Part shown: positions 1 through 64,000 of the stretch, piece by piece
Layout of the letters: the number at the start of each line of letters is the position of its first letter
Numbering within the stretch: position 1 is the first letter of the stretch
The notes under the pieces: model-generated
The model's database searches: none
What the model saw: only the letters and a program-made list of their open reading frames with translations
Told to the model about the DNA's origin: nothing
Translations under genes and position numbers: made by a program
Assembly: GCA_043802485.1 (NCBI GenBank)
Contig: JAZDKZ010000007.1
Coordinates: 50,457 to 114,456, forward strand
Source: Candidatus Aenigmatarchaeota archaeon
GTDB lineage: Archaea > Aenigmatarchaeota > Aenigmatarchaeia > Aenigmatarchaeales > Aenigmatarchaeaceae
DNA: 64,000 bases
Direction of reading: 5' to 3'

Positions 1-222
1 TGTATGCACATTTCTTGGCGCCAATTGTGCGCTTACGCGCCAAAAGGATGAAATCGATGTTGTATCGATATTTCTAGGCGCCTTATTTGTAAAAAGTAAT
101 GCGCAAAATTAGGATATATATATTCATAGAAACAGTTTCCAGCCATGCTTTGTATTGTTTCTGGGTACAATTTCAATCAAAAATAACTAATTTTATATTA
201 TCTAATTGTTTCTAAAGGTGTT

Positions 223-1122
223 TTATGGCTTCTTTTGAAAATCCTTGACTATATATACCTTGTTTGACCTGCCGATTCGTTCAAGTTTGACAAGTCCTCT
301 TTCCTTCAAAGAACTCAGCACCTTTGACACTTTTGCCTTGGAATAGCCGCTGTCGCGCACAATAATTTTCTGATTGACACCGCTTCCGTGCTTCATTATG
401 GTGTTGAAAATTGTTTTCTCGTCTTTTTTCAGGACAGGAATAATAAATTTTATTCCTTTGCCTTTTAGATAGAACTGATAGAAGAGAACGAAGCCAGAAA
501 AAGTTATGACAACAATGACCAAAAGGTACTGCATGGGTAATCCTGCAATAACTTCGCCTGTACTATCGAAAGCAATGGAAACATCAAACCTTTCCCCGAC
601 ATCCAGATCATTCTTCAGCCAGTTTATTATCAGCCTTCTCCCGTCAGATCCCTTCAGAGCGTCAGAAGGACTGTAGGAATTCTCTATCGGCTCTCTCAGT
701 CCGGTTGCTTCTGGCAATTTTACCAAAACGGAAAGTGTGTTTACATCGTCGTCTAAAACGAAAGAGTCAGAAAAAAGAAGATAACCTTCCCTCTTCTTGA
801 CGTTCTCATCAGAACTGTACAAGACCTGTATGTCTGTCCTATTAGAAGCATCCATATCACATGTGACAACTGTTCCCAAGACCCTCTTAACAATCTTACA
901 ATCAGCCTTTGTCTCTATGCTTATGTTCGATGGGCTTCCAAGAGTGAAGGAAACATTCTGTTCAGGATTATTGACATATATTAAATTAATCTTGTAATTC
1001 ACAGTATTGTTCTCCAGAATATCTGCGTCAACACTGTACTGAAATATCTGGCAGAACCCTGGCATTGAGAATAGAATAAAACCTAGCAATATTGTTAGCA
1101 ATACCTTTTTCATGCGTATCAT
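223..1122 (-). CDS. Membrane-tethered winged-helix (MarR/PadR-like) DNA-binding protein: N-terminal signal peptide, extracytoplasmic domain, one TM helix, C-terminal wHTH
   Basis: N-terminal hydrophobic signal sequence (MIRMKKVLLTILLGFILFSMPGFCQ). TM segment LLVIVVITFSGFVLFYQFY near the C-terminus. C-terminal ~80 aa (TIFNTIMKHGSGVNQKIIVRDSGYSKAKVSKVLSSLKERGLVKLERIGRSNKVYIV) looks like a wHTH recognition helix plus wing. Confidence 0.5.
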   Translation of the reverse strand: MIRMKKVLLTILLGFILFSMPGFCQIFQYSVDADILENNTVNYKINLIYVNNPEQNVSFTLGSPSNISIETKADCKIVKRVLGTVVTCDMDASNRTDIQVLYSSDENVKKREGYLLFSDSFVLDDDVNTLSVLVKLPEATGLREPIENSYSPSDALKGSDGRRLIINWLKNDLDVGERFDVSIAFDSTGEVIAGLPMQYLLVIVVITFSGFVLFYQFYLKGKGIKFIIPVLKKDEKTIFNTIMKHGSGVNQKIIVRDSGYSKAKVSKVLSSLKERGLVKLERIGRSNKVYIVKDFQKKP

Positions 1123-1574
1123 TTTCCTCTAACCAGAACCATGCCGCCGGTTCCAGCTGCTGCGAACTGGTGCATGACATGGGAAACCGTGTTAAGGATC
1201 GACTGGGCCTCTCCTGCATCTGTCTCGAACTTTTTGGGCTCAAGAACCTCAATCGCAGACGGGCCATACTCTATGACTATCTGGACCAGGTTGTCAAAAT
1301 TGCTCGAAACAAGCTCTATCTCGCTGGTCATAGAATAACCTTTCTCAACGTTCTTTATCGGCTTTTCAACCTCTTTGGTCTCCCCGAACTCCTTCTTGCA
1401 CATCTTCACCCTACTGTCATTATCCAAGCGGTCAAGAAGACCTTCCAAAGACTTTTTGGTAGTTTCCTCGCTAACAGCCAAAACCTCAAACATCATCCAG
1501 GCTCTTATGTTCCCTTCCTTGACCTTTGCATCTGCCTCTTCCTTTGTAATCATAAGAACTAATTTCATTTTCAA
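1119..1574 (-). CDS. Hypothetical cytoplasmic protein (151 aa)
   Basis: Clean ORF with balanced, charged composition. The overlapping plus-strand ORF 1092..1562 is Cys/Leu-rich and looks spurious. No recognisable motif. Confidence 0.4.
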   Translation of the reverse strand: MKMKLVLMITKEEADAKVKEGNIRAWMMFEVLAVSEETTKKSLEGLLDRLDNDSRVKMCKKEFGETKEVEKPIKNVEKGYSMTSEIELVSSNFDNLVQIVIEYGPSAIEVLEPKKFETDAGEAQSILNTVSHVMHQFAAAGTGGMVLVRGK

Positions 1575-1584
1575 AGCTTTAAAT

Positions 1585-2619
1585 TTATTTCCATAGCCTG
1601 CTAGGAACCCATTTCAAACCCCTGACAGGCATTTTCTCTCCGCATTTGGGGCATTTCAGGTCCTTTTTGAGCAAGAGCCTTTTTACGCCCATGATGCTTC
1701 TTTCAATGGCCAGTTCTCCGCATTCCGGGCAGTATGTGTTCTCCAGCTTGTGGCCATGAACGTTACCGACATAGACATATTTCAGGCCCTGTTCCTTGGC
1801 TACCTTGTAGGCCTTTTCCAAAGTTTCCACGGGTGTCCTAGGCAATTCTGTCATCTTGTGTGTTGGAAAGAACTGCAGAATATGAAAAGGCATCTCCTCC
1901 CCCAGATTGTCAACAATCCACTTGCACAGCTTTTTCAAATCCTCCATATTGTCGCCTATTTCCGGAACTAACAGGTCGGTTATTTCAGTGTAGACCTTGC
2001 TCTTCTTGTAGGCCAGCAAGGCATCGAATATGGGCTCGACTTTTGGTACTTGGGATAACTTGCTGTAAAAGTCCGGATTTGCAGAGCCCTTGAAATCCAC
2101 GGTGGCGGCGTCAAGGTATCTTGATATCTTATTTATCGCTTTAGGAGAGGTGTAGCCGTTGGTCACAAACATGTTGTACAGGCCCTGCTCTGATGCTATT
2201 TTGGCTGTGTCATAAGCGAATTCATAGAATACAGTAGGCTCGACATAAGTGTAGGAGATGCCTTGCACTCCATTTTTCTTTGCCAGTTCCACGACTGCTT
2301 CTGGTGTATAGTCCTCGCCCGAGATATCAGCCTCCTGTGATATCTGCCAGTTGCAGCAAAAATCACAGCGAAAGTTACAGCCAACGCTGGATATGGACAA
2401 GGTCTTTGAACCGGGAGCAAACATGTACAAAGGCTTCTTTTCTATAGGATCCACAGCCACGGAATAGAGCTTTCCGTAGACAAGCGAATAGAGCTTTCCC
2501 TTTACGTTCTTTCTGACCCTGCAAAACCCGGTCTGGCCCTCGGGTATATTGCAATTTCTAGCGCACAAGCCACAGCTAACGGCATTTTCCAGCTTTTTGT
2601 AGAACAAGGCTTCCTTCAT
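1585..2619 (-). CDS. Radical SAM enzyme, AmmeMemoRadiSam-system / PFL-activase-like
   Basis: Radical SAM cluster motif C-NFRC-DFC (CxxxCxxC) preceded by a GxC motif. A C-terminal CPxCG...CPKCG zinc ribbon and the overall layout are typical of the AmmeMemoRadiSam radical SAM family. Confidence 0.65.
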   Translation of the reverse strand: MKEALFYKKLENAVSCGLCARNCNIPEGQTGFCRVRKNVKGKLYSLVYGKLYSVAVDPIEKKPLYMFAPGSKTLSISSVGCNFRCDFCCNWQISQEADISGEDYTPEAVVELAKKNGVQGISYTYVEPTVFYEFAYDTAKIASEQGLYNMFVTNGYTSPKAINKISRYLDAATVDFKGSANPDFYSKLSQVPKVEPIFDALLAYKKSKVYTEITDLLVPEIGDNMEDLKKLCKWIVDNLGEEMPFHILQFFPTHKMTELPRTPVETLEKAYKVAKEQGLKYVYVGNVHGHKLENTYCPECGELAIERSIMGVKRLLLKKDLKCPKCGEKMPVRGLKWVPSRLWK

Positions 2620-2658
2620 GATAGTTATTTAATTTTCAAAGCATTTTATACTTATTAT

Positions 2659-2744
2659 GCCCTAGTAGCTTAATCTGGTGAAGCGTTCGCCTCGTATAAG
2701 TTCGGGAAAGCGAAAGATTGCAGGTTCAAATCCTGCCTAGGGCT
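2659..2744 (+). tRNA. tRNA-Thr(CGU) with a ~12-nt canonical (37/38) intron at about 2697..2708
   Basis: Hand fold: acceptor GCCCTAG/CTAGGGC, discriminator U. D-stem GCTT/AAGC. Anticodon stem TTCGC/GCGAA with loop CTCGTA+A (anticodon CGT) interrupted by TAAGTTCGGGAA. Variable loop AGATT. T-arm GCAGG-TTCAAAT-CCTGC. No encoded CCA. Confidence 0.75.
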
Positions 2745-2799
2745 CTTTACCACAGCAAGTGGTAAAAAAGCACAAGCACTGTAAATACATACTATTTAC

Positions 2800-3635
2800 A
2801 TGCACTTAGAAACTAAATACCTAAAAGAGCTTTCCAAAAATGAAAGGGATAAGATTTTTGTTAAAATTGGTATTAAGAAAAATAAATTGAAATGCATAAG
2901 AAAATTGCCGCCAAAGCAAAAACTAATAGAATCTGCCAAAATAGCACTTCAAATAGACCCTACCACAAATGAGGATTTCATTGAGTGGATAGCCGGATAT
3001 GAATGGAGAGGAATTGTTCATAATTACTTTGATAATTTAGATGCTCTTCTTTCTTTTGCCAAAAAGGAGTTGCCTGTCATTAGAAAGAGTTTTGTATACA
3101 AAAACAATCCTAAAAAGATAGATATCCTTAGAATATTGCCATCAAAAATAGATATTCTGGATTTACATTGTGATATCAATGAGGATGAAATTCATATCTG
3201 GCAAAAAAATAATAGCCGCATCAGAAGCGTTAAATTAAGAAGAGAAATAGACAAAAAATCTTTCTTGTTGGCATGTCTCTCTACGCGGGAGAGGGAACAA
3301 AATCCAAAGGAAGGCATGATGTAGAAATAGTAAATTCCAACTTCTCTTTAATAAGAATATTTATTAAATTTCTTTCGGCACTGGGCATCAAAAAAGATGA
3401 AATAGGAGCTAGAGTGCATGTGCATGATAAAAAAGACGTAGAACATGCAACCCAGTTATGGATGGAAAATGTCGGATTGACTAGAAAACAATTTAAGAAA
3501 CCTTTGATGAAGAAAAGAGGCCGCAAAGTGAACAAGAGGTGTTTTACCTTGGATTTACGCGTCTATAATTCCATGTTACAAAATCTATTATTATACTGGC
3601 TATCTGATTTGGAAAGAATAATAGACTATATTTAA
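2800..3635 (+). pseudogene. Free-standing LAGLIDADG-family homing-endonuclease-like gene, split by a frameshift at an A6 run (two ORFs: 2800..3324 and 3273..3635)
   Basis: ORF2 begins ...KIFLVGMSLYAGEGTKSKGRHDVEIVNSNFSLIRIFIKFLSALGIKKDE when read through in its own frame. This closely parallels the intein block FCRLVGYYLAEGYTQGNEAITFTFNKKEKGYVFDVCFLMRKIFGLK at 7090-7200. ORF1 has a second degenerate motif (FIEWIAGYEWRGIV) about 100 aa upstream, the usual spacing in double-motif LAGLIDADG enzymes. The frames switch at the homopolymer acaaaaaatc (3253-3258). Confidence 0.35.
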
Positions 3636-3677
3636 TCTCCCTCGGGGCTTTTTATTTCTATTGTCTCAATTATCATT

Positions 3678-3869
3678 ATGGCCGAACTAAGAGGCTATAA
3701 AAAAATCATGAACTCAATAGAACATGATAGAATGAGAATGGCTGTAACTGGTGAATCATTTGATGATATTGTGAACGAGGGCATTTCTCCGGAAGACAGA
3801 AAATATTTGGATGATATAGATCGAAAAGTTGCTGCTGATCTCGGAAGAAAAAGAGGATATAACAAATAA
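3678..3869 (+). CDS. Small hypothetical protein (63 aa)
   Basis: Short charged ORF in an intergenic gap; no motif. Confidence 0.3.
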   Translation: MAELRGYKKIMNSIEHDRMRMAVTGESFDDIVNEGISPEDRKYLDDIDRKVAADLGRKRGYNK

Positions 3870-3947
3870 TAAGAAGATAGTATATTTCTCTTAGCAGAAA
3901 GCTATAAATTTGTCAACATAATAATTAAAAGAGTAAAGGGTGATGAA

Positions 3948-4418
3948 ATGGAAGTTAGAATATACGAGATAGAAAAGAACGCTGTTTCAAAGGTGAAGAG
4001 TATACTGGAAAGTACGGACAAAAGTGACATAGAACTCAAATGTCAAAAGTGCGAAAAAACTGAAACTAAAACAATAGACGCTGGTAGACTTACATCAGAT
4101 GAGAGCAACGAAAGGTTTGAGAAAGCCAATCCTTGTACATGTGGAGGACCAACAAAAATAGTTTCCAGTAAAATTTCTTATATAAATGAACTTGTTAGAA
4201 ATGGGTATGGTTTACATGGTGCTCAGGCAATCGAAGTTGAAAAGGATTCATCATTCCTCTACATAAAAGCAGACGAAGATTTTTTCAGAAAGAATGAAAA
4301 ATTGTTAATGATTGAGGGTGTAAAGAAAATGGAAGGAAATGAGATGGAAAAAATAAAAAACAAAATAGAGGAACTCGAAGAAAAGGCCTTAGAAGGCTTT
4401 GGAGGCATATTCGGATGA
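3948..4418 (+). CDS. Hypothetical protein with Cys4 zinc-ribbon (CQKC...CTCGG)
   Basis: CxxC ... CxC spacing typical of a zinc ribbon; Lys/Glu-rich C-terminal helix; preceded by an A-rich leader. Confidence 0.4.
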   Translation: MEVRIYEIEKNAVSKVKSILESTDKSDIELKCQKCEKTETKTIDAGRLTSDESNERFEKANPCTCGGPTKIVSSKISYINELVRNGYGLHGAQAIEVEKDSSFLYIKADEDFFRKNEKLLMIEGVKKMEGNEMEKIKNKIEELEEKALEGFGGIFG

Positions 4419-4675
4419 TGGCTGTCTTCACGATTGGGGCTGACGAAAGAAGGGTGGCCCAGATGATGGAGATTGCCCAGGCATGGGGCTTTATTGGCAA
4501 GTATTCTGATTCCAAGAGGCTCTTGGACGACGTGATAAAGAAGAAGATTGCCTATGTCCTGGTAGTCGACCCAGAGGCAATAGAAGAAAACGTAAAAAAA
4601 CAGCTCCAAACCATGAACGTCAAGATAGTCAACTTCAATGACAAGAAAAGGCTCGAAGGCCTTATAAGAGTCTGA
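4415..4675 (+). CDS. Hypothetical protein (86 aa)
   Basis: ATGA start/stop overlap with the upstream gene suggests translational coupling. No motif recognised. Confidence 0.35.
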   Translation: MMAVFTIGADERRVAQMMEIAQAWGFIGKYSDSKRLLDDVIKKKIAYVLVVDPEAIEENVKKQLQTMNVKIVNFNDKKRLEGLIRV

Positions 4676-4691
4676 TTCTTAATTATTTTAG

Positions 4692-4779
4692 GCGCCGATA
4701 GTCTAGCCTGGTAGGACATAAGCTTCCCAATTATCCAAGGAAACAGCTTAGGACCCGGGTTCAAATCCCGGTCGGCGCA
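4692..4779 (+). tRNA. tRNA-Gly(CCC) with a ~15-nt canonical intron (about 4730..4744)
   Basis: Acceptor GCGCCGA/TCGGCGC, discriminator A. Typical archaeal Gly D-arm GTAGTCTAGCCTGGTAGGAC. Anticodon stem TAAGC/GCTTA with loop TTCCCAA interrupted by ATTATCCAAGGAAAC. T-arm CCGGG-TTCAAAT-CCCGG. Confidence 0.7.
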
Positions 4780-4811
4780 CTATCATATTGATAAAAATTT
4801 CTGACATCCGA

Positions 4812-5477
4812 TTATATAGCCCCAATAGCCATCAGGTTACGACAAAAGGCGAAAATTTTATCCGTCAGGCTTAAGGTTAGAGGCTGGATGTCGTGGCTGA
4901 CATAGAGGTAGTACAGAACAACAATGGTCAAACCGATTAATTCTATGGCAGCACCTAAAGAAAATATGAACTTTTTCTTACTTACACCGTAATAAATCAA
5001 GTAGTAAATAGTTATGGCCTGCCATAAAAAGGCTACTATATATCCGATGGCGGATCTTGACAGCAGAAAACTGGAAAAGGCCGTGTTGGTCAAGATTGTA
5101 GCAAATAGCATTATAAGGTTGGCATAGTTCAAAGCAGATTTCTTAAAGTAAAGAAAGCAACCCACTGAGATAACTATACGATGCAGGCCCGCCCACATGT
5201 TCATTCCCACACCCGCACCAGCTGTTTTCGGAATAATAAAGCTGAACGAGGGTATGAAATAAAGGTCTGATATGAACATAGGAACAGTACTGGCTAGCAT
5301 TATCAACCAGAACTTGTCCTTTGTCTTGTAAAAGGCGTAAGAGAAGGCTAGGAAGGCAATGGCATCGCCTGCCAAGTAGGCTTGAGTTGCCGGTGTACGT
5401 ATCAACATGCTCCTAATGATTAGAATAAACGAGACTATCGCTACTGTGTAAACAAGCAGTCTGACCTTGTCCGCCAT
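4812..5477 (-). CDS. Polytopic integral membrane protein (about 6-7 TM), function unknown
   Basis: 221 aa, almost entirely hydrophobic helices separated by short loops. Confidence 0.5.
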   Translation of the reverse strand: MADKVRLLVYTVAIVSFILIIRSMLIRTPATQAYLAGDAIAFLAFSYAFYKTKDKFWLIMLASTVPMFISDLYFIPSFSFIIPKTAGAGVGMNMWAGLHRIVISVGCFLYFKKSALNYANLIMLFATILTNTAFSSFLLSRSAIGYIVAFLWQAITIYYLIYYGVSKKKFIFSLGAAIELIGLTIVVLYYLYVSHDIQPLTLSLTDKIFAFCRNLMAIGAI

Positions 5478-5588
5478 AGTAATATTTTTTTGTCCAGCTA
5501 TTTATCTTTTCTAGAAATATGATGCTCACAAACCATGTTCAAACCCCGCCAGCCGCACCATTTTATTAAAGAAAAGTAAAGATTTAGT

Positions 5589-6071
5589 ATGGCAGAGAAG
5601 ACGTATCTGGTGTTCCATCCCACAAGGCTGGCATTCATCAAACTGTATATTTTATTCTTAATCTTCATTGTAACAGGAGCAGCGTTGCTGCTTTCCATGT
5701 TCGGATTGCTGCCGTTTGATGTGCCGCTTCCTGAGGAATATTCACTCTATGCAGCAGCGGTTTCTATTGTCATTGGGATTGTTTTGCTGATAGTAGCGGA
5801 AATAAAGCATAGAATCGACACCTACATAATGACCAATTACAGGATAATAGAAAGACGAGGAATAGTGAGCATAAAGGAGGACTCTGTGGAATGGAATAAC
5901 ATAGCCAACTACACTTTTACGCAGAGCTTCCTGGAGAAGCTGCTGAACATAGGAACCATCAGACTGTATTCTTCGGGCGGGGTAGAGCATGAAGCAGAGG
6001 TTTTAATCAAGAAAACGCCTCACATAAAGAAAATAAGATTTCTTTTGGACAAATTGATACAGAGAGGGTAA
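5589..6071 (+). CDS. Membrane protein with bacterial-type PH domain (bPH_2 / YdbT-like, DUF304 family)
   Basis: Two N-terminal TM helices followed by ...YIMTNYRIIERRGIVSIKEDSVEWNNIANYTFTQSFLEKLLNIGTIRL, which matches the YdbS/YdbT membrane-flanked PH-like fold pattern. Confidence 0.5.
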   Translation: MAEKTYLVFHPTRLAFIKLYILFLIFIVTGAALLLSMFGLLPFDVPLPEEYSLYAAAVSIVIGIVLLIVAEIKHRIDTYIMTNYRIIERRGIVSIKEDSVEWNNIANYTFTQSFLEKLLNIGTIRLYSSGGVEHEAEVLIKKTPHIKKIRFLLDKLIQRG

Positions 6072-6076
6072 TGTCT

Positions 6077-6084
6077 TATAAATA
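6077..6084 (+). promoter_or_regulatory. Putative TATA box (TTATAAAT) about 25-32 nt upstream of tRNA-Val(GAC)
   Basis: cttataaatatt is centred about 28 nt before the mature tRNA 5' end, with an AT-rich BRE-like stretch upstream. Confidence 0.35.
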
Positions 6085-6108
6085 TTCATGTTTTAATTAA
6101 ATTAGCAA

Positions 6109-6180
6109 GGGCCCATGGTCTAGCGGTATGACGCCACCTTGACAGGGTGGAGGCCGAGAGTTCGAATCTCTCTGGGCCCA
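6109..6180 (+). tRNA. tRNA-Val(GAC), 72 nt, no intron
   Basis: Acceptor GGGCCCA/TGGGCCC, discriminator A. D-arm GTCT-AGCGGTA-TGAC. Anticodon stem CCACC/GGTGG with loop TTGACAG. Variable loop AGGCC. T-arm GAGAG-TTCGAAT-CTCTC. Confidence 0.85.
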
Positions 6181-6194
6181 CTCATAGTGTTTTG

Positions 6195-8591
6195 ATGAAA
6201 ATCTTTGCGGACTTGCATTTGCACAGCCATTACAGCAGAGCCACTTCCAACAGGATGAACATAGAGAACCTGGAGAGATACGGCAAACTGAAAGGATTAA
6301 ATCTCATAGGCACAGGAGACTTTACCCATCCGCTCTGGCTGAAAGAGCTTAAGGGAATCCTAAAAGAAGTGGACGGCTTCTACAAGTACAAGGAAAGCAG
6401 CGTCTCTTTTGTTCTTCAGGCAGAGGTCGCCATTATCTACAGGCAGGATGAAAAGTCAAGAAGGGTGCATCTTGTCCTTCTTGCGCCAAGCTTTGGTGTT
6501 GTCGACCAGGTTAACGATTTTTTATCAAAATATGGAAAGCTAGCATCAGACGGCAGGCCCATTCTTACAAAGATAGACTGCGCGGAACTGACGGAAAGGC
6601 TGATGCAGATATCAAAGGATATTATGGTTATACCCGCACACTGTCTATTACCGAACACAAAAATTATTGCCAATCCAGAAGTCAAAAGCATAGAAGATGT
6701 TAAAAGGGGGGATTTTGTATATACGCACACGGGACTGAAGAGAAAAGTAACAAAGGTCTTTTCCCATAGGTATAGAGGAAAACTGCTCAAAATCACACCC
6801 TGGTATTTTTCTGTTGAAACCCCTTCAACACCTGAACACCCTTTCCTAGCTATAAAAACCAAAAAAAACTGCTCTTGGACCAGTGGAATTTGCAAACCGT
6901 CAGAAACTCATTTGAAAAGGTGTAATTCAGAGGAGCACAAAAAGTATCATCCCGAATGGATACAAGCTAAGAATCTAGAGATTGGGGATGTTTTGGTTTA
7001 TCCAAGATTCAGAGAGAAAAACATAGATGTCGGCCATATAGCGTTTGGAGACAGAAAAATTGAATTAGATAGAGATTTCTGCAGGCTTGTTGGATATTAC
7101 CTTGCGGAAGGCTACACTCAAGGCAATGAAGCGATAACATTTACGTTCAATAAAAAAGAGAAAGGCTATGTTTTTGATGTGTGTTTTCTAATGAGAAAAA
7201 TATTCGGTTTGAAACCATCTAAAGGAAAAACAGAAAGTGATGCCATATTCTATTCCAAGGCCATAACTGAAAAATTTAAAGAGCTGTTTTATACTAGAAA
7301 GCCGTATAGGGCGTTTAACAAAAAATTGCCAGAGGACTTTATTTACCTGCCAGAAGAAAAGCAAGTCGAAATTCTCAAAGGCTGGTGGAGAGGCGACAAA
7401 GGAAGCACATCATCCAGATTATTGGCGAATCAAATGAAAATTGTCTGTTTAAGATTAGGCATAATACCATCCTTTACAATCGACACTGTGCAGTCCCATA
7501 AAGAAAGGGGCAAACATTTAATAGGGGATAGAGAAATCCGAGCAAAGCATGACAATTTCATACTTCACCGATTGAGCTTTTTTGAAGACAGACTCAACCT
7601 GCTGAAGGATCCCGCATTTAAAAAATGCGTATCAAAAACAAAGATGAGGCATGGGTGGCTGGATGGAAGGTTTATTTACATACCCATAAGAAAAATAGAC
7701 ATTGCTTTTTACGACGGCAATGTACTAAATTTAGAGGTCGAGAAAGATAATTCATACTTGACTGAATCTGCTGCTGTTCATAATTGCTGGACGCCGTGGT
7801 TCGCGCTTTTTGGCAGCAAGTCAGGCTTTGACAGGATAGAGGACTGCTTCAAGGACCAGACAAAGAACATATTCGCCTTGGAGACAGGCCTTTCAAGCGA
7901 TCCGGCAATGAACTGGCGCCTGTCCGCCTTGGACAAATACACGCTGATAAGCAACAGCGACTCTCACAGTCCCTGGCCGTCAAGGATAGGTAGGGAGGCG
8001 AATGTCTTCAATGCTGAAATGACCTACAAGGACGTGTTAGATGTTCTGAAGAAGAAGGACCCTAAAAGATTCCTTTACACGATAGAGGTCGACCCGTCAT
8101 GGGGTAAGTACCACTGGGACGGCCACAGGGCATGCAACGTCTGCATGAGCCCGAAGGAATCGCTAAAGCACAAGAACATTTGCCCTGTCTGTAAAAGGGA
8201 ACTGACCATAGGCGTTGAGCACCGCGTCGAGGAATTAGCAGACAGGGAAGATGGCTTCAGGCCTGATGGAGCGATACCATTCAAGAAGATTATACCCCTT
8301 TCTGAATTGATAGCAACAGTGTACAACACCCAATCTTTCGCGAAAAAGGTGTGGGCAGAGTCATCCAAATTATTGAACGAGTTCGGCTCAGAGTTCAAGG
8401 TCCTTTTGGAGACGCCGGAGGAGAACCTGAGAATAGTGACGCATGAGAAGATTGCCAAGCTGATAATAAAGAACCGGAACGGCGATTTGAAAATACACCC
8501 TGGCTACGACGGCGAATACGGCAAGCTTATCCTCGAAGAAGAGGGCTACATCAAACAGCCACAAAAGAGACTGGACTCTTTCACAAAATAA
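6195..8591 (+). CDS. PHP-domain nuclease, EndoQ-like (TIGR00375-like), interrupted by a 381-aa intein; the spliced host protein would be about 417 aa
   Basis: N-terminus MKIFADLHLHSHYS is the PHP-domain metal-binding signature. The C-terminal part has a zinc finger (CNVCM...CPVCK) and a size near the roughly 420-aa P. furiosus EndoQ. The ORF-track start at 6147 lies inside tRNA-Val; the first plausible ATG is 6195. Extein junctions are VIPAH|C...HN|CWTPWFALFG. Confidence 0.6.
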   Translation: MKIFADLHLHSHYSRATSNRMNIENLERYGKLKGLNLIGTGDFTHPLWLKELKGILKEVDGFYKYKESSVSFVLQAEVAIIYRQDEKSRRVHLVLLAPSFGVVDQVNDFLSKYGKLASDGRPILTKIDCAELTERLMQISKDIMVIPAHCLLPNTKIIANPEVKSIEDVKRGDFVYTHTGLKRKVTKVFSHRYRGKLLKITPWYFSVETPSTPEHPFLAIKTKKNCSWTSGICKPSETHLKRCNSEEHKKYHPEWIQAKNLEIGDVLVYPRFREKNIDVGHIAFGDRKIELDRDFCRLVGYYLAEGYTQGNEAITFTFNKKEKGYVFDVCFLMRKIFGLKPSKGKTESDAIFYSKAITEKFKELFYTRKPYRAFNKKLPEDFIYLPEEKQVEILKGWWRGDKGSTSSRLLANQMKIVCLRLGIIPSFTIDTVQSHKERGKHLIGDREIRAKHDNFILHRLSFFEDRLNLLKDPAFKKCVSKTKMRHGWLDGRFIYIPIRKIDIAFYDGNVLNLEVEKDNSYLTESAAVHNCWTPWFALFGSKSGFDRIEDCFKDQTKNIFALETGLSSDPAMNWRLSALDKYTLISNSDSHSPWPSRIGREANVFNAEMTYKDVLDVLKKKDPKRFLYTIEVDPSWGKYHWDGHRACNVCMSPKESLKHKNICPVCKRELTIGVEHRVEELADREDGFRPDGAIPFKKIIPLSELIATVYNTQSFAKKVWAESSKLLNEFGSEFKVLLETPEENLRIVTHEKIAKLIIKNRNGDLKIHPGYDGEYGKLILEEEGYIKQPQKRLDSFTK
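6642..7784 (+). mobile_element. Intein (381 aa) with LAGLIDADG homing-endonuclease domain
   Basis: Begins with Cys (CLLPNTKI...), ends ...AAVHN, followed by extein Cys. Internal DOD blocks LVGYYLAEGY and ILKGWWRGDKGS. Splicing-domain blocks flank the endonuclease domain. Confidence 0.7.
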
Positions 8592-8629
8592 AAAAGAAGT
8601 AGAGAAACCATAGCTTCTCCAAAAAAAGT

Positions 8630-9598
8630 CTATCTTCCAGAAACACTAACGCTAGCTGTTCTCTCAGCCATGTAACCGTATGTTGCGGTTACTGTGAGCT
8701 GATACGACTGCATTGTTGTCGGCGCGCTGTCAATTGTCAAATCACAGGACAGTGTTATGTCTCTTCCTGCTACCAGTTCCTGCTCGCCTTCGCAGCTTTC
8801 GAAACCGGAAAGACCAGATGCCTCTATGTCAATCTCAACTCTGTTGAGCTCTGTGTCTGCGTCCAATGACAAGTCAGGACTGCCGCTCGAATAGTCTATC
8901 GAACCAGCCTTGTATAGTGTCGATCCACCTACATTGCTAATCTTTATCTGTAGCGTGACAACGTCAGAATCCGATGCGATTATAATCGGGTCTGGAATGG
9001 CCTTTACGTACAAAGCGACAGGTCCTCCTGTTGAAGACAGGGCTGCGCTGTTAAGTGCCTTTTCAGACGCCCTTGCGGCATCAGCTTCTGCTTGTGAGTA
9101 AACCCAAACGTTTCCCGAAACAGTTGTTGAATAGTCATAGTAGACTCTACCTATGAAGATATCGTTCCTAATAGTTCCCTTTGATATCCCCGTCGGTGAT
9201 GAGAGTGTATATGTAACGGTCTGCTCTCCTGCAGGTGTTCCCCTCACAGGGTCCTCAGGATTGAGAGCCTTTGTCAATGCAGTGTAAACGCTATCAGTTG
9301 TTCCCCTACCGCTCCAGTACAAACCGTCTGACAAGTCGTCCTTGACACCAGAACCTGTAAGGTATATTATCGCGTCATCCATGTCAACTGCTGCCCCGCC
9401 CAGGTTGCTCACCGTCATCATCACTCTTCCTGATGAAGTGGTGTAAACCTCGGTCGGATCCGCAGTAAACTCTGTTATGACTAGGCCGTTACCCCCAACA
9501 ACCGTTGTCGTTGTCTGCAGCCAAGAAGACATGTCTCCTTGTATACATCCAGCTACAAGCATGGTGGATAAAACTGCCAATAAAATTGCTTTTCTCAT
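8630..9598 (-). CDS. Lipoprotein-type surface protein with CARDB-like beta-sandwich repeats (paralog of 9660..10595)
   Basis: Signal peptide plus lipobox MRKAILLAVLSTMLVAGC. Segments such as ITEFTADPTEVYTTSSGRVMMTVSNLGGAAV resemble CARDB/DUF11 Ig-like repeats. About 45% identity to the adjacent paralog over the full length (shared NDIFIGRVYYDYST...NVWVYS...EADAARA and C-terminal ELVAGRD..C motifs). Confidence 0.5.
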   Translation of the reverse strand: MRKAILLAVLSTMLVAGCIQGDMSSWLQTTTTVVGGNGLVITEFTADPTEVYTTSSGRVMMTVSNLGGAAVDMDDAIIYLTGSGVKDDLSDGLYWSGRGTTDSVYTALTKALNPEDPVRGTPAGEQTVTYTLSSPTGISKGTIRNDIFIGRVYYDYSTTVSGNVWVYSQAEADAARASEKALNSAALSSTGGPVALYVKAIPDPIIIASDSDVVTLQIKISNVGGSTLYKAGSIDYSSGSPDLSLDADTELNRVEIDIEASGLSGFESCEGEQELVAGRDITLSCDLTIDSAPTTMQSYQLTVTATYGYMAERTASVSVSGR

Positions 9599-9659
9599 TT
9601 GTTCACCTTTACTATGAAGAATTGTAAAGTTGATATTTATAATTTGTGGTAGAAGGCAA

Positions 9660-10595
9660 CTATCTGCCCTGGACTGTCACGGAAGCGGTCCTTTCGGTGT
9701 AGTAGCCATAGTCTACGGTGACATCAAACTGGAACGACTGGAAGGTTGATACATCAGTAGTGACGTCTATATCACAGACTATTGTCATGTCCCTTCCTGC
9801 TACCAGTTCCTGGTCATCCAGACTCTGGCATTCTGAATCCAGAGTCAAACCAGACCCAACATCTATGCTCACATCCACCCTGTTTATTTCTTCCATGGTT
9901 AATGTGACATCACTACTGTCACTACCATAGGGTATGGCACCTGGCGAATATATCGTACCTGACGCGAGGTTGTTTATTTTTATAAAAACAGTGAACGTGT
10001 TGCTTCCCTCATATACTATCAGGGGTGTGGGAGAGACTGAAATGCTTAGACCAACAGGACCCTTGGTATAAGTGAATGAAGGCGTGTACAACTGCCTTCC
10101 TGCTGCCCTTGCGGCATCAGCCTCAGACTCGGAATACACCCAAACGTTCCCGTTTGCGCTAGTAGAATAATCATGATAGACTCTTGCTATGAAAATGTCG
10201 TTTCTTGTCTGTCCTGGGTCCAAATCAGGCGCAGTCAGAGTTTCTGAGTACCTGTAAGTAGACGGTGGGACACCTCTCACAACGTCCTCAGCCCTCATTT
10301 CCTTGTCAAGGGTCTCGAAATCGGCCACCGAACCAAACCAGTCAACAAAGTTCGAACCTGTGACATATATCTTTGAACCACCGTCAGCAACGGTTGTTCC
10401 TCCGCGGTTTTCAATTTCCATGACAAGCCTGACAGAACTGCCACTGAATATGGATGTTGGCTCTGCCGTGAAGCTGATAATCTCCAGCCCGCTGCCGCCT
10501 GTTAAAGAACTACCGCCCAGATTTCCCATGTCAATGTCTACACAACCGGCTACAAGAAGCACTGATAAAACTGATAGCAAAATTTTTGATTTCAT
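9660..10595 (-). CDS. Lipoprotein-type surface protein, tandem paralog of 8630..9598
   Basis: MKSKILLSVLSVLLVAGC lipobox and the same domain layout; conserved C-terminal DQELVAGRDMTIVCDIDV. Confidence 0.5.
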   Translation of the reverse strand: MKSKILLSVLSVLLVAGCVDIDMGNLGGSSLTGGSGLEIISFTAEPTSIFSGSSVRLVMEIENRGGTTVADGGSKIYVTGSNFVDWFGSVADFETLDKEMRAEDVVRGVPPSTYRYSETLTAPDLDPGQTRNDIFIARVYHDYSTSANGNVWVYSESEADAARAAGRQLYTPSFTYTKGPVGLSISVSPTPLIVYEGSNTFTVFIKINNLASGTIYSPGAIPYGSDSSDVTLTMEEINRVDVSIDVGSGLTLDSECQSLDDQELVAGRDMTIVCDIDVTTDVSTFQSFQFDVTVDYGYYTERTASVTVQGR

Positions 10596-10656
10596 CTTTT
10601 CACTCTAAAATAAGATTATCAAATTGGTATTTATAATTTGCAGTAAACACACTACA

Positions 10657-11706
10657 TCATGTACTGCAACAACATTTGCCTTCATCTTGGCAATCAATTG
10701 CCATAAAATTGCAGGTTCCACCAGTACAATCTCCTGTATCGATACACCTACCTGTACTAAGTGTGAACATTTCAGAGCACAGTGTTCCTTCTTCAGTCCC
10801 AGTTTCTTCGCTAGAACCACCAGAAGTTTCAGTGACCAATCTGCTTGGTTTAACTTTTACAGTAACAGACTTGTCTATCATGTATGTGTATTCTGCGGTT
10901 ATGTTCATGGTCTCTATGCTTATGGGCTGGCCTATATTGTCAGTTGTAAAGTAGCAGGTCTTCCTCGGCGCCTTGTTGTTTATGAAGTTCAACTTGTCGC
11001 CACTGGAGCCACCAGCGCATGATGTAATTCGCATGTTTCCGGCACCATTGACTTGTATGCTGTTGTCGTTGTTGTAGACTGTCAGGAAGCCATCCCCAAC
11101 GTTGTAATAATCAATGTAAAAGCTGTATTCGCTAGTATCCGCTAAAAAGGGCTGCTTTTCAGGAAAGGTCAGCACTATGTTAAAGGGCGATTTCGAAGAG
11201 CTTTTCTGCACAGGAATGTTGTACAAAGTACCCTTTACCTGCCTCGACAAGTACTCGTCCTGGGACAGCACCACAATGTCATTATAGAGCGTTAAATCGC
11301 TCGTGAAAGTAGCACTTATCTTGATTTCACAGTCCTTCTCAAGGCGCGTATAACCTGTTTCCCATTCCCATCTCCAACTATCAGACTGATTAGGCTTCAG
11401 AGTACCGATATTTCTGACTGAAGCAGTTCTCTCAGAACCTTCATCAGTTATAAAAACGCAAGTGTCATAAGCCTTCACACTCAAACCCCTTATTTCAAAA
11501 GCATTGTTGTTTGTCACATCAATTATCAGATTCAATGTTCTGTATGGAACGACCTCGGTAGGTATTGTTTGAACATTAAAGTCAAGATACTGGACTTGGC
11601 TTAGACTCTGACCGCTGGGAAGCGACGGCAACGGCAGGTCAAATGGCATGCCAGCGCACATAGAAGTAAACAACAATAGCAACAGCAAAGCATAGAGATA
11701 CTTCAT
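10657..11706 (-). CDS. Secreted protein with CARDB-like domain and a C-terminal Cys-rich tail
   Basis: Sec-type signal peptide MKYLYALLLLLLFTSMCAG. Last 40 aa contain 10 Cys (CSEMFTLSTGRCIDTGDCTGGTCNFMAIDCQDEGKCCCST). Confidence 0.5.
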   Translation of the reverse strand: MKYLYALLLLLLFTSMCAGMPFDLPLPSLPSGQSLSQVQYLDFNVQTIPTEVVPYRTLNLIIDVTNNNAFEIRGLSVKAYDTCVFITDEGSERTASVRNIGTLKPNQSDSWRWEWETGYTRLEKDCEIKISATFTSDLTLYNDIVVLSQDEYLSRQVKGTLYNIPVQKSSSKSPFNIVLTFPEKQPFLADTSEYSFYIDYYNVGDGFLTVYNNDNSIQVNGAGNMRITSCAGGSSGDKLNFINNKAPRKTCYFTTDNIGQPISIETMNITAEYTYMIDKSVTVKVKPSRLVTETSGGSSEETGTEEGTLCSEMFTLSTGRCIDTGDCTGGTCNFMAIDCQDEGKCCCST

Positions 11707-11736
11707 AAAGAATAATTAGAGCCTATTAAAATAAGT

Positions 11737-12657
11737 TTATGCTGTCAACGGGTTGACATTCACGCTAACTTCCTTCAACACCTCGTACACATAACTGTGG
11801 AAATAGGCGTTCAAAAAGTACGTCTGCTCTATGTCCACTTTGTCCTCTCCTGGAACCATCAAGGAGCACTTTATTTTGTATGTCTTCTTCCCGACAAGCG
11901 GAATTGAATCAATGTTAGTATAATAACCAGCATAACCAGACGGCCCCATAGCTGCGCAATCACTTTCAATCACATCAAACCCACCAGGAATTCCGAGAAA
12001 AAGCTCTCCCTGAGCAACCTCATCAAAAAGACCACTGCCTTTGTTCTGAACTGTGATATAGACAGGCAGGATGCTTCCTGTCCTAATTGGCAAGGCAGCG
12101 CCCAGCTCCATGTATATCTTGATAGGTCCTCTGCCAACAGTCAGTGTCGGGATGAAGGTCGTGAACTCTCCTGCCTGCTGCAGCTGTGTGTACCTTTCAC
12201 TGCTAATCACATTCACCTCTATCTCAGACTCTGAAAAATAGCTATAGCTGACTTTGAACCTAACCGGACAAGCTGTCTTTATGTAGGCGATATCCTGACT
12301 TATAGGGGTCTTGAAGGTCCATTCGACGAATTCTACCTGGCCCGGAACAAAGGGATCAACGAATGTTCTACTTTTCAAACCTGTTATCGGGTCTCCGCAC
12401 AGACCAGCGTCCAGAACACGGTAACTGACATCATAAACAGGGTCATCTTCCTCGTAATTGACTATATTGAACGACAAAGAAAATTGGTCTCCTGCAATTA
12501 TGGGCGGTGCTGGGAGGACGTTAATATTCTCGACGCTTATCACATCCTCGGGCATCTCCTTCACTTCTTCCTTTTGCCCAAAGATGTTAAAGCCTGGCAG
12601 TCCCGTGCAACCCGAGACTAGCAAAACCAGAACCAAAAGCGCGATTATTTTTCTCAT
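11737..12657 (-). CDS. Lipoprotein-type surface protein
   Basis: MRKIIALLVLVLLVSGC lipobox; beta-rich extracytoplasmic domain with a CARDB-like segment PIIAGDQFSLSFNIVNYEEDD. Confidence 0.5.
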   Translation of the reverse strand: MRKIIALLVLVLLVSGCTGLPGFNIFGQKEEVKEMPEDVISVENINVLPAPPIIAGDQFSLSFNIVNYEEDDPVYDVSYRVLDAGLCGDPITGLKSRTFVDPFVPGQVEFVEWTFKTPISQDIAYIKTACPVRFKVSYSYFSESEIEVNVISSERYTQLQQAGEFTTFIPTLTVGRGPIKIYMELGAALPIRTGSILPVYITVQNKGSGLFDEVAQGELFLGIPGGFDVIESDCAAMGPSGYAGYYTNIDSIPLVGKKTYKIKCSLMVPGEDKVDIEQTYFLNAYFHSYVYEVLKEVSVNVNPLTA

Positions 12658-12688
12658 CTTATCATTCCTTTTTTGTTAGATTAAACCC

Positions 12689-15172
12689 TTATGTCCCAAA
12701 GGGGGCAATAGCAACCTGTATATTGACGTTCTTAGTGTCCATGTATTCGTACGAGGCCACGCCTGTTATCAGCCTTGTTATTATGCTTTGATCATCAAAA
12801 CCGTCGAGGTTAGGCTTTATTAAAAAGACCACGGTCCTGTATTCACCAGGACCTATCTGAGGTATTCTATTATCAATATCAGAAAAGTAAGTACATGTTA
12901 TTTCACCGCTACCAAATGTATCACCTTCTGTACAACCACTAAATGTAGACGCTTCTATTTCTATTGGTTGTTCATCATTGAGTATCTGTGGAACGTATAT
13001 TTTCAAATCATCTACAAAAGTTATGTTTCCCCTGCCTTCGTTCTTGAGAGAAACTCTTATCAAAGTCTCTTCACCATCCCTTATGGGCTGGCGCTGGCAG
13101 TATATGGTAGCCTTGACAGGACCGCCCGTGTACTCTGAAATCAGTTCCTCTAGCTTTATCTCCCTCGCCTGAAGCAATCTATAATATTCATTCAAAGGTA
13201 TGACATCAATCGGTATCGAGACATTGACATTGTAATTATAATTGTAAGACGCCCTGACCTTCACAGTTTCACCGGAATGAGCGTATACAGCTCCAGGTGA
13301 ACACGATGATGTAGGAGTGTCACAGTTCTCTGCATCAACAGGACAACAATAGCCAAGTTCTCCCCAACCATCTCTGCTGAATTTGAACGTAGCGAATTTT
13401 ATCTCAGTCGGATATATTACTCTGCCCCAATAACAAGAATCAGTTGATTCCACAGGACTACCAGAATCACTACTACAGGTAATCGGTTCCAAAGACCCTA
13501 CGGATGTTTCAGGTTCAACGTTTGAAGCAGTCGTTCTTTTCCAGAAGGCCTCAATGTCAAGATTGATATAGTCAGCATTAAATTCACCACTATTTTCAAG
13601 CTCAATATTACCAATCAAGGTCTCCTGATTAGGATCTAAAAGAGCGGAAAACAGCTCAAACCTACTTACCTCTATAGATCTCTTCGAACCTGTGGTTTTA
13701 CTCACAGACGCCTGCTTGTCCTGCTGCTGCTTTGCTATAGCTGCCTGAGGGTTTGTTATCATCAGCCAAGCGTCTGCCATTCCTGTCTGGGCCTGGAAGA
13801 GCATATCATCCAAAGGCACAAAAATACTTTCAGTAGCGCTCTGCACCTGAGGCCACCAGTAACCGAATATAGCCTGGCCGACGACTCCTGTATACGTGGT
13901 TGAGAAGATGAAAAGCGCTATCATTATCGTCATCACTCCCATGGCAGGCCTTGCCTCTGGACCAGCGCTTATCCCGACAAGCAGAGAAAGGGCGAAAATA
14001 AGATAAAACACAATATGAATCATGTCACCTAGATTTCCCCCGCCGGAGACAAAGAACCACATTGAAAGCATCATGCAAACCAAGAAAAAACCTCTGTCGA
14101 AAACTTTGAAAGCCCCGGAGTCTGTCATGCTCTTGTATTTCCCTACGACAACTGTAATTTTACTTTCATCCTTATCCCCCTCAACCTGTATGGGGAATGT
14201 GATGAAGAACGCGGCCCCCATCCAGCCCAGCGCACTGGCAATATTGTTCCCGCTTAATCCCATGCCGCCAAAAGTGAGGAAAAACAGATATGCCAGATAT
14301 GCACCAAAGCCCAACTTGGCCCATGCCTCTATAGCCTTGGCAGGCTGTGTGGTCTTGTAGCGTCCTGGCAGAGCAGTGAAATAGAAGAAGAACGCGATCA
14401 CCAGGGAGATTAAACGATTGAATGCGAAAGTTTGTGCTATTATAAGGATGTATGCGGTTATCTTGAAGGCAGATTTTGGTACTAGCAACCAGCCTCTTCC
14501 GGATACATCTCCTCCTTCTTTTATCGAACCTATGATGTCGTTTTGACTGGGGAATATGATATAGGCCGGGAAACAGAAAATAAACGCCATCCCTATCAAG
14601 GGGAACGAGGGCAAACCAAAAAGCGGCGTGCCGACCATGAAGAATACGCCTATCAGAATAGAGATAAAAATCTCATACAGCCTGGCATGGGCTCTTTTGC
14701 CAAAGTTTTCATGAAGAGGTGTGGTATCTTCTGGTGTTTCTTGCTTAGTACCTGCTTTATAGTATTCTATTTCCTGACCACTTTGAGTCCTTGTCAATGC
14801 ATGTCCTCTGACCTTGTTTTTCCAGTGTTTCATGCTCTTATTGGCTCTTATCAAAGCGACCCTGTCCCCACTTGCTCTAGCAGCATCAATATCAAACTGA
14901 ATTTTTTTCATTTGTTCATTTGCTCTATGTAGAATTCCGCCTTGTCTAGCCTTTCTAACAGCGGTGTTGAAATCCATGCCATTAGCTCTGTACTCATAGA
15001 ACCTTTGACTCATATACTGGTGCATTTCCGAGCCTTTAGCAGCCATTCTCTCGATGTGGGTAAGCATCTTTTGATATTTTTCCCTGCCTTCAAGCTTTTC
15101 TAGACTCTTATCTCCTTTAAGCCATCTCTTGCCTTTTGTTGCTCTTCTCTTTGCCCAGTCCTTTACACCCAT
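12689..15172 (-). CDS. Large membrane protein (827 aa): about 170-aa basic cytoplasmic N-domain, about 8-10 TM helices, about 330-aa extracytoplasmic Cys-containing C-domain
   Basis: Hydropathy by eye: TM block from about aa 170 to 480. The C-terminal domain has paired Cys residues and beta-rich repeats similar to the neighbouring secreted proteins. No AglB WWDYG motif, so not an oligosaccharyltransferase. Confidence 0.5.
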   Translation of the reverse strand: MGVKDWAKRRATKGKRWLKGDKSLEKLEGREKYQKMLTHIERMAAKGSEMHQYMSQRFYEYRANGMDFNTAVRKARQGGILHRANEQMKKIQFDIDAARASGDRVALIRANKSMKHWKNKVRGHALTRTQSGQEIEYYKAGTKQETPEDTTPLHENFGKRAHARLYEIFISILIGVFFMVGTPLFGLPSFPLIGMAFIFCFPAYIIFPSQNDIIGSIKEGGDVSGRGWLLVPKSAFKITAYILIIAQTFAFNRLISLVIAFFFYFTALPGRYKTTQPAKAIEAWAKLGFGAYLAYLFFLTFGGMGLSGNNIASALGWMGAAFFITFPIQVEGDKDESKITVVVGKYKSMTDSGAFKVFDRGFFLVCMMLSMWFFVSGGGNLGDMIHIVFYLIFALSLLVGISAGPEARPAMGVMTIMIALFIFSTTYTGVVGQAIFGYWWPQVQSATESIFVPLDDMLFQAQTGMADAWLMITNPQAAIAKQQQDKQASVSKTTGSKRSIEVSRFELFSALLDPNQETLIGNIELENSGEFNADYINLDIEAFWKRTTASNVEPETSVGSLEPITCSSDSGSPVESTDSCYWGRVIYPTEIKFATFKFSRDGWGELGYCCPVDAENCDTPTSSCSPGAVYAHSGETVKVRASYNYNYNVNVSIPIDVIPLNEYYRLLQAREIKLEELISEYTGGPVKATIYCQRQPIRDGEETLIRVSLKNEGRGNITFVDDLKIYVPQILNDEQPIEIEASTFSGCTEGDTFGSGEITCTYFSDIDNRIPQIGPGEYRTVVFLIKPNLDGFDDQSIITRLITGVASYEYMDTKNVNIQVAIAPFGT

Positions 15173-15231
15173 AAAATCATTCTCTCTTTCTCTATAGATA
15201 TTTCAGAAGCCGTAGATAAAACTTTTGGTGT

Positions 15232-16476
15232 CTAATCGTCTAGAGTCTCTTCAAGCTCTTCTTCTCCTAACTGCTCTTCTTGGTCTTCTTCAAGCTGCTC
15301 TGCTTCAACATCACCGATAGCATTCTCCAGCTCCTTCTCGTCTTCCTTCTCGAACTGCTCATATTCCTTGTTCAACTCGGCTGTTGCTGCTTCAATATCT
15401 CTTTCTTCCTCTCTTTTGAACTGCTCTTCCTCCTCTTTTGTCAGTTCATTTCCCCTTCCATAATCTTCATAGCCAGCTTCCTTAGCAGCATTTTTTAAAA
15501 AATTACCACTTTGCTCCAAAACGTCTTTTCTTTTTGTTCTCAGATCCGACATATATTTTATATAAGAACTTTCTTCTTTTGTTAGAATTTTATTGTCTCC
15601 TTTTTTTCTTAAAAAAATACGCCTTTCTATAGGAAATTTTTGCTTTGTACCTGGACCGTAATTGAATTCTTTTCCAAAAAGTTCAAATGTCACATGAACT
15701 TGATTTACATTATCAGGACTACGAATTACAAAACAAGCTTCTGACGGTTTATCATAAAAAGACTGTGTTTGACTACCCCATCCCAATTGTCTTCCTTTAC
15801 TGTCAAAAATTATATCTGTTAATTCTTTCCTTGTTTTAGGGTGTTCATAGCCATATTTATCAGCTAAATAGCATGCAAGTTCGAAACAGTTATCATCTGT
15901 TTGATAGTAACGTTTTATTTGTTTTTCAAAAACAACATGTCCTTGATTTTTTAATTCTTTACCTATTTGTTCTGCATTCTCTTTCCTTTTAGAAAATTCG
16001 TTCCCTCTGCCATAACCTTCATAATCGGCCTCTTTGGCTTGTCTATCGAAGAATTTTTTAACAAAATCAAAAGTATTGCCTTTTTTATTATTCTCTGTTT
16101 TTTTGCGTCTTGGAAAGGAACCACTCTTATCTTTCAAAAGCGAACCCAAAGGAATAAACTTATCTTCAGCTTCCCTTTCCTTCATTGTCTTTTCTACAAG
16201 TCTCCTGAAATCTGGAAAATCTGAACTTAAAGAGGTTTTAGTATCTGAAAAATCTGAACCAGCAAAACCCCTTGGTATTACGAAAGACTTGTCCATAATC
16301 TTTAGAAAGGTCCTCAACTCATCTTCGCTCAAGGTTTTCAGATAAGAAGACTGTATAGATTCGTGTCTTTCAAACATAATGTTATTCAACTTTTCAAGTT
16401 TTCTAGGCTCAAAACTTCTTATAAGGTCTTCTCGGCTTTCTTCTTTATTTTTTCTAAACCTATTAAACAATCCCAT
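15232..16476 (-). CDS. Cytoplasmic acidic protein with an internal duplicated motif (A/E)(D)YEGYGRGNE and a poly-Glu/Asp C-terminal tail
   Basis: Repeat EADYEGYGRGNEFSKRKE / EAGYEDYGRGNELTKEEE; C-terminal 60 aa are over 50% D/E. First gene-proximal partner of the surface operon. Confidence 0.45.
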   Translation of the reverse strand: MGLFNRFRKNKEESREDLIRSFEPRKLEKLNNIMFERHESIQSSYLKTLSEDELRTFLKIMDKSFVIPRGFAGSDFSDTKTSLSSDFPDFRRLVEKTMKEREAEDKFIPLGSLLKDKSGSFPRRKKTENNKKGNTFDFVKKFFDRQAKEADYEGYGRGNEFSKRKENAEQIGKELKNQGHVVFEKQIKRYYQTDDNCFELACYLADKYGYEHPKTRKELTDIIFDSKGRQLGWGSQTQSFYDKPSEACFVIRSPDNVNQVHVTFELFGKEFNYGPGTKQKFPIERRIFLRKKGDNKILTKEESSYIKYMSDLRTKRKDVLEQSGNFLKNAAKEAGYEDYGRGNELTKEEEEQFKREEERDIEAATAELNKEYEQFEKEDEKELENAIGDVEAEQLEEDQEEQLGEEELEETLDD

Positions 16477-16506
16477 GGTTTAGATTTGTTAAAGTCAGCA
16501 TATAAA

Positions 16507-17286
16507 TTATCCAAAGAACAAAACAACCTGGGCAGACGTGATGTTATACGTCGTGTCAACCTCTGTCGACAAATCCAGCTTATTGGTGCCTACTTTCAGA
16601 GTGTCAATGGCAAAGTCAGTATACACGGGCGTCCAGCCAGAATATATCTCCACTCCATTTATCATGACATTAATATTGCCCTTGCCATCTCTAGTACCGA
16701 ATATGAGCAGCCTTGCCCTGCTCAGGCTCTCTGCCTCATGCTCGGTCACTTCAAAGTCAAAGGACTGGGTCTTCTTGCTCTCATAATTGACAGAAACATC
16801 CATGTCCAGTATGTAGACGGTCGGCGCCCACATCTTCCAGCCGGAGCTCTCGGCAACAACCTTGATGTTATTGTTGCTCTCAATGATAGAACCATCAAGA
16901 CTTATCGTCTTCTCCCCTATGCCAGGCGCTCCCTTGTAGACCTGCTCGTCGTTCACATAGACGAACAGGTTACCGTAATAGTTGGAGTTCCATATCTTCA
17001 TCTTCAGAACGCCCTCTGTGACATCCCCGGCATTGTCGACATCAAAATCCTTCATCTGCTCTAGATGTGAGAACAATCCGTTGTTGACCTCGCCGCCAAA
17101 AGACAGTATATCCTCATGCCCGACATTGTAGGAGACAGTAAAGTCCATGCCCAACATCTCTGTCCTGCTTGATTGGGATATGCCTGTACTTCCGGCTGCA
17201 AAAAAGTCGAAACCACCACCGAAGGCCAGCAGCAGCACTATGAGTCCCAACACTGCTGCTACCAGAACAGGAATAAAGTCAGGCAT
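16507..17286 (-). CDS. N-terminally membrane-anchored extracytoplasmic beta-rich protein; first gene of the surface operon
   Basis: MPDFIPVLVAAVLGLIVLLLAFGGG signal-anchor, then a 230-aa Asn/Gly/Val-rich domain. Confidence 0.45.
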   Translation of the reverse strand: MPDFIPVLVAAVLGLIVLLLAFGGGFDFFAAGSTGISQSSRTEMLGMDFTVSYNVGHEDILSFGGEVNNGLFSHLEQMKDFDVDNAGDVTEGVLKMKIWNSNYYGNLFVYVNDEQVYKGAPGIGEKTISLDGSIIESNNNIKVVAESSGWKMWAPTVYILDMDVSVNYESKKTQSFDFEVTEHEAESLSRARLLIFGTRDGKGNINVMINGVEIYSGWTPVYTDFAIDTLKVGTNKLDLSTEVDTTYNITSAQVVLFFG

Positions 17287-17336
17287 AAATGTATTTAAAA
17301 TATCTAAGAATAAAAATATACCTTATGCTCTCTTCC

Positions 17337-18332
17337 ATGGACTTGAAGCACAATATGGTCAAAGTCACGCCGCAGAACAGGAACGACCTTTTCATACTCA
17401 ACGAACTGATAACGCCGGACAGTCTTGTCACTGCCCGCTCTCCAAGGAGCATCAAGGTGAGGAGGGGCGACAGGATGGAACGGGCAAAGACTGGTAGAAA
17501 AGAAGTCCTGATGAAGGTTGTCGTGGAAAAGACCGAAATAAAGGAGCACCTGAGGCTCACAGGCAAGATTCTTGAAGCGCCGGACATTGTTGACAAGGGA
17601 TATCACACCATTGACGTCGAGCCGGGTAAATTGCTGACGATTGAGAAGGAGTGGAGGTCCTGGGAGATAGACAGATTGAAAGCTGCCGAGATAAAGTCAG
17701 AACCTGTTCTTGTCTGCGTTCTGGATGACGAAGAGGCTGATTTCTATTTCCTGAAGGAAAGATACAAGCACCTGCTCAGCATGAGATCTGAAGTTTCTGG
17801 CAAGGCATTCGACACCAGGAATGCTGAAAACAAGAGAAAGGAATACTATGAGAACCTGATAAAGAAGCTAAAGGTAAAATCATCCAATGTGAAGAAGATA
17901 ATAATAGCAGGCCCTGGCTTCACCAAAGAGGACCTGCAGAACGTTATCAAGGCAAAGGAAAAAAACATGCTGGAAAAGATAATGGTAAAACCAACTTACC
18001 AGACAGGTAAATTAGGTCTCCAGGAGCTGCTCCGCCAGGGCTTGCTGGAGAAACTGGGCAAGATGAGCAGGGTTGAGGAAGAGTCCAAGGCTGTTGAGGC
18101 CATAATCGAGGGCATTGGCAAAGGCAAGACCATACAGGGGATTGACGTAAAGGATGCTATTGAAGCAGGCAAGGTCAGCATGCTCCTTGTCTCTGACAAC
18201 AAGATAAGGGACTATGAGGAACTGCTGAACCTAGCAGACGAGATGAAGGCAAAGATAATGATAATTTCTTCCAACCATCCGGCAGGAGAAAGATTGCTGG
18301 ATCTGGGCGGAATAGCCGCTTTATTGTCCTAG
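17337..18332 (+). CDS. pelA: Pelota / Dom34 mRNA-surveillance (no-go decay) factor
   Basis: eRF1-like three-domain layout; C-terminal ...SSNHPAGERLLDLGGIAALLS is the eRF1 domain-3 signature. No GGQ or NIKS, so Pelota rather than aRF1. The ORF-track start 17289 lies in the AT-rich divergent promoter region; ATG at 17337 (MDLKHN) or 17355 is more likely. Confidence 0.75.
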   Translation: MDLKHNMVKVTPQNRNDLFILNELITPDSLVTARSPRSIKVRRGDRMERAKTGRKEVLMKVVVEKTEIKEHLRLTGKILEAPDIVDKGYHTIDVEPGKLLTIEKEWRSWEIDRLKAAEIKSEPVLVCVLDDEEADFYFLKERYKHLLSMRSEVSGKAFDTRNAENKRKEYYENLIKKLKVKSSNVKKIIIAGPGFTKEDLQNVIKAKEKNMLEKIMVKPTYQTGKLGLQELLRQGLLEKLGKMSRVEEESKAVEAIIEGIGKGKTIQGIDVKDAIEAGKVSMLLVSDNKIRDYEELLNLADEMKAKIMIISSNHPAGERLLDLGGIAALLS

Positions 18333-18895
18333 TCAACGACAGGATAGACATAGTTGGTGAAGCACAATGCTACCAGAGCAGTGCCGAATTTTTTCTCCGG
18401 CACAAAGCTTCTTGATATCACTTTGATGTCCCTCAAATCATACTTGTCGTCAAAGCCGTTGGTATAGAGCTCTTTCAGGCTTGCCCTTAGACTTTGCACA
18501 GCAAAGTCTTCAGTGTCATGCCCGTTGTATTCACATACAAGACCGCCGTACTTTTCACCAGTCGTCCTGTCATACAGCCAGCCGAAGATGATTCCCACTG
18601 TAGCTGTCTGGCCCTTTTCTGCGTTGGCGCAGGCCATTATCGTCTCCATCACAGAGCCGTGCACGAAATCAGCTGGTCTGGGCACCTCTTGGGCGATGGC
18701 AGGAAGTATGGAAGAATAGGTCATTATGTTGAAGCTCTCTATGCCAGCATCCTTCAAGGCAAGATGATAAGAGCCTGCATGGACAGTTATGTCGCTCTGG
18801 CCGACGCCAGTTGTTATGAAAAAGTCCTTTGGAACTCTGTTGCCTATCTTTATCTGCTTTACAGCGAGCTGGCTTTGGAGGAAGTTTTTTATCAT
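18329..18895 (-). CDS. pdaD: Pyruvoyl-dependent arginine decarboxylase
   Basis: FFITTGVGQSDITVHAGSYHLALKDAGIESFNIMTYSS|ILP matches the PdaD family, including the Ser-Ser self-cleavage site; 188 aa. Confidence 0.75.
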   Translation of the reverse strand: MIKNFLQSQLAVKQIKIGNRVPKDFFITTGVGQSDITVHAGSYHLALKDAGIESFNIMTYSSILPAIAQEVPRPADFVHGSVMETIMACANAEKGQTATVGIIFGWLYDRTTGEKYGGLVCEYNGHDTEDFAVQSLRASLKELYTNGFDDKYDLRDIKVISRSFVPEKKFGTALVALCFTNYVYPVVD

Positions 18896-19020
18896 ATTAT
18901 CACACGATTGTCTTAGAAAAAGTATCTATGAAAACAATTCTGCTATTTTTAATTTGGTACTCCGCTTTTAATTTTTATTAAAATAGATAATCTGCCCAAG
19001 TTTATAAAAATATCACTGAG

Positions 19021-19123
19021 TGGACCGGAGGGGACTCGAACCCCTAACCTCTTATGGCCCTGAAGGGTTTCCATTTTGGTTTAGATTGCCAAGGAAGCGA
19101 TCTTCCAGTTGATCTACCGGCCC
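19021..19123 (-). tRNA. tRNA-Ala(GGC) with two putative introns (about 13 nt at 19073..19085 after the anticodon loop; about 17 nt at 19052..19068 inside the 3' strand of the anticodon stem)
   Basis: Reverse complement: GGGCCGG-TA-GATC-AACTGGAA-GATC-G-CTTCC-TTGGCAA-[TCTAAACCAAAAT]-GGAA-[ACCCTTCAGGGCCATAA]-G-AGGTT-AGGGG-TTCGAGT-CCCCT-CCGGTCC-A. G3:U70 Ala identity pair is present. The spliced product is nearly identical to Methanocaldococcus-type tRNA-Ala (GUAGAUCA..GAUCGCUUCCUU.GCAAGGAAGAGG). Confidence 0.55.
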
Positions 19124-19162
19124 TGTTATTTAGAATAAAACTTTCCTAAATTTATAAATGAG

Positions 19163-19272
19163 TGGGCCGGGCAGGACTCGAACCTGCGATATTCACCGTG
19201 TAAGGGTGACGTATGCCATTGTTCCAAGGGCTCAACCCTAAGAAACAATCATAGCCGCTAGACCACCGGCCC
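19163..19272 (-). tRNA. tRNA-Val(UAC) with a 37-nt non-canonical intron between D-arm and anticodon stem (about 19210..19246)
   Basis: Reverse complement: GGGCCGG-TG-GTCT-AGCGGCTA-TGAT-T-[GTTTCTTAGGGTTGAGCCCTTGGAACAATGGCATACG]-TCACC-CTTACAC-GGTGA-ATATC-GCAGG-TTCGAGT-CCTGC-CCGGCCC-A. D-arm is almost identical to tRNA-Val(GAC) at 6109. Textbook anticodon stem-loop with anticodon TAC. Mature length 73. Confidence 0.5.
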
Positions 19273-19390
19273 TTGCTTATTTAATTAATTCAAATCAATT
19301 TAAAAGTTTACTGTAGGGCTTAAAGAAAAGAAATACTAGCCGGAAATTTAAATCCTTTTAACTTATACAAAAAGAAAGAAAAAAGTGGAT

Positions 19391-19530
19391 GTGGGCGAGG
19401 GGAGATTCGAATTCGGTAGCTCTCATCCACAAGAGCTTCTCCCGACCTCCAGTTTCTACAGAACACAGCCAACAAAAAGGACTGACGTCCTCTTATAAGA
19501 CTGGCGCTCTGCCAGGCTAAGCTACCCGCC
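19391..19530 (-). tRNA. tRNA-Ile(UAU) with two introns (39 nt canonical at about 19454..19492; 27 nt between T-stem and T-loop at about 19411..19437)
   Basis: Reverse complement: GGGCGGG-TA-GCTT-AGCCTGGCA-GAGC-G-CCAGT-CTTATA-[39 nt]-A-ACTGG-AGGTC-GGGAG-[AAGCTCTTGTGGATGAGAGCTACCGAA]-TTCGAAT-CTCCC-CTCGCCC-A. Anticodon loop CTTATAA fits the CTNNNAA pattern. Mature length 74. Confidence 0.5.
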
Positions 19531-19557
19531 CGTTAAGGATTTATTTTGTCTTCAGCA

Positions 19558-19565
19558 ATTTAAAA
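19558..19565 (-). promoter_or_regulatory. Putative TATA box (TTTTTAAA on the minus strand) about 30 nt upstream of tRNA-Ile, in the divergent region shared with the HTH regulator gene
   Basis: Minus-strand sequence ...catatttttaaattgctgaagacaaaataaatccttaac|GGGCGGG; the TATA-like element is centred near -30. Confidence 0.3.
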
Positions 19566-19567
19566 AT

Positions 19568-20461
19568 ATGTTTAATGTAAGGCAACAAGTCAAAATGTTC
19601 CTTGAAAAGAGCGACTATGTGATTTGTGAGTACAGGGGATGCTTTGACATAGCCGCGCAGAAAAACGTATTATTGTTGCTGAAAATTCTATTGAACGTGG
19701 ACTCGTTCCAGCAGGAGCAGGCCAGAAACCTGAAGATAATCTCGAACAATCTTGACGCGCATCCCATGCTGATAGGGGTTCAGACAACCAGGGAGAAGCT
19801 AAAGCATGGCATAGTGTACGAAAGGTATGACTTGCCGACATTATCATTAAAGACGTTCGAGGACTTGATATGCAGTTCAATCTATCCAAGAATATACAGG
19901 GACCGCGGAGGCCTGTATGTTGAGATAGATTCTGACGTGCTAAAGGACTCCAGAAAAAGGAAAGGTTTGACACAAAGAGAATTGGCAGAGGCTGTAGGCA
20001 TAAACAAAAAAGCGATATATGAGCACGAGAAGAAGCAGCTGAGGATGATGCTTGACATTGCCGAGAAGCTGGAAAGGATACTCGACAACAGGATTATAAC
20101 AAAGACCGAGGTCTTCAAGAAATATGAGGAACACGGCAAGCCTGAAGGCACCTTGGAGAAAATGGTTGGCAATAATCTGGAAAAACTGGGCTTCAAGACA
20201 GACTATGTCAAGCAGGCGCCGTTCGATGTCTTTGCCAGAGAAAGGGCGCTGGTCATATCCAACATCGAGATCAACAAAAGGAAGATGATAAAGAACGCCG
20301 CAGACCTCAGGGACTTTATCAAGGTGGTGAAAAAACCTGCTGTTATGATAACCGACAAGACTGAAGAAGAGGAGATACACGGAATCCCTGTTATCGACAA
20401 AGCAGAACTGGAAAGCATGGAAAAGAAAGACCTGATAAAGAAGGCGAAAAAAGCGATTTAA
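19568..20461 (+). CDS. Archaeal HTH (XRE-type) transcriptional regulator, about 300-aa conserved family
   Basis: Central HTH LTQRELAEAVGINKKAIYEHEKK (XRE/Cro-like). Domain layout matches the conserved euryarchaeal putative HTH-type regulator family. Confidence 0.55.
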   Translation: MFNVRQQVKMFLEKSDYVICEYRGCFDIAAQKNVLLLLKILLNVDSFQQEQARNLKIISNNLDAHPMLIGVQTTREKLKHGIVYERYDLPTLSLKTFEDLICSSIYPRIYRDRGGLYVEIDSDVLKDSRKRKGLTQRELAEAVGINKKAIYEHEKKQLRMMLDIAEKLERILDNRIITKTEVFKKYEEHGKPEGTLEKMVGNNLEKLGFKTDYVKQAPFDVFARERALVISNIEINKRKMIKNAADLRDFIKVVKKPAVMITDKTEEEEIHGIPVIDKAELESMEKKDLIKKAKKAI

Positions 20462-20491
20462 TAGTATAGAAGACCAATTATTATTGATTCT

Positions 20492-20719
20492 ATGGTAGTA
20501 GAATGGATAAAAAACCTTACAATAACCTTTGTGACCACTGTTCTCGTAATCGCGCTGAGCATAGTCTACTTTGGCTTGTTGTTATGGGTAGTGAAAATAG
20601 CAAGCGAGGCGTTTTTCGGACCAGGCTTGGATGCCAACTGGGCAGTTTTTGCAGCTGCAATAATGTCAGCAGCCACTGTCATAGCAGGCGCCTTGGAAAA
20701 GAAGCCTTCTAAGAAATAG
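20492..20719 (+). CDS. Small two-TM membrane protein (75 aa)
   Basis: Two hydrophobic helices; no motif. Confidence 0.3.
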   Translation: MVVEWIKNLTITFVTTVLVIALSIVYFGLLLWVVKIASEAFFGPGLDANWAVFAAAIMSAATVIAGALEKKPSKK

Positions 20720-20759
20720 GCTTTCCTTTTTTTTAATTTTATTAACTACATAATGGATA

Positions 20760-21590
20760 ATGATTATTATGGCTCTGTCTGAAATCCTAACACCAATAAA
20801 CATGTTGGAATCTGTGTTAGTGATAGTTTCAGCATACTTGATAGTCAAATTCTTTGAGAAAAACCTCATCAACCCCATGGCAAAAAGGGGAGAGAAGAGA
20901 AGCGTCGTAATACCGCTGAAGAGGGTAATATCGATAATAGTATACCTGATAGCGTTTGTCCTGATTCTGATAATTTTCAATATTGACGTCACTGCTGCTT
21001 TAACAGGTTTGGGTGTGGGGGCCATAATCTTAGGCTTCGGCCTGCAGGACATAGTCTCCAACTGGGTCTCTGGAATAATAATAACAGCAGAGAGGATATA
21101 CAAGATAGACGACGTCATCAAAATCGGCGACATCACAGGCACTGTCAGGGACATAAGCCTCAGGTCGACCAAATTGACCACCTATGACAAGAACGACGTG
21201 ATAATACCCAACTCCCAGATAATAAAGGAGAAGGTGGTGAACCTCACCGGAGGCAGCAGCGAGTCTGTTTCTTCCATAACGTTCATGATAGACTACACAT
21301 CTGACACGGACAAGGCAAAGAAGGTCATGGAAAAGGCCCTGAGAAAGGACGAAAACGTCGTTTTCGATGAGAAAAGAAAGAGGGAAATAAGGTTCATAGT
21401 GAGGAGCAAGGAGTGGACAACAGAAGTAGAGGCGCTTTTCTGGATAAACGTGCCAAGAAGCGAGGAGTTCATAAAATCAAGGCTGACGCAGGCAATCAAA
21501 AAGGAGTTCGAAAGGGAGAACATAATACCTACAATACCGGCTTTCTTGAGAAAGGGCTACATACACGCCAGGAAAAGGCCCAAAAGATAG
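20760..21590 (+). CDS. mscS: Small-conductance mechanosensitive channel (MscS family)
   Basis: Three N-terminal TM helices, then LTGLGVGAIILGFGLQDIVSNWVSGIIITAERIYKIDDVIKIGDITGTVRDISLRSTKLTTYDKNDVIIPNSQI, which matches the MscS pore-helix plus beta-domain signature. Confidence 0.75.
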   Translation: MIIMALSEILTPINMLESVLVIVSAYLIVKFFEKNLINPMAKRGEKRSVVIPLKRVISIIVYLIAFVLILIIFNIDVTAALTGLGVGAIILGFGLQDIVSNWVSGIIITAERIYKIDDVIKIGDITGTVRDISLRSTKLTTYDKNDVIIPNSQIIKEKVVNLTGGSSESVSSITFMIDYTSDTDKAKKVMEKALRKDENVVFDEKRKREIRFIVRSKEWTTEVEALFWINVPRSEEFIKSRLTQAIKKEFERENIIPTIPAFLRKGYIHARKRPKR

Positions 21591-21633
21591 CATTAAAGGG
21601 GGTTATAGACGTACTAATTCTTAAGGTGTTTAA

Positions 21634-21918
21634 TTGGGAATGATAAAAGAATTCATGGATTTCGTGAAAAAACAAAACATCGTATCAGTTGCGCTGGGTT
21701 TAATAATCGGTTTTGCAGCCAAGACATTGATAGACGCTTTGGTAGCAGACATTATAAGTCCTTTATACACGCCGTATATGGGATTAGACGCTGAAGCGGC
21801 GGTAACAGTGGGCTTGTCAACGTTCAAGATAGGCCATTTCATAGAAGCATTGGTCAGTTTTCTAGTGATTATGTTGGTAGCATTCTTAGTCGCAAAGAGT
21901 ATGAAGAATAAGTTATAA
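21634..21918 (+). CDS. mscL: Large-conductance mechanosensitive channel MscL (short, 94 aa)
   Basis: MIKEFMDFVKKQNIVSVALGLIIGFAAKTLIDALVADIISP parallels the E. coli MscL N-terminus ([37 protein letters not shown]). Confidence 0.7.
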   Translation: MGMIKEFMDFVKKQNIVSVALGLIIGFAAKTLIDALVADIISPLYTPYMGLDAEAAVTVGLSTFKIGHFIEALVSFLVIMLVAFLVAKSMKNKL

Positions 21919-22017
21919 ACGCGCATACTCTTTTTTTCTTTATTTTAATTAGCTTTAAATAATTTAGAGATATACTTACATACACATATTTTTGTAATAA
22001 AAACGAGGTGGTAAAAA

Positions 22018-23670
22018 ATGAGTAACGGACAAATGCAAATGGGAGGACAGCCTATTCTGGTTTTGCCTGAGGGCACATTTAGAACATTGGGCAAGGGAGC
22101 CCAATACACTAACATATCAGCGGCAAAGGCAGTGGCAGACGCTGTTAGGACAACCCTGGGTCCAAAAGGCATGGACAAGATGCTTGTGGACAACATGGGA
22201 GACATTGTAATAACGAACGATGGAGTCACAATTCTTGAGGAAATGCAGCTAGAGCATCCAGCAGCTAAGATGCTTGTGGAAGTCGCCAAGACGCAGAACG
22301 AAGAAGTGGGCGACGGAACGACTACAGCAGCTGTTTTAGCAGGCGAGTTGCTGAAAAGGGCAGAAGAACTCTTGGAACAGAACATACACCCGACTGTCAT
22401 AACAAAGGGTTACAAGCTGGCAAGGGAAAAGGCACTGGTAATTCTTGAAAAAATTTCAGAAAAGGTCACTACAGATGATATCGACGTTCTCAAAAAGATA
22501 GCAATAACATCAATGACAGGCAAGAGCTCTGAAAGGGCCTCAGATCAATTGGCAAAGCTGATAGTAGACGCAGTCAGAACTGTCATGGAAACAGTGGATA
22601 ATAAAATAGAGATAAACAAGGATAATATCAAGCTGGAAAAGAAGGGGGGTGGCTCATCCGAAGATACAGAACTGATCAGAGGCGTCATAATAGACAAAGA
22701 AGTCGTGCACCCAGGAATGCCAAAACGTGTCAAGTATGCAAAAATCGCTCTGATGGACGCGTCGCTTGAGATAGAGAAGACGGAGACAGACGCGCAGATA
22801 CAGATAACATCGCCCAACCAGCTGCAGGATTTTCTTGACCAGGAAGAGAATATACTAAAGAATATGGTAGAGAAGGTAGTATCGTCTGACTGCAACGTTT
22901 TGTTCTGCCAGAAAGGCATAGACGACGTTGCGCAGCACTTCCTTGCAAAAAAGGGCATACTGACAGCAAGAAGGGTGAAAAAGTCCGACATGGAAAAGCT
23001 TGCAAGAGCGACAGGCGCAAAGATAGTGTCAAACATCTCTGACCTTTCTGTCAACGACCTTGGCAACGCAGGCCTTGTGGAAGAGAGGAAGATTGCAGGC
23101 GAGCAGATGATTTTCGTCAGAGAGTGTAAGAATCCAAAGTCTGTTTCAATCCTGATAAGAGGCGGCACAGAACATGTCGTTGACGAGGTGGAAAGGGCAA
23201 TGGAGGACGCGCTCGGAGCTGTGGTTTCTGCTTTGGAAGTCGGCAAGGTTGTGGCAGGCGGAGGCGCTCCAGAAGAGGCAGTCGCAAAAGGCCTGAAAGA
23301 GTTTGCTCAGAGCTTCTCTGGAAGGGAGCAGTTGGCTATACTGGCCTTTGCAGACGCGATGGAGATAATACCAAGGACCCTGGCAGAGAACGCAGGCCTT
23401 GACCCGATAGACATTCTGGTCGAACTGAGGTCTGCCCATGAGAAAGGCAAGACCACGGCCGGAGTCAACGTGTACACCGGCAAGATTGTCGACATGAAGG
23501 AGCTCGGTGTCATCGAGCCTTTGAAGATAAAGACGCAGGCGATAAAGTCTGCGGCAGAAGCAGCTGAGATGATCCTTAGAATCGACGACATAATCTCTGC
23601 AGGCAAGCTTGACAAGGGCGGAATGCCGTCAATGCCTCCAGGCATGCCTGGAATGGGCGGAGGATACTAG
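22018..23670 (+). CDS. ths: Thermosome (group II chaperonin) subunit
   Basis: [18 protein letters not shown]-terminus, [10 protein letters not shown]-binding motif, C-terminal GGMP/GMGG tail. Strong SD GAGGTGGT at -12. Confidence 0.9.
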
Positions 23671-23732
23671 TCCCCCGTTTCTTTTCATTTTTTTCTTAAA
23701 CATTTATATATCGGTTCATTAAAACTATCTTT

Positions 23733-24227
23733 ATGCCAGACGAACGTTCTGACGAATCTTACGAAATCATACCAGTCACTCCATTGAAGAGGATGGAGAA
23801 GAGATTGGATGCGATTGAGAGTTCTAGCGCTGTTCCGCAGCTGCAATCGCTGATTAACCAGATAATAGAGCTCATAAGGAGCAACCAGAAGATTGTTAAC
23901 GATGTTATTCAAGCAAACGTCGAATTAAGGAACGCACTTTCCAAGATGCCTTCAAAGATTGACGAGATGACAAGCACGATGAAAAGCTTCATCTCTTTGA
24001 TAGAGACTGCTGGCAAGGAAGAGATGTCGACTCCAGGCCCTGAGCTGATGAGGCCTGTGACAGATGAACTAAAGAAGATGGTTGACCAGAACCAGAAGAT
24101 ACTTGAGACCAACCAGTCCATGATAGACAAGCTAGATATTCTGGGCAGAAAGGCGAGGAGAGGAACGCCTGTCTCAGAGTTGCTGTCGTCCTACCCGAGC
24201 GTCAGGATGAAAAGGGACAGACAATGA
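23733..24227 (+). CDS. Coiled-coil hypothetical protein, first gene of the pilus locus
   Basis: 164 aa, heptad-rich, no TM. Confidence 0.4.
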   Translation: MPDERSDESYEIIPVTPLKRMEKRLDAIESSSAVPQLQSLINQIIELIRSNQKIVNDVIQANVELRNALSKMPSKIDEMTSTMKSFISLIETAGKEEMSTPGPELMRPVTDELKKMVDQNQKILETNQSMIDKLDILGRKARRGTPVSELLSSYPSVRMKRDRQ

Positions 24228-24311
24228 CAGTCTAATGATAACAGAAGAATTATATACTGGAAATACCAAACACATTTATATAAGGAAGTCGAAGAATAAA
24301 GAGGTGAAAAA

Positions 24312-24719
24312 ATGAAGGGAGTAAGCGCAGTAATTGCAGTTATTTTGATTTTAATGATAGTTGTTGCTATGGCTGCATTGGCTTATACCTGGTTCACATC
24401 AATGACTACAGACCTCATGACAAGCACGGGCCAGAGCATAAATAAAACAACAACACAGATGGCAAAGGGCTTTTCCATATCATCTGCTGGCTGCAACGCC
24501 GGTGCTCTGCAGTTTGCCATAGTAAACACTGGTACAGGTGTGTTGCAGGCTGATCAGGTCGAAGCGTCTTTGGACGGCTTGGATGCTAGCACAAGCAACC
24601 CAGGCGGAACAATACCAGAAGGTGGTTCCCAGGTTTACACGGGCGGTTCTTGTGTCGGCGGTGAGACTCTGAGAGTAGTCATAGAATCTGGTTTAGCAAT
24701 GACAAAAACTGTAGAGTAA
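24312..24719 (+). CDS. Archaeal type IV pilin-like protein (class III signal peptide)
   Basis: MKG|VSAVIAVILILMIVVAMAALAY: short basic leader, G at -1, about 20-aa hydrophobic stretch (prepilin peptidase PibD/FlaK-type site). SD GAGGTG upstream. Confidence 0.6.
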   Translation: MKGVSAVIAVILILMIVVAMAALAYTWFTSMTTDLMTSTGQSINKTTTQMAKGFSISSAGCNAGALQFAIVNTGTGVLQADQVEASLDGLDASTSNPGGTIPEGGSQVYTGGSCVGGETLRVVIESGLAMTKTVE

Positions 24720-24802
24720 ATGACCTAGCAACAAGAGACTAGACTTTTTTTATTATTTTTATAATTTTATTTCTTTTTTATTCAATCTATATATTCTGGG
24801 GA

Positions 24803-25318
24803 ATGAATTTATCTATAATGAAGGGCCAGGCAGAGGTAATAGTCTTCATTCTTCTGTTTCTAATAGGCATAAGCCTTTTCGCGTCAGCTACAATATGGGG
24901 CAGGAAGATTTTCGAGGATAACATGGACTTCACAAAGCTGGAGGCCGCTGAAAAGATTATGATTGACATTGACAATGGAGTGTCCAACGTAATAAAGTTC
25001 GGAGGCATTAAGGAAATAGCGTATCCTCTAGACGGGACCGTAGAGATAGTAGACACTAAAACCATAGAAATCAGGACGCCACTGAAAATAGAAATACAGG
25101 AAGAATGGATAAACATCTCTGAAGGGAATTCCTATATCAGGGAAAAGAAGGACGGCGACGACCTTGTTCTACAACTAATCTATCCTGACGGCGACTACAT
25201 AGTAGAATTCTTCACTGACGGTTCAAGCCTTGACAGTCCCAACTACATAAAGCTGGAAAAGAACGAGACGTTCACCAATCCGACGTCTAGGATTAAAATA
25301 AAAATAACCTTTATGTAA
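24803..25318 (+). CDS. Pilin-like protein (class III signal)
   Basis: MNLSIMKG|QAEVIVFILLFLIGISLFA. Confidence 0.5.
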   Translation: MNLSIMKGQAEVIVFILLFLIGISLFASATIWGRKIFEDNMDFTKLEAAEKIMIDIDNGVSNVIKFGGIKEIAYPLDGTVEIVDTKTIEIRTPLKIEIQEEWINISEGNSYIREKKDGDDLVLQLIYPDGDYIVEFFTDGSSLDSPNYIKLEKNETFTNPTSRIKIKITFM

Positions 25319-25327
25319 TTATCTCTT

Positions 25328-25750
25328 ATGAAAGGTCAGTATCTGACGCTAGAGTACGTCATATTCTTCGTTATCGGCTTAATACTAATCGTCTCAGTCT
25401 ATCACATATTCTCTGACCTTAATCTAGAATACGAGAAGCATACCACAGAGTACCAGCTCAGAATGACAGGCCATATGATAATGGGGACGGTAATAAGGGT
25501 GTTTGAGACATCGGAGCACACCAACACCAAGATAAGCTACGACCTGAAGATACCTGAAAGGCTTTCAAACTGCATATATTCCGTGACCCTTGCCGGCGGT
25601 CGTCTGAGACTTGACTGCGTAGAAGGCATAGACCTCGGGGTTGATTTAACATCGTACAACTTTAATATTGAAATAAAAAATAATATAATATACAGCAGCA
25701 ATGGCTTGATTCATGTAGCTGCTGAAAACGGAGAGATTGATTTAGAATGA
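25328..25750 (+). CDS. Pilin-like protein (class III signal)
   Basis: MKG|QYLTLEYVIFFVIGLILIV. Confidence 0.5.
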   Translation: MKGQYLTLEYVIFFVIGLILIVSVYHIFSDLNLEYEKHTTEYQLRMTGHMIMGTVIRVFETSEHTNTKISYDLKIPERLSNCIYSVTLAGGRLRLDCVEGIDLGVDLTSYNFNIEIKNNIIYSSNGLIHVAAENGEIDLE

Positions 25751-27498
25751 GTGTCAAACTTAGAAGGCCTGTGAAGAGAGTAAACCTTTACAAAGTCTTC
25801 ACAAAAGCTGTCATCGGCTACAAGGAATTGGAAAGTCAGAGAAGAAATGAAAGGTCTGGAATTCCCCAAGGTTACATTCCCTACCCATTTCCGGCACCGA
25901 GCCTCAAAGTAGAGAAAATGGAAGTGGAAAAGCTTGAAGAAAAGGAAAAGAAATCCTCTATACTAGAAATGGGGTCCACTATAAGGATGAGGGAACCTGA
26001 AATGGACCTAAAGTCTATAAACATCGTTTACACTCTGATACCTTCAAACGACAAGACGCCGTTCGCAAGCGCCAACATAAAGTGGAGCAGAAGGGAATCA
26101 GGCCTTGTATATTATCTCATCGAGCCTGTTCTTTCCGACGAAGAGAAGAAGCTGCTAAACAACATAAAACTGGCATTGGTAGAGAAGCTTGACGTGGACT
26201 TTAAGACCCTGAGAAAGGATGATGCAAAGTCCTTCCTGGCGAAAAAGTTTGAGGACACGATAAACCTTATGGCAGCTGAGCTGCCATATCAAAAGAGACA
26301 GGCTCTTTTCTATTATGTGCAGAGGGATTTTGTCGGGATGGACAAGATAGAGCCGATGATGCAGGACCCGAACATAGAGGACATATCATGCGACGGTGTC
26401 GGCATACCTATTTACATATTCCACAGGAACCCGCTGATAGGAAGCATAAGGACGAACGTGGTCTTTGAGGACTGGGATGAACTGGACACGTTCGTGAGCA
26501 AGATGGCGCAAAGATGCGGCAAAAACATTTCGATCGCAACCCCCATGATAGGAGGCAGCCTGCCAGACGGTTCTAGAGTTCAAGCCACGCTTGGAACAGA
26601 CATAGCAAGAAGGGGAAGCAACTTTACGATAAGGAAGTTCACAAAGAAGCCCCTGACACCAGTCAACCTGATAAATTTCAAGTCAATGGACCCCAAAATC
26701 GCGGCCTACCTCTGGTTGGCGATAGAATATGGAAGGTCTGTTCTTGTAAGCGGCGGAGTGGCAACAGGAAAGACAACCATACTCAACGCCATGTCCTTGT
26801 TCATAAAACCTGAATTGAAGATAGTGTCGATAGAAGACACTGCGGAACTTGTACTGCCGCACCCTCACTGGGTGCCTGGCGTTGCAAGAACAGCGATAAC
26901 AGAGGTTGCAGGCAAGAAAATCGGAGAAGTGGACCTGTTCGACCTGCTGCGAGAGTCGATGAGGCAGAGACCAGACTACCTCATAGTAGGAGAAGTCAGA
27001 GGAAGGGAAGCATACGTATTGTTCCAGCAGATAGCAACAGGCCACCCAAGCATGTCCACCATACACGCGGACTCCATGGAAAGGCTGGTAGACAGGCTGA
27101 CAACGCCGCCAATCAACCTTCCGGCTTCTCTGATAGAAACATTGGACATAGTAGTGTTCATTGTTAAGATGAAATACGGCCAGACCTATGTAAGAAGGAT
27201 AAAGAGCATATACGAGGTTCTAGGCTTTGACAGGGAGAAGAACGTACCCTTAGTAAACGAGGTCTATAGTTGGGACCCTCTCAGCGACACGTACAAAAAA
27301 GTCAACAAATCAAACGTGATAGAGAAAATAAGCCTGCAGTTCGGCATAGCAAAGAGCTCCCTTGATATGGAGATAGCGAACAGGACCAAGATAATGCAGT
27401 GGATGGTCGAGAACAAGGTGGATGACTACATAGATGTGGCAAAGATAATCAAGCTCTACTACACGAGAAAGCAGGACCTACTAGACGAGATCGGATGA
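25747..27498 (+). CDS. Type II/IV secretion-family ATPase (FlaI/TadA/CpaF-like) for archaeal type IV pilus assembly
   Basis: Walker A VSGGVATGKTT, Walker B/Asp box DYLIVGEVRGREA, His box ATGHPSMSTIHADS; 583 aa. Overlaps upstream and downstream genes by 4 nt. Confidence 0.85.
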   Translation: MSVKLRRPVKRVNLYKVFTKAVIGYKELESQRRNERSGIPQGYIPYPFPAPSLKVEKMEVEKLEEKEKKSSILEMGSTIRMREPEMDLKSINIVYTLIPSNDKTPFASANIKWSRRESGLVYYLIEPVLSDEEKKLLNNIKLALVEKLDVDFKTLRKDDAKSFLAKKFEDTINLMAAELPYQKRQALFYYVQRDFVGMDKIEPMMQDPNIEDISCDGVGIPIYIFHRNPLIGSIRTNVVFEDWDELDTFVSKMAQRCGKNISIATPMIGGSLPDGSRVQATLGTDIARRGSNFTIRKFTKKPLTPVNLINFKSMDPKIAAYLWLAIEYGRSVLVSGGVATGKTTILNAMSLFIKPELKIVSIEDTAELVLPHPHWVPGVARTAITEVAGKKIGEVDLFDLLRESMRQRPDYLIVGEVRGREAYVLFQQIATGHPSMSTIHADSMERLVDRLTTPPINLPASLIETLDIVVFIVKMKYGQTYVRRIKSIYEVLGFDREKNVPLVNEVYSWDPLSDTYKKVNKSNVIEKISLQFGIAKSSLDMEIANRTKIMQWMVENKVDDYIDVAKIIKLYYTRKQDLLDEIG

Positions 27499-27502
27499 TA
27501 AG

Positions 27503-28375
27503 ATGGACCTATGGCAGACACTCAAGCAGCTATCCTTCAAGTTCTTTGGAAGAAGTCTAGAACCCTTTATCAATTATTTTGACAGCATAAAGCCTGACCT
27601 GATAAGAGCAAACATCGGCCTGAGCCTCCAGGAATACGTATACATAATGTTCTTTGTGATACTTGCCACATTCATTGTGGAGTTCCCGTTCATAGTCATA
27701 ATAACATCGCTTCTGCTCCGTGACGCAATAAATGCTTTCCTGCTATCATTCACACTTACTGTGGTCATACTGATAGTCCAGTTCTTTATTTTCTATACTT
27801 ATCCCAGCATGGTTGCTGGAAGGAGAAAAAAGAACATAGACTCGTCTCTGTCTTTTGCGACAACGTACATGGCGACTGTGGCCGCGTCAGGTGCCCCTCC
27901 CATCACAATGTTCAAGGTGATGGCAGAATTCAAGGACTATGGCGAGATATCACAGGAAATGGGCAAGATATACAGGGATGTTGAAGCTTTCGGGATGGAG
28001 CTTGTAGAGGCAATAAGGAAAACGGCAAGCAGGACGCCTTCTGAGGAGCTGAAAGAATTGTTGTGGGGCCTGGAGACAACACTGTCAAGCGGAGGGAACG
28101 TCGGAGACTTTCTGCACGAGAAATCAAGACTCTTCATAGCAGAGTACAGAAGAAGGCTGGAAAAGTATTCAAATACACTGTCGATGCTAATAGAAGTTTA
28201 TCTTACTGTTGTGCTCATCGGTTCCATTTTTTTCATAATCATGACAGCGCTCATGTCAATCATAGGAGGAAGTTCGGGCACGTTCATGATGTTTTTGCAG
28301 TTCGCAGTAATTTTCCTAGTGCTGCCATTCGTTTCAATAGGGTTCATTTTATTGGTTAAGACGATATCGCCTTAA
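27503..28375 (+). CDS. Pilus platform membrane protein, TadB/FlaJ N-terminal-half-like (T2SS-F domain)
   Basis: Polytopic membrane protein with the cytoplasmic helical T2SSF-like domain (SLSFATTYMATVAASGAPPITMFKVMA...) immediately after the ATPase gene. Confidence 0.6.
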   Translation: MDLWQTLKQLSFKFFGRSLEPFINYFDSIKPDLIRANIGLSLQEYVYIMFFVILATFIVEFPFIVIITSLLLRDAINAFLLSFTLTVVILIVQFFIFYTYPSMVAGRRKKNIDSSLSFATTYMATVAASGAPPITMFKVMAEFKDYGEISQEMGKIYRDVEAFGMELVEAIRKTASRTPSEELKELLWGLETTLSSGGNVGDFLHEKSRLFIAEYRRRLEKYSNTLSMLIEVYLTVVLIGSIFFIIMTALMSIIGGSSGTFMMFLQFAVIFLVLPFVSIGFILLVKTISP

Positions 28376-28377
28376 GC

Positions 28378-29364
28378 GTGAGAAAGATGAAAAAGAAAAG
28401 CGACAAAAAGTTCGATGTCAAGGAAATCGTGTCAAACATAAAGCCGACGCAGATACCGTTCATAGTGGCCGGCTTTATCATACTTCTAGGGCTGGCTTTC
28501 TACCAGAACGTCGGTGTGATGTGGAACCTGATTGTGCTGGGCATAATAATCGCAGTGGCGCCCTACGCTCTCATAACCTATTTCGAGTATGCAAAGATCA
28601 AAGCGATAGAAGACCAGCTGCCAATATTCCTGCTAGACCTAGCCGAATCGCAAAAGGTCGGCCTAACTCTGCACGAGTCCCTGAAGCAGGCATCCAAAGT
28701 GGACTATGGCAAGCTGTCGCCCGAGATAAAGAAGGTCTACCACCAGCTTTCGTGGGGCATAAGGGTGCAGGACGTGTTCGAAAACTTTTCAAAGAGGATG
28801 AAAAAATCAAAGCTGATATCAAGAGTAGTGAGCATAATCAACGAGACGTATATTTCTGGGGGCGACATCGGAAGGACAATGGAATCCACTGCCTCTGACA
28901 TAACAGCCATAAACGAGGCTGAGAAGGAAAGAAGGTCGGTGACATCACAGCACACTTTCATCATGTACGCGATATACTTCATCTTCATAGGGATAGTCGT
29001 GGGCCTATCCCAAACGCTAATACCTCTCCTCAGCATCGGAGCTGAAGGGCAGGCGGCAGGAGGCATTGGAGGCATATTCTCTTTCGAGGACCCATGCATA
29101 CAGTGCGAGGGCTCCAACGATATACTCTGCATAAACTGCCCTATCTTCTCTGTAGTATGCCAGATGCTGGACCTTGAGTCTGGAGGAACTTGCTACTACA
29201 ATGCCCTGTTCGTTCTGATGGCAGTGGTCCAGGGCATATTCTCGGGCCTGGTCGCAGGACAGATAGGGGAAGGCTCTGTATCAGCCGGCTTGAAGCACAG
29301 CCTGATAATGACAATATGCGGCTTCAGTGCTTTGGTGATACTGCTGAAATTCGGGTTTATGTGA
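28378..29364 (+). CDS. Pilus platform membrane protein, TadC/FlaJ C-terminal-half-like, with a 6-Cys inserted loop
   Basis: Second T2SSF-like domain (IPIFLLDLAESQKVGLTLHESLKQASK...). Unusual Cys cluster EDPCIQCEGSNDILCINCPIFSVVCQ in a predicted loop. Confidence 0.6.
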   Translation: MRKMKKKSDKKFDVKEIVSNIKPTQIPFIVAGFIILLGLAFYQNVGVMWNLIVLGIIIAVAPYALITYFEYAKIKAIEDQLPIFLLDLAESQKVGLTLHESLKQASKVDYGKLSPEIKKVYHQLSWGIRVQDVFENFSKRMKKSKLISRVVSIINETYISGGDIGRTMESTASDITAINEAEKERRSVTSQHTFIMYAIYFIFIGIVVGLSQTLIPLLSIGAEGQAAGGIGGIFSFEDPCIQCEGSNDILCINCPIFSVVCQMLDLESGGTCYYNALFVLMAVVQGIFSGLVAGQIGEGSVSAGLKHSLIMTICGFSALVILLKFGFM

Positions 29365-29368
29365 TGTT

Positions 29369-29788
29369 ATGAAAGGCCAAATGAGAATCGAGTTCATTGC
29401 AGGGATATTGATATTCGTCATAATAATAGTCTTCATTGTCAACCAGACCAACATAACTTTCTCAAACCTCCTGACCGATTCTAGGGCAGACATACTGAAA
29501 GCAAAGGCTTTGAACTCGATAACAATACTCACGGAGGACGTAGGAAACGATAGGATCGGTCTGGCAACAGCGCCGCTGGAACTTTCGATGGTAAAGATAA
29601 ACAATCTTGATGCAAACTGCCAACTGCTGGAAGACTTTGAACTGGGATCATACAGGCTAAAGATTTACAATTCCACAAGCATGATACTTTTCTGTGGCTA
29701 CGAAATGTCATCGCCGCCAAGGTCGATAGAAACCAGGTACGTAAAAATAGGGAACGATTATGGAAACGTAACATTGGAGTTGTGGTAA
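29369..29788 (+). CDS. Pilin-like protein (class III signal)
   Basis: MKG|QMRIEFIAGILIFVIIIVFIV. Confidence 0.5.
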   Translation: MKGQMRIEFIAGILIFVIIIVFIVNQTNITFSNLLTDSRADILKAKALNSITILTEDVGNDRIGLATAPLELSMVKINNLDANCQLLEDFELGSYRLKIYNSTSMILFCGYEMSSPPRSIETRYVKIGNDYGNVTLELW

Positions 29789-30913
29789 ATGAAAGGCTTT
29801 GTATACCTGCTGGAGATAGCCGTGACGTCCATACTCATAGTGGTGATACTAAGCACGTTCTTCGGGATAAGAGTGAAGCAGAACTGGGACACCTCTGACT
29901 TGATAGGCGTAGGCAACAACATAATAAACTACCTAGACAAGGACGAAAGCTTCTTCCTGAAAGTTCTTGAAAAGAATTTCACCTACATCGAAAGCACAAA
30001 GCCTGCCAACATAGGCTACGGTGTTAAGGTAAGGGGCTCCCCAAAAACAGAGATAATCGTTGGATGCACGCAGTCTCCTCTCTACCAATACACAGAAAGC
30101 ATTCTTACTCCCGCATATGTCAACAACAGGTTCATCACATTCATTATGGAGGATTATGACATAAGGAATGACATACCAAACCATCTTGACGCCATTGTCC
30201 TTATCAACTTTACAAACTATACGATAGAGAAGGATAAGATACTGAAATATCTTGACGAGGGCGGTGTTGTCATCGGGATAAATGCAACCAATGTAAACAA
30301 CAACGCTGATTTCAACGAAATATTCGGTCTATCATCTCCGGGATTCCCGAGCGGTGCGAACACATTCGTTCCATATAATCCTTCAAAAGAGGATGTGGAA
30401 AAGTACTTTATGGGAATAGGCTTCGATGTTACGGATGAATGGTACATATGGGAAGAGCGATGGACAGTCACATATGGTTCAAATTACATAAATGTATCAA
30501 AGGGTGGCGAGGAAAGAAACTTCCTGAATAAAGGAGAAACGTTTGACTTGAACGGCCACACGTTCAAGGTGAACAGAATAGGTTCTGGAGAAGCCAACAT
30601 CCAAGCTACCAGAACAGGATTCATCTTTGAAGATTTTTCTGATTTAAATGATGTGCAGGGCAATAAGATAGTGGGACCTGGAAGCGCAGCATCAATGGCG
30701 TCCAACGGGAAGGCGATATGGATATCTGACTTTCCCTGGAGCGACGAGTACAGAACCCTGGTAAAGTCTGCCATAATCTCGAGAAACGACGAGTGGACTG
30801 CCAGAGGAGTTTACACGACAAGGGAAACCACGACAGTTTCATCGTTCTTTTCCCTTTGCTGCGACATGACCGAGGTCTCGGAACTAGAGTTAACATTGTG
30901 GTATGTGGTATGA
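29789..30913 (+). CDS. Large pilin-like or pilus-associated protein (class III signal + 340-aa extracellular domain)
   Basis: MKG|FVYLLEIAVTSILIVVILSTFFG; several NxT/S sequons. Confidence 0.5.
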   Translation: MKGFVYLLEIAVTSILIVVILSTFFGIRVKQNWDTSDLIGVGNNIINYLDKDESFFLKVLEKNFTYIESTKPANIGYGVKVRGSPKTEIIVGCTQSPLYQYTESILTPAYVNNRFITFIMEDYDIRNDIPNHLDAIVLINFTNYTIEKDKILKYLDEGGVVIGINATNVNNNADFNEIFGLSSPGFPSGANTFVPYNPSKEDVEKYFMGIGFDVTDEWYIWEERWTVTYGSNYINVSKGGEERNFLNKGETFDLNGHTFKVNRIGSGEANIQATRTGFIFEDFSDLNDVQGNKIVGPGSAASMASNGKAIWISDFPWSDEYRTLVKSAIISRNDEWTARGVYTTRETTTVSSFFSLCCDMTEVSELELTLWYVV

Positions 30914-31542
30914 AATTCTGTTTCGTATGTGGGAAGAAGACTAACGAGCTTGTAGACGGGTACTGTGAAGACTGCTACAATGACAAGTTTAGCCTGCTGA
31001 AAGTGCCGAAGGAATTGACTGTCAAGATGTGCACCAGGTGCAACATGATAAAGCACAGGAACAGGTGGATGGATATAAAGGTAGAGGACGTCCTGAGAGA
31101 CAAGATAGAAGTTCTTGGTAGGGCGGTGGACCTGAAGATAGATATTGATGACAATATAACGATAAAGGCTAAAGGCTTTCTAAAGGATTGCAAGAAATCA
31201 AAAAAGGAAAGCTATGACATAAGGCTGAAAATAAACAAGATAGTATGCCCCACATGCTCCAGAGCCTCTGGAGGGTACTATGAGGCAATAATACAGTTGA
31301 GAGGAAAAACAGAAGAAGCCATGGATTTCCTGGTCGACCAGGCTGTCAAGGAACAGAAAAACTACAGAGCAGAACAGAAAGGCAGATGTTTCGACGTGTA
31401 CATCATGGACAAGCACTTTGCCAACAGCGTAGCAAACGCGATGATAAAGAGATTCAAGGCCAGAATCAAGAAGAGTTTCAGGATTGTCACGAAAAAAGAA
31501 GGGAAAGATATTTATAGGAGCGTAATTGTAGTAAGGATTTAG
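30910..31542 (+). CDS. NMD3-family protein (archaeal homolog of the 60S export adaptor), short form
   Basis: N-terminal double CxxC zinc-binding MKFCFVCGKKTNELVDGYCEDCY ... CTRCNMIK ... CPTCSRASGGYYEAIIQLRG is typical of the NMD3 N-domain. Start chosen at the ATG that overlaps the upstream TGA (ATGA); the ORF-track N-terminal extension is unlikely. Confidence 0.45.
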   Translation: MKFCFVCGKKTNELVDGYCEDCYNDKFSLLKVPKELTVKMCTRCNMIKHRNRWMDIKVEDVLRDKIEVLGRAVDLKIDIDDNITIKAKGFLKDCKKSKKESYDIRLKINKIVCPTCSRASGGYYEAIIQLRGKTEEAMDFLVDQAVKEQKNYRAEQKGRCFDVYIMDKHFANSVANAMIKRFKARIKKSFRIVTKKEGKDIYRSVIVVRI

Positions 31543-31549
31543 TGTTTGA

Positions 31550-31852
31550 ATGGAAGAGGAAGTAATAAGAGTAAGAACGCCTAGGGAAGGGGAAGTACTG
31601 GGAATAGTTCTGGCTCTTTTAGGTGGCGGCAGGATGGAAGTCAGCTGCAACGACGGCCTGACAAGAATCTGCAGGATACCGGGGCGCATGAGGAGAAGAA
31701 TGTGGATAAAGCCAGGCTATCTTGTCCTTGTGCAACCGTGGGTGGTCCAGGCAGATGAGAGAGCCGACGTGATATGGAAGTACTCCAAGGCGCAGTCCGA
31801 ATGGCTGCAAAAGAAAGGCTTTCTGAAGAAGATATCGCTTGACAGCGTCTGA
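31550..31852 (+). CDS. eif1a: Translation initiation factor aIF-1A
   Basis: EVIRVRTPREGEVLGIV...LGGGRMEVSCNDGLTRICRIPGRMRRRMWIKPGYLVLVQPW is the canonical S1-like OB fold of aIF-1A/eIF-1A. Confidence 0.85.
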   Translation: MEEEVIRVRTPREGEVLGIVLALLGGGRMEVSCNDGLTRICRIPGRMRRRMWIKPGYLVLVQPWVVQADERADVIWKYSKAQSEWLQKKGFLKKISLDSV

Positions 31853-31889
31853 TTTTTTAATAATCAATTCTAAATAACTTTGTGGTCAT

Positions 31890-32177
31890 TTGCCCAAAAA
31901 AATCTACGATTATCCTGAAGAGGACAAGCTGGAAATTCTGATTCTGACGAATTCCCCCTGCACCCCGTCCGATATTCTGAAGCTGAGAAAAATACCGGTA
32001 AAACCGGACACGCTGGAGACTATAAAGAAAAGGATGGACGCCCTTTGCAGCAAGGGATTAGCAAAGAAGCGGACAATCTCAAAGGCCAACGTCTACTGGC
32101 ACATTAGCATAGAGGAGTACAAGAAAAAGGTCCTCTCGGAAGCGATAAACAAACTGATAAAGGCCAGAAGCAAGTGA
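31890..32177 (+). CDS. Small hypothetical protein, possible wHTH
   Basis: 95 aa, basic; no confident motif. Confidence 0.3.
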   Translation: MPKKIYDYPEEDKLEILILTNSPCTPSDILKLRKIPVKPDTLETIKKRMDALCSKGLAKKRTISKANVYWHISIEEYKKKVLSEAINKLIKARSK

Positions 32178-32672
32178 TCATGTCTTTGCCTGCTGAAGGA
32201 AGCCGTAGACTTTGGAGTGCTTCGAGCCCCTTAATATCATGCTGACCGCTTCCCTTGCTACGCCAATCTGCTCATACTTTCCTATTATGGATATGGTCTT
32301 GCCGTAGACAGAGACTGAGCAGCCGCTGAAGCGTTCTATCATTCTCCTGGCCTTGCCATTGGTTCCGATCATCCTAGACCTTATCAGCTTTATCTTGTTG
32401 TCCCTCATGCCTGAAAGCTCTACAATATCAAGAGCCTCGTCCTCGTCGAACAGCCTAAAGGCCTTCTTGGGAGAAAACCCCCTGGCAATAGCCTTTGTTA
32501 CAGTCTTTGCCTGGAAAAGGTTCAGACCCTCGCCGTTGATTTCAACAAGGTTGCCATCAAAACTGAACTTTACGTCATACTCCTTCTCTATCGCCTCCCT
32601 GGCAGGCTTGTCCTTGATGACACGTATCCTGTCCATGGGAACCAGCAAGGTCTCTAAAATTTTTATCACCAA
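32178..32672 (-). CDS. KH-domain RNA-binding protein (aDim2/Pno1-like)
   Basis: Two KH-like segments with GxxG-type loops (IGTNGKARRMIE; VIGKYEQIGVAREAV); 164 aa. Confidence 0.6.
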   Translation of the reverse strand: MVIKILETLLVPMDRIRVIKDKPAREAIEKEYDVKFSFDGNLVEINGEGLNLFQAKTVTKAIARGFSPKKAFRLFDEDEALDIVELSGMRDNKIKLIRSRMIGTNGKARRMIERFSGCSVSVYGKTISIIGKYEQIGVAREAVSMILRGSKHSKVYGFLQQAKT

Positions 32673-32830
32673 TTAAACTTTTTCTTTCACACCTATTAAA
32701 ATGTTGATATTAACGCAAAAACTAATTTATACTAGAGACGAGTATATCTATTAGAAAACAAAACTTGGCTTCTAGAGTCGGAAAAACTTTAAAAGTAACA
32801 ACTCCAAAATAAATTGAATCAAGTGATAAG

Positions 32831-34393
32831 ATGGAAGGAAAGACGGTAGGCGCTGACGAGCTCTCAAAGAATCTCAAAGAGATATCTGTTGCAGAATTCT
32901 TCGAAAAGAACAGGCACCTGCTGGGCTATGAGAACACCACTAAATCCATGCTCACCGTGATAAAGGAGCTGGTGGACAACTCCATCGACGCATGCGAGGA
33001 GGCCAGGATACTTCCTGACATAAAGGTTTCTGTCAAACCGACAGAAGAAAACAAGTACCGAATAGAAGTAGAGGACAACGGACCTGGCATAGTTGAGGAG
33101 AAGCTGCACCTGGCATTCGGCAAGCTGCTGTACGGCAGCAAGTTCCACAGGTTGAGGCAGGCAAGGGGAACGCAGGGCATCGGGGTCTCAGGAGCCATAT
33201 TATATTCGCAACTCACGACAGGAAGGACGACCAAACTGATTTCAAGCACAGGAAAGGACATCATAGAGCTGGACATGACCATCGACGTCGTGAGAAACCA
33301 GCCTCACATCATTTCTTCCAAGAAGACGAAGAACCCTGACAAGTGGCACGGCATAAAGATAGAACTGGAGATCGAGGGAAGGTACATTGAAAAGGGCCAG
33401 TCCATTCCAGAGTACCTGAAGCAGACAGCCATAATGAACCCTTATGCTAAAATAGTCTATGACGGACCGAACGGCAAGACTGTATTCTCAAGAGCAACGC
33501 AAGAGATGCCCAAGCTGCCGAAGGAGATAAAGCCGCACCCATACGGGGTGGAGCTGGGCATCCTGAGAAGGATGGCAAGGACATCAAAAGACAAGAACAT
33601 GAAGACTTTCTTGAGAAAGAACTTTTCAAGAATAGGCAGCTCTTCCGCCGACCAGATACTGAAGCTGGCAAAGATAGACGAGAAGATAAAGCCTTCAGAA
33701 CTCAGACACCAAGACATCGTCGGCCTGCACAAGTCCATGCAGAAGGTAAAGCTAATTGCTCCCTCAACCGACTGCCTATCGCAGCTGGGAGAGAACCTGA
33801 TAGAGAAAGGCCTGAAGAAGGAAATACAGGCAGAGCACTTTGTGTCAATAACAAGGTCTCCCACAGTCTACCAGGGAAGACCCTTTGCAGTAGAGGTCGG
33901 CCTGGCCTATGGCGGCGATCTCAATGCAAAGAACTCTGCAGAGCTGCTCAGGTTTGCCAACAAGGTCCCACTCATGTACCACCAGGGCGACTGCGCAATA
34001 TCAGATGCTGTGAAAAGCCTTGACTGGAGAAGGTACGGTCTACAGCAGTCATCCGGCTCGATGCCCAACGGCCCTATGATAATTCTAGTTCATTTCGCAT
34101 CAGTCTGGGTGCCCTTCACATCAGAAGGCAAGCAGGCAATAGCAAGCTATCCGGAAATAATAAAGGAGATCAAACTGGCCCTGCAGGATGCAGGAAGGAA
34201 GCTGAAGACATTCATCTCTAAAAAGAGAAGAAACAAAGAGATTGCGATGAGGCAGAACCTCTTCGAAAAGTACATACCAGAGGTTGCGGAGAGCCTGGAA
34301 AAGCTGTCAGGAGAGAAGAAGGAGAAGATAATAAAGGGTCTGGAAAAGATTCTAAAGAATGAGGATGAAAATGGTGAAAAAAAGAAAAGCTGA
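32831..34393 (+). CDS. top6B: DNA topoisomerase VI subunit B
   Basis: Bergerat GHKL ATPase motifs ELVDNSIDA, DNGPGI, GTQGIGVSGA; transducer domain; 520 aa. Confidence 0.9.
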   Translation: MEGKTVGADELSKNLKEISVAEFFEKNRHLLGYENTTKSMLTVIKELVDNSIDACEEARILPDIKVSVKPTEENKYRIEVEDNGPGIVEEKLHLAFGKLLYGSKFHRLRQARGTQGIGVSGAILYSQLTTGRTTKLISSTGKDIIELDMTIDVVRNQPHIISSKKTKNPDKWHGIKIELEIEGRYIEKGQSIPEYLKQTAIMNPYAKIVYDGPNGKTVFSRATQEMPKLPKEIKPHPYGVELGILRRMARTSKDKNMKTFLRKNFSRIGSSSADQILKLAKIDEKIKPSELRHQDIVGLHKSMQKVKLIAPSTDCLSQLGENLIEKGLKKEIQAEHFVSITRSPTVYQGRPFAVEVGLAYGGDLNAKNSAELLRFANKVPLMYHQGDCAISDAVKSLDWRRYGLQQSSGSMPNGPMIILVHFASVWVPFTSEGKQAIASYPEIIKEIKLALQDAGRKLKTFISKKRRNKEIAMRQNLFEKYIPEVAESLEKLSGEKKEKIIKGLEKILKNEDENGEKKKS

Positions 34394-35456
34394 TGAACAG
34401 CTCGTAAAGCTGGGTAAGGATATTGTAAAGGATATCGACCAGAAGAAGAACCCGTCGTTGGAGATACCTGTGAGGTCGTTGTCTAATACTATCTTCGACC
34501 AGAAGAGTAGGATACTGACCTTGGGGAACAGTACTTCAAAGAGATATTTCTTTAATGTTGCTCACATCAAAAAGTTCGTGCAGACCATAGAGGCTGCTGC
34601 AACTGCCAAGGAACTGGTGGAAGTTCAAAAGCACCTCAGCCTGAGAGAAGTCTACTACAGGATAAAGAGGACCCTGCCTGGTTCCAACATAGACCTTGTC
34701 GAGCATCAGGACGAGTCCAACAAGGCGATAGAGGACCTGGAGCTGATAACTTCCTTGTCAAGGGAGCAGATGCACATCAACGCCAACAAGATGGGCTCTG
34801 TTGCAGGCAATGTCATAGTAAAGGACAAGGGAGACCTCGTGAACTGGGCAAAGCTGGGCAGCGGCGGATGGTCTATACCTTCCAATGTGGAGGAGATAGA
34901 GTTCAAGAAGGTTGACGCCAAGTTCGTGATATACATGGAAAAGGCGGCCGAATGGGAGAGGCTGCATGAAGATAAGGTTTGGCAGAAGCTGAACTGCATA
35001 ATAATGTCATCCCAGGGCCAGTCGACAAGAGGCGTGAGAAGGCTGCTGCAGAGATTGAACCTGGAGCACAAGCTGCCCGTCTATGTGCTGACCGACTTTG
35101 ACCCGTGGGGATTCTACATCTACTCTGTCCTCAAGTTCGGGTCTATATCTTTGGCTCACATATCGGACAGGCTGACCATACCCAATGCAAGGTTCCTCGG
35201 TCTGACAGGAGAGGACATAAAAAACTTTGGCCTGGAGAAGCACATCATAAAGTTCAAGGACGTTGACGCCAAGAGGCTGAAGGACATGGGCAAGTACGAC
35301 TGGTTCAAGGACCACAAGGCATGGCAGAAACAGTTCCAACTCATGAAGAACATGAACGGCAAGGTGGAACTGGCAGCGCTGTCGTCAAAGGGCATATCGT
35401 TCATATCAGACGTCTACATCCCGAAGAAAATCAAGAACAATGAATGGATAAATTAG
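34359..35456 (+). CDS. top6A: DNA topoisomerase VI subunit A (Spo11 homolog)
   Basis: Toprim region YVLTDFDPWGFYIYSVLKFGS and the wHTH with catalytic Tyr region; overlaps top6B by 35 nt as usual. Confidence 0.9.
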   Translation: MRMKMVKKRKADEQLVKLGKDIVKDIDQKKNPSLEIPVRSLSNTIFDQKSRILTLGNSTSKRYFFNVAHIKKFVQTIEAAATAKELVEVQKHLSLREVYYRIKRTLPGSNIDLVEHQDESNKAIEDLELITSLSREQMHINANKMGSVAGNVIVKDKGDLVNWAKLGSGGWSIPSNVEEIEFKKVDAKFVIYMEKAAEWERLHEDKVWQKLNCIIMSSQGQSTRGVRRLLQRLNLEHKLPVYVLTDFDPWGFYIYSVLKFGSISLAHISDRLTIPNARFLGLTGEDIKNFGLEKHIIKFKDVDAKRLKDMGKYDWFKDHKAWQKQFQLMKNMNGKVELAALSSKGISFISDVYIPKKIKNNEWIN

Positions 35457-35517
35457 AATTTTTTTCTGAGAAAATTTTAGACATAATTTTATATATCAAA
35501 AAATGTTATTCTTAATT

Positions 35518-35539
35518 ACGAATAATAAAAATTATTCGT
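35518..35539. repeat. Perfect 9-bp inverted repeat ACGAATAAT-AAAA-ATTATTCGT downstream of top6A
   Basis: Arms are exact reverse complements; followed by a T-rich stretch (GATATTTTTC). Candidate operator or transcript 3'-end structure. Confidence 0.4.
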
Positions 35540-35569
35540 GATATTTTTCAAAAAATTGAGGTGTAAAAA

Positions 35570-35620
35570 ATGGCAGCAAAGAAGAAAGCAAAGAAAACAA
35601 CAAAGAAAAAGAAGAGATAG
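35570..35620 (+). CDS. Tiny ORF encoding a 16-aa poly-Lys peptide (MAAKKKAKKTTKKKKR) with a strong Shine-Dalgarno site
   Basis: ttGAGGTGtaaaaaATG has the same SD and spacer architecture as the thermosome and pilin genes in this window; extremely basic product. Confidence 0.3.
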   Translation: MAAKKKAKKTTKKKKR

Positions 35621-35739
35621 TGTTTCGTGATTTTTGACCCGATGCAAAGATGACGGTCCTTGACTTGTTTTTAACTTCCTTTTTTCTCGTCTTGATTTTT
35701 ACTCTTGTTCTTCGCTTGGTAAACAACATTAAAAAGCTT

Positions 35740-35747
35740 AAATATTA
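35740..35747 (+). promoter_or_regulatory. Putative TATA box (TTAAATAT) about 25 nt upstream of tRNA-Phe
   Basis: aagcTTAAATATtattatttc is centred near -26 relative to the tRNA 5' end. Confidence 0.35.
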
Positions 35748-35768
35748 TTATTTCTTTATCAGTTGTAT

Positions 35769-35842
35769 GGGACAGTAGCTCAGCCTGGGAGAGCGCACGG
35801 CTGAAGACCGTGATGTCGCGTGTTCAAATCACGCCTGTCCCA
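35769..35842 (+). tRNA. tRNA-Phe(GAA), 74 nt, no intron
   Basis: GGGACAG-TA-GCTC-AGCCTGGGA-GAGC-G-CACGG-CTGAAGA-CCGTG-ATGTC-GCGTG-TTCAAAT-CACGC-CTGTCCC-A. Confidence 0.9.
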
Positions 35843-37466
35843 CTTTTTTCTTTTTCAAGGCAGCCTTGACCAAACCGTCGAACATAGGAGAGGGCTTTGT
35901 GGGTCTTGACTTGAACTCTGGATGGGACTGTGTGGCAACAAAAAAGGGATGGTTCTCCAATTCCAGAAACTCCATGAGAATCCCATTAGGAGATATCCCG
36001 GAAAAAACAAGACCATTCTTCTCAAGAGCCTCGATATAGTCAGGGTTGACCTCGTACCTGTGCCTGTGCCTCTCGAAGATATTCTCGCTGCCGTAAAGGC
36101 TTTTCACTATTGTTCCTTCCTTTAGAAGAGCTGGATAAGAACCGAGACGCATGGTACCGCCGTACCGAGAGTCCTTTATTATGCTGGCCTGCTCTGGTAT
36201 AAAGTCTATGACAGGATATTCCGTATCAGGGTTGAACTCTGTAGAATCGGCACCATTCAGATTGCAGATGTTCCTGGCAAATTCAATAACAGCAAGCTGC
36301 ATGCCTAGGCACAGACCAAGGAAGGGTATCTTTTTCTCCCTTGCGTATTTTATCGAAAGTATCTTGCCCTCGATTCCAGACTTGCCGAAACCGCCCGGAA
36401 CTATCAGACAGTCAACATCGTCAAGAAACGAAAGTCTTTGAGAACTGTCCTCGAACTCTTTGGAGTCTATCCATAGAATATCAGACTTTACATTGTTGTT
36501 GAAGCAGGCGTGCTTGACAGCCTCTATGACAGAGATGTAAGAATCCTGCAGGTTAAAGTCGCCTATGTCAAAGTACTTGCCGACAATGCCTACTTTCAGT
36601 TTCTTTTCAAGGCCCTTGACTTTTCTGACAAACTCTCTCCATTCAGTCATGTCATTCTTCCTTGCTTTCAGACCAAGCTTTTCCAGCATCCTGTCTCCCA
36701 TGTTCTGCTCCTCAAGAACCAGCGGCACCTCATAAATGCAATCAACATCATGGTTAGATATTACGTCCTCCTTCTTTACATTGCAGAACATGGCTATCTT
36801 CTCTTTCCTGACATTGTCTACTCTGACCTCTGACCTGCCTATGATAAAGTCAGGTTGTATGCCAATCTCTAGCAGCTGCCTTGTAGACGTCTGGACCGGC
36901 TTGGTTTTCTGCTCGCCGACATTCCTCAGTATCGGCAGGTAGCTGACGTGGACAAAAAGAACATTGTCCCCATCTAGTTTCATCTGCCTTGCGGCCTCAA
37001 AATAGATTATGTTCTGATACTCGCCCACTGTCCCGCCTATCTCGACAAGAACGACATTAACCTTGGTGTCGTCAGCCACTTTCCTTATCCTCCTCTTCAC
37101 CTCATCCGTAACATGGGGTATCATCTCGACTGTCTTCCCCAGGTACTCGCCCTTCCTCTCCCTCTTTATTACCATTTCGTATATCTGGCCTGTTGTTATG
37201 TTCTGGCATTTGGGTATGTTGACGTCAAGGAACCTCTCATAGTTGCCCAGGTCCTGATCAATCTCACCGCCGTCTTCGGTAACCCACACCTCTCCGTGCT
37301 CTGTCGGCCTCAGCGTTCCGGCATCAACATTGAGATACGGATCTATCTTGATGGCTGTGACGGAAAAGCCTCTTGACTGGAGAAGCTTTCCCATAGAAGC
37401 TGTCGTGATGCCTTTGCCCAGACCGGAAAGAACGCCGCCAATCACAAAGATGAAACTACTGGGCAT
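35829..37466 (-). CDS. pyrG: CTP synthase
   Basis: N-terminal IFVIGGVLSGLGKGITTAS (P-loop of the synthase domain) and C-terminal class-I glutamine amidotransferase domain (GLCLGMQ, H-x-E). The stop codon overlaps the 3' end of tRNA-Phe on the opposite strand by about 14 nt. Confidence 0.9.
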   Translation of the reverse strand: MPSSFIFVIGGVLSGLGKGITTASMGKLLQSRGFSVTAIKIDPYLNVDAGTLRPTEHGEVWVTEDGGEIDQDLGNYERFLDVNIPKCQNITTGQIYEMVIKRERKGEYLGKTVEMIPHVTDEVKRRIRKVADDTKVNVVLVEIGGTVGEYQNIIYFEAARQMKLDGDNVLFVHVSYLPILRNVGEQKTKPVQTSTRQLLEIGIQPDFIIGRSEVRVDNVRKEKIAMFCNVKKEDVISNHDVDCIYEVPLVLEEQNMGDRMLEKLGLKARKNDMTEWREFVRKVKGLEKKLKVGIVGKYFDIGDFNLQDSYISVIEAVKHACFNNNVKSDILWIDSKEFEDSSQRLSFLDDVDCLIVPGGFGKSGIEGKILSIKYAREKKIPFLGLCLGMQLAVIEFARNICNLNGADSTEFNPDTEYPVIDFIPEQASIIKDSRYGGTMRLGSYPALLKEGTIVKSLYGSENIFERHRHRYEVNPDYIEALEKNGLVFSGISPNGILMEFLELENHPFFVATQSHPEFKSRPTKPSPMFDGLVKAALKKKKVGQA

Positions 37467-37532
37467 AATATATTATGTAATCAGAAAAACTTAAAGGTAT
37501 TTAAATTTAAGATGTGAAATATTTTTGATTAT

Positions 37533-38162
37533 ATGGGATTGAAGGAATTCAACTCACTCGTATTGGACGAAAATTACAAGCCTAACATAGAAAACAGTAC
37601 AACGTACAGATTAGAGGAATTAGATTCTCTGACGTTGGATGAGAAACACAAACCCGACATAGAAGGCAGTACAACGGATGGTCTGAAAGAAATAGCTCTT
37701 TTAGGGTATAATGACAAGTGGATATACGTATACAAACTGGATAATTTCATCGATGTTTTCTCTGATATTTTCCAATGCCGTTTCAGCGATTACGATCCAA
37801 GACCAGATAGCATGATGCATGAAAAGTACAAAAAAATGGAGCGCGGCAGCGACTTGCAGTTTAGGATGCTGTTCAAAGAAGGAAAGCACAGGATAAACTG
37901 CCTTGAAATGGGCTTGTTGCCCGAATATGTCGAGATAAAAGACGAAAAGCGTAGAGTGAACATAGCCGGCTGGCCTGTTAAGAGAAAGATGTACAGCGGT
38001 TCGCTCAACAAAAGAGAACCAGAAGAAATAGATTTGTTAACTTTAATCTCGAATTATCTGGGTGCTGTAAACCAGAAAGAAGTTCTAGAGAGGCTAGATA
38101 AGCACATGAAAGAAGAGTGGCAAAAGCTTCATGGAAACAAAAAACCGATCTACAGGGTATAG
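37533..38162 (+). CDS. Hypothetical protein with an N-terminal tandem about 22-aa repeat
   Basis: LVLDENYKPNIENSTTYRLEELDS / LTLDEKHKPDIEGSTTDGLKEIAL duplicated at DNA level (about 66-nt units). Confidence 0.4.
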   Translation: MGLKEFNSLVLDENYKPNIENSTTYRLEELDSLTLDEKHKPDIEGSTTDGLKEIALLGYNDKWIYVYKLDNFIDVFSDIFQCRFSDYDPRPDSMMHEKYKKMERGSDLQFRMLFKEGKHRINCLEMGLLPEYVEIKDEKRRVNIAGWPVKRKMYSGSLNKREPEEIDLLTLISNYLGAVNQKEVLERLDKHMKEEWQKLHGNKKPIYRV

Positions 38163-38193
38163 ACTTTTTAACATACTTGACCAATTATCTATT

Positions 38194-38742
38194 ATGTTTC
38201 TTCGTATAGTGCCGGTAAGCATTATACCACAAAGGGTTCTGGACATGGTACAAAGCGAGATTGAAACCGTCCTCAGGATAAAGTGCAGGATAATGCCAAA
38301 GCTGGCCATACCAGAGGATTCTTTCAACAGGTGGAGGAAGCAGCACAACGCCGGAACTATCCTAACCAAGCTATCTAGCGAGTCAGCAGTAAAGTTCATA
38401 GACAAGAGCATACCGACTGTGATGTTGATAGACTCTGACCTTTACTATGAAGGGCTGAACTTTGTCTTCAGCCTTGAGAACCCGACCATCAGCTGCTTTA
38501 TCGTTTCGATAGCAAGGATGAGACCAGAGTTCTACGATGAAAAGCCTGATATTAACTTGCTGGCCGAACGAGCCACGAAGGAGGTCATCCATGAGATAGG
38601 GCATCACCTAGGATTGAGGCACTGCACCAACATGGAATGCGTGATGTGCTTCTCGCCTTCGGTGGGCGACATCGACGCAAAGCAAAAGTATTTTTGCGAG
38701 AGCTGCAAGATTAGCCTGATGACAATGGGAGTGAGATTGTGA
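38194..38742 (+). CDS. amzA: Archaemetzincin (AmzA-type zinc metalloprotease)
   Basis: HEIGHHLGLRHC...C...CVMC...CESC matches the archaemetzincin HExxHxxGxxHC plus CxxC signature. Start moved to ATG 38194 to avoid overlap with the upstream gene. Confidence 0.7.
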   Translation: MFLRIVPVSIIPQRVLDMVQSEIETVLRIKCRIMPKLAIPEDSFNRWRKQHNAGTILTKLSSESAVKFIDKSIPTVMLIDSDLYYEGLNFVFSLENPTISCFIVSIARMRPEFYDEKPDINLLAERATKEVIHEIGHHLGLRHCTNMECVMCFSPSVGDIDAKQKYFCESCKISLMTMGVRL

Positions 38743-38778
38743 TACCAATTTTAAATAGTGTAAAAATATAGTGATTAT

Positions 38779-39327
38779 ATGCCCAAGAAAACAGTCAAAG
38801 CAGAACTGCAGGACAACAGAGCTGTGATATGGAACAGGGACGATGCCAACCGTCTATTCAATGAAGGCTGGTATGGCGAACTGTTCGATGACCGCTTGGA
38901 GCTTTCTCTTGTCGAAGCAACCTTCCTTCTAGATAAGGATAAGATCGATATCAAGAAGGACGGGAAGAAGGTCATGCTCAAGAGCATATACAAGCATGCC
39001 CAGAAGATAGACCCTAGATTTGTCATACGCTACACTGTCTACAAGGACATGAGGGAAAGGGGCCTGCCTGTGAGGACAGGCTTCAAGTTCGGCTGCGATT
39101 TTCGAGTATACGAGAGGGGCGTCGCTCCTGTGAAGAAGGGGCCGAAAGCGCCGCACGAGCACACGAAATGGATAGTGTTCTGCGTGCCAGAGGATTACGC
39201 ATGCTCCTTCCAGGAGCTGTCAAGAGCTGTTCGGCTTGCCCATAACATAAGGTCCAGCATGCTCTGGGCCATAGTCGACAACGAGAATGATGTTACCTAT
39301 TACAACATCAATTACCTTAGCCCGTGA
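38779..39327 (+). CDS. endA: tRNA-splicing endonuclease (EndA), short homo-oligomeric-type subunit (182 aa)
   Basis: N-domain AVIWNRDDANRLFNEGWYGEL...LELSLVEATFLL and catalytic C-domain GFKFGCDFRVYERG...HEHTKWIVFCV (Tyr/His/Lys triad region) match archaeal EndA. Confidence 0.7.
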   Translation: MPKKTVKAELQDNRAVIWNRDDANRLFNEGWYGELFDDRLELSLVEATFLLDKDKIDIKKDGKKVMLKSIYKHAQKIDPRFVIRYTVYKDMRERGLPVRTGFKFGCDFRVYERGVAPVKKGPKAPHEHTKWIVFCVPEDYACSFQELSRAVRLAHNIRSSMLWAIVDNENDVTYYNINYLSP

Positions 39328-40472
39328 TCATGATGAAAGTAAAAGATATAATGTCAACCGACATAGCGTACGTTTCTCCGGAGGACAACGTGTCAAGCGT
39401 CATCTCCCTGATAGAGAAGAACTGCTTCAGAGAGATATTGGTCTTGGAGGACAACAAACTGAAGGGAATCGTCTACTCCAAGGAAATAGCAAACAAGGGT
39501 ATAAACGACCCGTCGAGGATAAAAGTCAGGACGATAATGGGCCACATGCCAGCAACATTGAAAGCAGACCATGAAGCCGACGAGGCAGCAAAACTTATTC
39601 TGAGAACAGGCCTCAGGGCATTGCCTGTGCTAGAGAACCAAAAGGTAGTGGGCGTGGTGTCCATGCACGATATCGTGGATATGGCAGCAAAGGGAAAGGC
39701 TTTCAGGCAGACAAAGGCAGAGGCAGTAATGTCAACTGCAGTGATAGTCGGCGAAGAGGATGATATGGGGACTGTAAGGCTCCTGATGAGAGAAAAGAAC
39801 ATATCAAGGATACCTGTTGTTGACGGGAAGAAGAAGCTTTCAGGCGTTGTAACGATATTCGATCTGCTAAAGGCAGTGAAGCCAAAGGAAAGGATGACCT
39901 TCTATTCGATGGCAGCAGAAAAGGTGACTGTTATGGGTATTCCTCTGTCTGTTGTTATGAACAAGCATCCGACAACAGTTGAAAAGAAAAATCCTCTGAA
40001 CGATGCTGTCAGTCTCATGAGAAAGTATGAAACAGACGGCGTGATTGTCGTTGAGGACAATGTTCCAATAGGCGTTGTGACAGAAAAGGACCTTTTGGAA
40101 TTCTATGTTTCAGGCTTGAAGCAGAAAGGCATGAACTACCAGATAAGCGGCCTTGTGGACGAGGATGATTTCGTCGTGAACACGGTGGACAGGATGATAA
40201 GAGACAGCTTGCAAAAACTGTCCAAGATGGTGAGGGCAGAGTTCTTCTTCCTGCACGTCAAGCGATACGACAAGGGTGGCAGGATAAAGTACTCGATAAG
40301 AACAAGGCTGAGGGCAGAAAAAGGCTTCTATGTATCAAAGGCGTATTCGTGGGACCTAAGATCGGCTGTGGACGAGGCGATGGACAAGCTGGATAAAATA
40401 GTGATAAAGAACAAGAAAACCAAGAGAGACAGATTAAAAGAAATGTTAAGGTTTAAGAAGTTGCTAAGATAA
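39324..40472 (+). CDS. Four CBS domains fused to a C-terminal ribosome-hibernation-factor (HPF/RaiA, S30AE)-like domain
   Basis: Four CBS repeats (..VSPEDNVSSVISLI..; ..PATLKADHEADEAAKLIL..; ..TAVIVGEEDDMGTVRLLM..; ..HPTTVEKKNPLNDAVSLM..). C-terminal 90 aa FFFLHVKRYDKGGRIKYSIRTRLRAEKGFYVSKAYSWDLRSAVDEAMDKLDKIVIKNKK align to HPF ([53 protein letters not shown]). Confidence 0.6.
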   Translation: MIMMKVKDIMSTDIAYVSPEDNVSSVISLIEKNCFREILVLEDNKLKGIVYSKEIANKGINDPSRIKVRTIMGHMPATLKADHEADEAAKLILRTGLRALPVLENQKVVGVVSMHDIVDMAAKGKAFRQTKAEAVMSTAVIVGEEDDMGTVRLLMREKNISRIPVVDGKKKLSGVVTIFDLLKAVKPKERMTFYSMAAEKVTVMGIPLSVVMNKHPTTVEKKNPLNDAVSLMRKYETDGVIVVEDNVPIGVVTEKDLLEFYVSGLKQKGMNYQISGLVDEDDFVVNTVDRMIRDSLQKLSKMVRAEFFFLHVKRYDKGGRIKYSIRTRLRAEKGFYVSKAYSWDLRSAVDEAMDKLDKIVIKNKKTKRDRLKEMLRFKKLLR

Positions 40473-40624
40473 GATATAGAAAGGTGAATTCTATTCAAGT
40501 TATCTGCGATCGTTGCAAAAAGTCAGTCAAGGAAGTCGGAAGGCTTACGAACGTCAAGTGGAAGGGCGTGAACCAGAAGATTTGCAAGTTCTGCAGAAGG
40601 AAGCTAAAGATTAGAGTAAGATGA

Positions 40625-41242
40625 TTACATCCAGTCTTCTTCCCATTCTTCCATTCTGTCTTCATCAATGACAGGCGTTTTTCTTCTTTTGATTATGTGC
40701 TCTCCGTACTTTTCTCTCAGCTTTAGACCCACAATCAGACCGAATGCGAGTCCAAAAAGGTGAGCAGCATTTGCAACACCTGACGGAGCGAAAAACCCGA
40801 TTATATCACCAATGGCCCAAAGGACAACAGCAACAGCCATAGGCATAGGAATATATGAAACGTATACAGTCATTCTTGATCTCAAAACACCAAGTGCTCC
40901 CAGAACACCAAATATTGCTCCCGAAGCTCCTATTGATGCAGCATAGAAAGGAATAGTTCCCAGTCCGGCTATTACTCCTGAGACAAAGTATAGAATTAGG
41001 AATTTCTTTCCGCCTATCACCTTCTCAAGCACCGAACCGAACAGACCTAGCGCAAACATGTTGTAGAAAAGGTGCTCAAAACCTCCGTGAAGGAACATAC
41101 TTGTTATTAATGTCCATGGTCTTGCGAAAACGTCAGCAGAGACAAGAGCATATTCATCTGTTATTGATGGGTAAGCAAGCTGGAAGATGAAGACGATTAC
41201 ACAAATCGCTACCAGTTGAAAGGCAAACCATCTGTATTTCAT
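40625..41242 (-). CDS. Rhomboid-family intramembrane serine protease
   Basis: HGGFEHLFYNM (L1/TM2), catalytic GASGAIFG (GxSG) in TM4 and H in AAHLFGLAFG (TM6); 6 TM. Confidence 0.75.
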   Translation of the reverse strand: MKYRWFAFQLVAICVIVFIFQLAYPSITDEYALVSADVFARPWTLITSMFLHGGFEHLFYNMFALGLFGSVLEKVIGGKKFLILYFVSGVIAGLGTIPFYAASIGASGAIFGVLGALGVLRSRMTVYVSYIPMPMAVAVVLWAIGDIIGFFAPSGVANAAHLFGLAFGLIVGLKLREKYGEHIIKRRKTPVIDEDRMEEWEEDWM

Positions 41243-41247
41243 AAAAA

Positions 41248-42726
41248 TTATTCTATTTTATTAGAAATGAACTTTTCCAGATCATCTATTTTAACCCTTT
41301 GCTGCTCTGTGGTGTCCCTGTCCCTGACTGTAACGGTGCTGTCATCCATAGTGTCATAGTCGATGGTGACGCAGAACGGCGTTCCTATCTCGTCTGCCCT
41401 GGCATATCTCCTGCCTATCGAGCCAGACGGATCGAAGAAAACGTCGAAACTCTTCTTTAACATTTCAGAAACTTCCCTTGACTTTTCCTGCAAGCCGTCC
41501 TTCTTCACCAACGGGAATACACAAACAGTGTAAGGAGCTATCCTTGCAGGGAACTTGAACCAGTCCCATCCTCTTTCCTTATCCTCTACAAAACAATTCA
41601 AAAGTATTCCATAAATTGTTCTCTCAAGACCAAAACTCGGCTCTATAACATGCGGTAGAACCTTCTCATTGTCGTCCATTATGGTCATGTCCTTTCCCGA
41701 GCTTTGTGAATGGTTCTTCAAATCATAATCAGTCCTGTAAGCATTACCAACAGTCTCCTTCCAGCCAATGTCAAGCTTTATCTCCAAGTCAAAGTTGCCT
41801 TTCGAATAATGCGGGGTTTCCTCCGGCGTCATGTGCCTGTGTCTCAATGCTTCGAAAGGTATTCCCAATTTCTGGTAGAATATCATCTGCTTTGCCATAA
41901 AGTAAGCCATCCACTTGTTCGGAACGATTCCTTTGTCTACAGCTTCAGCGGCCGTCATCTCTTCTATGTCACCTTTTTTCTTCTGCGCTTCCTGTGTCAT
42001 CATCCTCAGCTTTTCTTTAGAAACTTTACCAAATTTGGAACAGTCGTTCATTTTTTTTGGATTGATGAACATCTCTATCTCCATCTGGTTAAACTCTCTA
42101 ACGCGAATAATCCACTGCCTGGGTGATATCTCGTTCCTGTAAGAAGTTCCCATCTGGGCAATGCCAAAAGGCAGCTTGGATCTGGCAGACCTAGCAATGA
42201 AGCTGAAATTAGTAAATATTCCCTGCGCTGTCTCCGGCCTTAGGTAAGCAATGTTGCCTTCCACCGGGCCGACGGTTGTCTTGAGCATTAGGTTGAATAC
42301 TTTGGCATCATCCAGCTCTCCCTTGCACTTGGGGCATCTGACATTGTTCTCCTTGATGACCTTTGTCAATTCTTCCGTAATCATGCCCTCGACGAACTTT
42401 CCTGTCTTTTCCTCTATAAGGGTGTCCGTCCTGAACATGCCCTTGCATTTTTTACATTGCGTCAGAGGATCAACAAAACTGTCCAGATGTCCCGATGCCC
42501 TGAACACAGACTCTGGAGCTATTGTTGTGGACTTTATCTCAATTATGTCGTCCTGCTTCAGGAAGAACTCTCTCCAGAAATTTTCTATCTTCGTCTTCAG
42601 CTTGAAACCAAGATGACCGAAATCGTAGAATCCTGAAAGGCCTCCGTATATCTCTGCCGACGGATAGATGAATCCTCGCATCTTTGCTATCTGCTCTATC
42701 TTTTCTATGTTGGCCATACAAATCAT
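41248..42726 (-). CDS. glyS: Glycyl-tRNA synthetase (archaeal/eukaryal alpha2 type)
   Basis: RGFIYPSAEIYGGLSGFYDFGHLG...RASGHLDSF is the GlyRS N-terminal signature; class II motifs 2 and 3; 492 aa. Confidence 0.8.
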   Translation of the reverse strand: MICMANIEKIEQIAKMRGFIYPSAEIYGGLSGFYDFGHLGFKLKTKIENFWREFFLKQDDIIEIKSTTIAPESVFRASGHLDSFVDPLTQCKKCKGMFRTDTLIEEKTGKFVEGMITEELTKVIKENNVRCPKCKGELDDAKVFNLMLKTTVGPVEGNIAYLRPETAQGIFTNFSFIARSARSKLPFGIAQMGTSYRNEISPRQWIIRVREFNQMEIEMFINPKKMNDCSKFGKVSKEKLRMMTQEAQKKKGDIEEMTAAEAVDKGIVPNKWMAYFMAKQMIFYQKLGIPFEALRHRHMTPEETPHYSKGNFDLEIKLDIGWKETVGNAYRTDYDLKNHSQSSGKDMTIMDDNEKVLPHVIEPSFGLERTIYGILLNCFVEDKERGWDWFKFPARIAPYTVCVFPLVKKDGLQEKSREVSEMLKKSFDVFFDPSGSIGRRYARADEIGTPFCVTIDYDTMDDSTVTVRDRDTTEQQRVKIDDLEKFISNKIE

Positions 42727-42767
42727 TAGTTATTTTGATTTATATCTATATTTAGAAAAAGTATTTA

Positions 42768-43361
42768 TTATTCTTCCATGAACAGCCTGATGCCTATACA
42801 GTCGCTAGAAAGGGGCGGCGTCATGTAAGCAGCATATACCTTGCTATCCTTGTCGAAAGAATAGCCTCTGACGATAGCGGCCCTGTCGTGCTGATCCCTG
42901 TTTATTCCCAACCAGTGCATGTTCCCGTTATTCCTCTGCGGCAGGGAATTAAGAATCCTCAAAGGGCCTTGAAAGTCATACTCTCTCTTGTTGTCAACTT
43001 TCCTCACTTCAGGATTAGTCATAAGAAAGCTGCCGTCAAGATATTCAGCCTTCCATTCGAAAGGGAACGACAGGGCGATTCGCCTGAATTTGTCATCTAA
43101 ATTCCTAAAAGCCATGTAATCCTCTCTAAGCGTCGGCAGTCTTATCTTGGTTCCGTTATTACTCAATTTCTTTGTTAACAGTTGGGCTTCGGCATAGTTG
43201 AGACATGTGACAGCAAACCCGTCGAAATACCTTAATTTATCCGGCGCTATCCTGCCATCAAGTCCGTCCACCTTTAGGAACTTATCAAAATCCAGCGGCT
43301 CAAGCTTTGAAATTGTCTTTTCAATCTTGCTCTTCCTGAAGAACATGATAATAGTAATCAT
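42768..43361 (-). CDS. Hypothetical protein (197 aa)
   Basis: No motif; soluble. Confidence 0.35.
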   Translation of the reverse strand: MITIIMFFRKSKIEKTISKLEPLDFDKFLKVDGLDGRIAPDKLRYFDGFAVTCLNYAEAQLLTKKLSNNGTKIRLPTLREDYMAFRNLDDKFRRIALSFPFEWKAEYLDGSFLMTNPEVRKVDNKREYDFQGPLRILNSLPQRNNGNMHWLGINRDQHDRAAIVRGYSFDKDSKVYAAYMTPPLSSDCIGIRLFMEE

Positions 43362-43377
43362 GACAGAAGCATCTAGA

Positions 43378-44547
43378 TTATTTCCTACTTGGGGTGGTCA
43401 AAAGGGAAATAACTGAAAAGGCAATCACTATCAAACCGAAAGTTACAAAGCCCCAAGTAAGGTCCCCTACCTGGGAAACCAAACCGAAAACAGCTATCAG
43501 GCCTATGGCCAATCCCTCTGACAGGAAGGACTTTATCGACATTATAGTGGCTCTCTGGTGCGTCCTGATCTCTCTCTGAAGCTTGGCATCGGAGAAAACC
43601 AGACCAACAGAAGTGAAGAAGAATGCCAGAATGAAGAAAGGCATGAGCAGTAGTGTCTTGAAAGAAACTGATATGATAAGGAAGATTCCTGAAAGCGATG
43701 ACAGGATGTAGATGAAGTCGACATTATCAAAGCGCTTCTTGAACTTGTAGGCAAACCTGCTGCCTATAGCATCGACAGCTATTATTGTCACGGCAGCAAC
43801 ACCGAAGAAGGAGACAGGTATATCCAGCCAGCTGAAATAAAGCTGCTCATACTCGTTAAGGGTTCCTATGAAAGAAAACACAACAACAGAATAGAACACC
43901 ATCCTCATCAAAGTTCTGTTGTTTAAGGATGCCTTCACTGCTCTCTTTATCAGTTGGAAATATTTCAGCTCCTCGCTAGGCGTCTTCTTTGCCCTTATCT
44001 CCCTGAACGAAAGCACAGGCACTATCGCAGCCAGCATCATCAATGAAGAAAGTATCAGCACCAGATCAAAGCTGTAGGAAGCAATGAAACCTCCTAAAAG
44101 TACAGAAGTTCCTATAGCCAAGTTAGAATAAAACCTTGCCCGACCAATAACCTTTTCGTATGAGCCGGTCTTTCTGAATATCCTGAGGTTGTCGAAAAGT
44201 AGGGCCTCTTGAGTACCTGAATAAAACGCACTGCCCAAGCCCCAGCAAACAAAGCCTAAAGCGAACATAACGAAATTGTTGGCAAAAATCCAGATGCCGA
44301 AACCAACAGCCTTTGATATCAAACCTAGGATGAGCATATACTTCCTGTTCCATTTGTCCGCAAGCGCTCCGGACGGAACCTCGAAAACAAGGGTGAAACC
44401 GCTCCATATAGCAAGCAGCATGGATATGTCCATCAGGGTCAGGCCTGCCATCTTGAAAAGCAGGACATAGACTGCATAGATGAAGGCAAACTCCTTGAGA
44501 AACCTGTAAGCATAATAGTTCCTGATAAATTTCTTGTATTTGGGCAT
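43378..44547 (-). CDS. MFS-type transporter (12 TM)
   Basis: Two 6-TM halves, with GRARFYSN/ADKWNRKYM-type loop motifs between TM2-3 and TM8-9. Confidence 0.6.
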   Translation of the reverse strand: MPKYKKFIRNYYAYRFLKEFAFIYAVYVLLFKMAGLTLMDISMLLAIWSGFTLVFEVPSGALADKWNRKYMLILGLISKAVGFGIWIFANNFVMFALGFVCWGLGSAFYSGTQEALLFDNLRIFRKTGSYEKVIGRARFYSNLAIGTSVLLGGFIASYSFDLVLILSSLMMLAAIVPVLSFREIRAKKTPSEELKYFQLIKRAVKASLNNRTLMRMVFYSVVVFSFIGTLNEYEQLYFSWLDIPVSFFGVAAVTIIAVDAIGSRFAYKFKKRFDNVDFIYILSSLSGIFLIISVSFKTLLLMPFFILAFFFTSVGLVFSDAKLQREIRTHQRATIMSIKSFLSEGLAIGLIAVFGLVSQVGDLTWGFVTFGLIVIAFSVISLLTTPSRK

Positions 44548-44627
44548 ATAGCTAGAAGTTGGAATTTCTGGCTTAAATCAATATCATAGTGGTAAAACAT
44601 TAAATAAAATATAGACGAATATCTATT

Positions 44628-45437
44628 ATGAGCCTTTTTGTCAATCCTTCAGTTCTAGAGCAAACATTCCTGCCAAAGCTTCTTCCCTTTAGGGAGGGGC
44701 AGCACAAGTACCTGGCAGAGTGCATCAAGCCCTTGTTCGAGAGGAGGAGCGGCAGCAACCTGATGATATCAGGCCCTTCTGGCATAGGCAAGACTGCTTG
44801 TACAAAATACATACTAAGGGAACTACTGGAAGAGACGGACAACATAATGCCGATATACATCAACTGCTGGAAGCGTGATACAAGTCCAAAAATAATAAAC
44901 GAGATAGCCAAGAAGATGGACATCAAGCTCATCGAAAAGACTTCATCAGACGAAATATTCGACAGGATAATAGAAAAGCTCAGCAAGTATGATGGCGTGG
45001 TGTTCGCCTTCGACGAGCTGGACAAGGTAAAGGACTTTGACTTTCTCTACAGGATACTGGAAGACGTCCCCTACAAGACCATGTTCCTGATAACCAACAT
45101 AAAAGACATTGTCACAAAGATGGACAGCCGACTGCTCTCGAGGATGCTCCTGGAGAAAGTTGAGTTCAAACCGTACAACTTTGAGGAGACACGCCAGATA
45201 CTGTTTGAAAGGCAGAAGTACGCCTTCTCTCCAGATTCTTGGGACTATGACGCTTCTGAAATTATAATGAGAAAGGCCTACGAGGCAAAGGATATCAGGA
45301 CAGGACTGTTCCTGATGAAGACCGCCGGCGAGCTGGCTAACAAAGAGAACGCACCCAAGATAGTCATGAAACATGTTGACAAGGCGATGGAGAAGATTGA
45401 CGACGTCGGCAAGTCCAAGCTCGGCAACTTTATCTAG
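44628..45437 (+). CDS. Orc1/Cdc6-family AAA+ module without the C-terminal winged-helix domain (269 aa)
   Basis: LPFREGQHKYLAECIKPLFERRSGSNLMISGPSGIGKTA (Walker A), FAFDELD (Walker B), sensor motifs. Ends right after the lid domain. Confidence 0.6.
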   Translation: MSLFVNPSVLEQTFLPKLLPFREGQHKYLAECIKPLFERRSGSNLMISGPSGIGKTACTKYILRELLEETDNIMPIYINCWKRDTSPKIINEIAKKMDIKLIEKTSSDEIFDRIIEKLSKYDGVVFAFDELDKVKDFDFLYRILEDVPYKTMFLITNIKDIVTKMDSRLLSRMLLEKVEFKPYNFEETRQILFERQKYAFSPDSWDYDASEIIMRKAYEAKDIRTGLFLMKTAGELANKENAPKIVMKHVDKAMEKIDDVGKSKLGNFI

Positions 45438-45493
45438 TCTTCAAAATTCAAGCTTAAATCTTTAATGTTTCTATTATTTAACAGCGTGTTGTT

Positions 45494-45892
45494 ATGGCAC
45501 TAAAAGTTGACAAAAAATTTTCTTATTTGACTGACTTGACAGACCATAATGAGGAATTAGGTTTCTATAAAAAACTAACTTCTAAAATAGGTGGTATTTT
45601 CAAGAAAAAAACAAGAGATACTAGTTACCGAAAACACGTTTCTGATATAATTTCCAGCCCACCAAGACTTTACATATTATGGCGAATATGTGAAGGTAGT
45701 AAATCTGTCGGTGAAATAAAAAAGAGTATCCCTGAATCTGAGAGTTTAATAAGTAAAAGGTATTTCAAAAAACTAGAAGACGATGGATTAATAACTTTAG
45801 ATGAAAATGGTTATGCCCCGACAGAAATGGGACAGAAGGTAAACAAGGTACTTAGAAACATATCTGAAGCTTCAGATAAGGTCAAGTTCTGA
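45494..45892 (+). CDS. Small winged-helix protein (132 aa); possible detached DNA-binding partner of the upstream Orc1/Cdc6 module
   Basis: RLYILWRICEGSKSVGEIKKSIPESESLISKRYFKKLEDDGLITLDENGYAPT is a wHTH pattern. Confidence 0.35.
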   Translation: MALKVDKKFSYLTDLTDHNEELGFYKKLTSKIGGIFKKKTRDTSYRKHVSDIISSPPRLYILWRICEGSKSVGEIKKSIPESESLISKRYFKKLEDDGLITLDENGYAPTEMGQKVNKVLRNISEASDKVKF

Positions 45893-45932
45893 AAACAATT
45901 TAAATTTTAAATGTCAATTAATATCGGTTCTA

Positions 45933-46301
45933 ATGAGTTGCTATCCTGCATACATAGAGGCACCTGATGGTTATACCAAGCCTGTAGAAATCTGCACAAA
46001 CCAGAATCTCCCCAAAAAAATCAAGGGTAGAACCGATGGTTATCGGATTGAAATAAGTAAAGATCTCGACGATTTGTACGGCCTTGGAATTTCTGACCCA
46101 GAAACTTATGTCCTTATACACGAATGCTTCCACATAATACACCCTAAAAAAAACGAGTATGAAATCAGGATTTTATCGGACATCGAATATGAAATACAGA
46201 CGGGTGAAAGGGTAGACACGACATGCTATTTCAAGCATGAAGGTTCAAGCTCTTATTCCAATTTTTTGAAAGAAATAAAAAAGTCAGGGCGCTTTGATTG
46301 A
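45933..46301 (+). CDS. Small protein with HExxH motif (HECFHIIH), putative minimal zinc metallopeptidase
   Basis: Single HExxH in a 122-aa soluble protein. Confidence 0.3.
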   Translation: MSCYPAYIEAPDGYTKPVEICTNQNLPKKIKGRTDGYRIEISKDLDDLYGLGISDPETYVLIHECFHIIHPKKNEYEIRILSDIEYEIQTGERVDTTCYFKHEGSSSYSNFLKEIKKSGRFD

Positions 46302-46440
46302 TTTTAAATATTTTCTGCTCTAATTAGTATTAAGGCGATTTGATGGACTGGGATTCACTCCAATTTATTTAGAAGTTTTGTCTAGTTCTAAGAATATTAA
46401 TAAAGATAAGGAGAGTTATCTATATTTTAAGAGTGATTAA

Positions 46441-47544
46441 ATGGCTGAAAGAATAGACCCCTGGGGCTCGGTCCTGATAGAGGACTACAGCAAGATCATA
46501 GAGAACTATGGTATGGAGAGCTTTGACGAGAAGATTCTCAAAAAGCTGCCAAAACCCAACAGGCTCATGAGAAGGTTTGTGGTGTTCGGTCACCAGAATC
46601 TGGAGAGAATTGTTGACGCCATAGTCAACAAGAAGGAGTTTGCCATACTCACGGGTATAATGCCCTCTTCTGAAAAGCTGCACTTAGGCAACAAGATGGT
46701 GATAGAGATGGTAAAGTACTTCCAGGAACATGGAGGCAAGGCCTTTGTTCTGGTAGCTGACCTCGAATCCCTAGCAACCAGAGACATATCTTTGGAAGAT
46801 GCTGAGAAAAGGGCTCTGAGCTTCCACATCCCTGCTTACATAGCATTGGGGCTGGATCCGAAGAAGACGGTGTTCTACTTCCAATCAAAGAACAAAAGAG
46901 TGAGGGACATGTCTGTAGAGTTGTCACCAAGGCTTACGATAAACGAGTACAGAGCTTTGTACGGAGAGCCTAGCGCGCCGAAGATAATCTCTTCACTGAC
47001 GCAGATATCGGACATTCTCTTTCCACAGTTTGACAAGGTCAAACCGGTAGTCGTACCGGTCGGTCCTGACCAGTCACCACACCTTAGGGCGACCAGGGAC
47101 GTGGTAAGAAGATACAAGAAGGTAAATTTCATACCGCCTTCAGCAACATATCACAAGTTCACACCCAGCCTTGATGGCAGCATGAAAATGAGCAAGAGCA
47201 ATCCCAAGAGCTTCATATCAATACCAGAGGACCCGAGCAAAGTGGGGAAGAAGCTGATGAGCGCAAAGACAGGCGGCTGTGAGACTATCGAGGAACAAAA
47301 AAAGAAGGGTGGTAAGCCTGATGAGTGCATAGTCTTTGAGATGTTCAAACAGCACCTGATAGAGGATGACAACGAACTGAATGATATTTACAAAAGCTGC
47401 AAAGGCGGCAAGATAATGTGCGGCGAATGCAAGAAGAAGGCGGCAGACCTTATGAAAAAATTCATGGAGGACTTTATACAGAAATTCGACAAGGCGAAGA
47501 AGAACGTTGACAAACTGAACATACTGAAATTCGAGTGTGAATAA
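46441..47544 (+). CDS. trpS: Tryptophanyl-tRNA synthetase (archaeal type); TyrRS less likely
   Basis: Class I HIGH-type motif (KLHLGN) and KMSKS. N-terminal DPWGSVLIEDYSKIIENYG matches the TrpRS (V)TPW..DY.KLI..FG signature. Confidence 0.7.
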   Translation: MAERIDPWGSVLIEDYSKIIENYGMESFDEKILKKLPKPNRLMRRFVVFGHQNLERIVDAIVNKKEFAILTGIMPSSEKLHLGNKMVIEMVKYFQEHGGKAFVLVADLESLATRDISLEDAEKRALSFHIPAYIALGLDPKKTVFYFQSKNKRVRDMSVELSPRLTINEYRALYGEPSAPKIISSLTQISDILFPQFDKVKPVVVPVGPDQSPHLRATRDVVRRYKKVNFIPPSATYHKFTPSLDGSMKMSKSNPKSFISIPEDPSKVGKKLMSAKTGGCETIEEQKKKGGKPDECIVFEMFKQHLIEDDNELNDIYKSCKGGKIMCGECKKKAADLMKKFMEDFIQKFDKAKKNVDKLNILKFECE

Positions 47545-48862
47545 AATGTACAAGCTTACAGAAGAGGGAAAGGACTATCTGAAGAACGGCCTGCCTGAAA
47601 AGCAGCTGCTGAATTTCATAGGCAATGAAAAGCCTATGCAGGATGTCGTAAATTTTTCCAATTCCAAAATAGCCATAGGCTGGGCAAGGAAGAGCGGCTG
47701 GATAAATATCGAGAACGGAATGGTTTCCCTGACAGATTCTGGAAAAAGGGCAAAGAACGACAAGAGCAAAACCGAAGCCGCCTTGGAGATAGTCGACAAA
47801 AAAGGAGAGGACGAACAGGAAATTATCAAGATTCTTCTGAGCAGAAATTTGATAGTCGAGACAAAGCAAGTTGTGGTGAAGCATATCAAGAAAAAAAGGT
47901 GCTCATTCTTCAAGAAGCTTTTCAAGAAGAAGGAAAAGAAAGAGGAAGCAAAAGAAGAGGTAAAAGAGATTGCCCAGCTGACACCGGACATGCTAAAAAC
48001 CGGCACATGGAAGAACGCCAACTTTAGAAGGTACGACGTCAATGCACCAGCGCCAAAGTTGTACGGCGGCAAGAAGCAACCTTGCGTTCAATTCCTGGAG
48101 GACATAAGAGAGAAATTAATAGGTATGGGTTTTCAGGAGATGCAAGGGCCCATGGTAGAGACCTTGTTCTGGAACTCTGACGCTCTGTTCATGCCGCAGG
48201 ACCATCCTGCCAGAGGCATCCATGACGTATTCTACTTGAAGAATCCGTCTACTGGAGATTTGCCAGACGAGAATTTAGTTGCTAAAGTAAAGGCTACTCA
48301 TGAGGGCGGCTGGATAACAGACAGCACCGGCTGGGGAGGGACATGGAACAAGGAAGACGCTAGAAAACTTATACTGAGGTCACAGACAACAGCCGTATCC
48401 GCCAGAACCCTTTTTGAAGTGGGCGACAAGCCAGGAAAATACTTCACAATAGACAGGAACTTTAGACCTGATGCTATAGATGTGCATCATTTGATGGAAT
48501 TCGCCCACTGCGAAGGCATAGTGGTAGGTGAGAACCTAACTTTCAGCCATCTGTTAGGATTCTTGAAAGAGATTGCAGAGACAGTGGGGGTCGAACACGT
48601 CAAATACAAACCAGGATTCTTCCCGTTCACCGAGCCCTCTGTAGAGCTGTTCGGCAAAGTTGAAGGCAAGTGGCTCGAGCTGGGCGGGGCCGGTATGTTC
48701 AGACCAGAAGTGCTAAAGCCGCTGGGCATCAACAACTCACAAGTTTTGGCATGGGGCCTTGGCATCGCAAGGCTGGCTATGATCAAGCTGGGCATCAATG
48801 ATATTAGGATGCTCTATTCAGACGATTTGGAATTCTTAAGGAACGTTCCGATGGTGAGATGA
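47537..48862 (+). CDS. pheS: Phenylalanyl-tRNA synthetase alpha subunit
   Basis: Class II motifs: HPARGIHDVFYL (motif 1 region), FRPD..D..H...EF.Q.EG (motif 2), GLGIARLAM (motif 3). Confidence 0.85.
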   Translation: MNKMYKLTEEGKDYLKNGLPEKQLLNFIGNEKPMQDVVNFSNSKIAIGWARKSGWINIENGMVSLTDSGKRAKNDKSKTEAALEIVDKKGEDEQEIIKILLSRNLIVETKQVVVKHIKKKRCSFFKKLFKKKEKKEEAKEEVKEIAQLTPDMLKTGTWKNANFRRYDVNAPAPKLYGGKKQPCVQFLEDIREKLIGMGFQEMQGPMVETLFWNSDALFMPQDHPARGIHDVFYLKNPSTGDLPDENLVAKVKATHEGGWITDSTGWGGTWNKEDARKLILRSQTTAVSARTLFEVGDKPGKYFTIDRNFRPDAIDVHHLMEFAHCEGIVVGENLTFSHLLGFLKEIAETVGVEHVKYKPGFFPFTEPSVELFGKVEGKWLELGGAGMFRPEVLKPLGINNSQVLAWGLGIARLAMIKLGINDIRMLYSDDLEFLRNVPMVR

Positions 48863-48863
48863 T

Positions 48864-50468
48864 ATGGTTGTAATAGAGATAAGCAAAAACGACTTGTTGA
48901 ACCTGGTCGGCAAGGACTTGCCGGACGAGGAGTTAGAAGAATTGTTATTCTTGATAAAGCTGGAGCCCGAGTTCGACGGGGACACCATCAAATGCGAGAT
49001 GCATGCTGACAGGCCGGACATGTTCTCTGTCGAGGGAGTGGCAAGGGAATTGAAAGGTTTCCTCGGCCTTGAGACAGGAATAAAAAAGTACGACATAACT
49101 GATTCCAAAATAGTTGTCAGTCTGAAGGACCCGCAGGTCAGGCCATACATAGCATGCGCTGTTGTCAAGGATATTATACTATCGGATGAACTGGTAAAGA
49201 GCCTCATGCAGATACAGGAGAAGCTGCACGACACCCTGGGCAGGGGAAGGGAGAAGGTAGCCATAGGCGTTCATGATTTCGAGAAGGTTGTTCCGCCGCT
49301 AAAGTACATGGACGTAGAGAACGAGACCTTCATACCGTTGGGCGGAACGCAGGAGATGGACGTGGACCAGATACTGACGCAGCATCCAAAGGGCATAGGC
49401 TATGCTCATCTTGTAGGGAAGATGCGGCCCATGCTTTATGACAAGGAAGGCGTGATAAGCTTCCCGCCGATAATCAACTCGGAAAGGACCAGAGTGACAG
49501 TCGCGACAAGCAGCCTTTTCATAGACGTTACAGGAACCGACGAGAAGGCAGTGAACGAGGCTATGAACATAATGGTCTGCAACATTGTTGAAAGAGGCGG
49601 GAAGATAGAAACGGTCAATATCGGAAGGAAGAGGACACCTGACCTGGCGCCCAGAGATTTTATGGCAGAGGTCGAGAACATTGACAAAGTATTGGGCCTG
49701 GGCCTGTCAGAAAAGGACATTGCAGAAATACTGGAAAGGATGAGATACAGCATCACCAATCAGAGAGGCGGGAAGATGAAGATAGCGATACCTCCCTACA
49801 GGACATCCATACTGCACCTGGTCGACATAATAGAGGACGTTGCCATAGGCTACGGCTACAACAACATCCATCCCATACTTCCAAAATTGCCCTCAATCGG
49901 AAACCAGAGCGTCTTGACAAAGTTGACTTCAAAGACAAGAGACCTGATGATAGGGCTGGGCTTCCAAGAGATACTGAACTTTGTCCTGACCAACAAGGAG
50001 AACAACTTTAACAGGATGCTGACTAACGGCGAAGCTGCGGAGATTGCCAACCCCTTATCTAGCGAGTATACGATATGCAGGACTTGGCTTTCACCCTCGT
50101 TGATCAAGAACCTTTCATCAAACATGCACAGGGAATACCCACAGAGGCTTTTCGAGATAGGCAACTGCGTGCTTCTGGATGAGACGCAGGAAACCAAGGT
50201 AAGGATTGTCAAAAAGCTGTGCGGCGTTGTGTCTCATGATGCCGCCAATCTGACAGAGATGAAGTCTGTAGTTGATTCAATCGTGAATTATCTCGGTTAT
50301 GATTATCAGATAAGAGAATCCCAGCACCCGAGCTTTATTGACTCAAGAGTAGGGGAAATAGTGATGGATGACAAACCAATAGGCTTCTTCGGCGAAATAT
50401 GCCCGCAGGTATTGGAGAACTGGAAGCTGGAAAAGCCTGTGATAGCTTTCGAGATAGAACTAGTCTAA
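48864..50468 (+). CDS. pheT: Phenylalanyl-tRNA synthetase beta subunit (archaeal form)
   Basis: B3/B4 and B5 domains; follows pheS with a 1-nt gap; 534 aa. Confidence 0.8.
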   Translation: MVVIEISKNDLLNLVGKDLPDEELEELLFLIKLEPEFDGDTIKCEMHADRPDMFSVEGVARELKGFLGLETGIKKYDITDSKIVVSLKDPQVRPYIACAVVKDIILSDELVKSLMQIQEKLHDTLGRGREKVAIGVHDFEKVVPPLKYMDVENETFIPLGGTQEMDVDQILTQHPKGIGYAHLVGKMRPMLYDKEGVISFPPIINSERTRVTVATSSLFIDVTGTDEKAVNEAMNIMVCNIVERGGKIETVNIGRKRTPDLAPRDFMAEVENIDKVLGLGLSEKDIAEILERMRYSITNQRGGKMKIAIPPYRTSILHLVDIIEDVAIGYGYNNIHPILPKLPSIGNQSVLTKLTSKTRDLMIGLGFQEILNFVLTNKENNFNRMLTNGEAAEIANPLSSEYTICRTWLSPSLIKNLSSNMHREYPQRLFEIGNCVLLDETQETKVRIVKKLCGVVSHDAANLTEMKSVVDSIVNYLGYDYQIRESQHPSFIDSRVGEIVMDDKPIGFFGEICPQVLENWKLEKPVIAFEIELV

Positions 50469-51224
50469 CCAAAAGAAGAGCCTTTCCCACCAAGCCCTTT
50501 TCTCGATCTTTCTCCACGGCTCGCCGATTATCTTAAGGGCTAGCTTCTGGAACTCGACAGACGACTTGCTCTTGGGCTTGTGATGAACTACAGGAATCTT
50601 CCTTGCAATGGATTTCGGAACTGAGATATCCTCCGGGATAAGGGATATTATGGGAACCTCCAGCATAGAGCGTATCTCGTCAATGGACATCTCGTGTTTC
50701 AAGCCGCGCACTCGGTTTACCACAACTCCCATAATTTTCTTGCCGTTCCTCTGGGCAACCCTTATGGTCTTCAAGGCATCAGTAACAGCAGGCAGGTCCG
50801 GATTAGTAACTATCAGCAGTTCGTCCGCAACGTTCATGGCAGCCATTGCCTCCTTTCCCAAGCCGGCGGCAGAATCGACTATTATTATGTCGGTGCTGTT
50901 CAATAGGCCTGACATAGCCTCCTCCATCCTGTCCAGATCAACCCCTTCCAAAGATTCTATGGACAGGGAAGCTGGTATCACCTTCAGGCCAGAATGATGA
51001 TTGTATATAGCAGACTCTATGGGCATGTCGTTCCTAAGGGCGTCATGCAGCGTTACAGGATAGAAAGGTATGCCCAAATGAAGGCTCAGGTTGGGTGTTG
51101 TGAGATTGCCGTCTATTATGACAACGTTCTTACCGTGCTTTGTCAGAGCTGAGCCCAAATTCGACACAACGGTCGTCTTGCCGACGCCGCCCTTGCCGGA
51201 TATGACAGATATTATTTTAGACAT
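50460..51224 (-). CDS. minD: MinD/ParA-family ATPase (archaeal MinD-like)
   Basis: Deviant Walker A ISVISGKGGVGKTT; 254 aa. Confidence 0.8.
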   Translation of the reverse strand: MSKIISVISGKGGVGKTTVVSNLGSALTKHGKNVVIIDGNLTTPNLSLHLGIPFYPVTLHDALRNDMPIESAIYNHHSGLKVIPASLSIESLEGVDLDRMEEAMSGLLNSTDIIIVDSAAGLGKEAMAAMNVADELLIVTNPDLPAVTDALKTIRVAQRNGKKIMGVVVNRVRGLKHEMSIDEIRSMLEVPIISLIPEDISVPKSIARKIPVVHHKPKSKSSVEFQKLALKIIGEPWRKIEKRAWWERLFFWLD

Positions 51225-51295
51225 GTTATAGAGTTTATTTTGATTATTGCAGATAAAAAGTTTGCTATTTAAGATTTTGAAAACAATTAATTATT

Positions 51296-51484
51296 ATGGC
51301 ACTAGGAGACATATTGGGTTTGTTCTTACTTTCGCAGGAGGCGAGGCAGCTATCGTCTGCTTTCGGAGTGATGAGCATAATCTTCGGGCTGGTGATTCTA
51401 TGGAAGCCGAACATCATATCATACCTGATAGCATTGTATCTGATACTGACAGGTCTGATGGCAATCGCTGGCGGTATGATATAG
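51296..51484 (+). CDS. Small two-TM membrane protein (62 aa, DUF3096-like)
   Basis: Two hydrophobic helices; the overlapping 51247..51555 ORF looks spurious. Confidence 0.3.
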   Translation: MALGDILGLFLLSQEARQLSSAFGVMSIIFGLVILWKPNIISYLIALYLILTGLMAIAGGMI

Positions 51485-51492
51485 AAATAAAA

Positions 51493-51600
51493 CGCTTCCG
51501 ACGGGATTTGAACCCGCGACCCCTTGATTTCTTCATCTTGAATCAGATCTTCTAAGTTATTTAGAAGTCAAGTGCTCTATCCAAACTGAGCTACGGAAGC
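51493..51600 (-). tRNA. tRNA-Arg(UCU) with a 33-nt canonical intron (about 51529..51561)
   Basis: Reverse complement: GCTTCCG-TA-GCTC-AGTTTGGATA-GAGC-A-CTTGA-CTTCTA-[33 nt]-A-TCAAG-GGGTC-GCGGG-TTCAAAT-CCCGT-CGGAAGC-G. The intron contains a second copy of TCAAG, so an alternative two-intron parse exists. Confidence 0.6.
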
Positions 51601-51657
51601 ATATTGATTTAATTTATTTATACAATTTAAATATATACTGATTAGAAAGGTTGAAAT

Positions 51658-54252
51658 ATGGCAGACATAGAGGAAAAGTGGCAGAAAAGGTGGCAGGAAG
51701 CCAAGCTCTTCGAGGCAAAGGAAGGCAAGGAGAAGAAGTACTATGTTCTCGAGATGTTCCCATATCCTTCAGGAATTACAGGGCATATGGGGCATGTGAG
51801 GAACTATATGATAGGGGACAGCTTCACCAGGTTCATGAGGATGATGGGCTACAACGTCCTTTACCCGATGGGTTGGGACGCGTTCGGTCTTCCGACAGAG
51901 AACGCCGCCATAAAGAAAGGCGTGCATCCTGTAGAGAGCATGGCAGAAAACATAAAAAACTTTAAAGAGCAGCTGAACCAGCTGTCGATAAGCTACGACT
52001 GGTCAAGGGAATTGACTACATGCGATCCTGAATATTACAAGTGGAACCAGTGGCTATTCCTGAAGCTCTTGGAAAAGGGATTGACCTACAAGAGCTTTGC
52101 TTTGGGCAACTGGTGCCCGGCCTGCAAGACTGTCTTAGCTAATGAAGATGTCAAGGAAGGCAGATGCGACAGGTGCGAAACAGAGGTCACGCAGAAAGAG
52201 ATCAACCAGTGGTTCTTCAAGATTACGGATTATGCTGACAGGCTTTTGGATGACCTAGACAAGATTGACTGGTCAGAAAGGTTGAAGGCTATACAGAGAA
52301 ACTGGATAGGCAAGAGCCATGGCATCAATTATATTTTCAAAATTAAAGACAGCGAAAAGGAGATAAAGACCTTTACCACCAGACCCGACACTTTTTTCGG
52401 CATAACCTTCATGGTAATCGCCCCTGAACATCCGATGGTCAACGAATTGATGGAAGAGGCTGAAAACAGAAAGGAAATCAAAAAGTTCGTGAAAGAGGCA
52501 AAGAAGCTTTCAGAATTGGAAAGAACCATACTCACAAAGGAGAAGAAGGGTATTTTCACAGGCAAGTATGTCATCAATCCTGTGACAAAAAAAGAGATAC
52601 CCATATGGCTTGCAAACTATGTTGTAGGAACCTACGGGACAGGGGTTGTGATAGGCGTTCCCACCCAGGACCAGAGAGACTTTGAGTTCGCCAAAAAATA
52701 TGGCATACCCTTGAAGCTTGTGATAAATCCTCCGGGCAAGGAGCTGAAGGAAAAAGAAATGCAGGAAGCTTACACAGAAGAGGGTGTCATGATAAACTCA
52801 GACAAGTTCGACGGCATGAAAAGTTCTGAAGCCATGAAAGCGATAGCCGACTTTCTGGTTGAGAAGGGCCATGCAGAAAGGACTATCAACTATAAGATAA
52901 GGGACTGGTGCATATCAAGGCAGAGATATTGGGGAACGCCGATACCGGTTGTATATTGTGATAAATGCGGAATCGTTCCTGTCCCTGAAAAGGACCTGCC
53001 TGTGGAGCTTCCCCTGGATGTGGAGTTCGGCAAGGAGGGCGCCCCACCGCTGGCAACGAATGAAGGTTTTGTGAACACCAAGTGCCCCAAGTGCGGTGGA
53101 CCTGGCAAAAGGGAGACCGACACAATGACCACTTTCGTTGATTCTTCTTGGTACTATCTGCGCTATACTTCTCCTAAATATGACAAGGCTATGTTTGACA
53201 AGGAAAAAGTTAACTACTGGATGCCTGTTGACCAGTACATCGGAGGGTCCGAGCATGCTGTAGGCCATCTGATGTATTCTAGGTTCATAACAAAGTTCCT
53301 GAAGGACATTGGCTATCTTAACTTTGACGAGCCTTTCATGAAGCTGATGAACCAGGGAATGGTCAACAAGAACGGAGTGAAGATGAGCAAGTCAAAGGGC
53401 AACGTTGTCGACCCAAGGGACGTTATCAAGGAGCACGGCGTTGACACTCTGAGAACGTACATGCTTTTCATGGCCCATCCGACAAAGGAAGTGGAATGGT
53501 CTGACAAGGAAATTGGAGGGGTCGGCAAGTTCCTGGAAAGGGTGATAAGGATGAGAGCGTCTATGAAAAAGGAAAAGAACAAATACATAGAAAGCGTGAC
53601 CCAGAGAAAAATAGAGTCTGTGACAAATTCGATAAAGAAGCTTGAGCCTAATGTCGCCATCATAGAACTGATGGACTTTGCCAACAAGCTTTCAAAGCAT
53701 CCTTCTTTGGAGTGTTATAAGATATTTTTGAAGATGCTCACGCCTTTTGCGCCTCATACCACAGAGGAGATATGGGAAAAACTCGAAGAAAAGGAAATGA
53801 TATCTGTGCAAAAATGGCCAGAGCCTGACGAGTCCAAGATAAATCTGAAAGAGGAAGCAGGCGAGGAACTTATAAGCCAGATTATAAAAGACGTGGGGGA
53901 GATTCAGAAACTATCCAAAATAGCTTCCCCGAAGAAAATAACTATATTTGTCTCGCCTTCCTGGAAAAGCGATGTCTATGACAATGTGCTTCAGGAAAAG
54001 GACCTGAAAGAATTCATCAAGGATTTCAAGGGCAAGGAGAAGGAAGTTGCTGACTATTACAAAAAGCTGGTAAAGAAAAGACCTACAGAAGAAAAGTTCC
54101 TGAAAGGACATGAGATAAAGCATCTGGAAAATAACAGGGATATTCTGGAAAAAGAATTCGGCTGCGAGATAGAGATTGTTCCAGCAGAGAAAGAAAAGCA
54201 TCCCAAGGCGAAGATAGCAGAACCTGAGAAACCCGGTTTATTGGTTGACTAA
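51658..54252 (+). CDS. leuS: Leucyl-tRNA synthetase (archaeal type)
   Basis: HMGH (HIGH variant) in FPYPSGITGHMGHVRNYMIGD, CP1 editing domain, KMSKS (VKMSKSKGN); 864 aa. Confidence 0.9.
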   Translation: MADIEEKWQKRWQEAKLFEAKEGKEKKYYVLEMFPYPSGITGHMGHVRNYMIGDSFTRFMRMMGYNVLYPMGWDAFGLPTENAAIKKGVHPVESMAENIKNFKEQLNQLSISYDWSRELTTCDPEYYKWNQWLFLKLLEKGLTYKSFALGNWCPACKTVLANEDVKEGRCDRCETEVTQKEINQWFFKITDYADRLLDDLDKIDWSERLKAIQRNWIGKSHGINYIFKIKDSEKEIKTFTTRPDTFFGITFMVIAPEHPMVNELMEEAENRKEIKKFVKEAKKLSELERTILTKEKKGIFTGKYVINPVTKKEIPIWLANYVVGTYGTGVVIGVPTQDQRDFEFAKKYGIPLKLVINPPGKELKEKEMQEAYTEEGVMINSDKFDGMKSSEAMKAIADFLVEKGHAERTINYKIRDWCISRQRYWGTPIPVVYCDKCGIVPVPEKDLPVELPLDVEFGKEGAPPLATNEGFVNTKCPKCGGPGKRETDTMTTFVDSSWYYLRYTSPKYDKAMFDKEKVNYWMPVDQYIGGSEHAVGHLMYSRFITKFLKDIGYLNFDEPFMKLMNQGMVNKNGVKMSKSKGNVVDPRDVIKEHGVDTLRTYMLFMAHPTKEVEWSDKEIGGVGKFLERVIRMRASMKKEKNKYIESVTQRKIESVTNSIKKLEPNVAIIELMDFANKLSKHPSLECYKIFLKMLTPFAPHTTEEIWEKLEEKEMISVQKWPEPDESKINLKEEAGEELISQIIKDVGEIQKLSKIASPKKITIFVSPSWKSDVYDNVLQEKDLKEFIKDFKGKEKEVADYYKKLVKKRPTEEKFLKGHEIKHLENNRDILEKEFGCEIEIVPAEKEKHPKAKIAEPEKPGLLVD

Positions 54253-54615
54253 TCTTCTATAGTCATTGAAAACTTTTTCTACAGTTCTTTTCGTGACATA
54301 GGGTCTGTGGTTCCTAAAGCCGCCGCCGAAGCATTTGGGTATGTGCATCAACTCATGTATTATTGTCTTGGTCTTCTCGTCATTGTCCAGCTTGTCAAAG
54401 TTCTCGGAGATGAACTCGATGGCATAGAAAGCCTTGGTCTGCATGGCCTTTTGCATTATCTTTGAAAGGCCCTGTATCCTGGCAAGTATCCTCTTGCTCT
54501 TCGATCCCCTGCTCCTTATGCACACGACCCTGTCGGCCCTGACGTGGCACATTTCCAATCTTTCGACAACGTCGTCCATTATTTCCTGTATGTCATCGGC
54601 TATCTCGTACTTCAT
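54238..54615 (-). CDS. YgjP/DUF45-like metal-dependent hydrolase (HExxH...NH motif)
   Basis: IIHELMHIPKCFGGGFRNH matches the WLM/YgjP-type HELxHxxxxxH zinc site. Confidence 0.45.
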   Translation of the reverse strand: MKYEIADDIQEIMDDVVERLEMCHVRADRVVCIRSRGSKSKRILARIQGLSKIMQKAMQTKAFYAIEFISENFDKLDNDEKTKTIIHELMHIPKCFGGGFRNHRPYVTKRTVEKVFNDYRRLVNQ

Positions 54616-54700
54616 AATTATCTATGATTGCCCGGATTATTAATTGCTTTCACCTTGCGTGGTGAGATAGAACAATAAGCATTGTTGGACATTTCATTTT

Positions 54701-55135
54701 ATGAACAAATCAGTCAAGGTGTTCTTCATAATTCTCGCCATAGCCTTTGTTACCACCAATTATATGGAGCAATATAAGGAGCAGCGCGTCACCGACATCA
54801 TAGACGGGGACACGATAAAGATCGGCTACAACTCGATAAGGCTCATAGGCATCGATGCTCCTGAAACGAATGAACAATGCTACGAAGAAGCGAAGGAAAT
54901 GTTGGAAGATTTGGTGAAGCATGAACTTGTAAGGCTTGAGAAAGATACCAAAGACAAAGACGATTACGGAAGATTGTTGAGGTATGTCTATGTTAACGAC
55001 ATACTTGTCAATAAAGAGATGGTTAGATTGGGTTTGGCAAAGTTCAATGAGATGCAACCTAACACAAAATATTCTGAAATTATTTTGGAAGCTGAGAACA
55101 ACGCGAAGAATGCTGGAAGATGTTTGTGGGAATAA
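54701..55135 (+). CDS. Thermonuclease (staphylococcal-nuclease-like, SNc domain) with N-terminal signal/anchor
   Basis: VTDIIDGDTIKI...IRLIGIDAPE...GRLLRYVYV plus conserved Arg/Glu catalytic residues of SNase. Confidence 0.75.
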   Translation: MNKSVKVFFIILAIAFVTTNYMEQYKEQRVTDIIDGDTIKIGYNSIRLIGIDAPETNEQCYEEAKEMLEDLVKHELVRLEKDTKDKDDYGRLLRYVYVNDILVNKEMVRLGLAKFNEMQPNTKYSEIILEAENNAKNAGRCLWE

Positions 55136-55143
55136 TTAATCCA

Positions 55144-55422
55144 TCATTCATCTTCTTCATTCTTGCCCCAAAAATCATCGGCTTCCTTTTCCATTTTATA
55201 AAGCCTAGTATAATAGTCAGGGAACTCGTTCAGGTGCGCAAGAGCAATCTTGCCTGTCATCAAAGAATCGTCGTCTGTCACATTGGTGTTAGAATCAACC
55301 AACCCATGCTCCAATTCGACATCCATGCCCATTCTTAATTGCTCGACATCGAACTTGGTCCAGTCAATGCCCAGCATCTCTCCGATTTTTTTGGCCTCTT
55401 CAGCAGTAAATTTTTCTCTCAT
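55144..55422 (-). CDS. Hypothetical acidic protein (92 aa)
   Basis: No motif. Confidence 0.3.
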   Translation of the reverse strand: MREKFTAEEAKKIGEMLGIDWTKFDVEQLRMGMDVELEHGLVDSNTNVTDDDSLMTGKIALAHLNEFPDYYTRLYKMEKEADDFWGKNEEDE

Positions 55423-55444
55423 ACTAGAAATATGGAAGCAGAAC

Positions 55445-56197
55445 TTAAATAGCGTGCGCCTTGTTCCAGAATTCCTCGAACTTGTCCTTGTAATCTGTCT
55501 TGCAGTTCAGGAACCATATGCCCTTCTCGTTCTCGTCCATGGTCATGCCGTGCTTCTCATCAACAACTATCAGGTAAGGCAGAGCCCTTCCCAACCGCAT
55601 CTCTATGTTTATCTTCCTAAGCTTCTCTATCATGGGCGGGAACATCTCCGACGCTATCACTCGTATCTTGACTCCCCTTTCCACAGCACGCTTGATCGCC
55701 TCTAGCAGAACAATGTCTTCAAAGAACTTTTTGGTGGTAATCAGTATCTCATTAGTGGCAACATCAAAAAGAAAAGCAGCCCTTCTTTCAAACCCTTCAT
55801 CATACTGCTCGTAGGCCTTCTCTCCCTGCCATATGATCTTGCCCCTGATGTCAATGAATTCGTCATAGGTTTTTTCTATCTTTGAAAACAACTCTCTTAA
55901 TCTTATGTAATCCTTTGAAACATAGCTCATTATCCTTGGGAAAGGGTTTGTTGACATTGTCAGCCAGAAGACCTTGTTCTTGTCCTGACCGGATTCGACC
56001 AGCCCCTTTTTTTCCAGAGAATAAAGGTACTTGTAGGCGTTGGTTACAGACATGCCTGCCTCGATTGCTATGGTGTTGGCAGTGGCCTTTACCAACTCCC
56101 TGTTGGCAAGCTTCAGCATGGATCGAACAATCCTTATCTCCAGATCATCGAATTGCTTGCTGTCTTTGAGCATGGAACAGAACTCGTTTGTTTCCAT
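55445..56197 (-). CDS. TrmB-like transcriptional regulator (N-terminal wHTH + C-terminal effector-binding domain)
   Basis: wHTH TIAIEAGMSVTNAYKYLYSLEKKGLV; 250 aa layout typical of the TrmB family. Confidence 0.45.
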   Translation of the reverse strand: METNEFCSMLKDSKQFDDLEIRIVRSMLKLANRELVKATANTIAIEAGMSVTNAYKYLYSLEKKGLVESGQDKNKVFWLTMSTNPFPRIMSYVSKDYIRLRELFSKIEKTYDEFIDIRGKIIWQGEKAYEQYDEGFERRAAFLFDVATNEILITTKKFFEDIVLLEAIKRAVERGVKIRVIASEMFPPMIEKLRKINIEMRLGRALPYLIVVDEKHGMTMDENEKGIWFLNCKTDYKDKFEEFWNKAHAI

Positions 56198-56248
56198 GTT
56201 TTATAATTGAGGTTATAAATATATAAATAACTTCTTGCAATTAATGGC

Positions 56249-56875
56249 ATGAAAGACAATGATTTCGCAATAGTAAGCTATTCTGCAAAGGTTAAGGAAA
56301 CCAACCAACAGGTAGACAAAGCTGACAAGGTGCCTATGATAGTGAAGACAGGTTACCTGTTAAAGGGACTGGAAGAGCCTTTGAAAGCCATGAATGTCGG
56401 TGACAAGAAGACAGTCGAGATAGCCCCTGAGAACGCGTTCGGCAAGAGGGACTTTAATCTTATCAAGCTGATTTCTATAGCAGAGTTCAGAAAGCACGAC
56501 ACCAAGCCCACGCCCGGCATGTTCGTCGAGGCTGACAGGATGAGGGGCAAGGTGCTCTCTGTCTCTGGAGGAAGGGTAAAGGTGGACTTTAACCATCCGT
56601 TGGCAGGCAAGACCATAGTATACGATTTGGAAATAAACGAGAAGCTTGAGAAAAGCGAGGATAAGATGATGGCGCTGTTCCAGATGTACACACAGATTGA
56701 CAGAAGCAAGATGAGCGTTGTCATCAATGACAAGCAGGTGGACATCGACGTGCCGCCCATGGTCAACCCGATAGTCAAGAAAAGGATATCAAACGACATA
56801 ATCGACCTTCTGGGCTTTGATAAGGTGAGATACATCGAGACATACGAGAAGCCTAAAGAAACGAAACAGGCCTGA
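56249..56875 (+). CDS. FKBP-type peptidyl-prolyl cis-trans isomerase (archaeal long-type, with IF/flap insertion)
   Basis: FKBP core ...GDKKTVEIAPENAFG...VDFNHPLAGKTIVYDLEI. Confidence 0.8.
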   Translation: MKDNDFAIVSYSAKVKETNQQVDKADKVPMIVKTGYLLKGLEEPLKAMNVGDKKTVEIAPENAFGKRDFNLIKLISIAEFRKHDTKPTPGMFVEADRMRGKVLSVSGGRVKVDFNHPLAGKTIVYDLEINEKLEKSEDKMMALFQMYTQIDRSKMSVVINDKQVDIDVPPMVNPIVKKRISNDIIDLLGFDKVRYIETYEKPKETKQA

Positions 56876-56877
56876 TT

Positions 56878-57234
56878 CTAAGCTTTAACCCAATGGTTTT
56901 CTTTTACTTTTTTCATTTCTATTGGTAAAGCATTTTTACTGACCGTTTTATAGTGTTCGCAGATTTTTCTGCACACATTGTCATCTATTTCTTCACCAGA
57001 AACGTTCCCAAGGCTTTTAATCACATCGCTATAAGGACAGACCGCACCTTCTCCACCTGTCAACAAAAAATCATATTGCGTATTAATAGCCTGTATCAGG
57101 CCTTGACCTTTCTTAGTTCTCAATAACTCGGAGATAGCGGTATTATATTCAAGAGGAGGATATGGGCAATAGATAATTTTTTTTTCTTCCTTCCTTATCA
57201 CTCTCTTCAGTTCAAGTTCTTCTATTAAAGGCAT
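56878..57234 (-). CDS. Hypothetical Cys-containing protein (118 aa)
   Basis: CPYPP...CPYSD...CRKICEHY could be a metal site. Confidence 0.3.
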   Translation of the reverse strand: MPLIEELELKRVIRKEEKKIIYCPYPPLEYNTAISELLRTKKGQGLIQAINTQYDFLLTGGEGAVCPYSDVIKSLGNVSGEEIDDNVCRKICEHYKTVSKNALPIEMKKVKENHWVKA

Positions 57235-57338
57235 AGAACAAGTTGCACCGAAAGCTATTTAAATTATATTTTGGGTTATAACAGCATCAATCAATTATAA
57301 AAATTTAACATGCCAATCATATTACAAGGGTTTTACTA

Positions 57339-58418
57339 ATGGCTTTTAGGAACATCAACGGAAGGGAAAAGATTTCTGATACTGACGAGGACTTGAGGAA
57401 ATTATTGGAGACTAGAAAGGCTGTCATCAAGGTTGTTGGAGTGGGCGGAGCAGGGAACAACACGCTTTCCAGGATGATGCAGGTCGGAATCGTCGGAGCA
57501 GAGATAATAGCAGCCAACACTGATGCCCAGGATTTGCTTTATACTGATGCTGATGAAAAGATTCTTCTCGGCAAGGATTTGACAAGAGGCCTTGGAGCAG
57601 GAGCCGACCCCAAAGTTGGGGGCGAGGCTGCAAGGGAGAGCAGGGAAATGATCAAAGAGTCCTTGCAAGGAGCTGACATGGCGTTCATCACATGCGGCCT
57701 TGGCGGCGGAACCGGAACAGGCGCATCACCTGTCATTGCAGAGATTGCCAAGAAATTAGGCTTACTGACCGTGGGCGTTGTCACGCTTCCATTCACGATG
57801 GAAGGTAAATGCAGGATGGAGAACGCGAGATTCGGCTTGGAAGAGCTGGAGAAGAATGTTGATACTTTAATTGTTATACCCAATGACAAATTGTTGGAAG
57901 TTGTTCCTGATGTTTCTATCATTACTGCCTTTAAAATCTGCGACGAGATTCTGGTGAACGCTGTGAAAGGCGTGACAGAGCTGGTGACAAAGCCTGGTTT
58001 AGTAAACCTGGACTTTGCAGACATAAAGGCTGTGATGTCAACCGGCGGCCTGGCCATGATCGGTCTGGGCGAATCAAACACAGAGAACAGGGCGGTCGAG
58101 GCAGTTGAGAAAGCCCTTAACAATCCATTGTTGGACGTGGACATAGAGGGAGCATGCGGAGCTTTGGTCAATGTGTCTGGCGGAACCGATGTTACGATAA
58201 GAGAGTGCCAGGAGATTGTCGAGGCCATATCATCAAAGATATCCAACGATGCCAAGATCATCTGGGGAGCTCAGATAGAAAAGGAATTGGGTGACATGGT
58301 CAGAACCCTGATAATCGTGACAGGCGTGAAGCCGAACCAAATATACGGGACAGGTGATTTCTTCTCGTCAGAAAAGCAGCAGCAAATAGAAAAGATACTG
58401 GGCATAGAGTTCCTGTAA
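57339..58418 (+). CDS. ftsZ: Cell division GTPase FtsZ
   Basis: Tubulin signature GGGTGTG in ITCGLGGGTGTGASPV; T7 loop NLDFAD; 359 aa. Confidence 0.9.
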   Translation: MAFRNINGREKISDTDEDLRKLLETRKAVIKVVGVGGAGNNTLSRMMQVGIVGAEIIAANTDAQDLLYTDADEKILLGKDLTRGLGAGADPKVGGEAARESREMIKESLQGADMAFITCGLGGGTGTGASPVIAEIAKKLGLLTVGVVTLPFTMEGKCRMENARFGLEELEKNVDTLIVIPNDKLLEVVPDVSIITAFKICDEILVNAVKGVTELVTKPGLVNLDFADIKAVMSTGGLAMIGLGESNTENRAVEAVEKALNNPLLDVDIEGACGALVNVSGGTDVTIRECQEIVEAISSKISNDAKIIWGAQIEKELGDMVRTLIIVTGVKPNQIYGTGDFFSSEKQQQIEKILGIEFL

Positions 58419-58468
58419 AAACAAAAGCATTTAAATAATGTTCTTTACATAGTTTTATTCTAGGTGCT

Positions 58469-58723
58469 TTGATGGAAAATTCTGAACAGCAAAAAACTGA
58501 AGAAAAGCCTAAACATGAAAAGGTCCGCAAGCCAAAGGGGCCTGGCATAGGCTCAAGGATAAAGGGCAAGATAGCCAGCTACAAGAGGGTAATTGACATC
58601 GCGAGAAAACCTGAGAAGGACGAATTCATCAGCTCGGCAAAGATAACCGGTGCTGGCATAATTTTGCTGGGTTCGATAGGCTTTTTAATATTCCTACTAT
58701 ATTTCTTAGTTAGGGCTTTGTGA
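58469..58723 (+). CDS. secE: Preprotein translocase subunit SecE (Sec61-gamma)
   Basis: Basic N-terminus and a single C-terminal TM (ITGAGIILLGSIGFLIFLLYF); conserved position immediately upstream of spt5/nusG and rpl11. Confidence 0.6.
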   Translation: MMENSEQQKTEEKPKHEKVRKPKGPGIGSRIKGKIASYKRVIDIARKPEKDEFISSAKITGAGIILLGSIGFLIFLLYFLVRAL

Positions 58724-59172
58724 TAATGATGATTTATACTGTAAGAACAACGGTCGGAAGGGAGAACGCTGTCATCGAGACGCTTGTCAGCAAGACAAGA
58801 AGCAGCTCTCTCAACATAAAGACCGTGTTCCATCCAGGGGAGCTGAAGGGCTATGTTTTCGTGGAAGGGGACGAGGAAGCCATAGACGAAGTGGTGAAAG
58901 CAGTGCCCCATGTGAAGGGCATAATCAAAAAGGAAGTAAAGATAGACGACATTAAAAAGTTCCTGGAGACAAAGAAGTTAGAGATAAAGATCAACAGAGG
59001 GGACGTCATCGAGGTCACAAGCGGTCCTTTCAAGAACGAAAAGGGCAAGGTGACCAGGGTCGACGAGGCAAAGGAAGAGGTTACGATAGAGCTTTTGGAA
59101 GCCGCCATACCCATACCTATTACCGTTCCTATCGAGTCTGTCAGGGTGACAGAAGCCATAGAAAAGGCATGA
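58720..59172 (+). CDS. spt5: Transcription elongation factor Spt5 (NusG homolog)
   Basis: NGN domain (IYTVRTTVGRENAVIETL...GYVFVEG) plus KOW (GDVIEVTSGPFKNEKGKVTRVD). Confidence 0.85.
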   Translation: MIMMIYTVRTTVGRENAVIETLVSKTRSSSLNIKTVFHPGELKGYVFVEGDEEAIDEVVKAVPHVKGIIKKEVKIDDIKKFLETKKLEIKINRGDVIEVTSGPFKNEKGKVTRVDEAKEEVTIELLEAAIPIPITVPIESVRVTEAIEKA

Positions 59173-59675
59173 TGATTATGACAACAATAAAAGCAGTGGT
59201 TCAGGCAGGCAAGGCCAGCGCAGGCCCGCCGCTAGGGCCGAGCCTTGCAACAGCAAAGCTCAACACGAACGAGGTCATTACAGCGATAAACGAAAAGACC
59301 AAGGACATGGAAGGGTTGCAGGTCCCTGTGACAATAGAGGTCAATTCTCCCACAGACTACAAGATATCTGTTGGAACGCCTTCGATAACAGCATTGGTAA
59401 GAAAGGAGCTGAAGGTCAAGAAGCTGGCAAAGGCGCCTTTCAACGTCTACGAGAAAGAGGAAGTCAAGGAGGAGTTCAAGGAAAGCCTGACTTTTGACCA
59501 GGTCGTAAAGGTGGCAAAGGTAAAGATGGAGAGCATGAAGACAGATGACCTGAAGAATGCTGTGAAGCAGACTGTCGCTTTCTGCGTAAGCGCTGGCGTC
59601 TATGTCGAGGACAAAAAACCCAAGGATATTTTAGTAGAAATTGACGAAGGCAAGTGGGACGAGAAGATTGTTTAA
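59169..59675 (+). CDS. rpl11: 50S ribosomal protein L11 (uL11)
   Basis: VVQAGKASAGPPLGPSLATAKLNTNEVITAINEKT...VPVTIEV is the L11 N-domain signature. Confidence 0.9.
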   Translation: MMIMTTIKAVVQAGKASAGPPLGPSLATAKLNTNEVITAINEKTKDMEGLQVPVTIEVNSPTDYKISVGTPSITALVRKELKVKKLAKAPFNVYEKEEVKEEFKESLTFDQVVKVAKVKMESMKTDDLKNAVKQTVAFCVSAGVYVEDKKPKDILVEIDEGKWDEKIV

Positions 59676-59706
59676 GGCTTAAATCTTTTTCTGTCACATA
59701 ATACTT

Positions 59707-60186
59707 ATGAATTTATCCAAATTGTTTTTCCTGGTGACAGCATTCACGCTGTTCCTGACAGTTGTGCAGCTGTTCGGCTACTGGGTTCTTGAATTACTGA
59801 TTATCATGCTCATAATCGACTTTCTCACGCTGACAGCAAGCGTGCAATTGGGCAGCAGAAACCACCCAAAAGGCAACCCGAACGGCAAGGACGTTGCCAC
59901 AAAGCTGGACGCCATAGACAAGAGGTGCACAGAAATCTTCGACAAGGTGAACAATTCTACGCTGGAGACAAAGCTTCAGAAGCATGGAGAGGACATTACA
60001 TATATCCTTGACAAGATGGCCAGAAAGACCATGGATCTGGAGGAGAAGATAATAAAGTTCGGCAACGGCATGGTTGACTCAATGGCAGGCCTGAAGGAAA
60101 AGGTTAATGACATTGAAACCAAGAAAGATGGAGATTCTTTCTCCCTAGGCGAGCTGGTCTATGTCAAGGATGAAGAAGATTCTTAA
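59707..60186 (+). CDS. Membrane protein (2 TM + coiled-coil), hypothetical
   Basis: Occupies the position where L1/L10/L12 genes usually follow rpl11. Confidence 0.4.
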   Translation: MNLSKLFFLVTAFTLFLTVVQLFGYWVLELLIIMLIIDFLTLTASVQLGSRNHPKGNPNGKDVATKLDAIDKRCTEIFDKVNNSTLETKLQKHGEDITYILDKMARKTMDLEEKIIKFGNGMVDSMAGLKEKVNDIETKKDGDSFSLGELVYVKDEEDS

Positions 60187-60481
60187 AGCTTTTCTTCCAA
60201 TTAGTGTTATGAAGTATTTTTGGGCTGCCTTTGGGCTGGTGATAGCAGTTTGCATAGCTCAGCTGCTCACCCACATGAGCCTTGAGCTCACAATAGTGCT
60301 TTTTTCAATAGATTTCATGATTCTGGGGGCAGAACTGCTGAAGAACAGGGCCAACAAGTCGCTAGTAATAATCAAATTGGAAGGCATAGAGATGGCCTTT
60401 AATGACGCTGCAAGCAGCTTGGTTTCCCCTTCTTTGAAGGCAAAGGGCCAGGAAATCATAGAATGGCTGAACAAATTCTAG
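60161..60481 (+). CDS. Small membrane protein (106 aa)
   Basis: Two TM helices. Confidence 0.35.
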   Translation: MSRMKKILKAFLPISVMKYFWAAFGLVIAVCIAQLLTHMSLELTIVLFSIDFMILGAELLKNRANKSLVIIKLEGIEMAFNDAASSLVSPSLKAKGQEIIEWLNKF

Positions 60482-60542
60482 TTTTTTGTACGCCAGAAGC
60501 CTTGTTCCTATCTATAGATGACAAAATTCCCAAAGTGTCGAC

Positions 60543-60941
60543 CTATTGTCGAAGACTGTAGAACTTTTTTCGACTATCAACCCTTGACAGCATCATGCCT
60601 TCGTCTTCCATCTGCTTCAGGTACTCGTTGCACCTTGTTCTCGACAGTTTGATCAGTTGACTCAACTGGGAAGGCGTGATCTCATTGTACTTTTGCAGTA
60701 TCATCTTGATAGCCTCCTTGGTCTTGACGGCTATGGTCCTCTGCTGCAGCTTTATACCTGTCGAAGAAATGGTGTCATCAATATTGAGTACTTTGGCCTC
60801 TATTCTGTCGATTTTCTGGCCTAAATTCTTCAGTCTCTCAATCTCTAAAGCCATCTGCGCGTAACGCATGTCGAGAAGCTTGACGATTTTCCTCAGATTT
60901 TCCTCTTCGTCATTCTTCGACCTAAAAACAGATTTGAACAT
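60543..60941 (-). CDS. Coiled-coil + C-terminal wHTH DNA-binding protein (133 aa)
   Basis: C-terminus ITPSQLSQLIKLSRTRCNEYLKQMEDEGMMLS is a wHTH. Start moved to the internal ATG (MFKSVFRSKNDEE); the ORF-track 100-aa N-terminal extension is non-protein-like and overlaps an obvious TATA region. Confidence 0.4.
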   Translation of the reverse strand: MFKSVFRSKNDEEENLRKIVKLLDMRYAQMALEIERLKNLGQKIDRIEAKVLNIDDTISSTGIKLQQRTIAVKTKEAIKMILQKYNEITPSQLSQLIKLSRTRCNEYLKQMEDEGMMLSRVDSRKKFYSLRQ

Positions 60942-60965
60942 GATATATATTCTTTCATTTCCCGA

Positions 60966-60973
60966 TATATAAA
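60966..60973 (-). promoter_or_regulatory. Putative TATA box (TTTATATA, minus strand) about 28 nt upstream of the 60941 start codon, consistent with a leaderless mRNA
   Basis: Minus-strand sequence gagaaatTTTATATAtcgggaaatgaaagaatatatatcATG. Confidence 0.35.
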
Positions 60974-61116
60974 ATTTCTCGACAATTGATTTTTTCTCGT
61001 ATTGTCGATTTTCTGACGGTTTCCTTCTCTTGTCGCCTATAATACCATCGACAGAAAGATTTGTATTACAAAATCTTGGCCAAACGTATTGTACAATACT
61101 GTATATGTGATAGTCG

Positions 61117-62130
61117 ATGGTTAAAAAGGACCCTATAAAATCTATAATTGAAGCCTTGAGGATGAATCCTGAAGGCTTGACGCTTCTTTCTCTGGCAAGT
61201 GTGACAGGGCTGCATCGACACACATGTACAAAATACATCAATGAATTGTTGAAAGCAGATGTTGTCTACCAGCGAGATGTCGGTGTGGCAAAGCTTTGCT
61301 ACCTAAAAAAGAAAGTCGAGAATAACGCAGAAGAGGACAGGCTGGTGGCAAGCCTCAAAAAGAAGAGAAGGGGGAAAACCCAGCTAAAGCTCATGGTTGC
61401 TGTCGTTATCCTGACTTTCCTGCTGAGCGAGACAGCAATCATAGCCTACGCAAACAACACCATCCTAAACATGACGAACACGTCGAACATAAACACAAGC
61501 CCCATGACAAGCACATCGAATGTGTCGGATCTTACAGCCTTTTTCAATGAGACATCTGACCTGAATGAGACCGGAAATATTACTGTCGAACCGCCGTCAG
61601 TTCCGAACCTAACGGATTCTGTCGGAACTGTCGATTATACTAACTATAGCTCAGAAAGCCAAAATAACGGCGAAAATACCACTTTTAACGCAACTTTTTT
61701 GACGGAAAACGTCACCATTTCTAACCAAACAGACGACATGAACACAACTGAGAACCAAACGAATGCGACCGATTTAGGCGCTTCGAACGCGTCTGACAAC
61801 CAAAACCAAACAATTGACATCGAAAACCTGCTCAATGGGACATCCATAGGAACTGTCGACCCGACATTTGATGTTCAGTTGGTGTATCCCCAGAGGATAA
61901 CCAGAGGCGAACTGATTGGGATAAGGGCCGAAGCCTCAACAGACACGTTTGCCAAGAACGTATACCTGAAATGGTTGCTGCCTAAGGGCTTTGAGATAGT
62001 CTCTGGCAATGCCATAGAGGCATGTGATGACATGAACGCCAGTTCCTGCATATCAGAGATAGAGGTTAGGACTGATTTGACTGACATTGGCCTGAATGAC
62101 ATAAGAGTTGTGATGGAATATGAAAAGTAG
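61117..62130 (+). CDS. Membrane-tethered wHTH regulator: N-terminal cytoplasmic wHTH, one TM, about 230-aa extracellular Asn/Thr/Ser-rich domain with about 25 N-glycosylation sequons
   Basis: wHTH LTLLSLASVTGLHRHTCTKYINELLKADVVYQRDVGVAKLCYL; TM LKLMVAVVILTFLLSETAIIAYA; then NMTNTSNINTS...NETSDLNETGNITV...NQTNATDLGASNASDNQNQT. Confidence 0.5.
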   Translation: MVKKDPIKSIIEALRMNPEGLTLLSLASVTGLHRHTCTKYINELLKADVVYQRDVGVAKLCYLKKKVENNAEEDRLVASLKKKRRGKTQLKLMVAVVILTFLLSETAIIAYANNTILNMTNTSNINTSPMTSTSNVSDLTAFFNETSDLNETGNITVEPPSVPNLTDSVGTVDYTNYSSESQNNGENTTFNATFLTENVTISNQTDDMNTTENQTNATDLGASNASDNQNQTIDIENLLNGTSIGTVDPTFDVQLVYPQRITRGELIGIRAEASTDTFAKNVYLKWLLPKGFEIVSGNAIEACDDMNASSCISEIEVRTDLTDIGLNDIRVVMEYEK

Positions 62131-64000
62131 TGCCAAAACAGGACAGAGCCAGCTGCTGATACCTCTGCTGGTCATAATAACCTCTGCAGTGGTATTCGCT
62201 ACCAACGTGACCATGAACTGGACCAACCAGACGCCTATAACAGGCTATTACATGGGAATTCCCAATTCTTCTTCGCAGGAATTCTCGTTCACGATAGAGG
62301 TATGGGCTAACACTTCTATTTCTCTTTCTAAGGAGGGCGACCTCATAAAATCCGTGCTTCTGATGGACAACGGCTCTGCTGTTCCTGGCCAAAAAATCGA
62401 TTTCTTCCTGAACAACAGTCCTATTTATTCTGACACAACTGACAAGAACGGTCTGATTGATTTTCCCTTACCTTTCAACGGAACTGCCAGGGCTGTTTTC
62501 TCTGGTGGAAATTATCTGAACCCATCCGAAAACGAGATGGTTTTTGGTGGAAAGGCTGAATCTGTTGTAAAAAGGACTGATTCTTTTGTTCTCGAGGTTT
62601 TGGAGGTAGAGCAGGGCGAGATAAAGATAGGAGAACCTGTCAAATGGATTAGAGAATTCAAACTAACTAACCCGAAAGACAAAGACTCATTGGCAGAGCT
62701 TATCTTGGATATCCCTGACGAGGCCTTCAACATAACAGTTTCTGAGAAGGGTTCGAAGAAGCTGGTGAACATAGCCAAGAAAATCATTAAAGAGAATCTC
62801 AAAGCAGGTGAGAGTAGGGAGTATTTGCTTGAATATTATACAGATTCTCCTGTACTGAACGAGAATCTGATAAGCAGATACAGAAAACTAATCAATGTCA
62901 GCTCACCCATCCACTACAGCAACGTTCCGGCTTATACTGACATCGAAGAGTCTCCTATAGATTCGATAAGGCTCTACTGGATTAGCGACGGGCAGAGAAT
63001 AGACGTCACAGGAGATCCTTTGTACAATGTCAGCTTTGTCGATTCAGACGGGGACGGCCTGATAGACAGGCTGGAATGGAATGTTCCGCATCTTTCCGAA
63101 CAGCTGTTCGAAGTATCAATCACTGTTTTGAATCCATATACATATCTTAAAGATGGAGATAACTGGATAGTAGCCTTTGAAACTGTTGGAACTGCGAACC
63201 TGACGATTAACTCCACCAACGCAGGCTGGATAGAATTTCTTACCGACAATCTGGAAACCTTTGACGAGATGAGTTTCCTAGATATAAGATGCGGAGACGC
63301 ATCTTTGAAGGATTCGCTCCAATTAATTGATTTTTATGGCAATGTCTACAACTACTCTGATTTGTCAGATAACAATTCAATAGAGATAGAACATCTATTC
63401 ATCCAGAATTATTCATGTGATGAAACAGGTTATATCACAAACAACATGATAAGATCTGGTTATGCCACTCTCCAATTTACTTTTGGTGATCAGACAGCTT
63501 TTGCATACGACCCTGCAGTTGTCTGCAACTGGTCTACAGATACTGTGAACTGGGCTGACCAACAGGGTGGTGGTGGTTCTGCATGGGGAGTTGCGAACAC
63601 CACTTGGAATGTGGGCACTAACTGTAGCCAAGCTGGTGGTCCTTCTACAGGATGCTATATTGCTAATATATCGATAAACATGTACGGTGCTTCGGCAAGC
63701 CCTGCTTCTGGTGGATTGGGTTTTGTAATATTCAGCAACAATTCGACGCAGTTCTTTCCCATGGCAATAGATAAGACTGGTGCATATACATATGGTCCTG
63801 TAGATTCCTGTGGAGCCAGTAACAATCTCACTGGGTCAGGATGGCCGAGTGGTCCACCAAACGCAACTCCAAATACATGCAACCTGAGTTCTACTAGCCG
63901 GTTTAATGTAACAAGGTACACGGTCAATTGGTATATACCAGGTAAAGGTTCGATATCGATACCTACAATTAAATATCAATGGTGCTGGGAAGACGCGTTT
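62120..64000 (+). CDS. Large secreted/surface protein, 5' partial in window (over 626 aa, runs off the right edge); absent from the ORF track because no stop lies in the window
   Basis: Open frame from ATG 62120 (MKSSAKTGQSQLLIPLLVIITSAVVFA signal-anchor) to the window end. Many NxS/T sequons. DSDGDGLID calcium-binding-like loop, Gly-rich GGGGS linker, multiple Cys pairs. Start overlaps the upstream gene by 11 nt. Confidence 0.5.
   Translation, partial: MKSSAKTGQSQLLIPLLVIITSAVVFATNVTMNWTNQTPITGYYMGIPNSSSQEFSFTIEVWANTSISLSKEGDLIKSVLLMDNGSAVPGQKIDFFLNNSPIYSDTTDKNGLIDFPLPFNGTARAVFSGGNYLNPSENEMVFGGKAESVVKRTDSFVLEVLEVEQGEIKIGEPVKWIREFKLTNPKDKDSLAELILDIPDEAFNITVSEKGSKKLVNIAKKIIKENLKAGESREYLLEYYTDSPVLNENLISRYRKLINVSSPIHYSNVPAYTDIEESPIDSIRLYWISDGQRIDVTGDPLYNVSFVDSDGDGLIDRLEWNVPHLSEQLFEVSITVLNPYTYLKDGDNWIVAFETVGTANLTINSTNAGWIEFLTDNLETFDEMSFLDIRCGDASLKDSLQLIDFYGNVYNYSDLSDNNSIEIEHLFIQNYSCDETGYITNNMIRSGYATLQFTFGDQTAFAYDPAVVCNWSTDTVNWADQQGGGGSAWGVANTTWNVGTNCSQAGGPSTGCYIANISINMYGASASPASGGLGFVIFSNNSTQFFPMAIDKTGAYTYGPVDSCGASNNLTGSGWPSGPPNATPNTCNLSSTSRFNVTRYTVNWYIPGKGSISIPTIKYQWCWEDAF

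Follow-up and report, generated by a model that had tools for sequence, protein, structure and literature searches.

A probable adhesive type IV pilus cluster of the clade-2 kind, with a two-gene platform, in an Aenigmatarchaeota genome

Nine open reading frames in an Aenigmatarchaeota (DPANN) MAG probably encode, with a probability of about 0.78, the assembly apparatus and the subunits of an adhesive type IV pilus that does not serve motility and is of the clade-2 (AfGspE / PilB3-PilC3-like) kind. They occupy exactly 23733-30913 on the plus strand of the 64-kb stretch of DNA analysed here (the window). Clade 2 includes systems with the AfGspE/AF0659-type ATPase, the Haloferax PilB3-PilC3 and PilB4 loci and those of Nanoarchaeota (Makarova, Koonin & Albers 2016, PMC4858521); the kind is thus known from Euryarchaeota and Nanoarchaeota, and Aenigmatarchaeota are absent from that census. 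The gene order is coiled-coil ORF1, pilin-like ORF2-4, ATPase ORF5, platform ORF6 and ORF7, pilin-like ORF8 and ORF9, as the first-pass annotation had given it. This is a real, intact pilus cluster on a known plan, an ordinary archaeal adhesive pilus with some lineage-specific parts.

The cluster is flanked on its 5' side by thermosome, MscL and MscS genes and on its 3' side by NMD3, aIF1A, KH and TopoVI. The nine-gene synteny is kept, between thermosome and NMD3/aIF1A/TopoVI, in the relatives L001-L006, drawn from four further lineages. Identity to the relatives is 57-92% for the machine proteins and 36-78% for the pilins, against 64-89% for the comparison protein, TopoVI-B. The initial description of the locus as complete is not borne out. 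A scan of membrane ORFs of the window turned up no prepilin peptidase, so completeness is unproven and pilin processing is assumed. Elsewhere in the window an archaeal MinD gene stands alone, 20 kb from the cluster, and a membrane-anchored staphylococcal-nuclease homologue, unlinked to the pilus genes, lies at 54701-55135.

ORF5 (25747..27498) is a 583-aa VirB11/PilB-family assembly ATPase (T2SSE 102 bits) in which a Walker A motif (GVATGKTT), a Walker B motif (DYLIVGEVRG) and a His box can be read. Its best PDB match is AfGspE (382 bits), followed by FlaI (276) and CpaF (151), and it has a weak, below-cut-off match to the PilB3_C C-terminal domain. On the NCBI FlaI equivalog model, ORF5 scores 418 bits where the cut-off is 550; on the same model a true FlaI scores 634 bits and the clade-2 pilus ATPase AfGspE 430. 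Assigned by such score comparisons, ORF5 appears to behave like a clade-2 (AfGspE)-like ATPase. AfGspE stands in clade 2 alongside Nanoarchaeota ATPases in Fig. S4 of Makarova 2016 (PMC4858521).

The same scores bear on whether the locus could be a reduced archaellum, that is, a motility filament. Genes for FlaG, FlaI and FlaJ have been described in most Aenigmarchaeota MAGs and read there as a partial archaellum (Li et al. 2021, PMC8407114). Archaella have a homologous ATPase and platform and subunits with class III signals. FlaI and ArlJ are the top-scoring NCBIfam models for this cluster, homologues are named 'flagellar protein FlaJ' by JGI, and the L005 orthologue of ORF2 comes near the Arch_flagellin cut-off (26.3 vs 29.5 bits). 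However, every score lies below the equivalog cut-offs, the FlaI score of ORF5 is close to that of AfGspE, and the archaellin domain stays below threshold. Neither the cluster nor its flanks nor the ~45 window ORFs scanned yielded an ArlH (KaiC-like), ArlF/G, ArlCDE or ArlX, and no flaH, flaF or flaG lies just outside the cluster in the flanks examined. Archaella normally have a single-polypeptide platform; here it is made of two. An archaellum is very unlikely, and the original reading of an archaeal type IV pilus is upheld. The Sulfolobales Aap, Ups and bindosome (Bas) systems belong to the same superfamily and give weak UpsA/UpsB/UpsF and BasC/BasE/BasF matches, but with scores far under the cut-offs (UpsA 37 of 130, UpsF 41 of 400, BasE 194 of 1000). 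They have one full-length platform gene, whereas the Aenigmatarchaeota platform is split.

The two platform proteins correspond to the two halves of ArlJ/FlaJ. ORF6 (27503..28375; 290 aa; T2SSF 66 bits), TadC-like as Denise 2019 uses the term, aligns to the N-terminal half of the model (positions 5-248 of 555); it has five hydrophobic segments and is 65-92% identical in relatives. ORF7 (28387..29364, with an alternative GTG start at 28378; 325 aa; T2SSF 54 bits) is the TadB-like half and aligns to the C-terminal half (278-451 of 555, and 190-387 of 465 in a second model). An identical protein in NCBI is a 325-aa Aenigmatarchaeota MAG protein. The AF2 model of ORF7 has a pLDDT of 83, and its cytoplasmic domain matches EpsF, OutF, PilC and TcpE with probabilities of 0.97-1.00. 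The split noted in the first-pass annotation is real, but it is not exceptional or even unusual for archaea. The nearest 50%-identity representatives of ORF7 are mostly half-size (132 of 150), the first full-size protein appearing at rank 83, and two tadC-like genes are already documented in clade 1, many clade 2 and clade 4B archaeal loci (Makarova et al. 2016, PMC4858521).

A split platform also suggests an Epd-like or Tad-like system (Makarova clade 1, Denise 'Epd-like'), the archaeal group that is sister to the Tad pili of bacteria. Platform fission in archaeal Epd-like systems has been described as ancestral to TadB/TadC (Denise et al. 2019, PMC6668835). As in Methanococcus maripaludis Epd and bacterial Tad/Flp, the one-domain T2SSF genes are adjacent, with the N-half (compare TadC) ahead of the C-half (compare TadB), and the L003 orthologue of ORF8 carries the clade-1 signature DUF2341. 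Against this, ORF5 is much closer to AfGspE and FlaI than to the Tad ATPase CpaF/TadA, and the candidate major pilin (135 aa) has twice the length usual for Epd and Flp (~70 aa). The locus contains no dedicated EppA-type peptidase, FleN/TadZ-like gene or secretin, archaeal MinD being 20 kb off, and two tadC genes are found in many clade-2 loci too (PMC4858521). We regard an Epd-like or Tad-like identity as highly improbable.

Clade-2 pili, the kind we favour, resemble the locus further in grouping pilin genes with an ATPase and platform module and in having a lone MinD/FleN gene elsewhere; the large variable minor pilin may be comparable in role to arCOG02911. The Aenigmatarchaeota locus differs from clade-2 pili in that it has no S-layer-like gene. 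It differs also in a conserved coiled-coil protein (ORF1), a novel domain combination (ORF9) and, on the C-half platform protein (ORF7), an extracellular loop that is putatively Cys-bridged; we found no published description of these three.

That loop, between TM3 and TM4 of ORF7, had been singled out as an unusual six-Cys feature. Its Cys-rich part (29095..29193) does contain six cysteines (C237, C240, C248, C251, C258, C269), five of them in the string originally quoted and C269 just 3' of it. The motif is not peculiar to this window but characterises the family, being present in 115 of the 120 closest ORF7 homologues; four of the cysteines are invariant and two nearly so. The loop contains no K/R and seven D/E and lies one TM helix past the cytoplasmic T2SSF domain, a topology that predicts an extracellular location. 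In a set of 120 half-size representatives, each of the 38 long loops has 2, 4, 6 or 8 Cys; the 82 short loops have no Cys, apart from one loop with a single Cys. Even counts in every long loop, and none or one in the short ones, point to disulfides. The loop would then form a disulfide-held mini-domain on the platform's outer face, at the point from which the filament emerges. This may be a novelty: a lineage-specific cysteine-bridged outer loop on a platform protein.

All five pilin-like ORFs open with MKG and a hydrophobic helix, if ORF3 starts at ATG 24818 as its orthologues do. When all 64 kb were scanned in six frames for the class III pattern (M-x(0-12)-[KR][GA] followed by a hydrophobic 20-mer), only the five genes came up, together with two obvious false positives. 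Under a FlaFind-style rule four of the five N-termini pass, and ORF4 does so only under a looser rule, in agreement with the five class III pilins first proposed. Most pilin family matches in the window are below cut-off. The exception is ORF2 (24312..24719; 135 aa; MKG|VSAVIAV...), which scores 25.3 bits (cut-off 20) on NCBIfam TIGR02537, the archaellin/type IV pilin N-terminal domain; its matches to UpsA, Pilin_N and Arch_flagellin are sub-threshold, and weak PDB matches (8fk7 'Flagellin', Iho670, archaeal adhesion filament core) are confined to the N-terminal helix. The longest reading of ORF3 starts at 24803; the orthologues begin MKGQ, matching the 166-aa form (24818..25318; MKG|QAEVIV...), which resembles DUF7289 weakly (17 bits, cut-off 27). 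ORF4 (25328..25750; 140 aa; MKG|QYLTLEY...) is placed in the DUF7266 family of Pfam through its L005 orthologue (35.5 bits, over the cut-off of 27.6), its own score being 17.5 bits. ORF8 (29369..29788; 139 aa; MKG|QMRIEF..., with Glu at +5) has no family match in Pfam/NCBIfam profile searches. Its L003 orthologue keeps both ends and has a DUF2341 module inserted (77.5 bits), a module likened to PilY1 tip adhesins (Makarova et al. 2016, PMC4858521).

ORF9 (29789..30913; 374 aa; MKG|FVYLLE...) is a large pilin-like protein and a candidate tip or adhesin subunit. No Pfam domain was found in it, and its 79 homologues are mostly unnamed, the named ones nearly all coming from Aenigmatarchaeota MAGs. 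The AF2 model (pLDDT 90, pTM 0.85) combines an alpha/beta domain and a beta-sandwich with an N-terminal helix (2-26). Foldseek returned weak matches only, the folds matched being class I glutamine-amidotransferase-like (best E 4.8e-4, TM 0.2-0.3). C357-C358 are invariant among homologues and C93 nearly so.

ORF1 (23733..24227) encodes a 164-aa cytoplasmic protein with no TM segment and, as first described, a coiled coil: its heptad score is 0.90 against 0.55 +/- 0.09 in shuffles, none of 300 shuffles scoring as high. Matches to Pfam/NCBIfam are sub-threshold. Its 138 homologues (160-179 aa) are mostly unnamed, and those with names are nearly all from Aenigmatarchaeota MAGs. It is syntenic in L001-L003, L005 and L006 (53-90% identity), lying between pilin genes in L003. 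ORF1 is probably a lineage-specific accessory component of the pilus locus.

The genes are tightly packed, yet the statement that almost every junction has a 1-4 nt overlap was wrong. From ORF1 to ORF9 the successive junctions measure +84, +83, +9, -4, +4, +2, +4 and 0 nt, a single internal overlap; the ORF9 stop also shares 4 nt with the NMD3 ATG (-4 nt). An exact TATA/BRE-like 11-mer, ACATTTATATA, occurs just twice in the window, at 23700..23710, 22 nt 5' of the ORF1 ATG, and at 24272..24282, 29 nt 5' of that of ORF2. The L001 orthologue of ORF1 is preceded by the same box, and both copies may act as promoters. A Shine-Dalgarno-like GAGGTGA (24301-24307) follows between the second copy and ORF2. 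Downstream of ORF2, a T-rich stretch with runs of 6-7 T and then a TATA-like CTATATAT span 24745..24796, the latter 23-30 nt 5' of ATG 24818. Judged from these elements, archaeal oligo-T termination after ORF2 and a leaderless ORF3 start seem plausible. The promoter-like box, the Shine-Dalgarno-like site, the oligo-T after the stop and paralogues in relatives (three in L003) suggest that ORF2 would be the major subunit.

T2SS and Com systems carry pseudopilin sets, which the one major and four minor pilin-like genes recall. The five subunits might accordingly build a short pseudopilus, a piston or fibre of a non-adhesive type IV machine that takes up DNA or macromolecules or secretes across the envelope, like bacterial Com and T2SS systems and CPR episymbiont pili. 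Such a machine would nourish a DPANN cell whose metabolism is dependent. The locus belongs to the core and is set among housekeeping genes of a reduced genome, and the nuclease homologue, though unlinked, would fit. Yet no ComEC-like, DNA-binding or secretin-like gene lies within or adjoining the cluster, the ATPase is single, archaea being without PilT-type retraction ATPases (Makarova 2016, PMC4858521), and the adhesin-like DUF2341 modules of relatives favour adhesion. We consider an uptake or secretion machine unlikely.

For the adhesive pilus, we propose that a PibD/FlaK-type prepilin peptidase encoded elsewhere would cut the three-residue leader (MKG|) from the five membrane-inserted subunits. 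By homology, an ORF5 hexamer would dock on the cytoplasmic T2SSF domains of a heteromeric ORF6/ORF7 platform, and ATP-driven movements would raise pilins from the membrane into the filament. ORF3, ORF4, ORF8 and ORF9 may form a priming or tip complex, whose exposed adhesive parts would be the large ORF9 and also the DUF2341-bearing ORF8 of some relatives; ORF1 would be a conserved cytoplasmic accessory protein. We know of no image of an Aenigmatarchaeota filament. The likeliest role would be to attach the cell to a host or a surface, given that synteny holds in all the relatives examined and that the locus sits within housekeeping genes of a reduced genome. In L002 the ATPase gene is interrupted, which reflects either an assembly error or a system that can be lost.

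The pilus cluster comprises nine co-directional ORFs at 23733-30913 (+), in the order listed by the first-pass annotation: a coiled-coil protein (ORF1), the candidate major pilin (ORF2), two further pilin-like proteins (ORF3 and ORF4), a VirB11/PilB-family ATPase (ORF5), two platform proteins (ORF6 and ORF7), a pilin-like protein (ORF8) and a large pilin-like protein (ORF9). That annotation also had nearly all junctions overlapping by 1-4 nt, which is not what is measured: the spacings are +84, +83, +9, -4, +4, +2, +4 and 0 nt, with one overlap. At the 3' end, the stop codon of ORF9 overlaps the ATG of NMD3 by 4 nt (ATGA, window 30910-30913). The same overlap is seen in one syntenic locus (L003) and one of 16 nt in another (L001). 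The pilus operon may run on into the ribosome/translation-factor genes.

The ORF5 ATPase matched two Aenigmatarchaeota MAGs in the genome collection (82% and 63% identity) and two more lineages were found through distant ORF7 homologues (64% and 57% identity). All these relatives share one gene order: thermosome, coiled-coil protein and pilins, ORF3, ORF4, ATPase, T2SSF, T2SSF, then ORF8, ORF9, NMD3, aIF1A, KH protein and TopoVI. Across them the machine proteins are 57-92% identical, comparable to TopoVI-B at 64-89%, and the pilin-like proteins 36-78%. The shared order and the TopoVI-B-like identities of the machine proteins mark the cluster as part of the core genome of this DPANN group, passed on by vertical descent. 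ORF1, ORF7 and ORF9 each have an identical counterpart among the NCBI proteins of an Aenigmatarchaeota MAG, on a 130-kb contig, and the thermosome, TopoVI and intron-bearing tRNAs of the window are consistent with an archaeal source. In one relative (L002 8001-9789; MAG JBDRJK010000001) the ATPase gene is split at the Walker A region into overlapping ORFs at 8001-9104 and 9040-9789, either an assembly-error frameshift or a pseudogene.

Attachment to host cells is the presumed way of life of DPANN archaea, and we know of no experimental work on it in Aenigmatarchaeota. Since the locus is core, syntenic and intact in a streamlined genome, it is the obvious candidate for the attachment organelle of these uncultured organisms, and ORF2 and ORF9 offer concrete targets for antibodies, proteomics and cryo-ET. 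The system follows a known plan and its value lies mainly in this candidate role and in a curiosity of the platform.

ORF5 matches the ATPase family PF00437 (T2SSE) at 102 bits against a cut-off of 24.9, and its sequence shows Walker A, Walker B and His boxes. The archaellum ATPase FlaI provides the top-scoring NCBIfam model (NF058587, 418 bits), a score which lies below the curated cut-off of 550. Calibration of this model with two solved proteins gave 634 bits for (truncated) Sulfolobus acidocaldarius FlaI and 430 for the Archaeoglobus pilus-type ATPase AfGspE; over the same span the window ATPase scores 417. Its nearest solved relatives are AfGspE (382 bits), FlaI (276) and the Tad ATPase CpaF (151). 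The PilB3_C match is weak (16.6 against a cut-off of 27) and the TadA model gives 160 against 373. Makarova 2016 (PMC4858521) placed AfGspE (AF0659) with Nanoarchaeota ATPases in clade 2, the sister of the archaellum clade, and this sister relationship accounts for the moderately high FlaI score. From these comparisons we infer, with good support, that ORF5 probably belongs to clade 2 (AfGspE/PilB3; arCOG01817).

The accessory archaellum genes ArlH (KaiC-like), ArlF/G, ArlCDE and ArlX were not found in the cluster, its flanks or the approximately 45 window ORFs scanned; the flanks encode thermosome, MscL, MscS, NMD3, aIF1A, KH protein and TopoVI. The ArlF model reaches only 20.7 bits against a cut-off of 110, confined to the N-terminal helix of ORF2, and the archaellin domain PF01917 stays below its cut-off of 29.5 both in ORF2 (17.2 bits) and in its orthologue at L005, a further syntenic locus (26.3). 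On the calibrated FlaI comparison and the lack of accessory genes among the ORFs scanned, an archaellum is rejected and the earlier call of a type IV pilus is supported. Li 2021 (PMC8407114) reported FlaI/FlaJ-type genes in most Aenigmarchaeota MAGs, and Makarova et al. 2019 described DPANN genomes as having pilus islands with unrecognisable pilins; the common label of such genes as 'FlaI/FlaJ, partial archaellum' is corrected by the present analysis.

For the Sulfolobales Bas and Ups systems, equivalog scores are far below the cut-offs: BasE (194 against 1000 bits), BasF (47 against 1300), UpsF (41 against 400) and UpsA (37 against 130). An Epd/Tad system would pair an ATPase of the EpdL/TadA (CpaF) clade with a short major pilin; here CpaF scores 151 bits to the 382 of AfGspE and ORF2 has 135 residues, compared to some 60-70. 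A six-frame scan of the window found no short Flp/Epd-like pilin and no class III ORF shorter than ORF2. What the cluster does have in common with Epd/Tad systems is the division of the platform into two one-domain T2SSF genes, an arrangement kept in all six syntenic loci (L001-L006).

Both platform proteins carry a T2SSF domain (PF00482; ORF6 66 bits, ORF7 54 bits), and the predicted model of ORF7 matches the cytoplasmic domains of EpsF and PilC with a probability of 1.00. Against the NCBI ArlJ/FlaJ models, ORF6 covers positions 5-248 of 555; ORF7 covers 278-451 of 555 and, in a second model, 190-387 of 465. The pair therefore corresponds to the N- and C-terminal halves of what is normally a two-domain platform. 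A frameshift or assembly artefact could produce such a pair, but separate ORFs 2-4 nt apart recur in six loci. Half-size proteins, moreover, make up 132 of the 150 best ORF7 relatives when 1.84 billion representatives are searched exhaustively, the first full-size protein appearing at rank 83, which also counts against an artefact. The division of the platform into two genes is real; it is not, as had been claimed, unusual for archaea. Two tadC-like genes occur in clade 1, many clade-2 loci and clade 4B (Makarova 2016, PMC4858521). According to Denise 2019 (PMC6668835), platform-gene fission is common to Epd-like archaeal systems and bacterial Tad, TadC corresponding to the N-terminal and TadB to the C-terminal half. 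Given these documented splits and the half-size relatives, the feature that chiefly drew attention to the locus is known biology. The first-pass annotation was largely right in what it observed; the split is already in the literature, the cysteine loop of ORF7 is a family trait, and the parity of its cysteines is an interesting pattern.

ORF7 has predicted transmembrane helices at approximately residues 21-39, 48-66, 190-208, 273-291 and 302-320, with the T2SSF domain between TM2 and TM3. Since T2SSF has to be on the ATPase side of the membrane, the 64 residues that join TM3 to TM4 are placed outside the cell. This loop carries seven acidic residues and lacks both Lys and Arg. Its cysteines follow the motif C-x2-C-x7-C-x2-C-x6-C-x10-C, four being invariant and two nearly so. 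The loop singled out by the first-pass annotation is real but not special to this window: of the 120 closest homologues, 115 carry the motif. A set of 120 half-size representatives includes 38 with a long loop (50-103 aa), and in these the cysteine count is always even: two in 17, four in 14, six in six and eight in one. The other 82 have short loops (approximately 30 aa), 81 with no cysteine and one with a single cysteine. In the AF2 model of ORF7 the Cys-rich part has moderate confidence (pLDDT 67-84) and the preceding residues 222-230 fall below 50.

The four invariant cysteines, read as CxxC...CxxC, might suggest a zinc ribbon. The extracytoplasmic topology and charge of the loop, the commonness of two-Cys versions and the even counts make this unlikely. 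The same even counts, frequent two-Cys loops and extracellular position argue for disulfide pairs over a zinc site, with metal binding the less probable option. A disulfide-paired loop may form a rigid collar where the filament leaves the platform. No account of a cysteine loop in ArlJ, FlaJ or TadC was found in the searchable literature, and the even-Cys loop, as a structured extracellular element of the platform, is a small but testable curiosity of type IV filament mechanics. A broader and rather doubtful proposal is that a disulfide-knotted extracellular mini-domain on ORF7, a lineage-specific tip protein (ORF9) and the ORF1 coiled coil together constitute a DPANN-specific adaptation of the pilus machine. 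The insertion in question is 50-100 aa long, has two, four, six or eight cysteines and is missing from platform proteins of more remote relationship. It could possibly serve as a collar or gate on the outer side, where the filament emerges, or as a host-contact or sensing element. If true, the platform of a type IV filament would for the first time be seen to have an extracellular domain with a function.

ORF1 has no transmembrane segment and shows a strong heptad periodicity that none of 300 shuffles reached. It has 138 homologues of 160-179 aa, mostly unnamed, and those with names come nearly all from Aenigmatarchaeota MAGs. In L003 the orthologue is located between pilin genes, and ORF1 is therefore a part of the pilus system.

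The class III-type N-termini proposed for the pilin-like proteins are confirmed: ORF2, ORF3, ORF4, ORF8 and ORF9 all start with MKG followed by a hydrophobic 20-mer. A FlaFind-style expression fits four of the five and a looser one fits ORF4; the MKG start of ORF3 assumes the ATG at 24818, the start used by its orthologues. When all six frames of the window were scanned for the class III signature, only the five cluster genes and two evident false positives came up, so the clustering is not due to chance. On TIGR02537, which models archaellin/type IV pilin N-termini, ORF2 scores 25.3 against a curated cut-off of 20; it also has a weak UpsA/Pilin_N-type match at its N-terminus. The 11-mer ACATTTATATA has only two exact copies in the 64 kb (23700-23710 and 24272-24282), located 22-30 nt upstream of the ORF1 and ORF2 starts, and recurs at the ORF1 orthologue of L001; the two genes may share it as a TATA/BRE-like element. 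A scan for sigma-70 promoters and terminators was uninformative, the host being archaeal. ORF2 is preceded by a Shine-Dalgarno-like GAGGTGA, has T runs after the gene and is represented by three paralogues in L003. These sequence features make ORF2 the strongest major-pilin candidate. Within the pilin part of two loci there is a 67-70 aa ORF (L003 3279-3491 and L005 3714-3917) with no counterpart in the window; the 70-aa version in L003, the only one read, is very hydrophobic, apparently with two transmembrane segments, and is without a class III signal.

ORF4 corresponds to Pfam DUF7266, its L005 orthologue scoring above the cut-off. In L003 the ORF8 orthologue (8924-10336) is enlarged to 470 aa, the N- and C-terminal parts being kept and a DUF2341 module inserted between them. 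Laminin_G_3 proteins are encoded a few genes downstream in L003 (13842-14654) and in L004, another of the syntenic loci (9551-10636). The insertion and these neighbours amount to a modular gain of adhesin-like domains. DUF2341 has been likened to PilY1-type tip adhesins (Makarova 2016, PMC4858521), and this likeness, with the L003 insertion, suggests that ORF8 is surface-exposed. ORF9 has 79 homologues, mostly unnamed and with no Pfam domain, the named ones again nearly all from Aenigmatarchaeota MAGs. Its fold, predicted with high confidence (pLDDT 90), combines an N-terminal helix of the pilin type with an alpha/beta domain and a beta-sandwich. The only fold-search matches, glutamine-amidotransferase-like or flavodoxin-like, are weak (TM 0.2-0.3), and therefore no activity is assigned.

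The locus had been called complete. No prepilin peptidase of the Peptidase_A24 type (PibD/FlaK/EppA) was found among the multi-TM ORFs of the 64-kb window, so completeness is not shown; the genes for these peptidases often lie apart from those for pili. A five-TM ORF at 4812-5477 has no family match, and the remaining polytopic ORFs encode a rhomboid, an MFS transporter and an 827-aa protein of no known function. MinD/FleN-type ATPases are proposed partners of archaeal pili. An archaeal MinD is encoded at 50460-51224 (-) (TIGR01969, 264 bits, above cut-off), 20 kb from the cluster and with no link seen; a gene of the FleN/MinD kind is expected to stand alone (Makarova 2016, PMC4858521). FtsZ is encoded at 57339-58418 (+).

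Elsewhere in the window, a seven-gene run at 8630-17286 (-) has no Pfam or NCBIfam match among the genes scanned. Four of its products are of the lipobox type (…LVAGC…), with those encoded at 8630-9598 and 9660-10595 being paralogues of 42-44% identity; the rest are the 827-aa protein, which has six TM segments, and proteins of 414 and 259 aa. The run looks like an uncharacterised surface or transport cluster. Rfam identifies tRNAs of 103-140 nt, not reported by ARAGORN, at 19021-19123, 19392-19531 and 51493-51600 (-). They are presumably archaeal tRNAs with introns, and a tRNA-splicing endonuclease is encoded at 38779-39327. The gene at 54701-55135 (+) specifies a 144-aa homologue of staphylococcal nuclease (SNase, 77 bits). 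The protein has a hydrophobic segment near its N-terminus and may be a nuclease, either anchored in the membrane or secreted, of an archaeon that depends on a host.

What the first reader, a model, noticed from the sequence alone, without database searches (positions are those of the whole stretch)
61117..64000. Coupled pair: wHTH-TM protein with heavily sequon-decorated ectodomain, plus overlapping large secreted protein running off the window
The upstream protein carries about 25 NxS/T sequons in 230 aa of predicted extracellular sequence. The downstream gene (start overlaps by 11 nt; missed by the ORF track because no stop falls in the window) encodes a protein of over 620 aa with a signal-anchor, many sequons, a DSDGDGLID Ca-binding-like loop and a GGGGS linker. 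Together they look like a regulator/anchor plus cargo surface module. They may be part of a larger locus beyond 64000.
Basis: seen in the sequence. Interest (0 to 1): 0.55.

Follow-up and report, generated by a model that had tools for sequence, protein, structure and literature searches.

The report
Membrane-tethered regulator with giant adhesin gene
The two overlapping genes are a membrane-anchored DNA-binding protein and the first 627 residues of a giant sugar-coated surface protein of a tiny symbiotic (DPANN) archaeon; in related genomes the two are one polypeptide, so the surface fibre appears wired to control of its own gene.

Summary
Gene A (61117-62130, 337 aa) is a winged-helix domain, one membrane helix, a disordered stalk with 20 N-glycosylation sequons, and a C-terminal beta-sandwich. 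Gene B (62120 to beyond 64000) overlaps A by 11 nt and stays open for 627 codons with 26 sequons. Both are 10-17 times richer in sequons than the other 67 ORFs of the window.

The organism is an Aenigmatarchaeota (DPANN) archaeon. B is only the start of a giant protein: orthologues exceed 3,961 aa, and A-linked neighbours are called at 12,232 and 14,201 aa.

The pair belongs to a conserved cassette:
- a divergent 132-aa coiled-coil winged-helix gene (60543-60941, minus strand);
- an intergenic region with conserved TCGACA boxes and a 16-bp palindrome (TGTACAATATTGTACA; window 61090-61105, 2 mismatches) 11 nt before A's ATG;
- A, then the giant gene.

A scan with the DNA motif alone recovered A-family genes in 32 of 36 testable metagenome contigs. 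In other genomes the whole of A is fused in frame to the giant protein.

Best reading: a ToxR-like, membrane-tethered autoregulator of a giant glycosylated adhesin. DNA binding and function are inferred, not shown. I found no published description, and I class it as a new variant of a known kind.

The parts
60543..60941 (-). Divergent gene 'Div': 132-aa protein with an N-terminal coiled coil and a C-terminal winged helix (recognition-helix region KLSRTRCNEYLK).
   Evidence: Pfam HTH_24 at 30.4 bits, above the 21.9-bit cut-off. A local HMM finds it divergently placed beside A in 42 loci, which is every locus carrying the palindrome.
60964..60976 (-). TATA-like element (ATATATAAAATTT on the + strand) about 24 nt from Div's start codon. 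Inferred promoter for a leaderless Div transcript.
   Evidence: Conserved block in the 7-genome intergenic alignment. The promoter role is inference from position only.
60979..61008 (.). Inverted repeat TCGACAAT-N14-ATTGTCGA (boxes 1 and 2).
   Evidence: Single match in the 64-kb window, against 0.01 expected by chance. The TCGAC/GTCGA cores are invariant in the alignment. The two arms abut as ATTGTCGATCGACAAT in L127.
61038..61044 (+). TATA-like TATAATA, the inferred promoter element of the A-B operon.
   Evidence: Partly conserved column block just upstream of box 3. Inference only; no transcription start data.
61048..61053 (.). TCGACA box 3, immediately downstream of the putative TATA of gene A.
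   Evidence: C-TCGACA is invariant in 7 genomes. It is also present upstream of the fused genes in L082, L007 and L127.
61090..61105 (.). Operator-like palindrome TGTACAATACTGTATA, 2 mismatches from the family consensus TGTACAATATTGTACA, ending 11 nt before A's ATG.
   Evidence: Only match in the window at up to 3 mismatches. Exact and unique in L003, L005 and L083-L086. The motif scan recovers A genes in 32 of 36 testable contigs.
61117..62130 (+). Gene A, 337 aa. Cytoplasmic winged helix: residues 1-63 (61117-61305). Basic juxtamembrane helix plus membrane helix: residues 92-112 (61390-61452). Disordered sequon stalk: residues 113-245 (61453-61851). CLIPPER/NEW3-like beta-sandwich: residues 250-337 (61864-62127).
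   Evidence: P0022 is 100% identical and is annotated 'hypothetical protein V1818_04735 [Candidatus Aenigmatarchaeota archaeon]'.
62120..64000 (+). Gene B, the first 627 codons of a giant surface glycoprotein. Leader and membrane helix: residues 1-28 (62120-62203). Invariant T41-G42 within PITGYY (residues 39-44, 62234-62251). Ig-like domain: residues 62-143 (62303-62548). Conserved DPANN 'core' module: residues 150-466 (62567-63517), containing the DxDxDG loop at 63041-63067. Low-confidence region: residues 467-627.

Best explanation
The window ends in a conserved Aenigmatarchaeota (DPANN) cassette that makes, and probably self-regulates, a giant N-glycosylated surface fibre.

Gene B is the N-terminal 627 residues of that fibre. 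It has a short basic leader and one membrane helix. These are followed by a string of Ig-like beta-sandwich domains with a DxDxDG calcium-type loop. In orthologues, thousands more sequon- and cysteine-rich residues follow.

Gene A is a type-II (N-in) membrane protein. A MarR/IclR-like winged-helix domain sits in the cytoplasm. A basic juxtamembrane helix and one conserved membrane helix hold it at the membrane. Outside the cell there is a heavily glycosylated disordered stalk and a CLIPPER/NEW3-like beta-sandwich.

A and B are translationally coupled through the 11-nt overlap. They are the two halves of what is a single polypeptide in related genomes.

Proposed mechanism (inferred, not shown): the cytoplasmic winged helix of A binds, as a dimer, the palindrome just upstream of its own start codon. 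It works together with the divergently encoded coiled-coil winged-helix protein and the TCGACA boxes. Transcription of the very costly A-B operon is thereby set by how much A and fibre is already in the membrane, or by what the ectodomain senses. This is ToxR/CadC-like one-component logic applied to an adhesin.
For: Shown:
- Domain order and topology of A. The AlphaFold model has pLDDT about 96 for the winged helix and about 95 for the sandwich. It shows a long helix at 70-118 and disorder at 124-234.
- All 21 sequons lie after the membrane helix and none before it.
- The flank N-terminal to the helix is basic (KKKRRGK).
- Fold matches. The N-terminal domain matches MarR-family proteins, TFE-alpha, AspA and Sso10a. 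The C-terminal domain matches CLIPPER (9ifr) and macroglobulin domains.
- Homologues carry precomputed HTH_IclR or HTH_24 hits, and NPCBM_assoc or DUF11 hits.
- The recognition-helix residues H33 R34 H35 T36 K39 Y40 are invariant in 104 sequences.
- B's orthologue in L003 is open for more than 3,961 aa with 259 sequons.
- A-linked giants are called at 14,201 and 12,232 aa.
- B's model is a run of beta-sandwiches. It resembles integrin legs, macroglobulin domains and the giant Ca-adhesins MpIBP and SiiE.

Linkage of A and B:
- The A-B pair with its 8-23 nt overlap recurs in L003, L004 and L005 and in the metagenome loci whose contigs extend past A's stop.
- In L083 the giant gene starts 26 nt after A. 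In L084, L085, L094 and L101 a 295-aa gene lies between A and the giant.
- The complete A is fused in frame to the B core and giant repeats in P0197, P0201, P0205 and P0263.
- A related winged helix plus membrane helix is fused to the B core in P0009/L082 and in L007.

Cis elements:
- Invariant palindrome and TCGACA boxes in 7 genomes whose A proteins are only 40-68% identical.
- One site per locus in 1.3 Mb of sequence.
- The motif-only metagenome scan gave 40 hits. Thirty-two of the 36 with room have an A-family ORF starting 8-13 nt after the palindrome.
- Fused loci without the divergent gene keep a variant palindrome, TGTGCATTATGCACA. Their recognition helix reads HRNT instead of HRHT.

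Generality: of 59 upstream same-strand neighbours of B-core giants across DPANN, most are small DNA-binding proteins. Counts are Sigma70_r4_2 in 14, winged-helix families in about 4-6, Phage_integrase in 4 and RHH_1 in 2. Many overlap the giant gene's start.
Against: - No experiment and no expression data exist. DNA binding, the identity of the protein that binds each box, and the direction of regulation are all inferred.
- The palindrome co-occurs with the divergent winged-helix gene as tightly as with A, so that protein could be its binder.
- Two distant loci (L009, L039) keep the HRHT helix but lack the palindrome.
- The window's own palindrome has 2 mismatches, and the window's winged helix is below Pfam cut-offs.
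- An HMM of A's sandwich domain finds no copies in the available parts of the A-linked giants.
- AglB was not found among the window ORFs scanned against Pfam, so glycosylation rests on sequon statistics alone.
- B's true length in this genome is unknown, because the contig could not be retrieved.
Confidence: 0.6

Rival explanations
1. Cis-acting tether, or nascent-chain autoregulation. The winged helix is the first part of the protein to be made. While the rest of the A-B product (thousands of residues) is still being translated and translocated, it binds the operator on its own gene. This pins the locus to the membrane translocon (transertion) and blocks new initiations until the fibre is finished. 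It is not a diffusible or environment-sensing regulator.
For: The DNA-binding domain is at the extreme N-terminus in every split and fused form. The operator lies 11-40 nt upstream of the same gene's start codon and occurs once per locus. The winged helix stays attached to giants of 1,871-2,853 aa or more, and more than 4,032 aa in L007. The product is extremely expensive to make.
Against: This is purely inferential. In the split form A is finished after 337 aa, so it is no longer physically attached to the nascent giant. The conserved divergent second regulator and three further boxes suggest more conventional multi-factor control.
Confidence: 0.15
2. Notch/SREBP-like regulated intramembrane proteolysis. 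Host contact or shedding of the ectodomain triggers cleavage within A's membrane helix, and the freed winged helix then acts on DNA.
For: A's membrane helix is unusually conserved and contains polar residues (LLSETAIIAY; L102, I108 and A110 are invariant or nearly so). A rhomboid protease gene is in the window at 40625-41242 (Pfam 112.7 bits). Another lies two genes upstream of a giant gene in L001.
Against: The rhomboid gene is 20 kb away among housekeeping genes and is not linked to the cassette in other loci. In cells this small a membrane-tethered factor can reach the nucleoid without release. No cleavage motif was identified.
Confidence: 0.08
3. The divergent coiled-coil winged-helix protein is the real regulator and binds the palindrome. 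A's winged helix is a structural or protein-binding module, for example a cytoplasmic anchor or assembly platform at the base of the fibre.
For: The divergent gene is present in all 42 palindrome-bearing loci and has an invariant recognition helix. Loci L009 and L039 have an A-type helix but no palindrome. Winged helices also mediate protein-protein contacts; the divergent protein itself gives a weak EAP30/Vps36 hit.
Against: Fused loci L082 and L007 lack the divergent gene yet keep both a palindrome and TCGACA boxes before the start codon. The changed half-site there is matched by a changed residue in the A-type recognition helix. The residues invariant in A's helix 3 are basic or hydrogen-bonding (HRHT..KY), which is typical of DNA readout.
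Confidence: 0.12
4. The palindrome acts as an RNA hairpin in the 5' leader, next to the ribosome-binding site, and controls translation or mRNA stability rather than serving as a DNA operator.
For: The hairpin appears in the minimum-free-energy fold of all four leaders tested. The arm change shared by the window and L004 (C to T) would keep a G-U pair in RNA. The change in fused loci (TGTACA to TGTGCA/TGCACA) is compensatory.
Against: Stability is no better than shuffled sequence for the A-type leaders (z from -0.1 to -1.1). The sequence itself, not just the pairing, is invariant across distant genomes. Compensatory changes are equally expected for a dimer-binding DNA palindrome. The transcription start is unknown.
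Confidence: 0.05

Closest known systems
ToxR/ToxS, CadC and TcpP/TcpH: bacterial membrane-bound one-component transcription regulators
   Same: The domain order is the same: an N-terminal cytoplasmic winged helix, a single membrane helix, and an extracytoplasmic domain. They act at promoter-proximal repeats and are co-encoded with a membrane or surface partner.
   Different: Their DNA-binding domain is OmpR/PhoB-type (Trans_reg_C). A's domain matches MarR/IclR/HTH_24-type models and folds instead. A's ectodomain is a glycosylated stalk plus an adhesin-type beta-sandwich. Its partner is a giant fibre to which it is fused in some genomes. The organism is an archaeon.
ArnR/ArnR1 of Sulfolobus acidocaldarius: archaeal membrane-bound regulators of type-IV-pilus-like surface structures (PMC6396743)
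   Same: Both are archaeal, with an N-terminal HTH, a membrane anchor, and control of a surface appendage.
   Different: ArnR has HTH, HAMP and sensor domains followed by two C-terminal membrane helices, and no large ectodomain. A has one central membrane helix and a 225-residue extracellular part. No sequence relationship was tested.
Giant Ca2+-stabilised fibrillar adhesins (MpIBP, SiiE, LapA-type) and archaeal or DPANN giant surface proteins (for example SPEARE of Nanohaloarchaeota)
   Same: B and its orthologues are very long strings of Ig-like beta-sandwiches with calcium-type loops. The best fold matches include 4p99 (MpIBP) and 2yn3 (SiiE). They are presumed to mediate attachment of a small symbiont to a host.
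   Different: B has an N-terminal membrane anchor rather than a C-terminal T1SS signal. It has extreme sequon density. There are no Pfam hits at all in 3,961 aa of the orthologue. No protease or nuclease domains were seen in the available parts. Most distinctively, it has a linked or fused cytoplasmic DNA-binding domain.
CLIPPER (DUF11, PF01345) and NEW3/NPCBM_assoc (PF10633) adhesin stalk domains (PMC12617251)
   Same: A's C-terminal domain matches the CLIPPER crystal structure 9ifr. Many A homologues carry precomputed PF01345 or PF10633 hits.
   Different: A has a single copy at the end of a short membrane protein, not tandem stalk repeats. The window copy does not reach the Pfam thresholds. 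No conserved first-strand lysine is visible for an isopeptide bond. A conserved cysteine pair (C303, C311) is present instead.
MgrA (MarR family) control of giant surface proteins in Staphylococcus aureus (PMC4856396, title and abstract only)
   Same: A MarR-type winged-helix regulator controls expression of very large surface proteins.
   Different: MgrA is soluble, global and unlinked to its targets. Here the winged helix is membrane-tethered and adjacent or fused to its presumed target.

Membership tests
MarR/IclR/HTH_24-type winged-helix DNA-binding domains (Pfam HTH clan) | Sequence match to a curated winged-helix model above its gathering score. | tested here: inconclusive
   Window A is below the cut-offs: HTH_24 15.9 bits against 21.9, MarR_2 14.3 against 27. 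Orthologues pass: L003 HTH_IclR 24.2 against 22, L004 HTH_24 24.0 against 21.9.
MarR/IclR/HTH_24-type winged-helix DNA-binding domains (Pfam HTH clan) | Three-helix bundle plus beta-hairpin wing fold. | tested here: met
   The AlphaFold model shows helices H6-16, H23-30 and H34-46 and strands E50-55 and E58-63 at pLDDT about 96. Foldseek hits include MarR-family proteins, TFE-alpha, AspA, Sso10a and NolR.
MarR/IclR/HTH_24-type winged-helix DNA-binding domains (Pfam HTH clan) | Sequence-specific DNA binding. | not testable with these tools
   Indirect evidence only: an invariant recognition helix and a co-conserved palindrome.
ToxR/CadC-like membrane-bound one-component regulators | Order of N-terminal cytoplasmic DNA-binding domain, single membrane helix, extracytoplasmic domain. 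| tested here: met
   Shown by the model, by sequons occurring only after the membrane helix, and by the basic N-terminal flank.
ToxR/CadC-like membrane-bound one-component regulators | OmpR/PhoB-type winged helix (Pfam Trans_reg_C). | tested here: not met
   There is no Trans_reg_C hit at E up to 1 in the window copy, nor at E up to 0.01 in the orthologues. The matches are to MarR/IclR/HTH_24-type models.
CLIPPER/DUF11 (PF01345) or NEW3 (PF10633) domain | Match to the family model or structure. | tested here: inconclusive
   Window A gives only bMG10 at E 0.004. Homologues P0077, P0095, P0099, P0105 and P0139 carry PF10633 and/or PF01345. Foldseek gives 9ifr at E 1.5e-3.
CLIPPER/DUF11 (PF01345) or NEW3 (PF10633) domain | Intramolecular Lys-Asn isopeptide bond with a catalytic acid (PMC12617251). 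| not tested
   No conserved lysine appears in the first strand of alignment A5, whereas C303 and C311 are nearly invariant. The residue geometry of the model was not inspected.
Known archaeal S-layer glycoprotein families | Match to an S-layer model in Pfam or NCBIfam. | tested here: not met
   There are no such hits for A, B or the 3,961-aa orthologue. The PDB profile search with the B core found nothing at E up to 1.
Giant fibrillar adhesins built of tandem Ig-like repeats | Long tandem array of beta-sandwich domains on a cell-surface protein. | tested here: met
   The B model has beta domains at 62-143 and 150-466. Foldseek matches integrin legs, macroglobulin arrays, MpIBP, SiiE and SbsC. 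Orthologues are 3,961 to 14,201 aa.
Giant fibrillar adhesins built of tandem Ig-like repeats | Demonstrated adhesion to a host or substrate. | not testable with these tools
   The organism is uncultured.
Class III (type IV pilin-like) signal peptides | Short basic N-terminus, then [K/R]-G/A at the cleavage site, then a hydrophobic helix, processed by a prepilin peptidase. | tested here: inconclusive
   B starts MKSSAKTG-QSQLLIPLLVIITS, and SGQSQLLIP is conserved in all A-linked giants. Pilin-like ORFs of the window's type-IV-pilus-like locus start MKGQ.... However, B has T or S rather than K or R at position -2. There is no Pfam Class_IIIsignal hit, and no prepilin peptidase was found among the window ORFs scanned.
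SPEARE-type DPANN giant proteins | Serine protease, adhesion and restriction-endonuclease domains in one giant protein. | tested here: not met
   There are no Pfam domains at E up to 0.01 in the first 3,961 aa of the L003 orthologue or the first 1,527 aa of L004. C-terminal parts were not available.

The most novel reading that the evidence does not exclude
DPANN archaea hard-wire their giant host-contact fibres to their own genes. A DNA-binding domain sits on the cytoplasmic end of the fibre itself (fused forms), or on a split-off base subunit (gene A here). It binds an operator next to its own start codon. The state of a surface adhesin of up to about 14,000 aa (made, exported, loaded or shed) would then be read out directly at the promoter, without any separate signalling cascade. 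The small HTH, RHH or integrase-like genes overlapping the start of giant genes in Woesearchaeota and Nanoarchaeota would be free-standing versions of the same principle. This would be a previously undescribed 'adhesin-as-transcription-factor' architecture in prokaryotes.
Probability: 0.3. Interest if true: 0.85.

Novelty: new variant of a known kind. Interest (0 to 1): 0.62.

Why it matters
DPANN archaea are tiny, mostly uncultured symbionts, and their attachment to hosts is thought to depend on huge surface proteins of unknown function and regulation. This cassette offers a concrete, testable regulatory handle:
- a defined 16-bp operator;
- two small winged-helix proteins that can be expressed recombinantly;
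- a natural series of split and fused forms showing that DNA binding and the surface fibre belong together.

Membrane-tethered transcription factors are rare in archaea, and I know of none reported as part of an adhesin. The work also defines a conserved, un-annotated N-terminal module (B residues 150-466). It matched 454 stretches in a scan of representative genomes, and the best 80, at least, are DPANN-type. That module and the divergent-regulator signature could be used to find and classify giant surface genes in fragmented metagenomes.

Tried and rejected
- **Extending the contig.** Exact-product look-ups for gene A and for the identical database protein P0022 found nothing. B's length in this genome therefore remains unknown.
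- **Family searches for B.** Pfam and NCBIfam gave nothing for B or for the 3,961-aa orthologue. The PDB sequence-profile search with 71 core domains gave nothing at E up to 1.
- **Fold search for B.** It gave only generic multi-Ig matches with low TM-scores.
- **Is A's sandwich the repeat unit of its neighbouring giant?** Rejected. The HMM finds no copy in the available giant sequence. The many-repeat hits belong to other proteins.
- **Is the B 'core' present in all A-linked giants?** No. The L083 and L086 giants share only B's first 130 residues or so. The giants are therefore mosaic.
- **S-layer protein.** Rejected for lack of any match.
- **GGGGS linker.** Rejected because it is not conserved.
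- **Frameshift fusion of A to B at the overlap.** Unlikely. B is in the +1 frame and no recognisable slippery site is present, so termination-reinitiation coupling is simpler. This rests on reading the sequence.
- **AglB and prepilin peptidase.** Neither turned up among the window ORFs scanned against Pfam.
- **Literature searches.** I found no description of this cassette.
- **False positives.** Four of the 40 motif hits (L089, L096, L098, L110) are unrelated contexts and count as false positives.


Full report
**What is at the coordinates**

Gene A runs from ATG 61117 to TAG 62128-62130 and encodes 337 aa. Gene B starts at ATG 62120, so the two overlap by 11 nt, and B stays open through base 64000, giving 627 codons.

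A has 21 N-x-S/T sequons. All lie after its single hydrophobic helix, and 20 fall within residues 113-245, where shuffles of the segment give 7.5 +/- 2.1. B has 26 sequons, against 8.6 +/- 2.5 in shuffles.

Among 67 other non-overlapping ORFs of the window, the median density is 0.36 sequons per 100 aa and the maximum is 2.88. A has 6.23 and B has 4.15. The enrichment is therefore real and specific to these two genes.

DSDGDGLID is at B residues 308-316, and GGGGS is at 483-487.

**Organism and context**

The window carries FtsZ, SecE, Spt5, L11, a thermosome subunit, aminoacyl-tRNA synthetases, topoisomerase VI and a type-IV-pilus-like locus.

A database protein 100% identical to A (P0022) is annotated as a hypothetical protein of a Candidatus Aenigmatarchaeota MAG, on a 130,047-bp contig. 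That contig could not be retrieved.

**Gene B is the tip of a giant protein**

Direct homology search gave only 8 hits, nearly all cut off by contig ends.

A scan of representative genomes with an alignment of B and its homologues found 454 related stretches. The best 80, at least, are DPANN-type MAGs (Aenigmatarchaeota, Woesearchaeota, Nanoarchaeota).

- In the closest locus (L003, 64% identity) the orthologous ORF is still open after 3,961 codons. It has 259 sequons and no Pfam hit at E up to 0.01.
- Downstream of other A-family genes, gene callers report products of 14,201 aa (L083) and 12,232 aa (L084).
- A preprint surveying giant genes notes that archaeal proteins above 10,000 aa are few, and mostly in Asgard archaea (10.1101/2023.11.21.568195).

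A local HMM of B residues 150-470 hits 86 ORFs in the fetched loci. The hit always lies near the N-terminus, after one membrane helix, in proteins of roughly 600 to more than 5,000 aa. This is a conserved DPANN module with no Pfam family, and a PDB profile search with it finds nothing.

The AlphaFold model of B has these features:
- a membrane helix at residues 10-28;
- a low-confidence sequon linker;
- beta-sandwich domains at 62-143 and 150-466 (pLDDT 80-90);
- a low-confidence stretch from 467 onward.

Its fold matches are strings of Ig-like domains: integrin legs, macroglobulin arrays, the giant Ca-adhesins MpIBP and SiiE, RbmA, and the S-layer protein SbsC. All have low TM-scores.

D308 and G313 of the DxDxDG loop are invariant in 71 core domains. 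A calcium-binding role is plausible but is inferred.

The giants are mosaic. The A-linked giants in L083 and L086 share only B's first 130 residues or so, and not the core.

**Gene A**

The AlphaFold model, built on a 104-sequence alignment, shows:
- a winged helix at residues 1-63 (pLDDT about 96);
- one long helix at 70-118, which contains the membrane segment at 92-112;
- disorder at 124-234;
- a beta-sandwich at 250-337 (pLDDT about 95).

The basic flank KKKRRGK lies before the membrane helix, and sequons occur only after it. Together these give an N-in, C-out topology.

The N-terminal domain matches MarR-family proteins, TFE-alpha, AspA and Sso10a. The C-terminal domain matches the CLIPPER (DUF11) structure 9ifr and macroglobulin domains. 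CLIPPER is described in PMC12617251.

The window copy is below the Pfam winged-helix cut-offs, but orthologues pass them.

The family is sizeable. At least 123 full-length homologues were found, and 215 cluster representatives match the A profile at E up to 1e-30. Some of those 215 are tandem-repeat giants hit only through the sandwich domain.

H33, R34, H35, T36, K39 and Y40 of the recognition helix are invariant. So are several positions of the membrane helix.

**A and B belong together**

- The pair recurs with an overlap of 8-23 nt, usually 11 nt, in L003, L004 and L005 and in the metagenome loci whose contigs extend past A's stop.
- In L083 the giant gene starts 26 nt after A. In L084, L085, L094 and L101 a 295-aa gene lies between A and the giant.
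- In every case the downstream gene starts MKS..(S)GQSQLLIPL.
- In P0197 (2,853 aa), P0201, P0205 and P0263, the whole of A is fused in frame to the B core and to repeats like those of the L003 giant. That covers the winged helix with HRHT, the membrane helix, the sequon stalk and the sandwich.
- In P0009/L082 and in L007 (more than 4,032 aa), a 47%-identical winged helix plus membrane helix is fused to Ig repeats and the B core.

A and B are thus a split version of a single membrane-anchored giant protein that carries a cytoplasmic DNA-binding head.

**The third gene and the operator-like DNA**

Divergent from A lies a 132-aa gene at 60543-60941 on the minus strand. It encodes a coiled coil plus a winged helix (HTH_24 30.4 bits). 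A local HMM finds it beside A in 42 loci.

Seven intergenic regions were aligned from genomes whose A proteins are 40-68% identical. The alignment shows invariant blocks:
- the inverted repeat TCGACAAT-N14-ATTGTCGA (60979-61008), the only match in the window against 0.01 expected by chance;
- a third TCGACA box (61048-61053), just after a TATA-like element;
- the perfect 16-bp palindrome TGTACAATATTGTACA, which ends 11-12 nt before A's ATG.

The window copy of the palindrome (61090-61105) has 2 mismatches. It is the only site in 64 kb at up to 3 mismatches. In 1.3 Mb of fetched loci there is one site per A locus.

As an independent test, I scanned metagenomes with the DNA pattern alone (TCGACA-N30-42-palindrome). 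This returned 40 contigs.
- Thirty-six had room for a gene after the palindrome.
- In 32 of these, an A-family ORF starts 8-13 nt after it (E from 1e-9 to 1e-136).
- Four hits are unrelated contexts and count as false positives.

The fused locus L127 keeps the divergent gene. It also keeps an abutted ATTGTCGATCGACAAT, a TATA plus TCGACA, and TGTACATTAATGTACA.

Fused loci L082 and L007 lack the divergent gene but keep TCGACA boxes and a variant palindrome, TGTGCATTATGCACA. Their recognition helix reads HRNT instead of HRHT. This co-variation favours the A-type winged helix as the binder of the palindrome.

The evidence is not clean, however. L009 and L039 keep HRHT without a palindrome. The divergent protein co-occurs with the palindrome as tightly as A does.

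**A wider pattern in DPANN**

I examined 59 same-strand upstream neighbours of B-core giants. By sequence clustering:
- 19 are proteins of about 150-200 aa with two Sigma70_r4_2-like HTHs;
- 9 are A-family;
- 5 are small Phage_integrase-like proteins;
- 3 are RHH proteins.

Many of them overlap the giant gene's start by 4-56 nt. A Pfam census agrees: Sigma70_r4_2 in 14, winged-helix families in about 4-6, Phage_integrase in 4 and RHH_1 in 2. A DNA-binding partner at the 5' end of giant surface genes therefore looks like a general DPANN habit. The window shows the membrane-tethered form.

**Mechanism**

Shown here: the anatomy, the topology logic, the linkage, the fusions and the cis-element conservation.

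Inferred: that A's winged helix binds the palindrome as a dimer, and that this autoregulates the A-B operon. In this model the divergent protein and the TCGACA boxes provide a second layer of control.

The palindrome lies between the putative TATA and the start codon. That position would suit repression, but no transcription start data exist.

Rival explanations are:
- cis-acting tethering, or nascent-chain control;
- proteolytic release, noting the rhomboid gene at 40625-41242;
- the divergent protein as the sole regulator;
- an RNA hairpin. The hairpin forms in the predicted folds, but it is no more stable than shuffled sequence for the A-type leaders (z from -0.1 to -1.1).

**Comparison with known systems**

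The architecture works like ToxR/CadC, but A is not a member of that family, because it has no OmpR-type domain.

It also differs from the archaeal ArnR/ArnR1 regulators, which have HTH, HAMP and sensor domains followed by two C-terminal membrane helices (PMC6396743).

B resembles giant fibrillar adhesins in fold only.

Four literature searches and one preprint full-text check turned up no description of the cassette.

**Verdict**

I class the finding as a new variant of a known kind. Interest is moderately high, mainly because of the fused and split series and the testable operator.

Noticed in passing
window 24312-31542: A type-IV-pilus-like locus. It has a T2SSE ATPase (25747-27498), two T2SSF platform proteins (27503-28375 and 28378-29364), and at least five small ORFs with pilin-type N-termini (MKGQ.../MKG... 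followed by a hydrophobic helix) starting at 24312, 24803, 25328, 29369 and 29789. The 139-aa ORF at 29369 has the next-highest sequon density in the window (2.88 per 100 aa).
   Followed up: partly
window 62120-62203 (B residues 1-28), and the same position in L003, L004, L005, L083, L086 and L087-L126: The leader of every A-linked giant carries the conserved motif (S/T)GQSQLLIP at the start of its membrane helix. It resembles the G-Q cleavage site of this genome's pilin-like proteins. The giant may therefore be processed by a prepilin-type peptidase, or may pair in the membrane with A's conserved helix (LLSETAIIAY). This remains unresolved.
   Followed up: partly
window 62234-62251 (B residues 39-44, PITGYY), and most B-core giants in L001-L081: A short motif P-x-(I/L/T)-T-G-(F/Y/L/M) follows the N-terminal membrane helix in 38 of 80 DPANN giant proteins under a strict pattern, and in more with relaxed spelling. 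T41 and G42 are invariant in the close alignment. It could be a processing site or a conserved first strand.
   Followed up: partly
L010 5877-18135 and L011 3617-12489: Two or three paralogous B-core genes of 1,200-1,500 aa each lie in tandem and overlap by 4 nt. A single double-HTH gene precedes the first one in L010.
   Followed up: no
L038, L057, L065, L066, L055, P0007, P0019; and L028, L058, L078, L079, L081: Other B-core giants carry different cytoplasmic N-terminal domains before the membrane helix. One is a helical domain of about 100 aa with the motif Y..G.IS..EY..KL...L..RTPE.WI..Y. The other is a short motif YIKKKGKIYGPYYY.S.R...G.V...YLG. Neither has an assigned function.
   Followed up: no
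P0263 residues ~270-400, and P0007 residues ~570-640: Intein-like (Hint) insertions sit inside giant surface proteins of the family. The 814-aa ORF at window 6147-8591 also has a weak Intein_splicing hit (26.8 bits, below the cut-off).
   Followed up: no
window 40625-41242 (-): A rhomboid intramembrane protease gene (Pfam 112.7 bits). A rhomboid-like gene also lies two genes upstream of the giant gene in L001. It is relevant only to the proteolytic-release rival and was not otherwise linked to the cassette.
   Followed up: partly
window 8630-12657 (-): Four consecutive ORFs of 306-349 aa have N-terminal signal or lipobox-like sequences (for example LVAGC, LVSGC). They may be a cluster of secreted or lipoproteins. 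They have few sequons, which contrasts with A and B.
   Followed up: no
L083 8096-9169 (-): A Cas12f1-like TNB (TnpB-type) gene is inserted between the ribosomal-protein block and the cassette in one relative. This shows that the neighbourhood upstream of the divergent gene is not fixed.
   Followed up: no
window 59707-60481 (+): Two small membrane-protein ORFs (159 aa with a coiled coil, and 106 aa) lie between L11 and the divergent regulator. ORFs of similar size lie at the corresponding position in L003 and L004, but not in L083, L084 or L086. They have no family hits.
   Followed up: no
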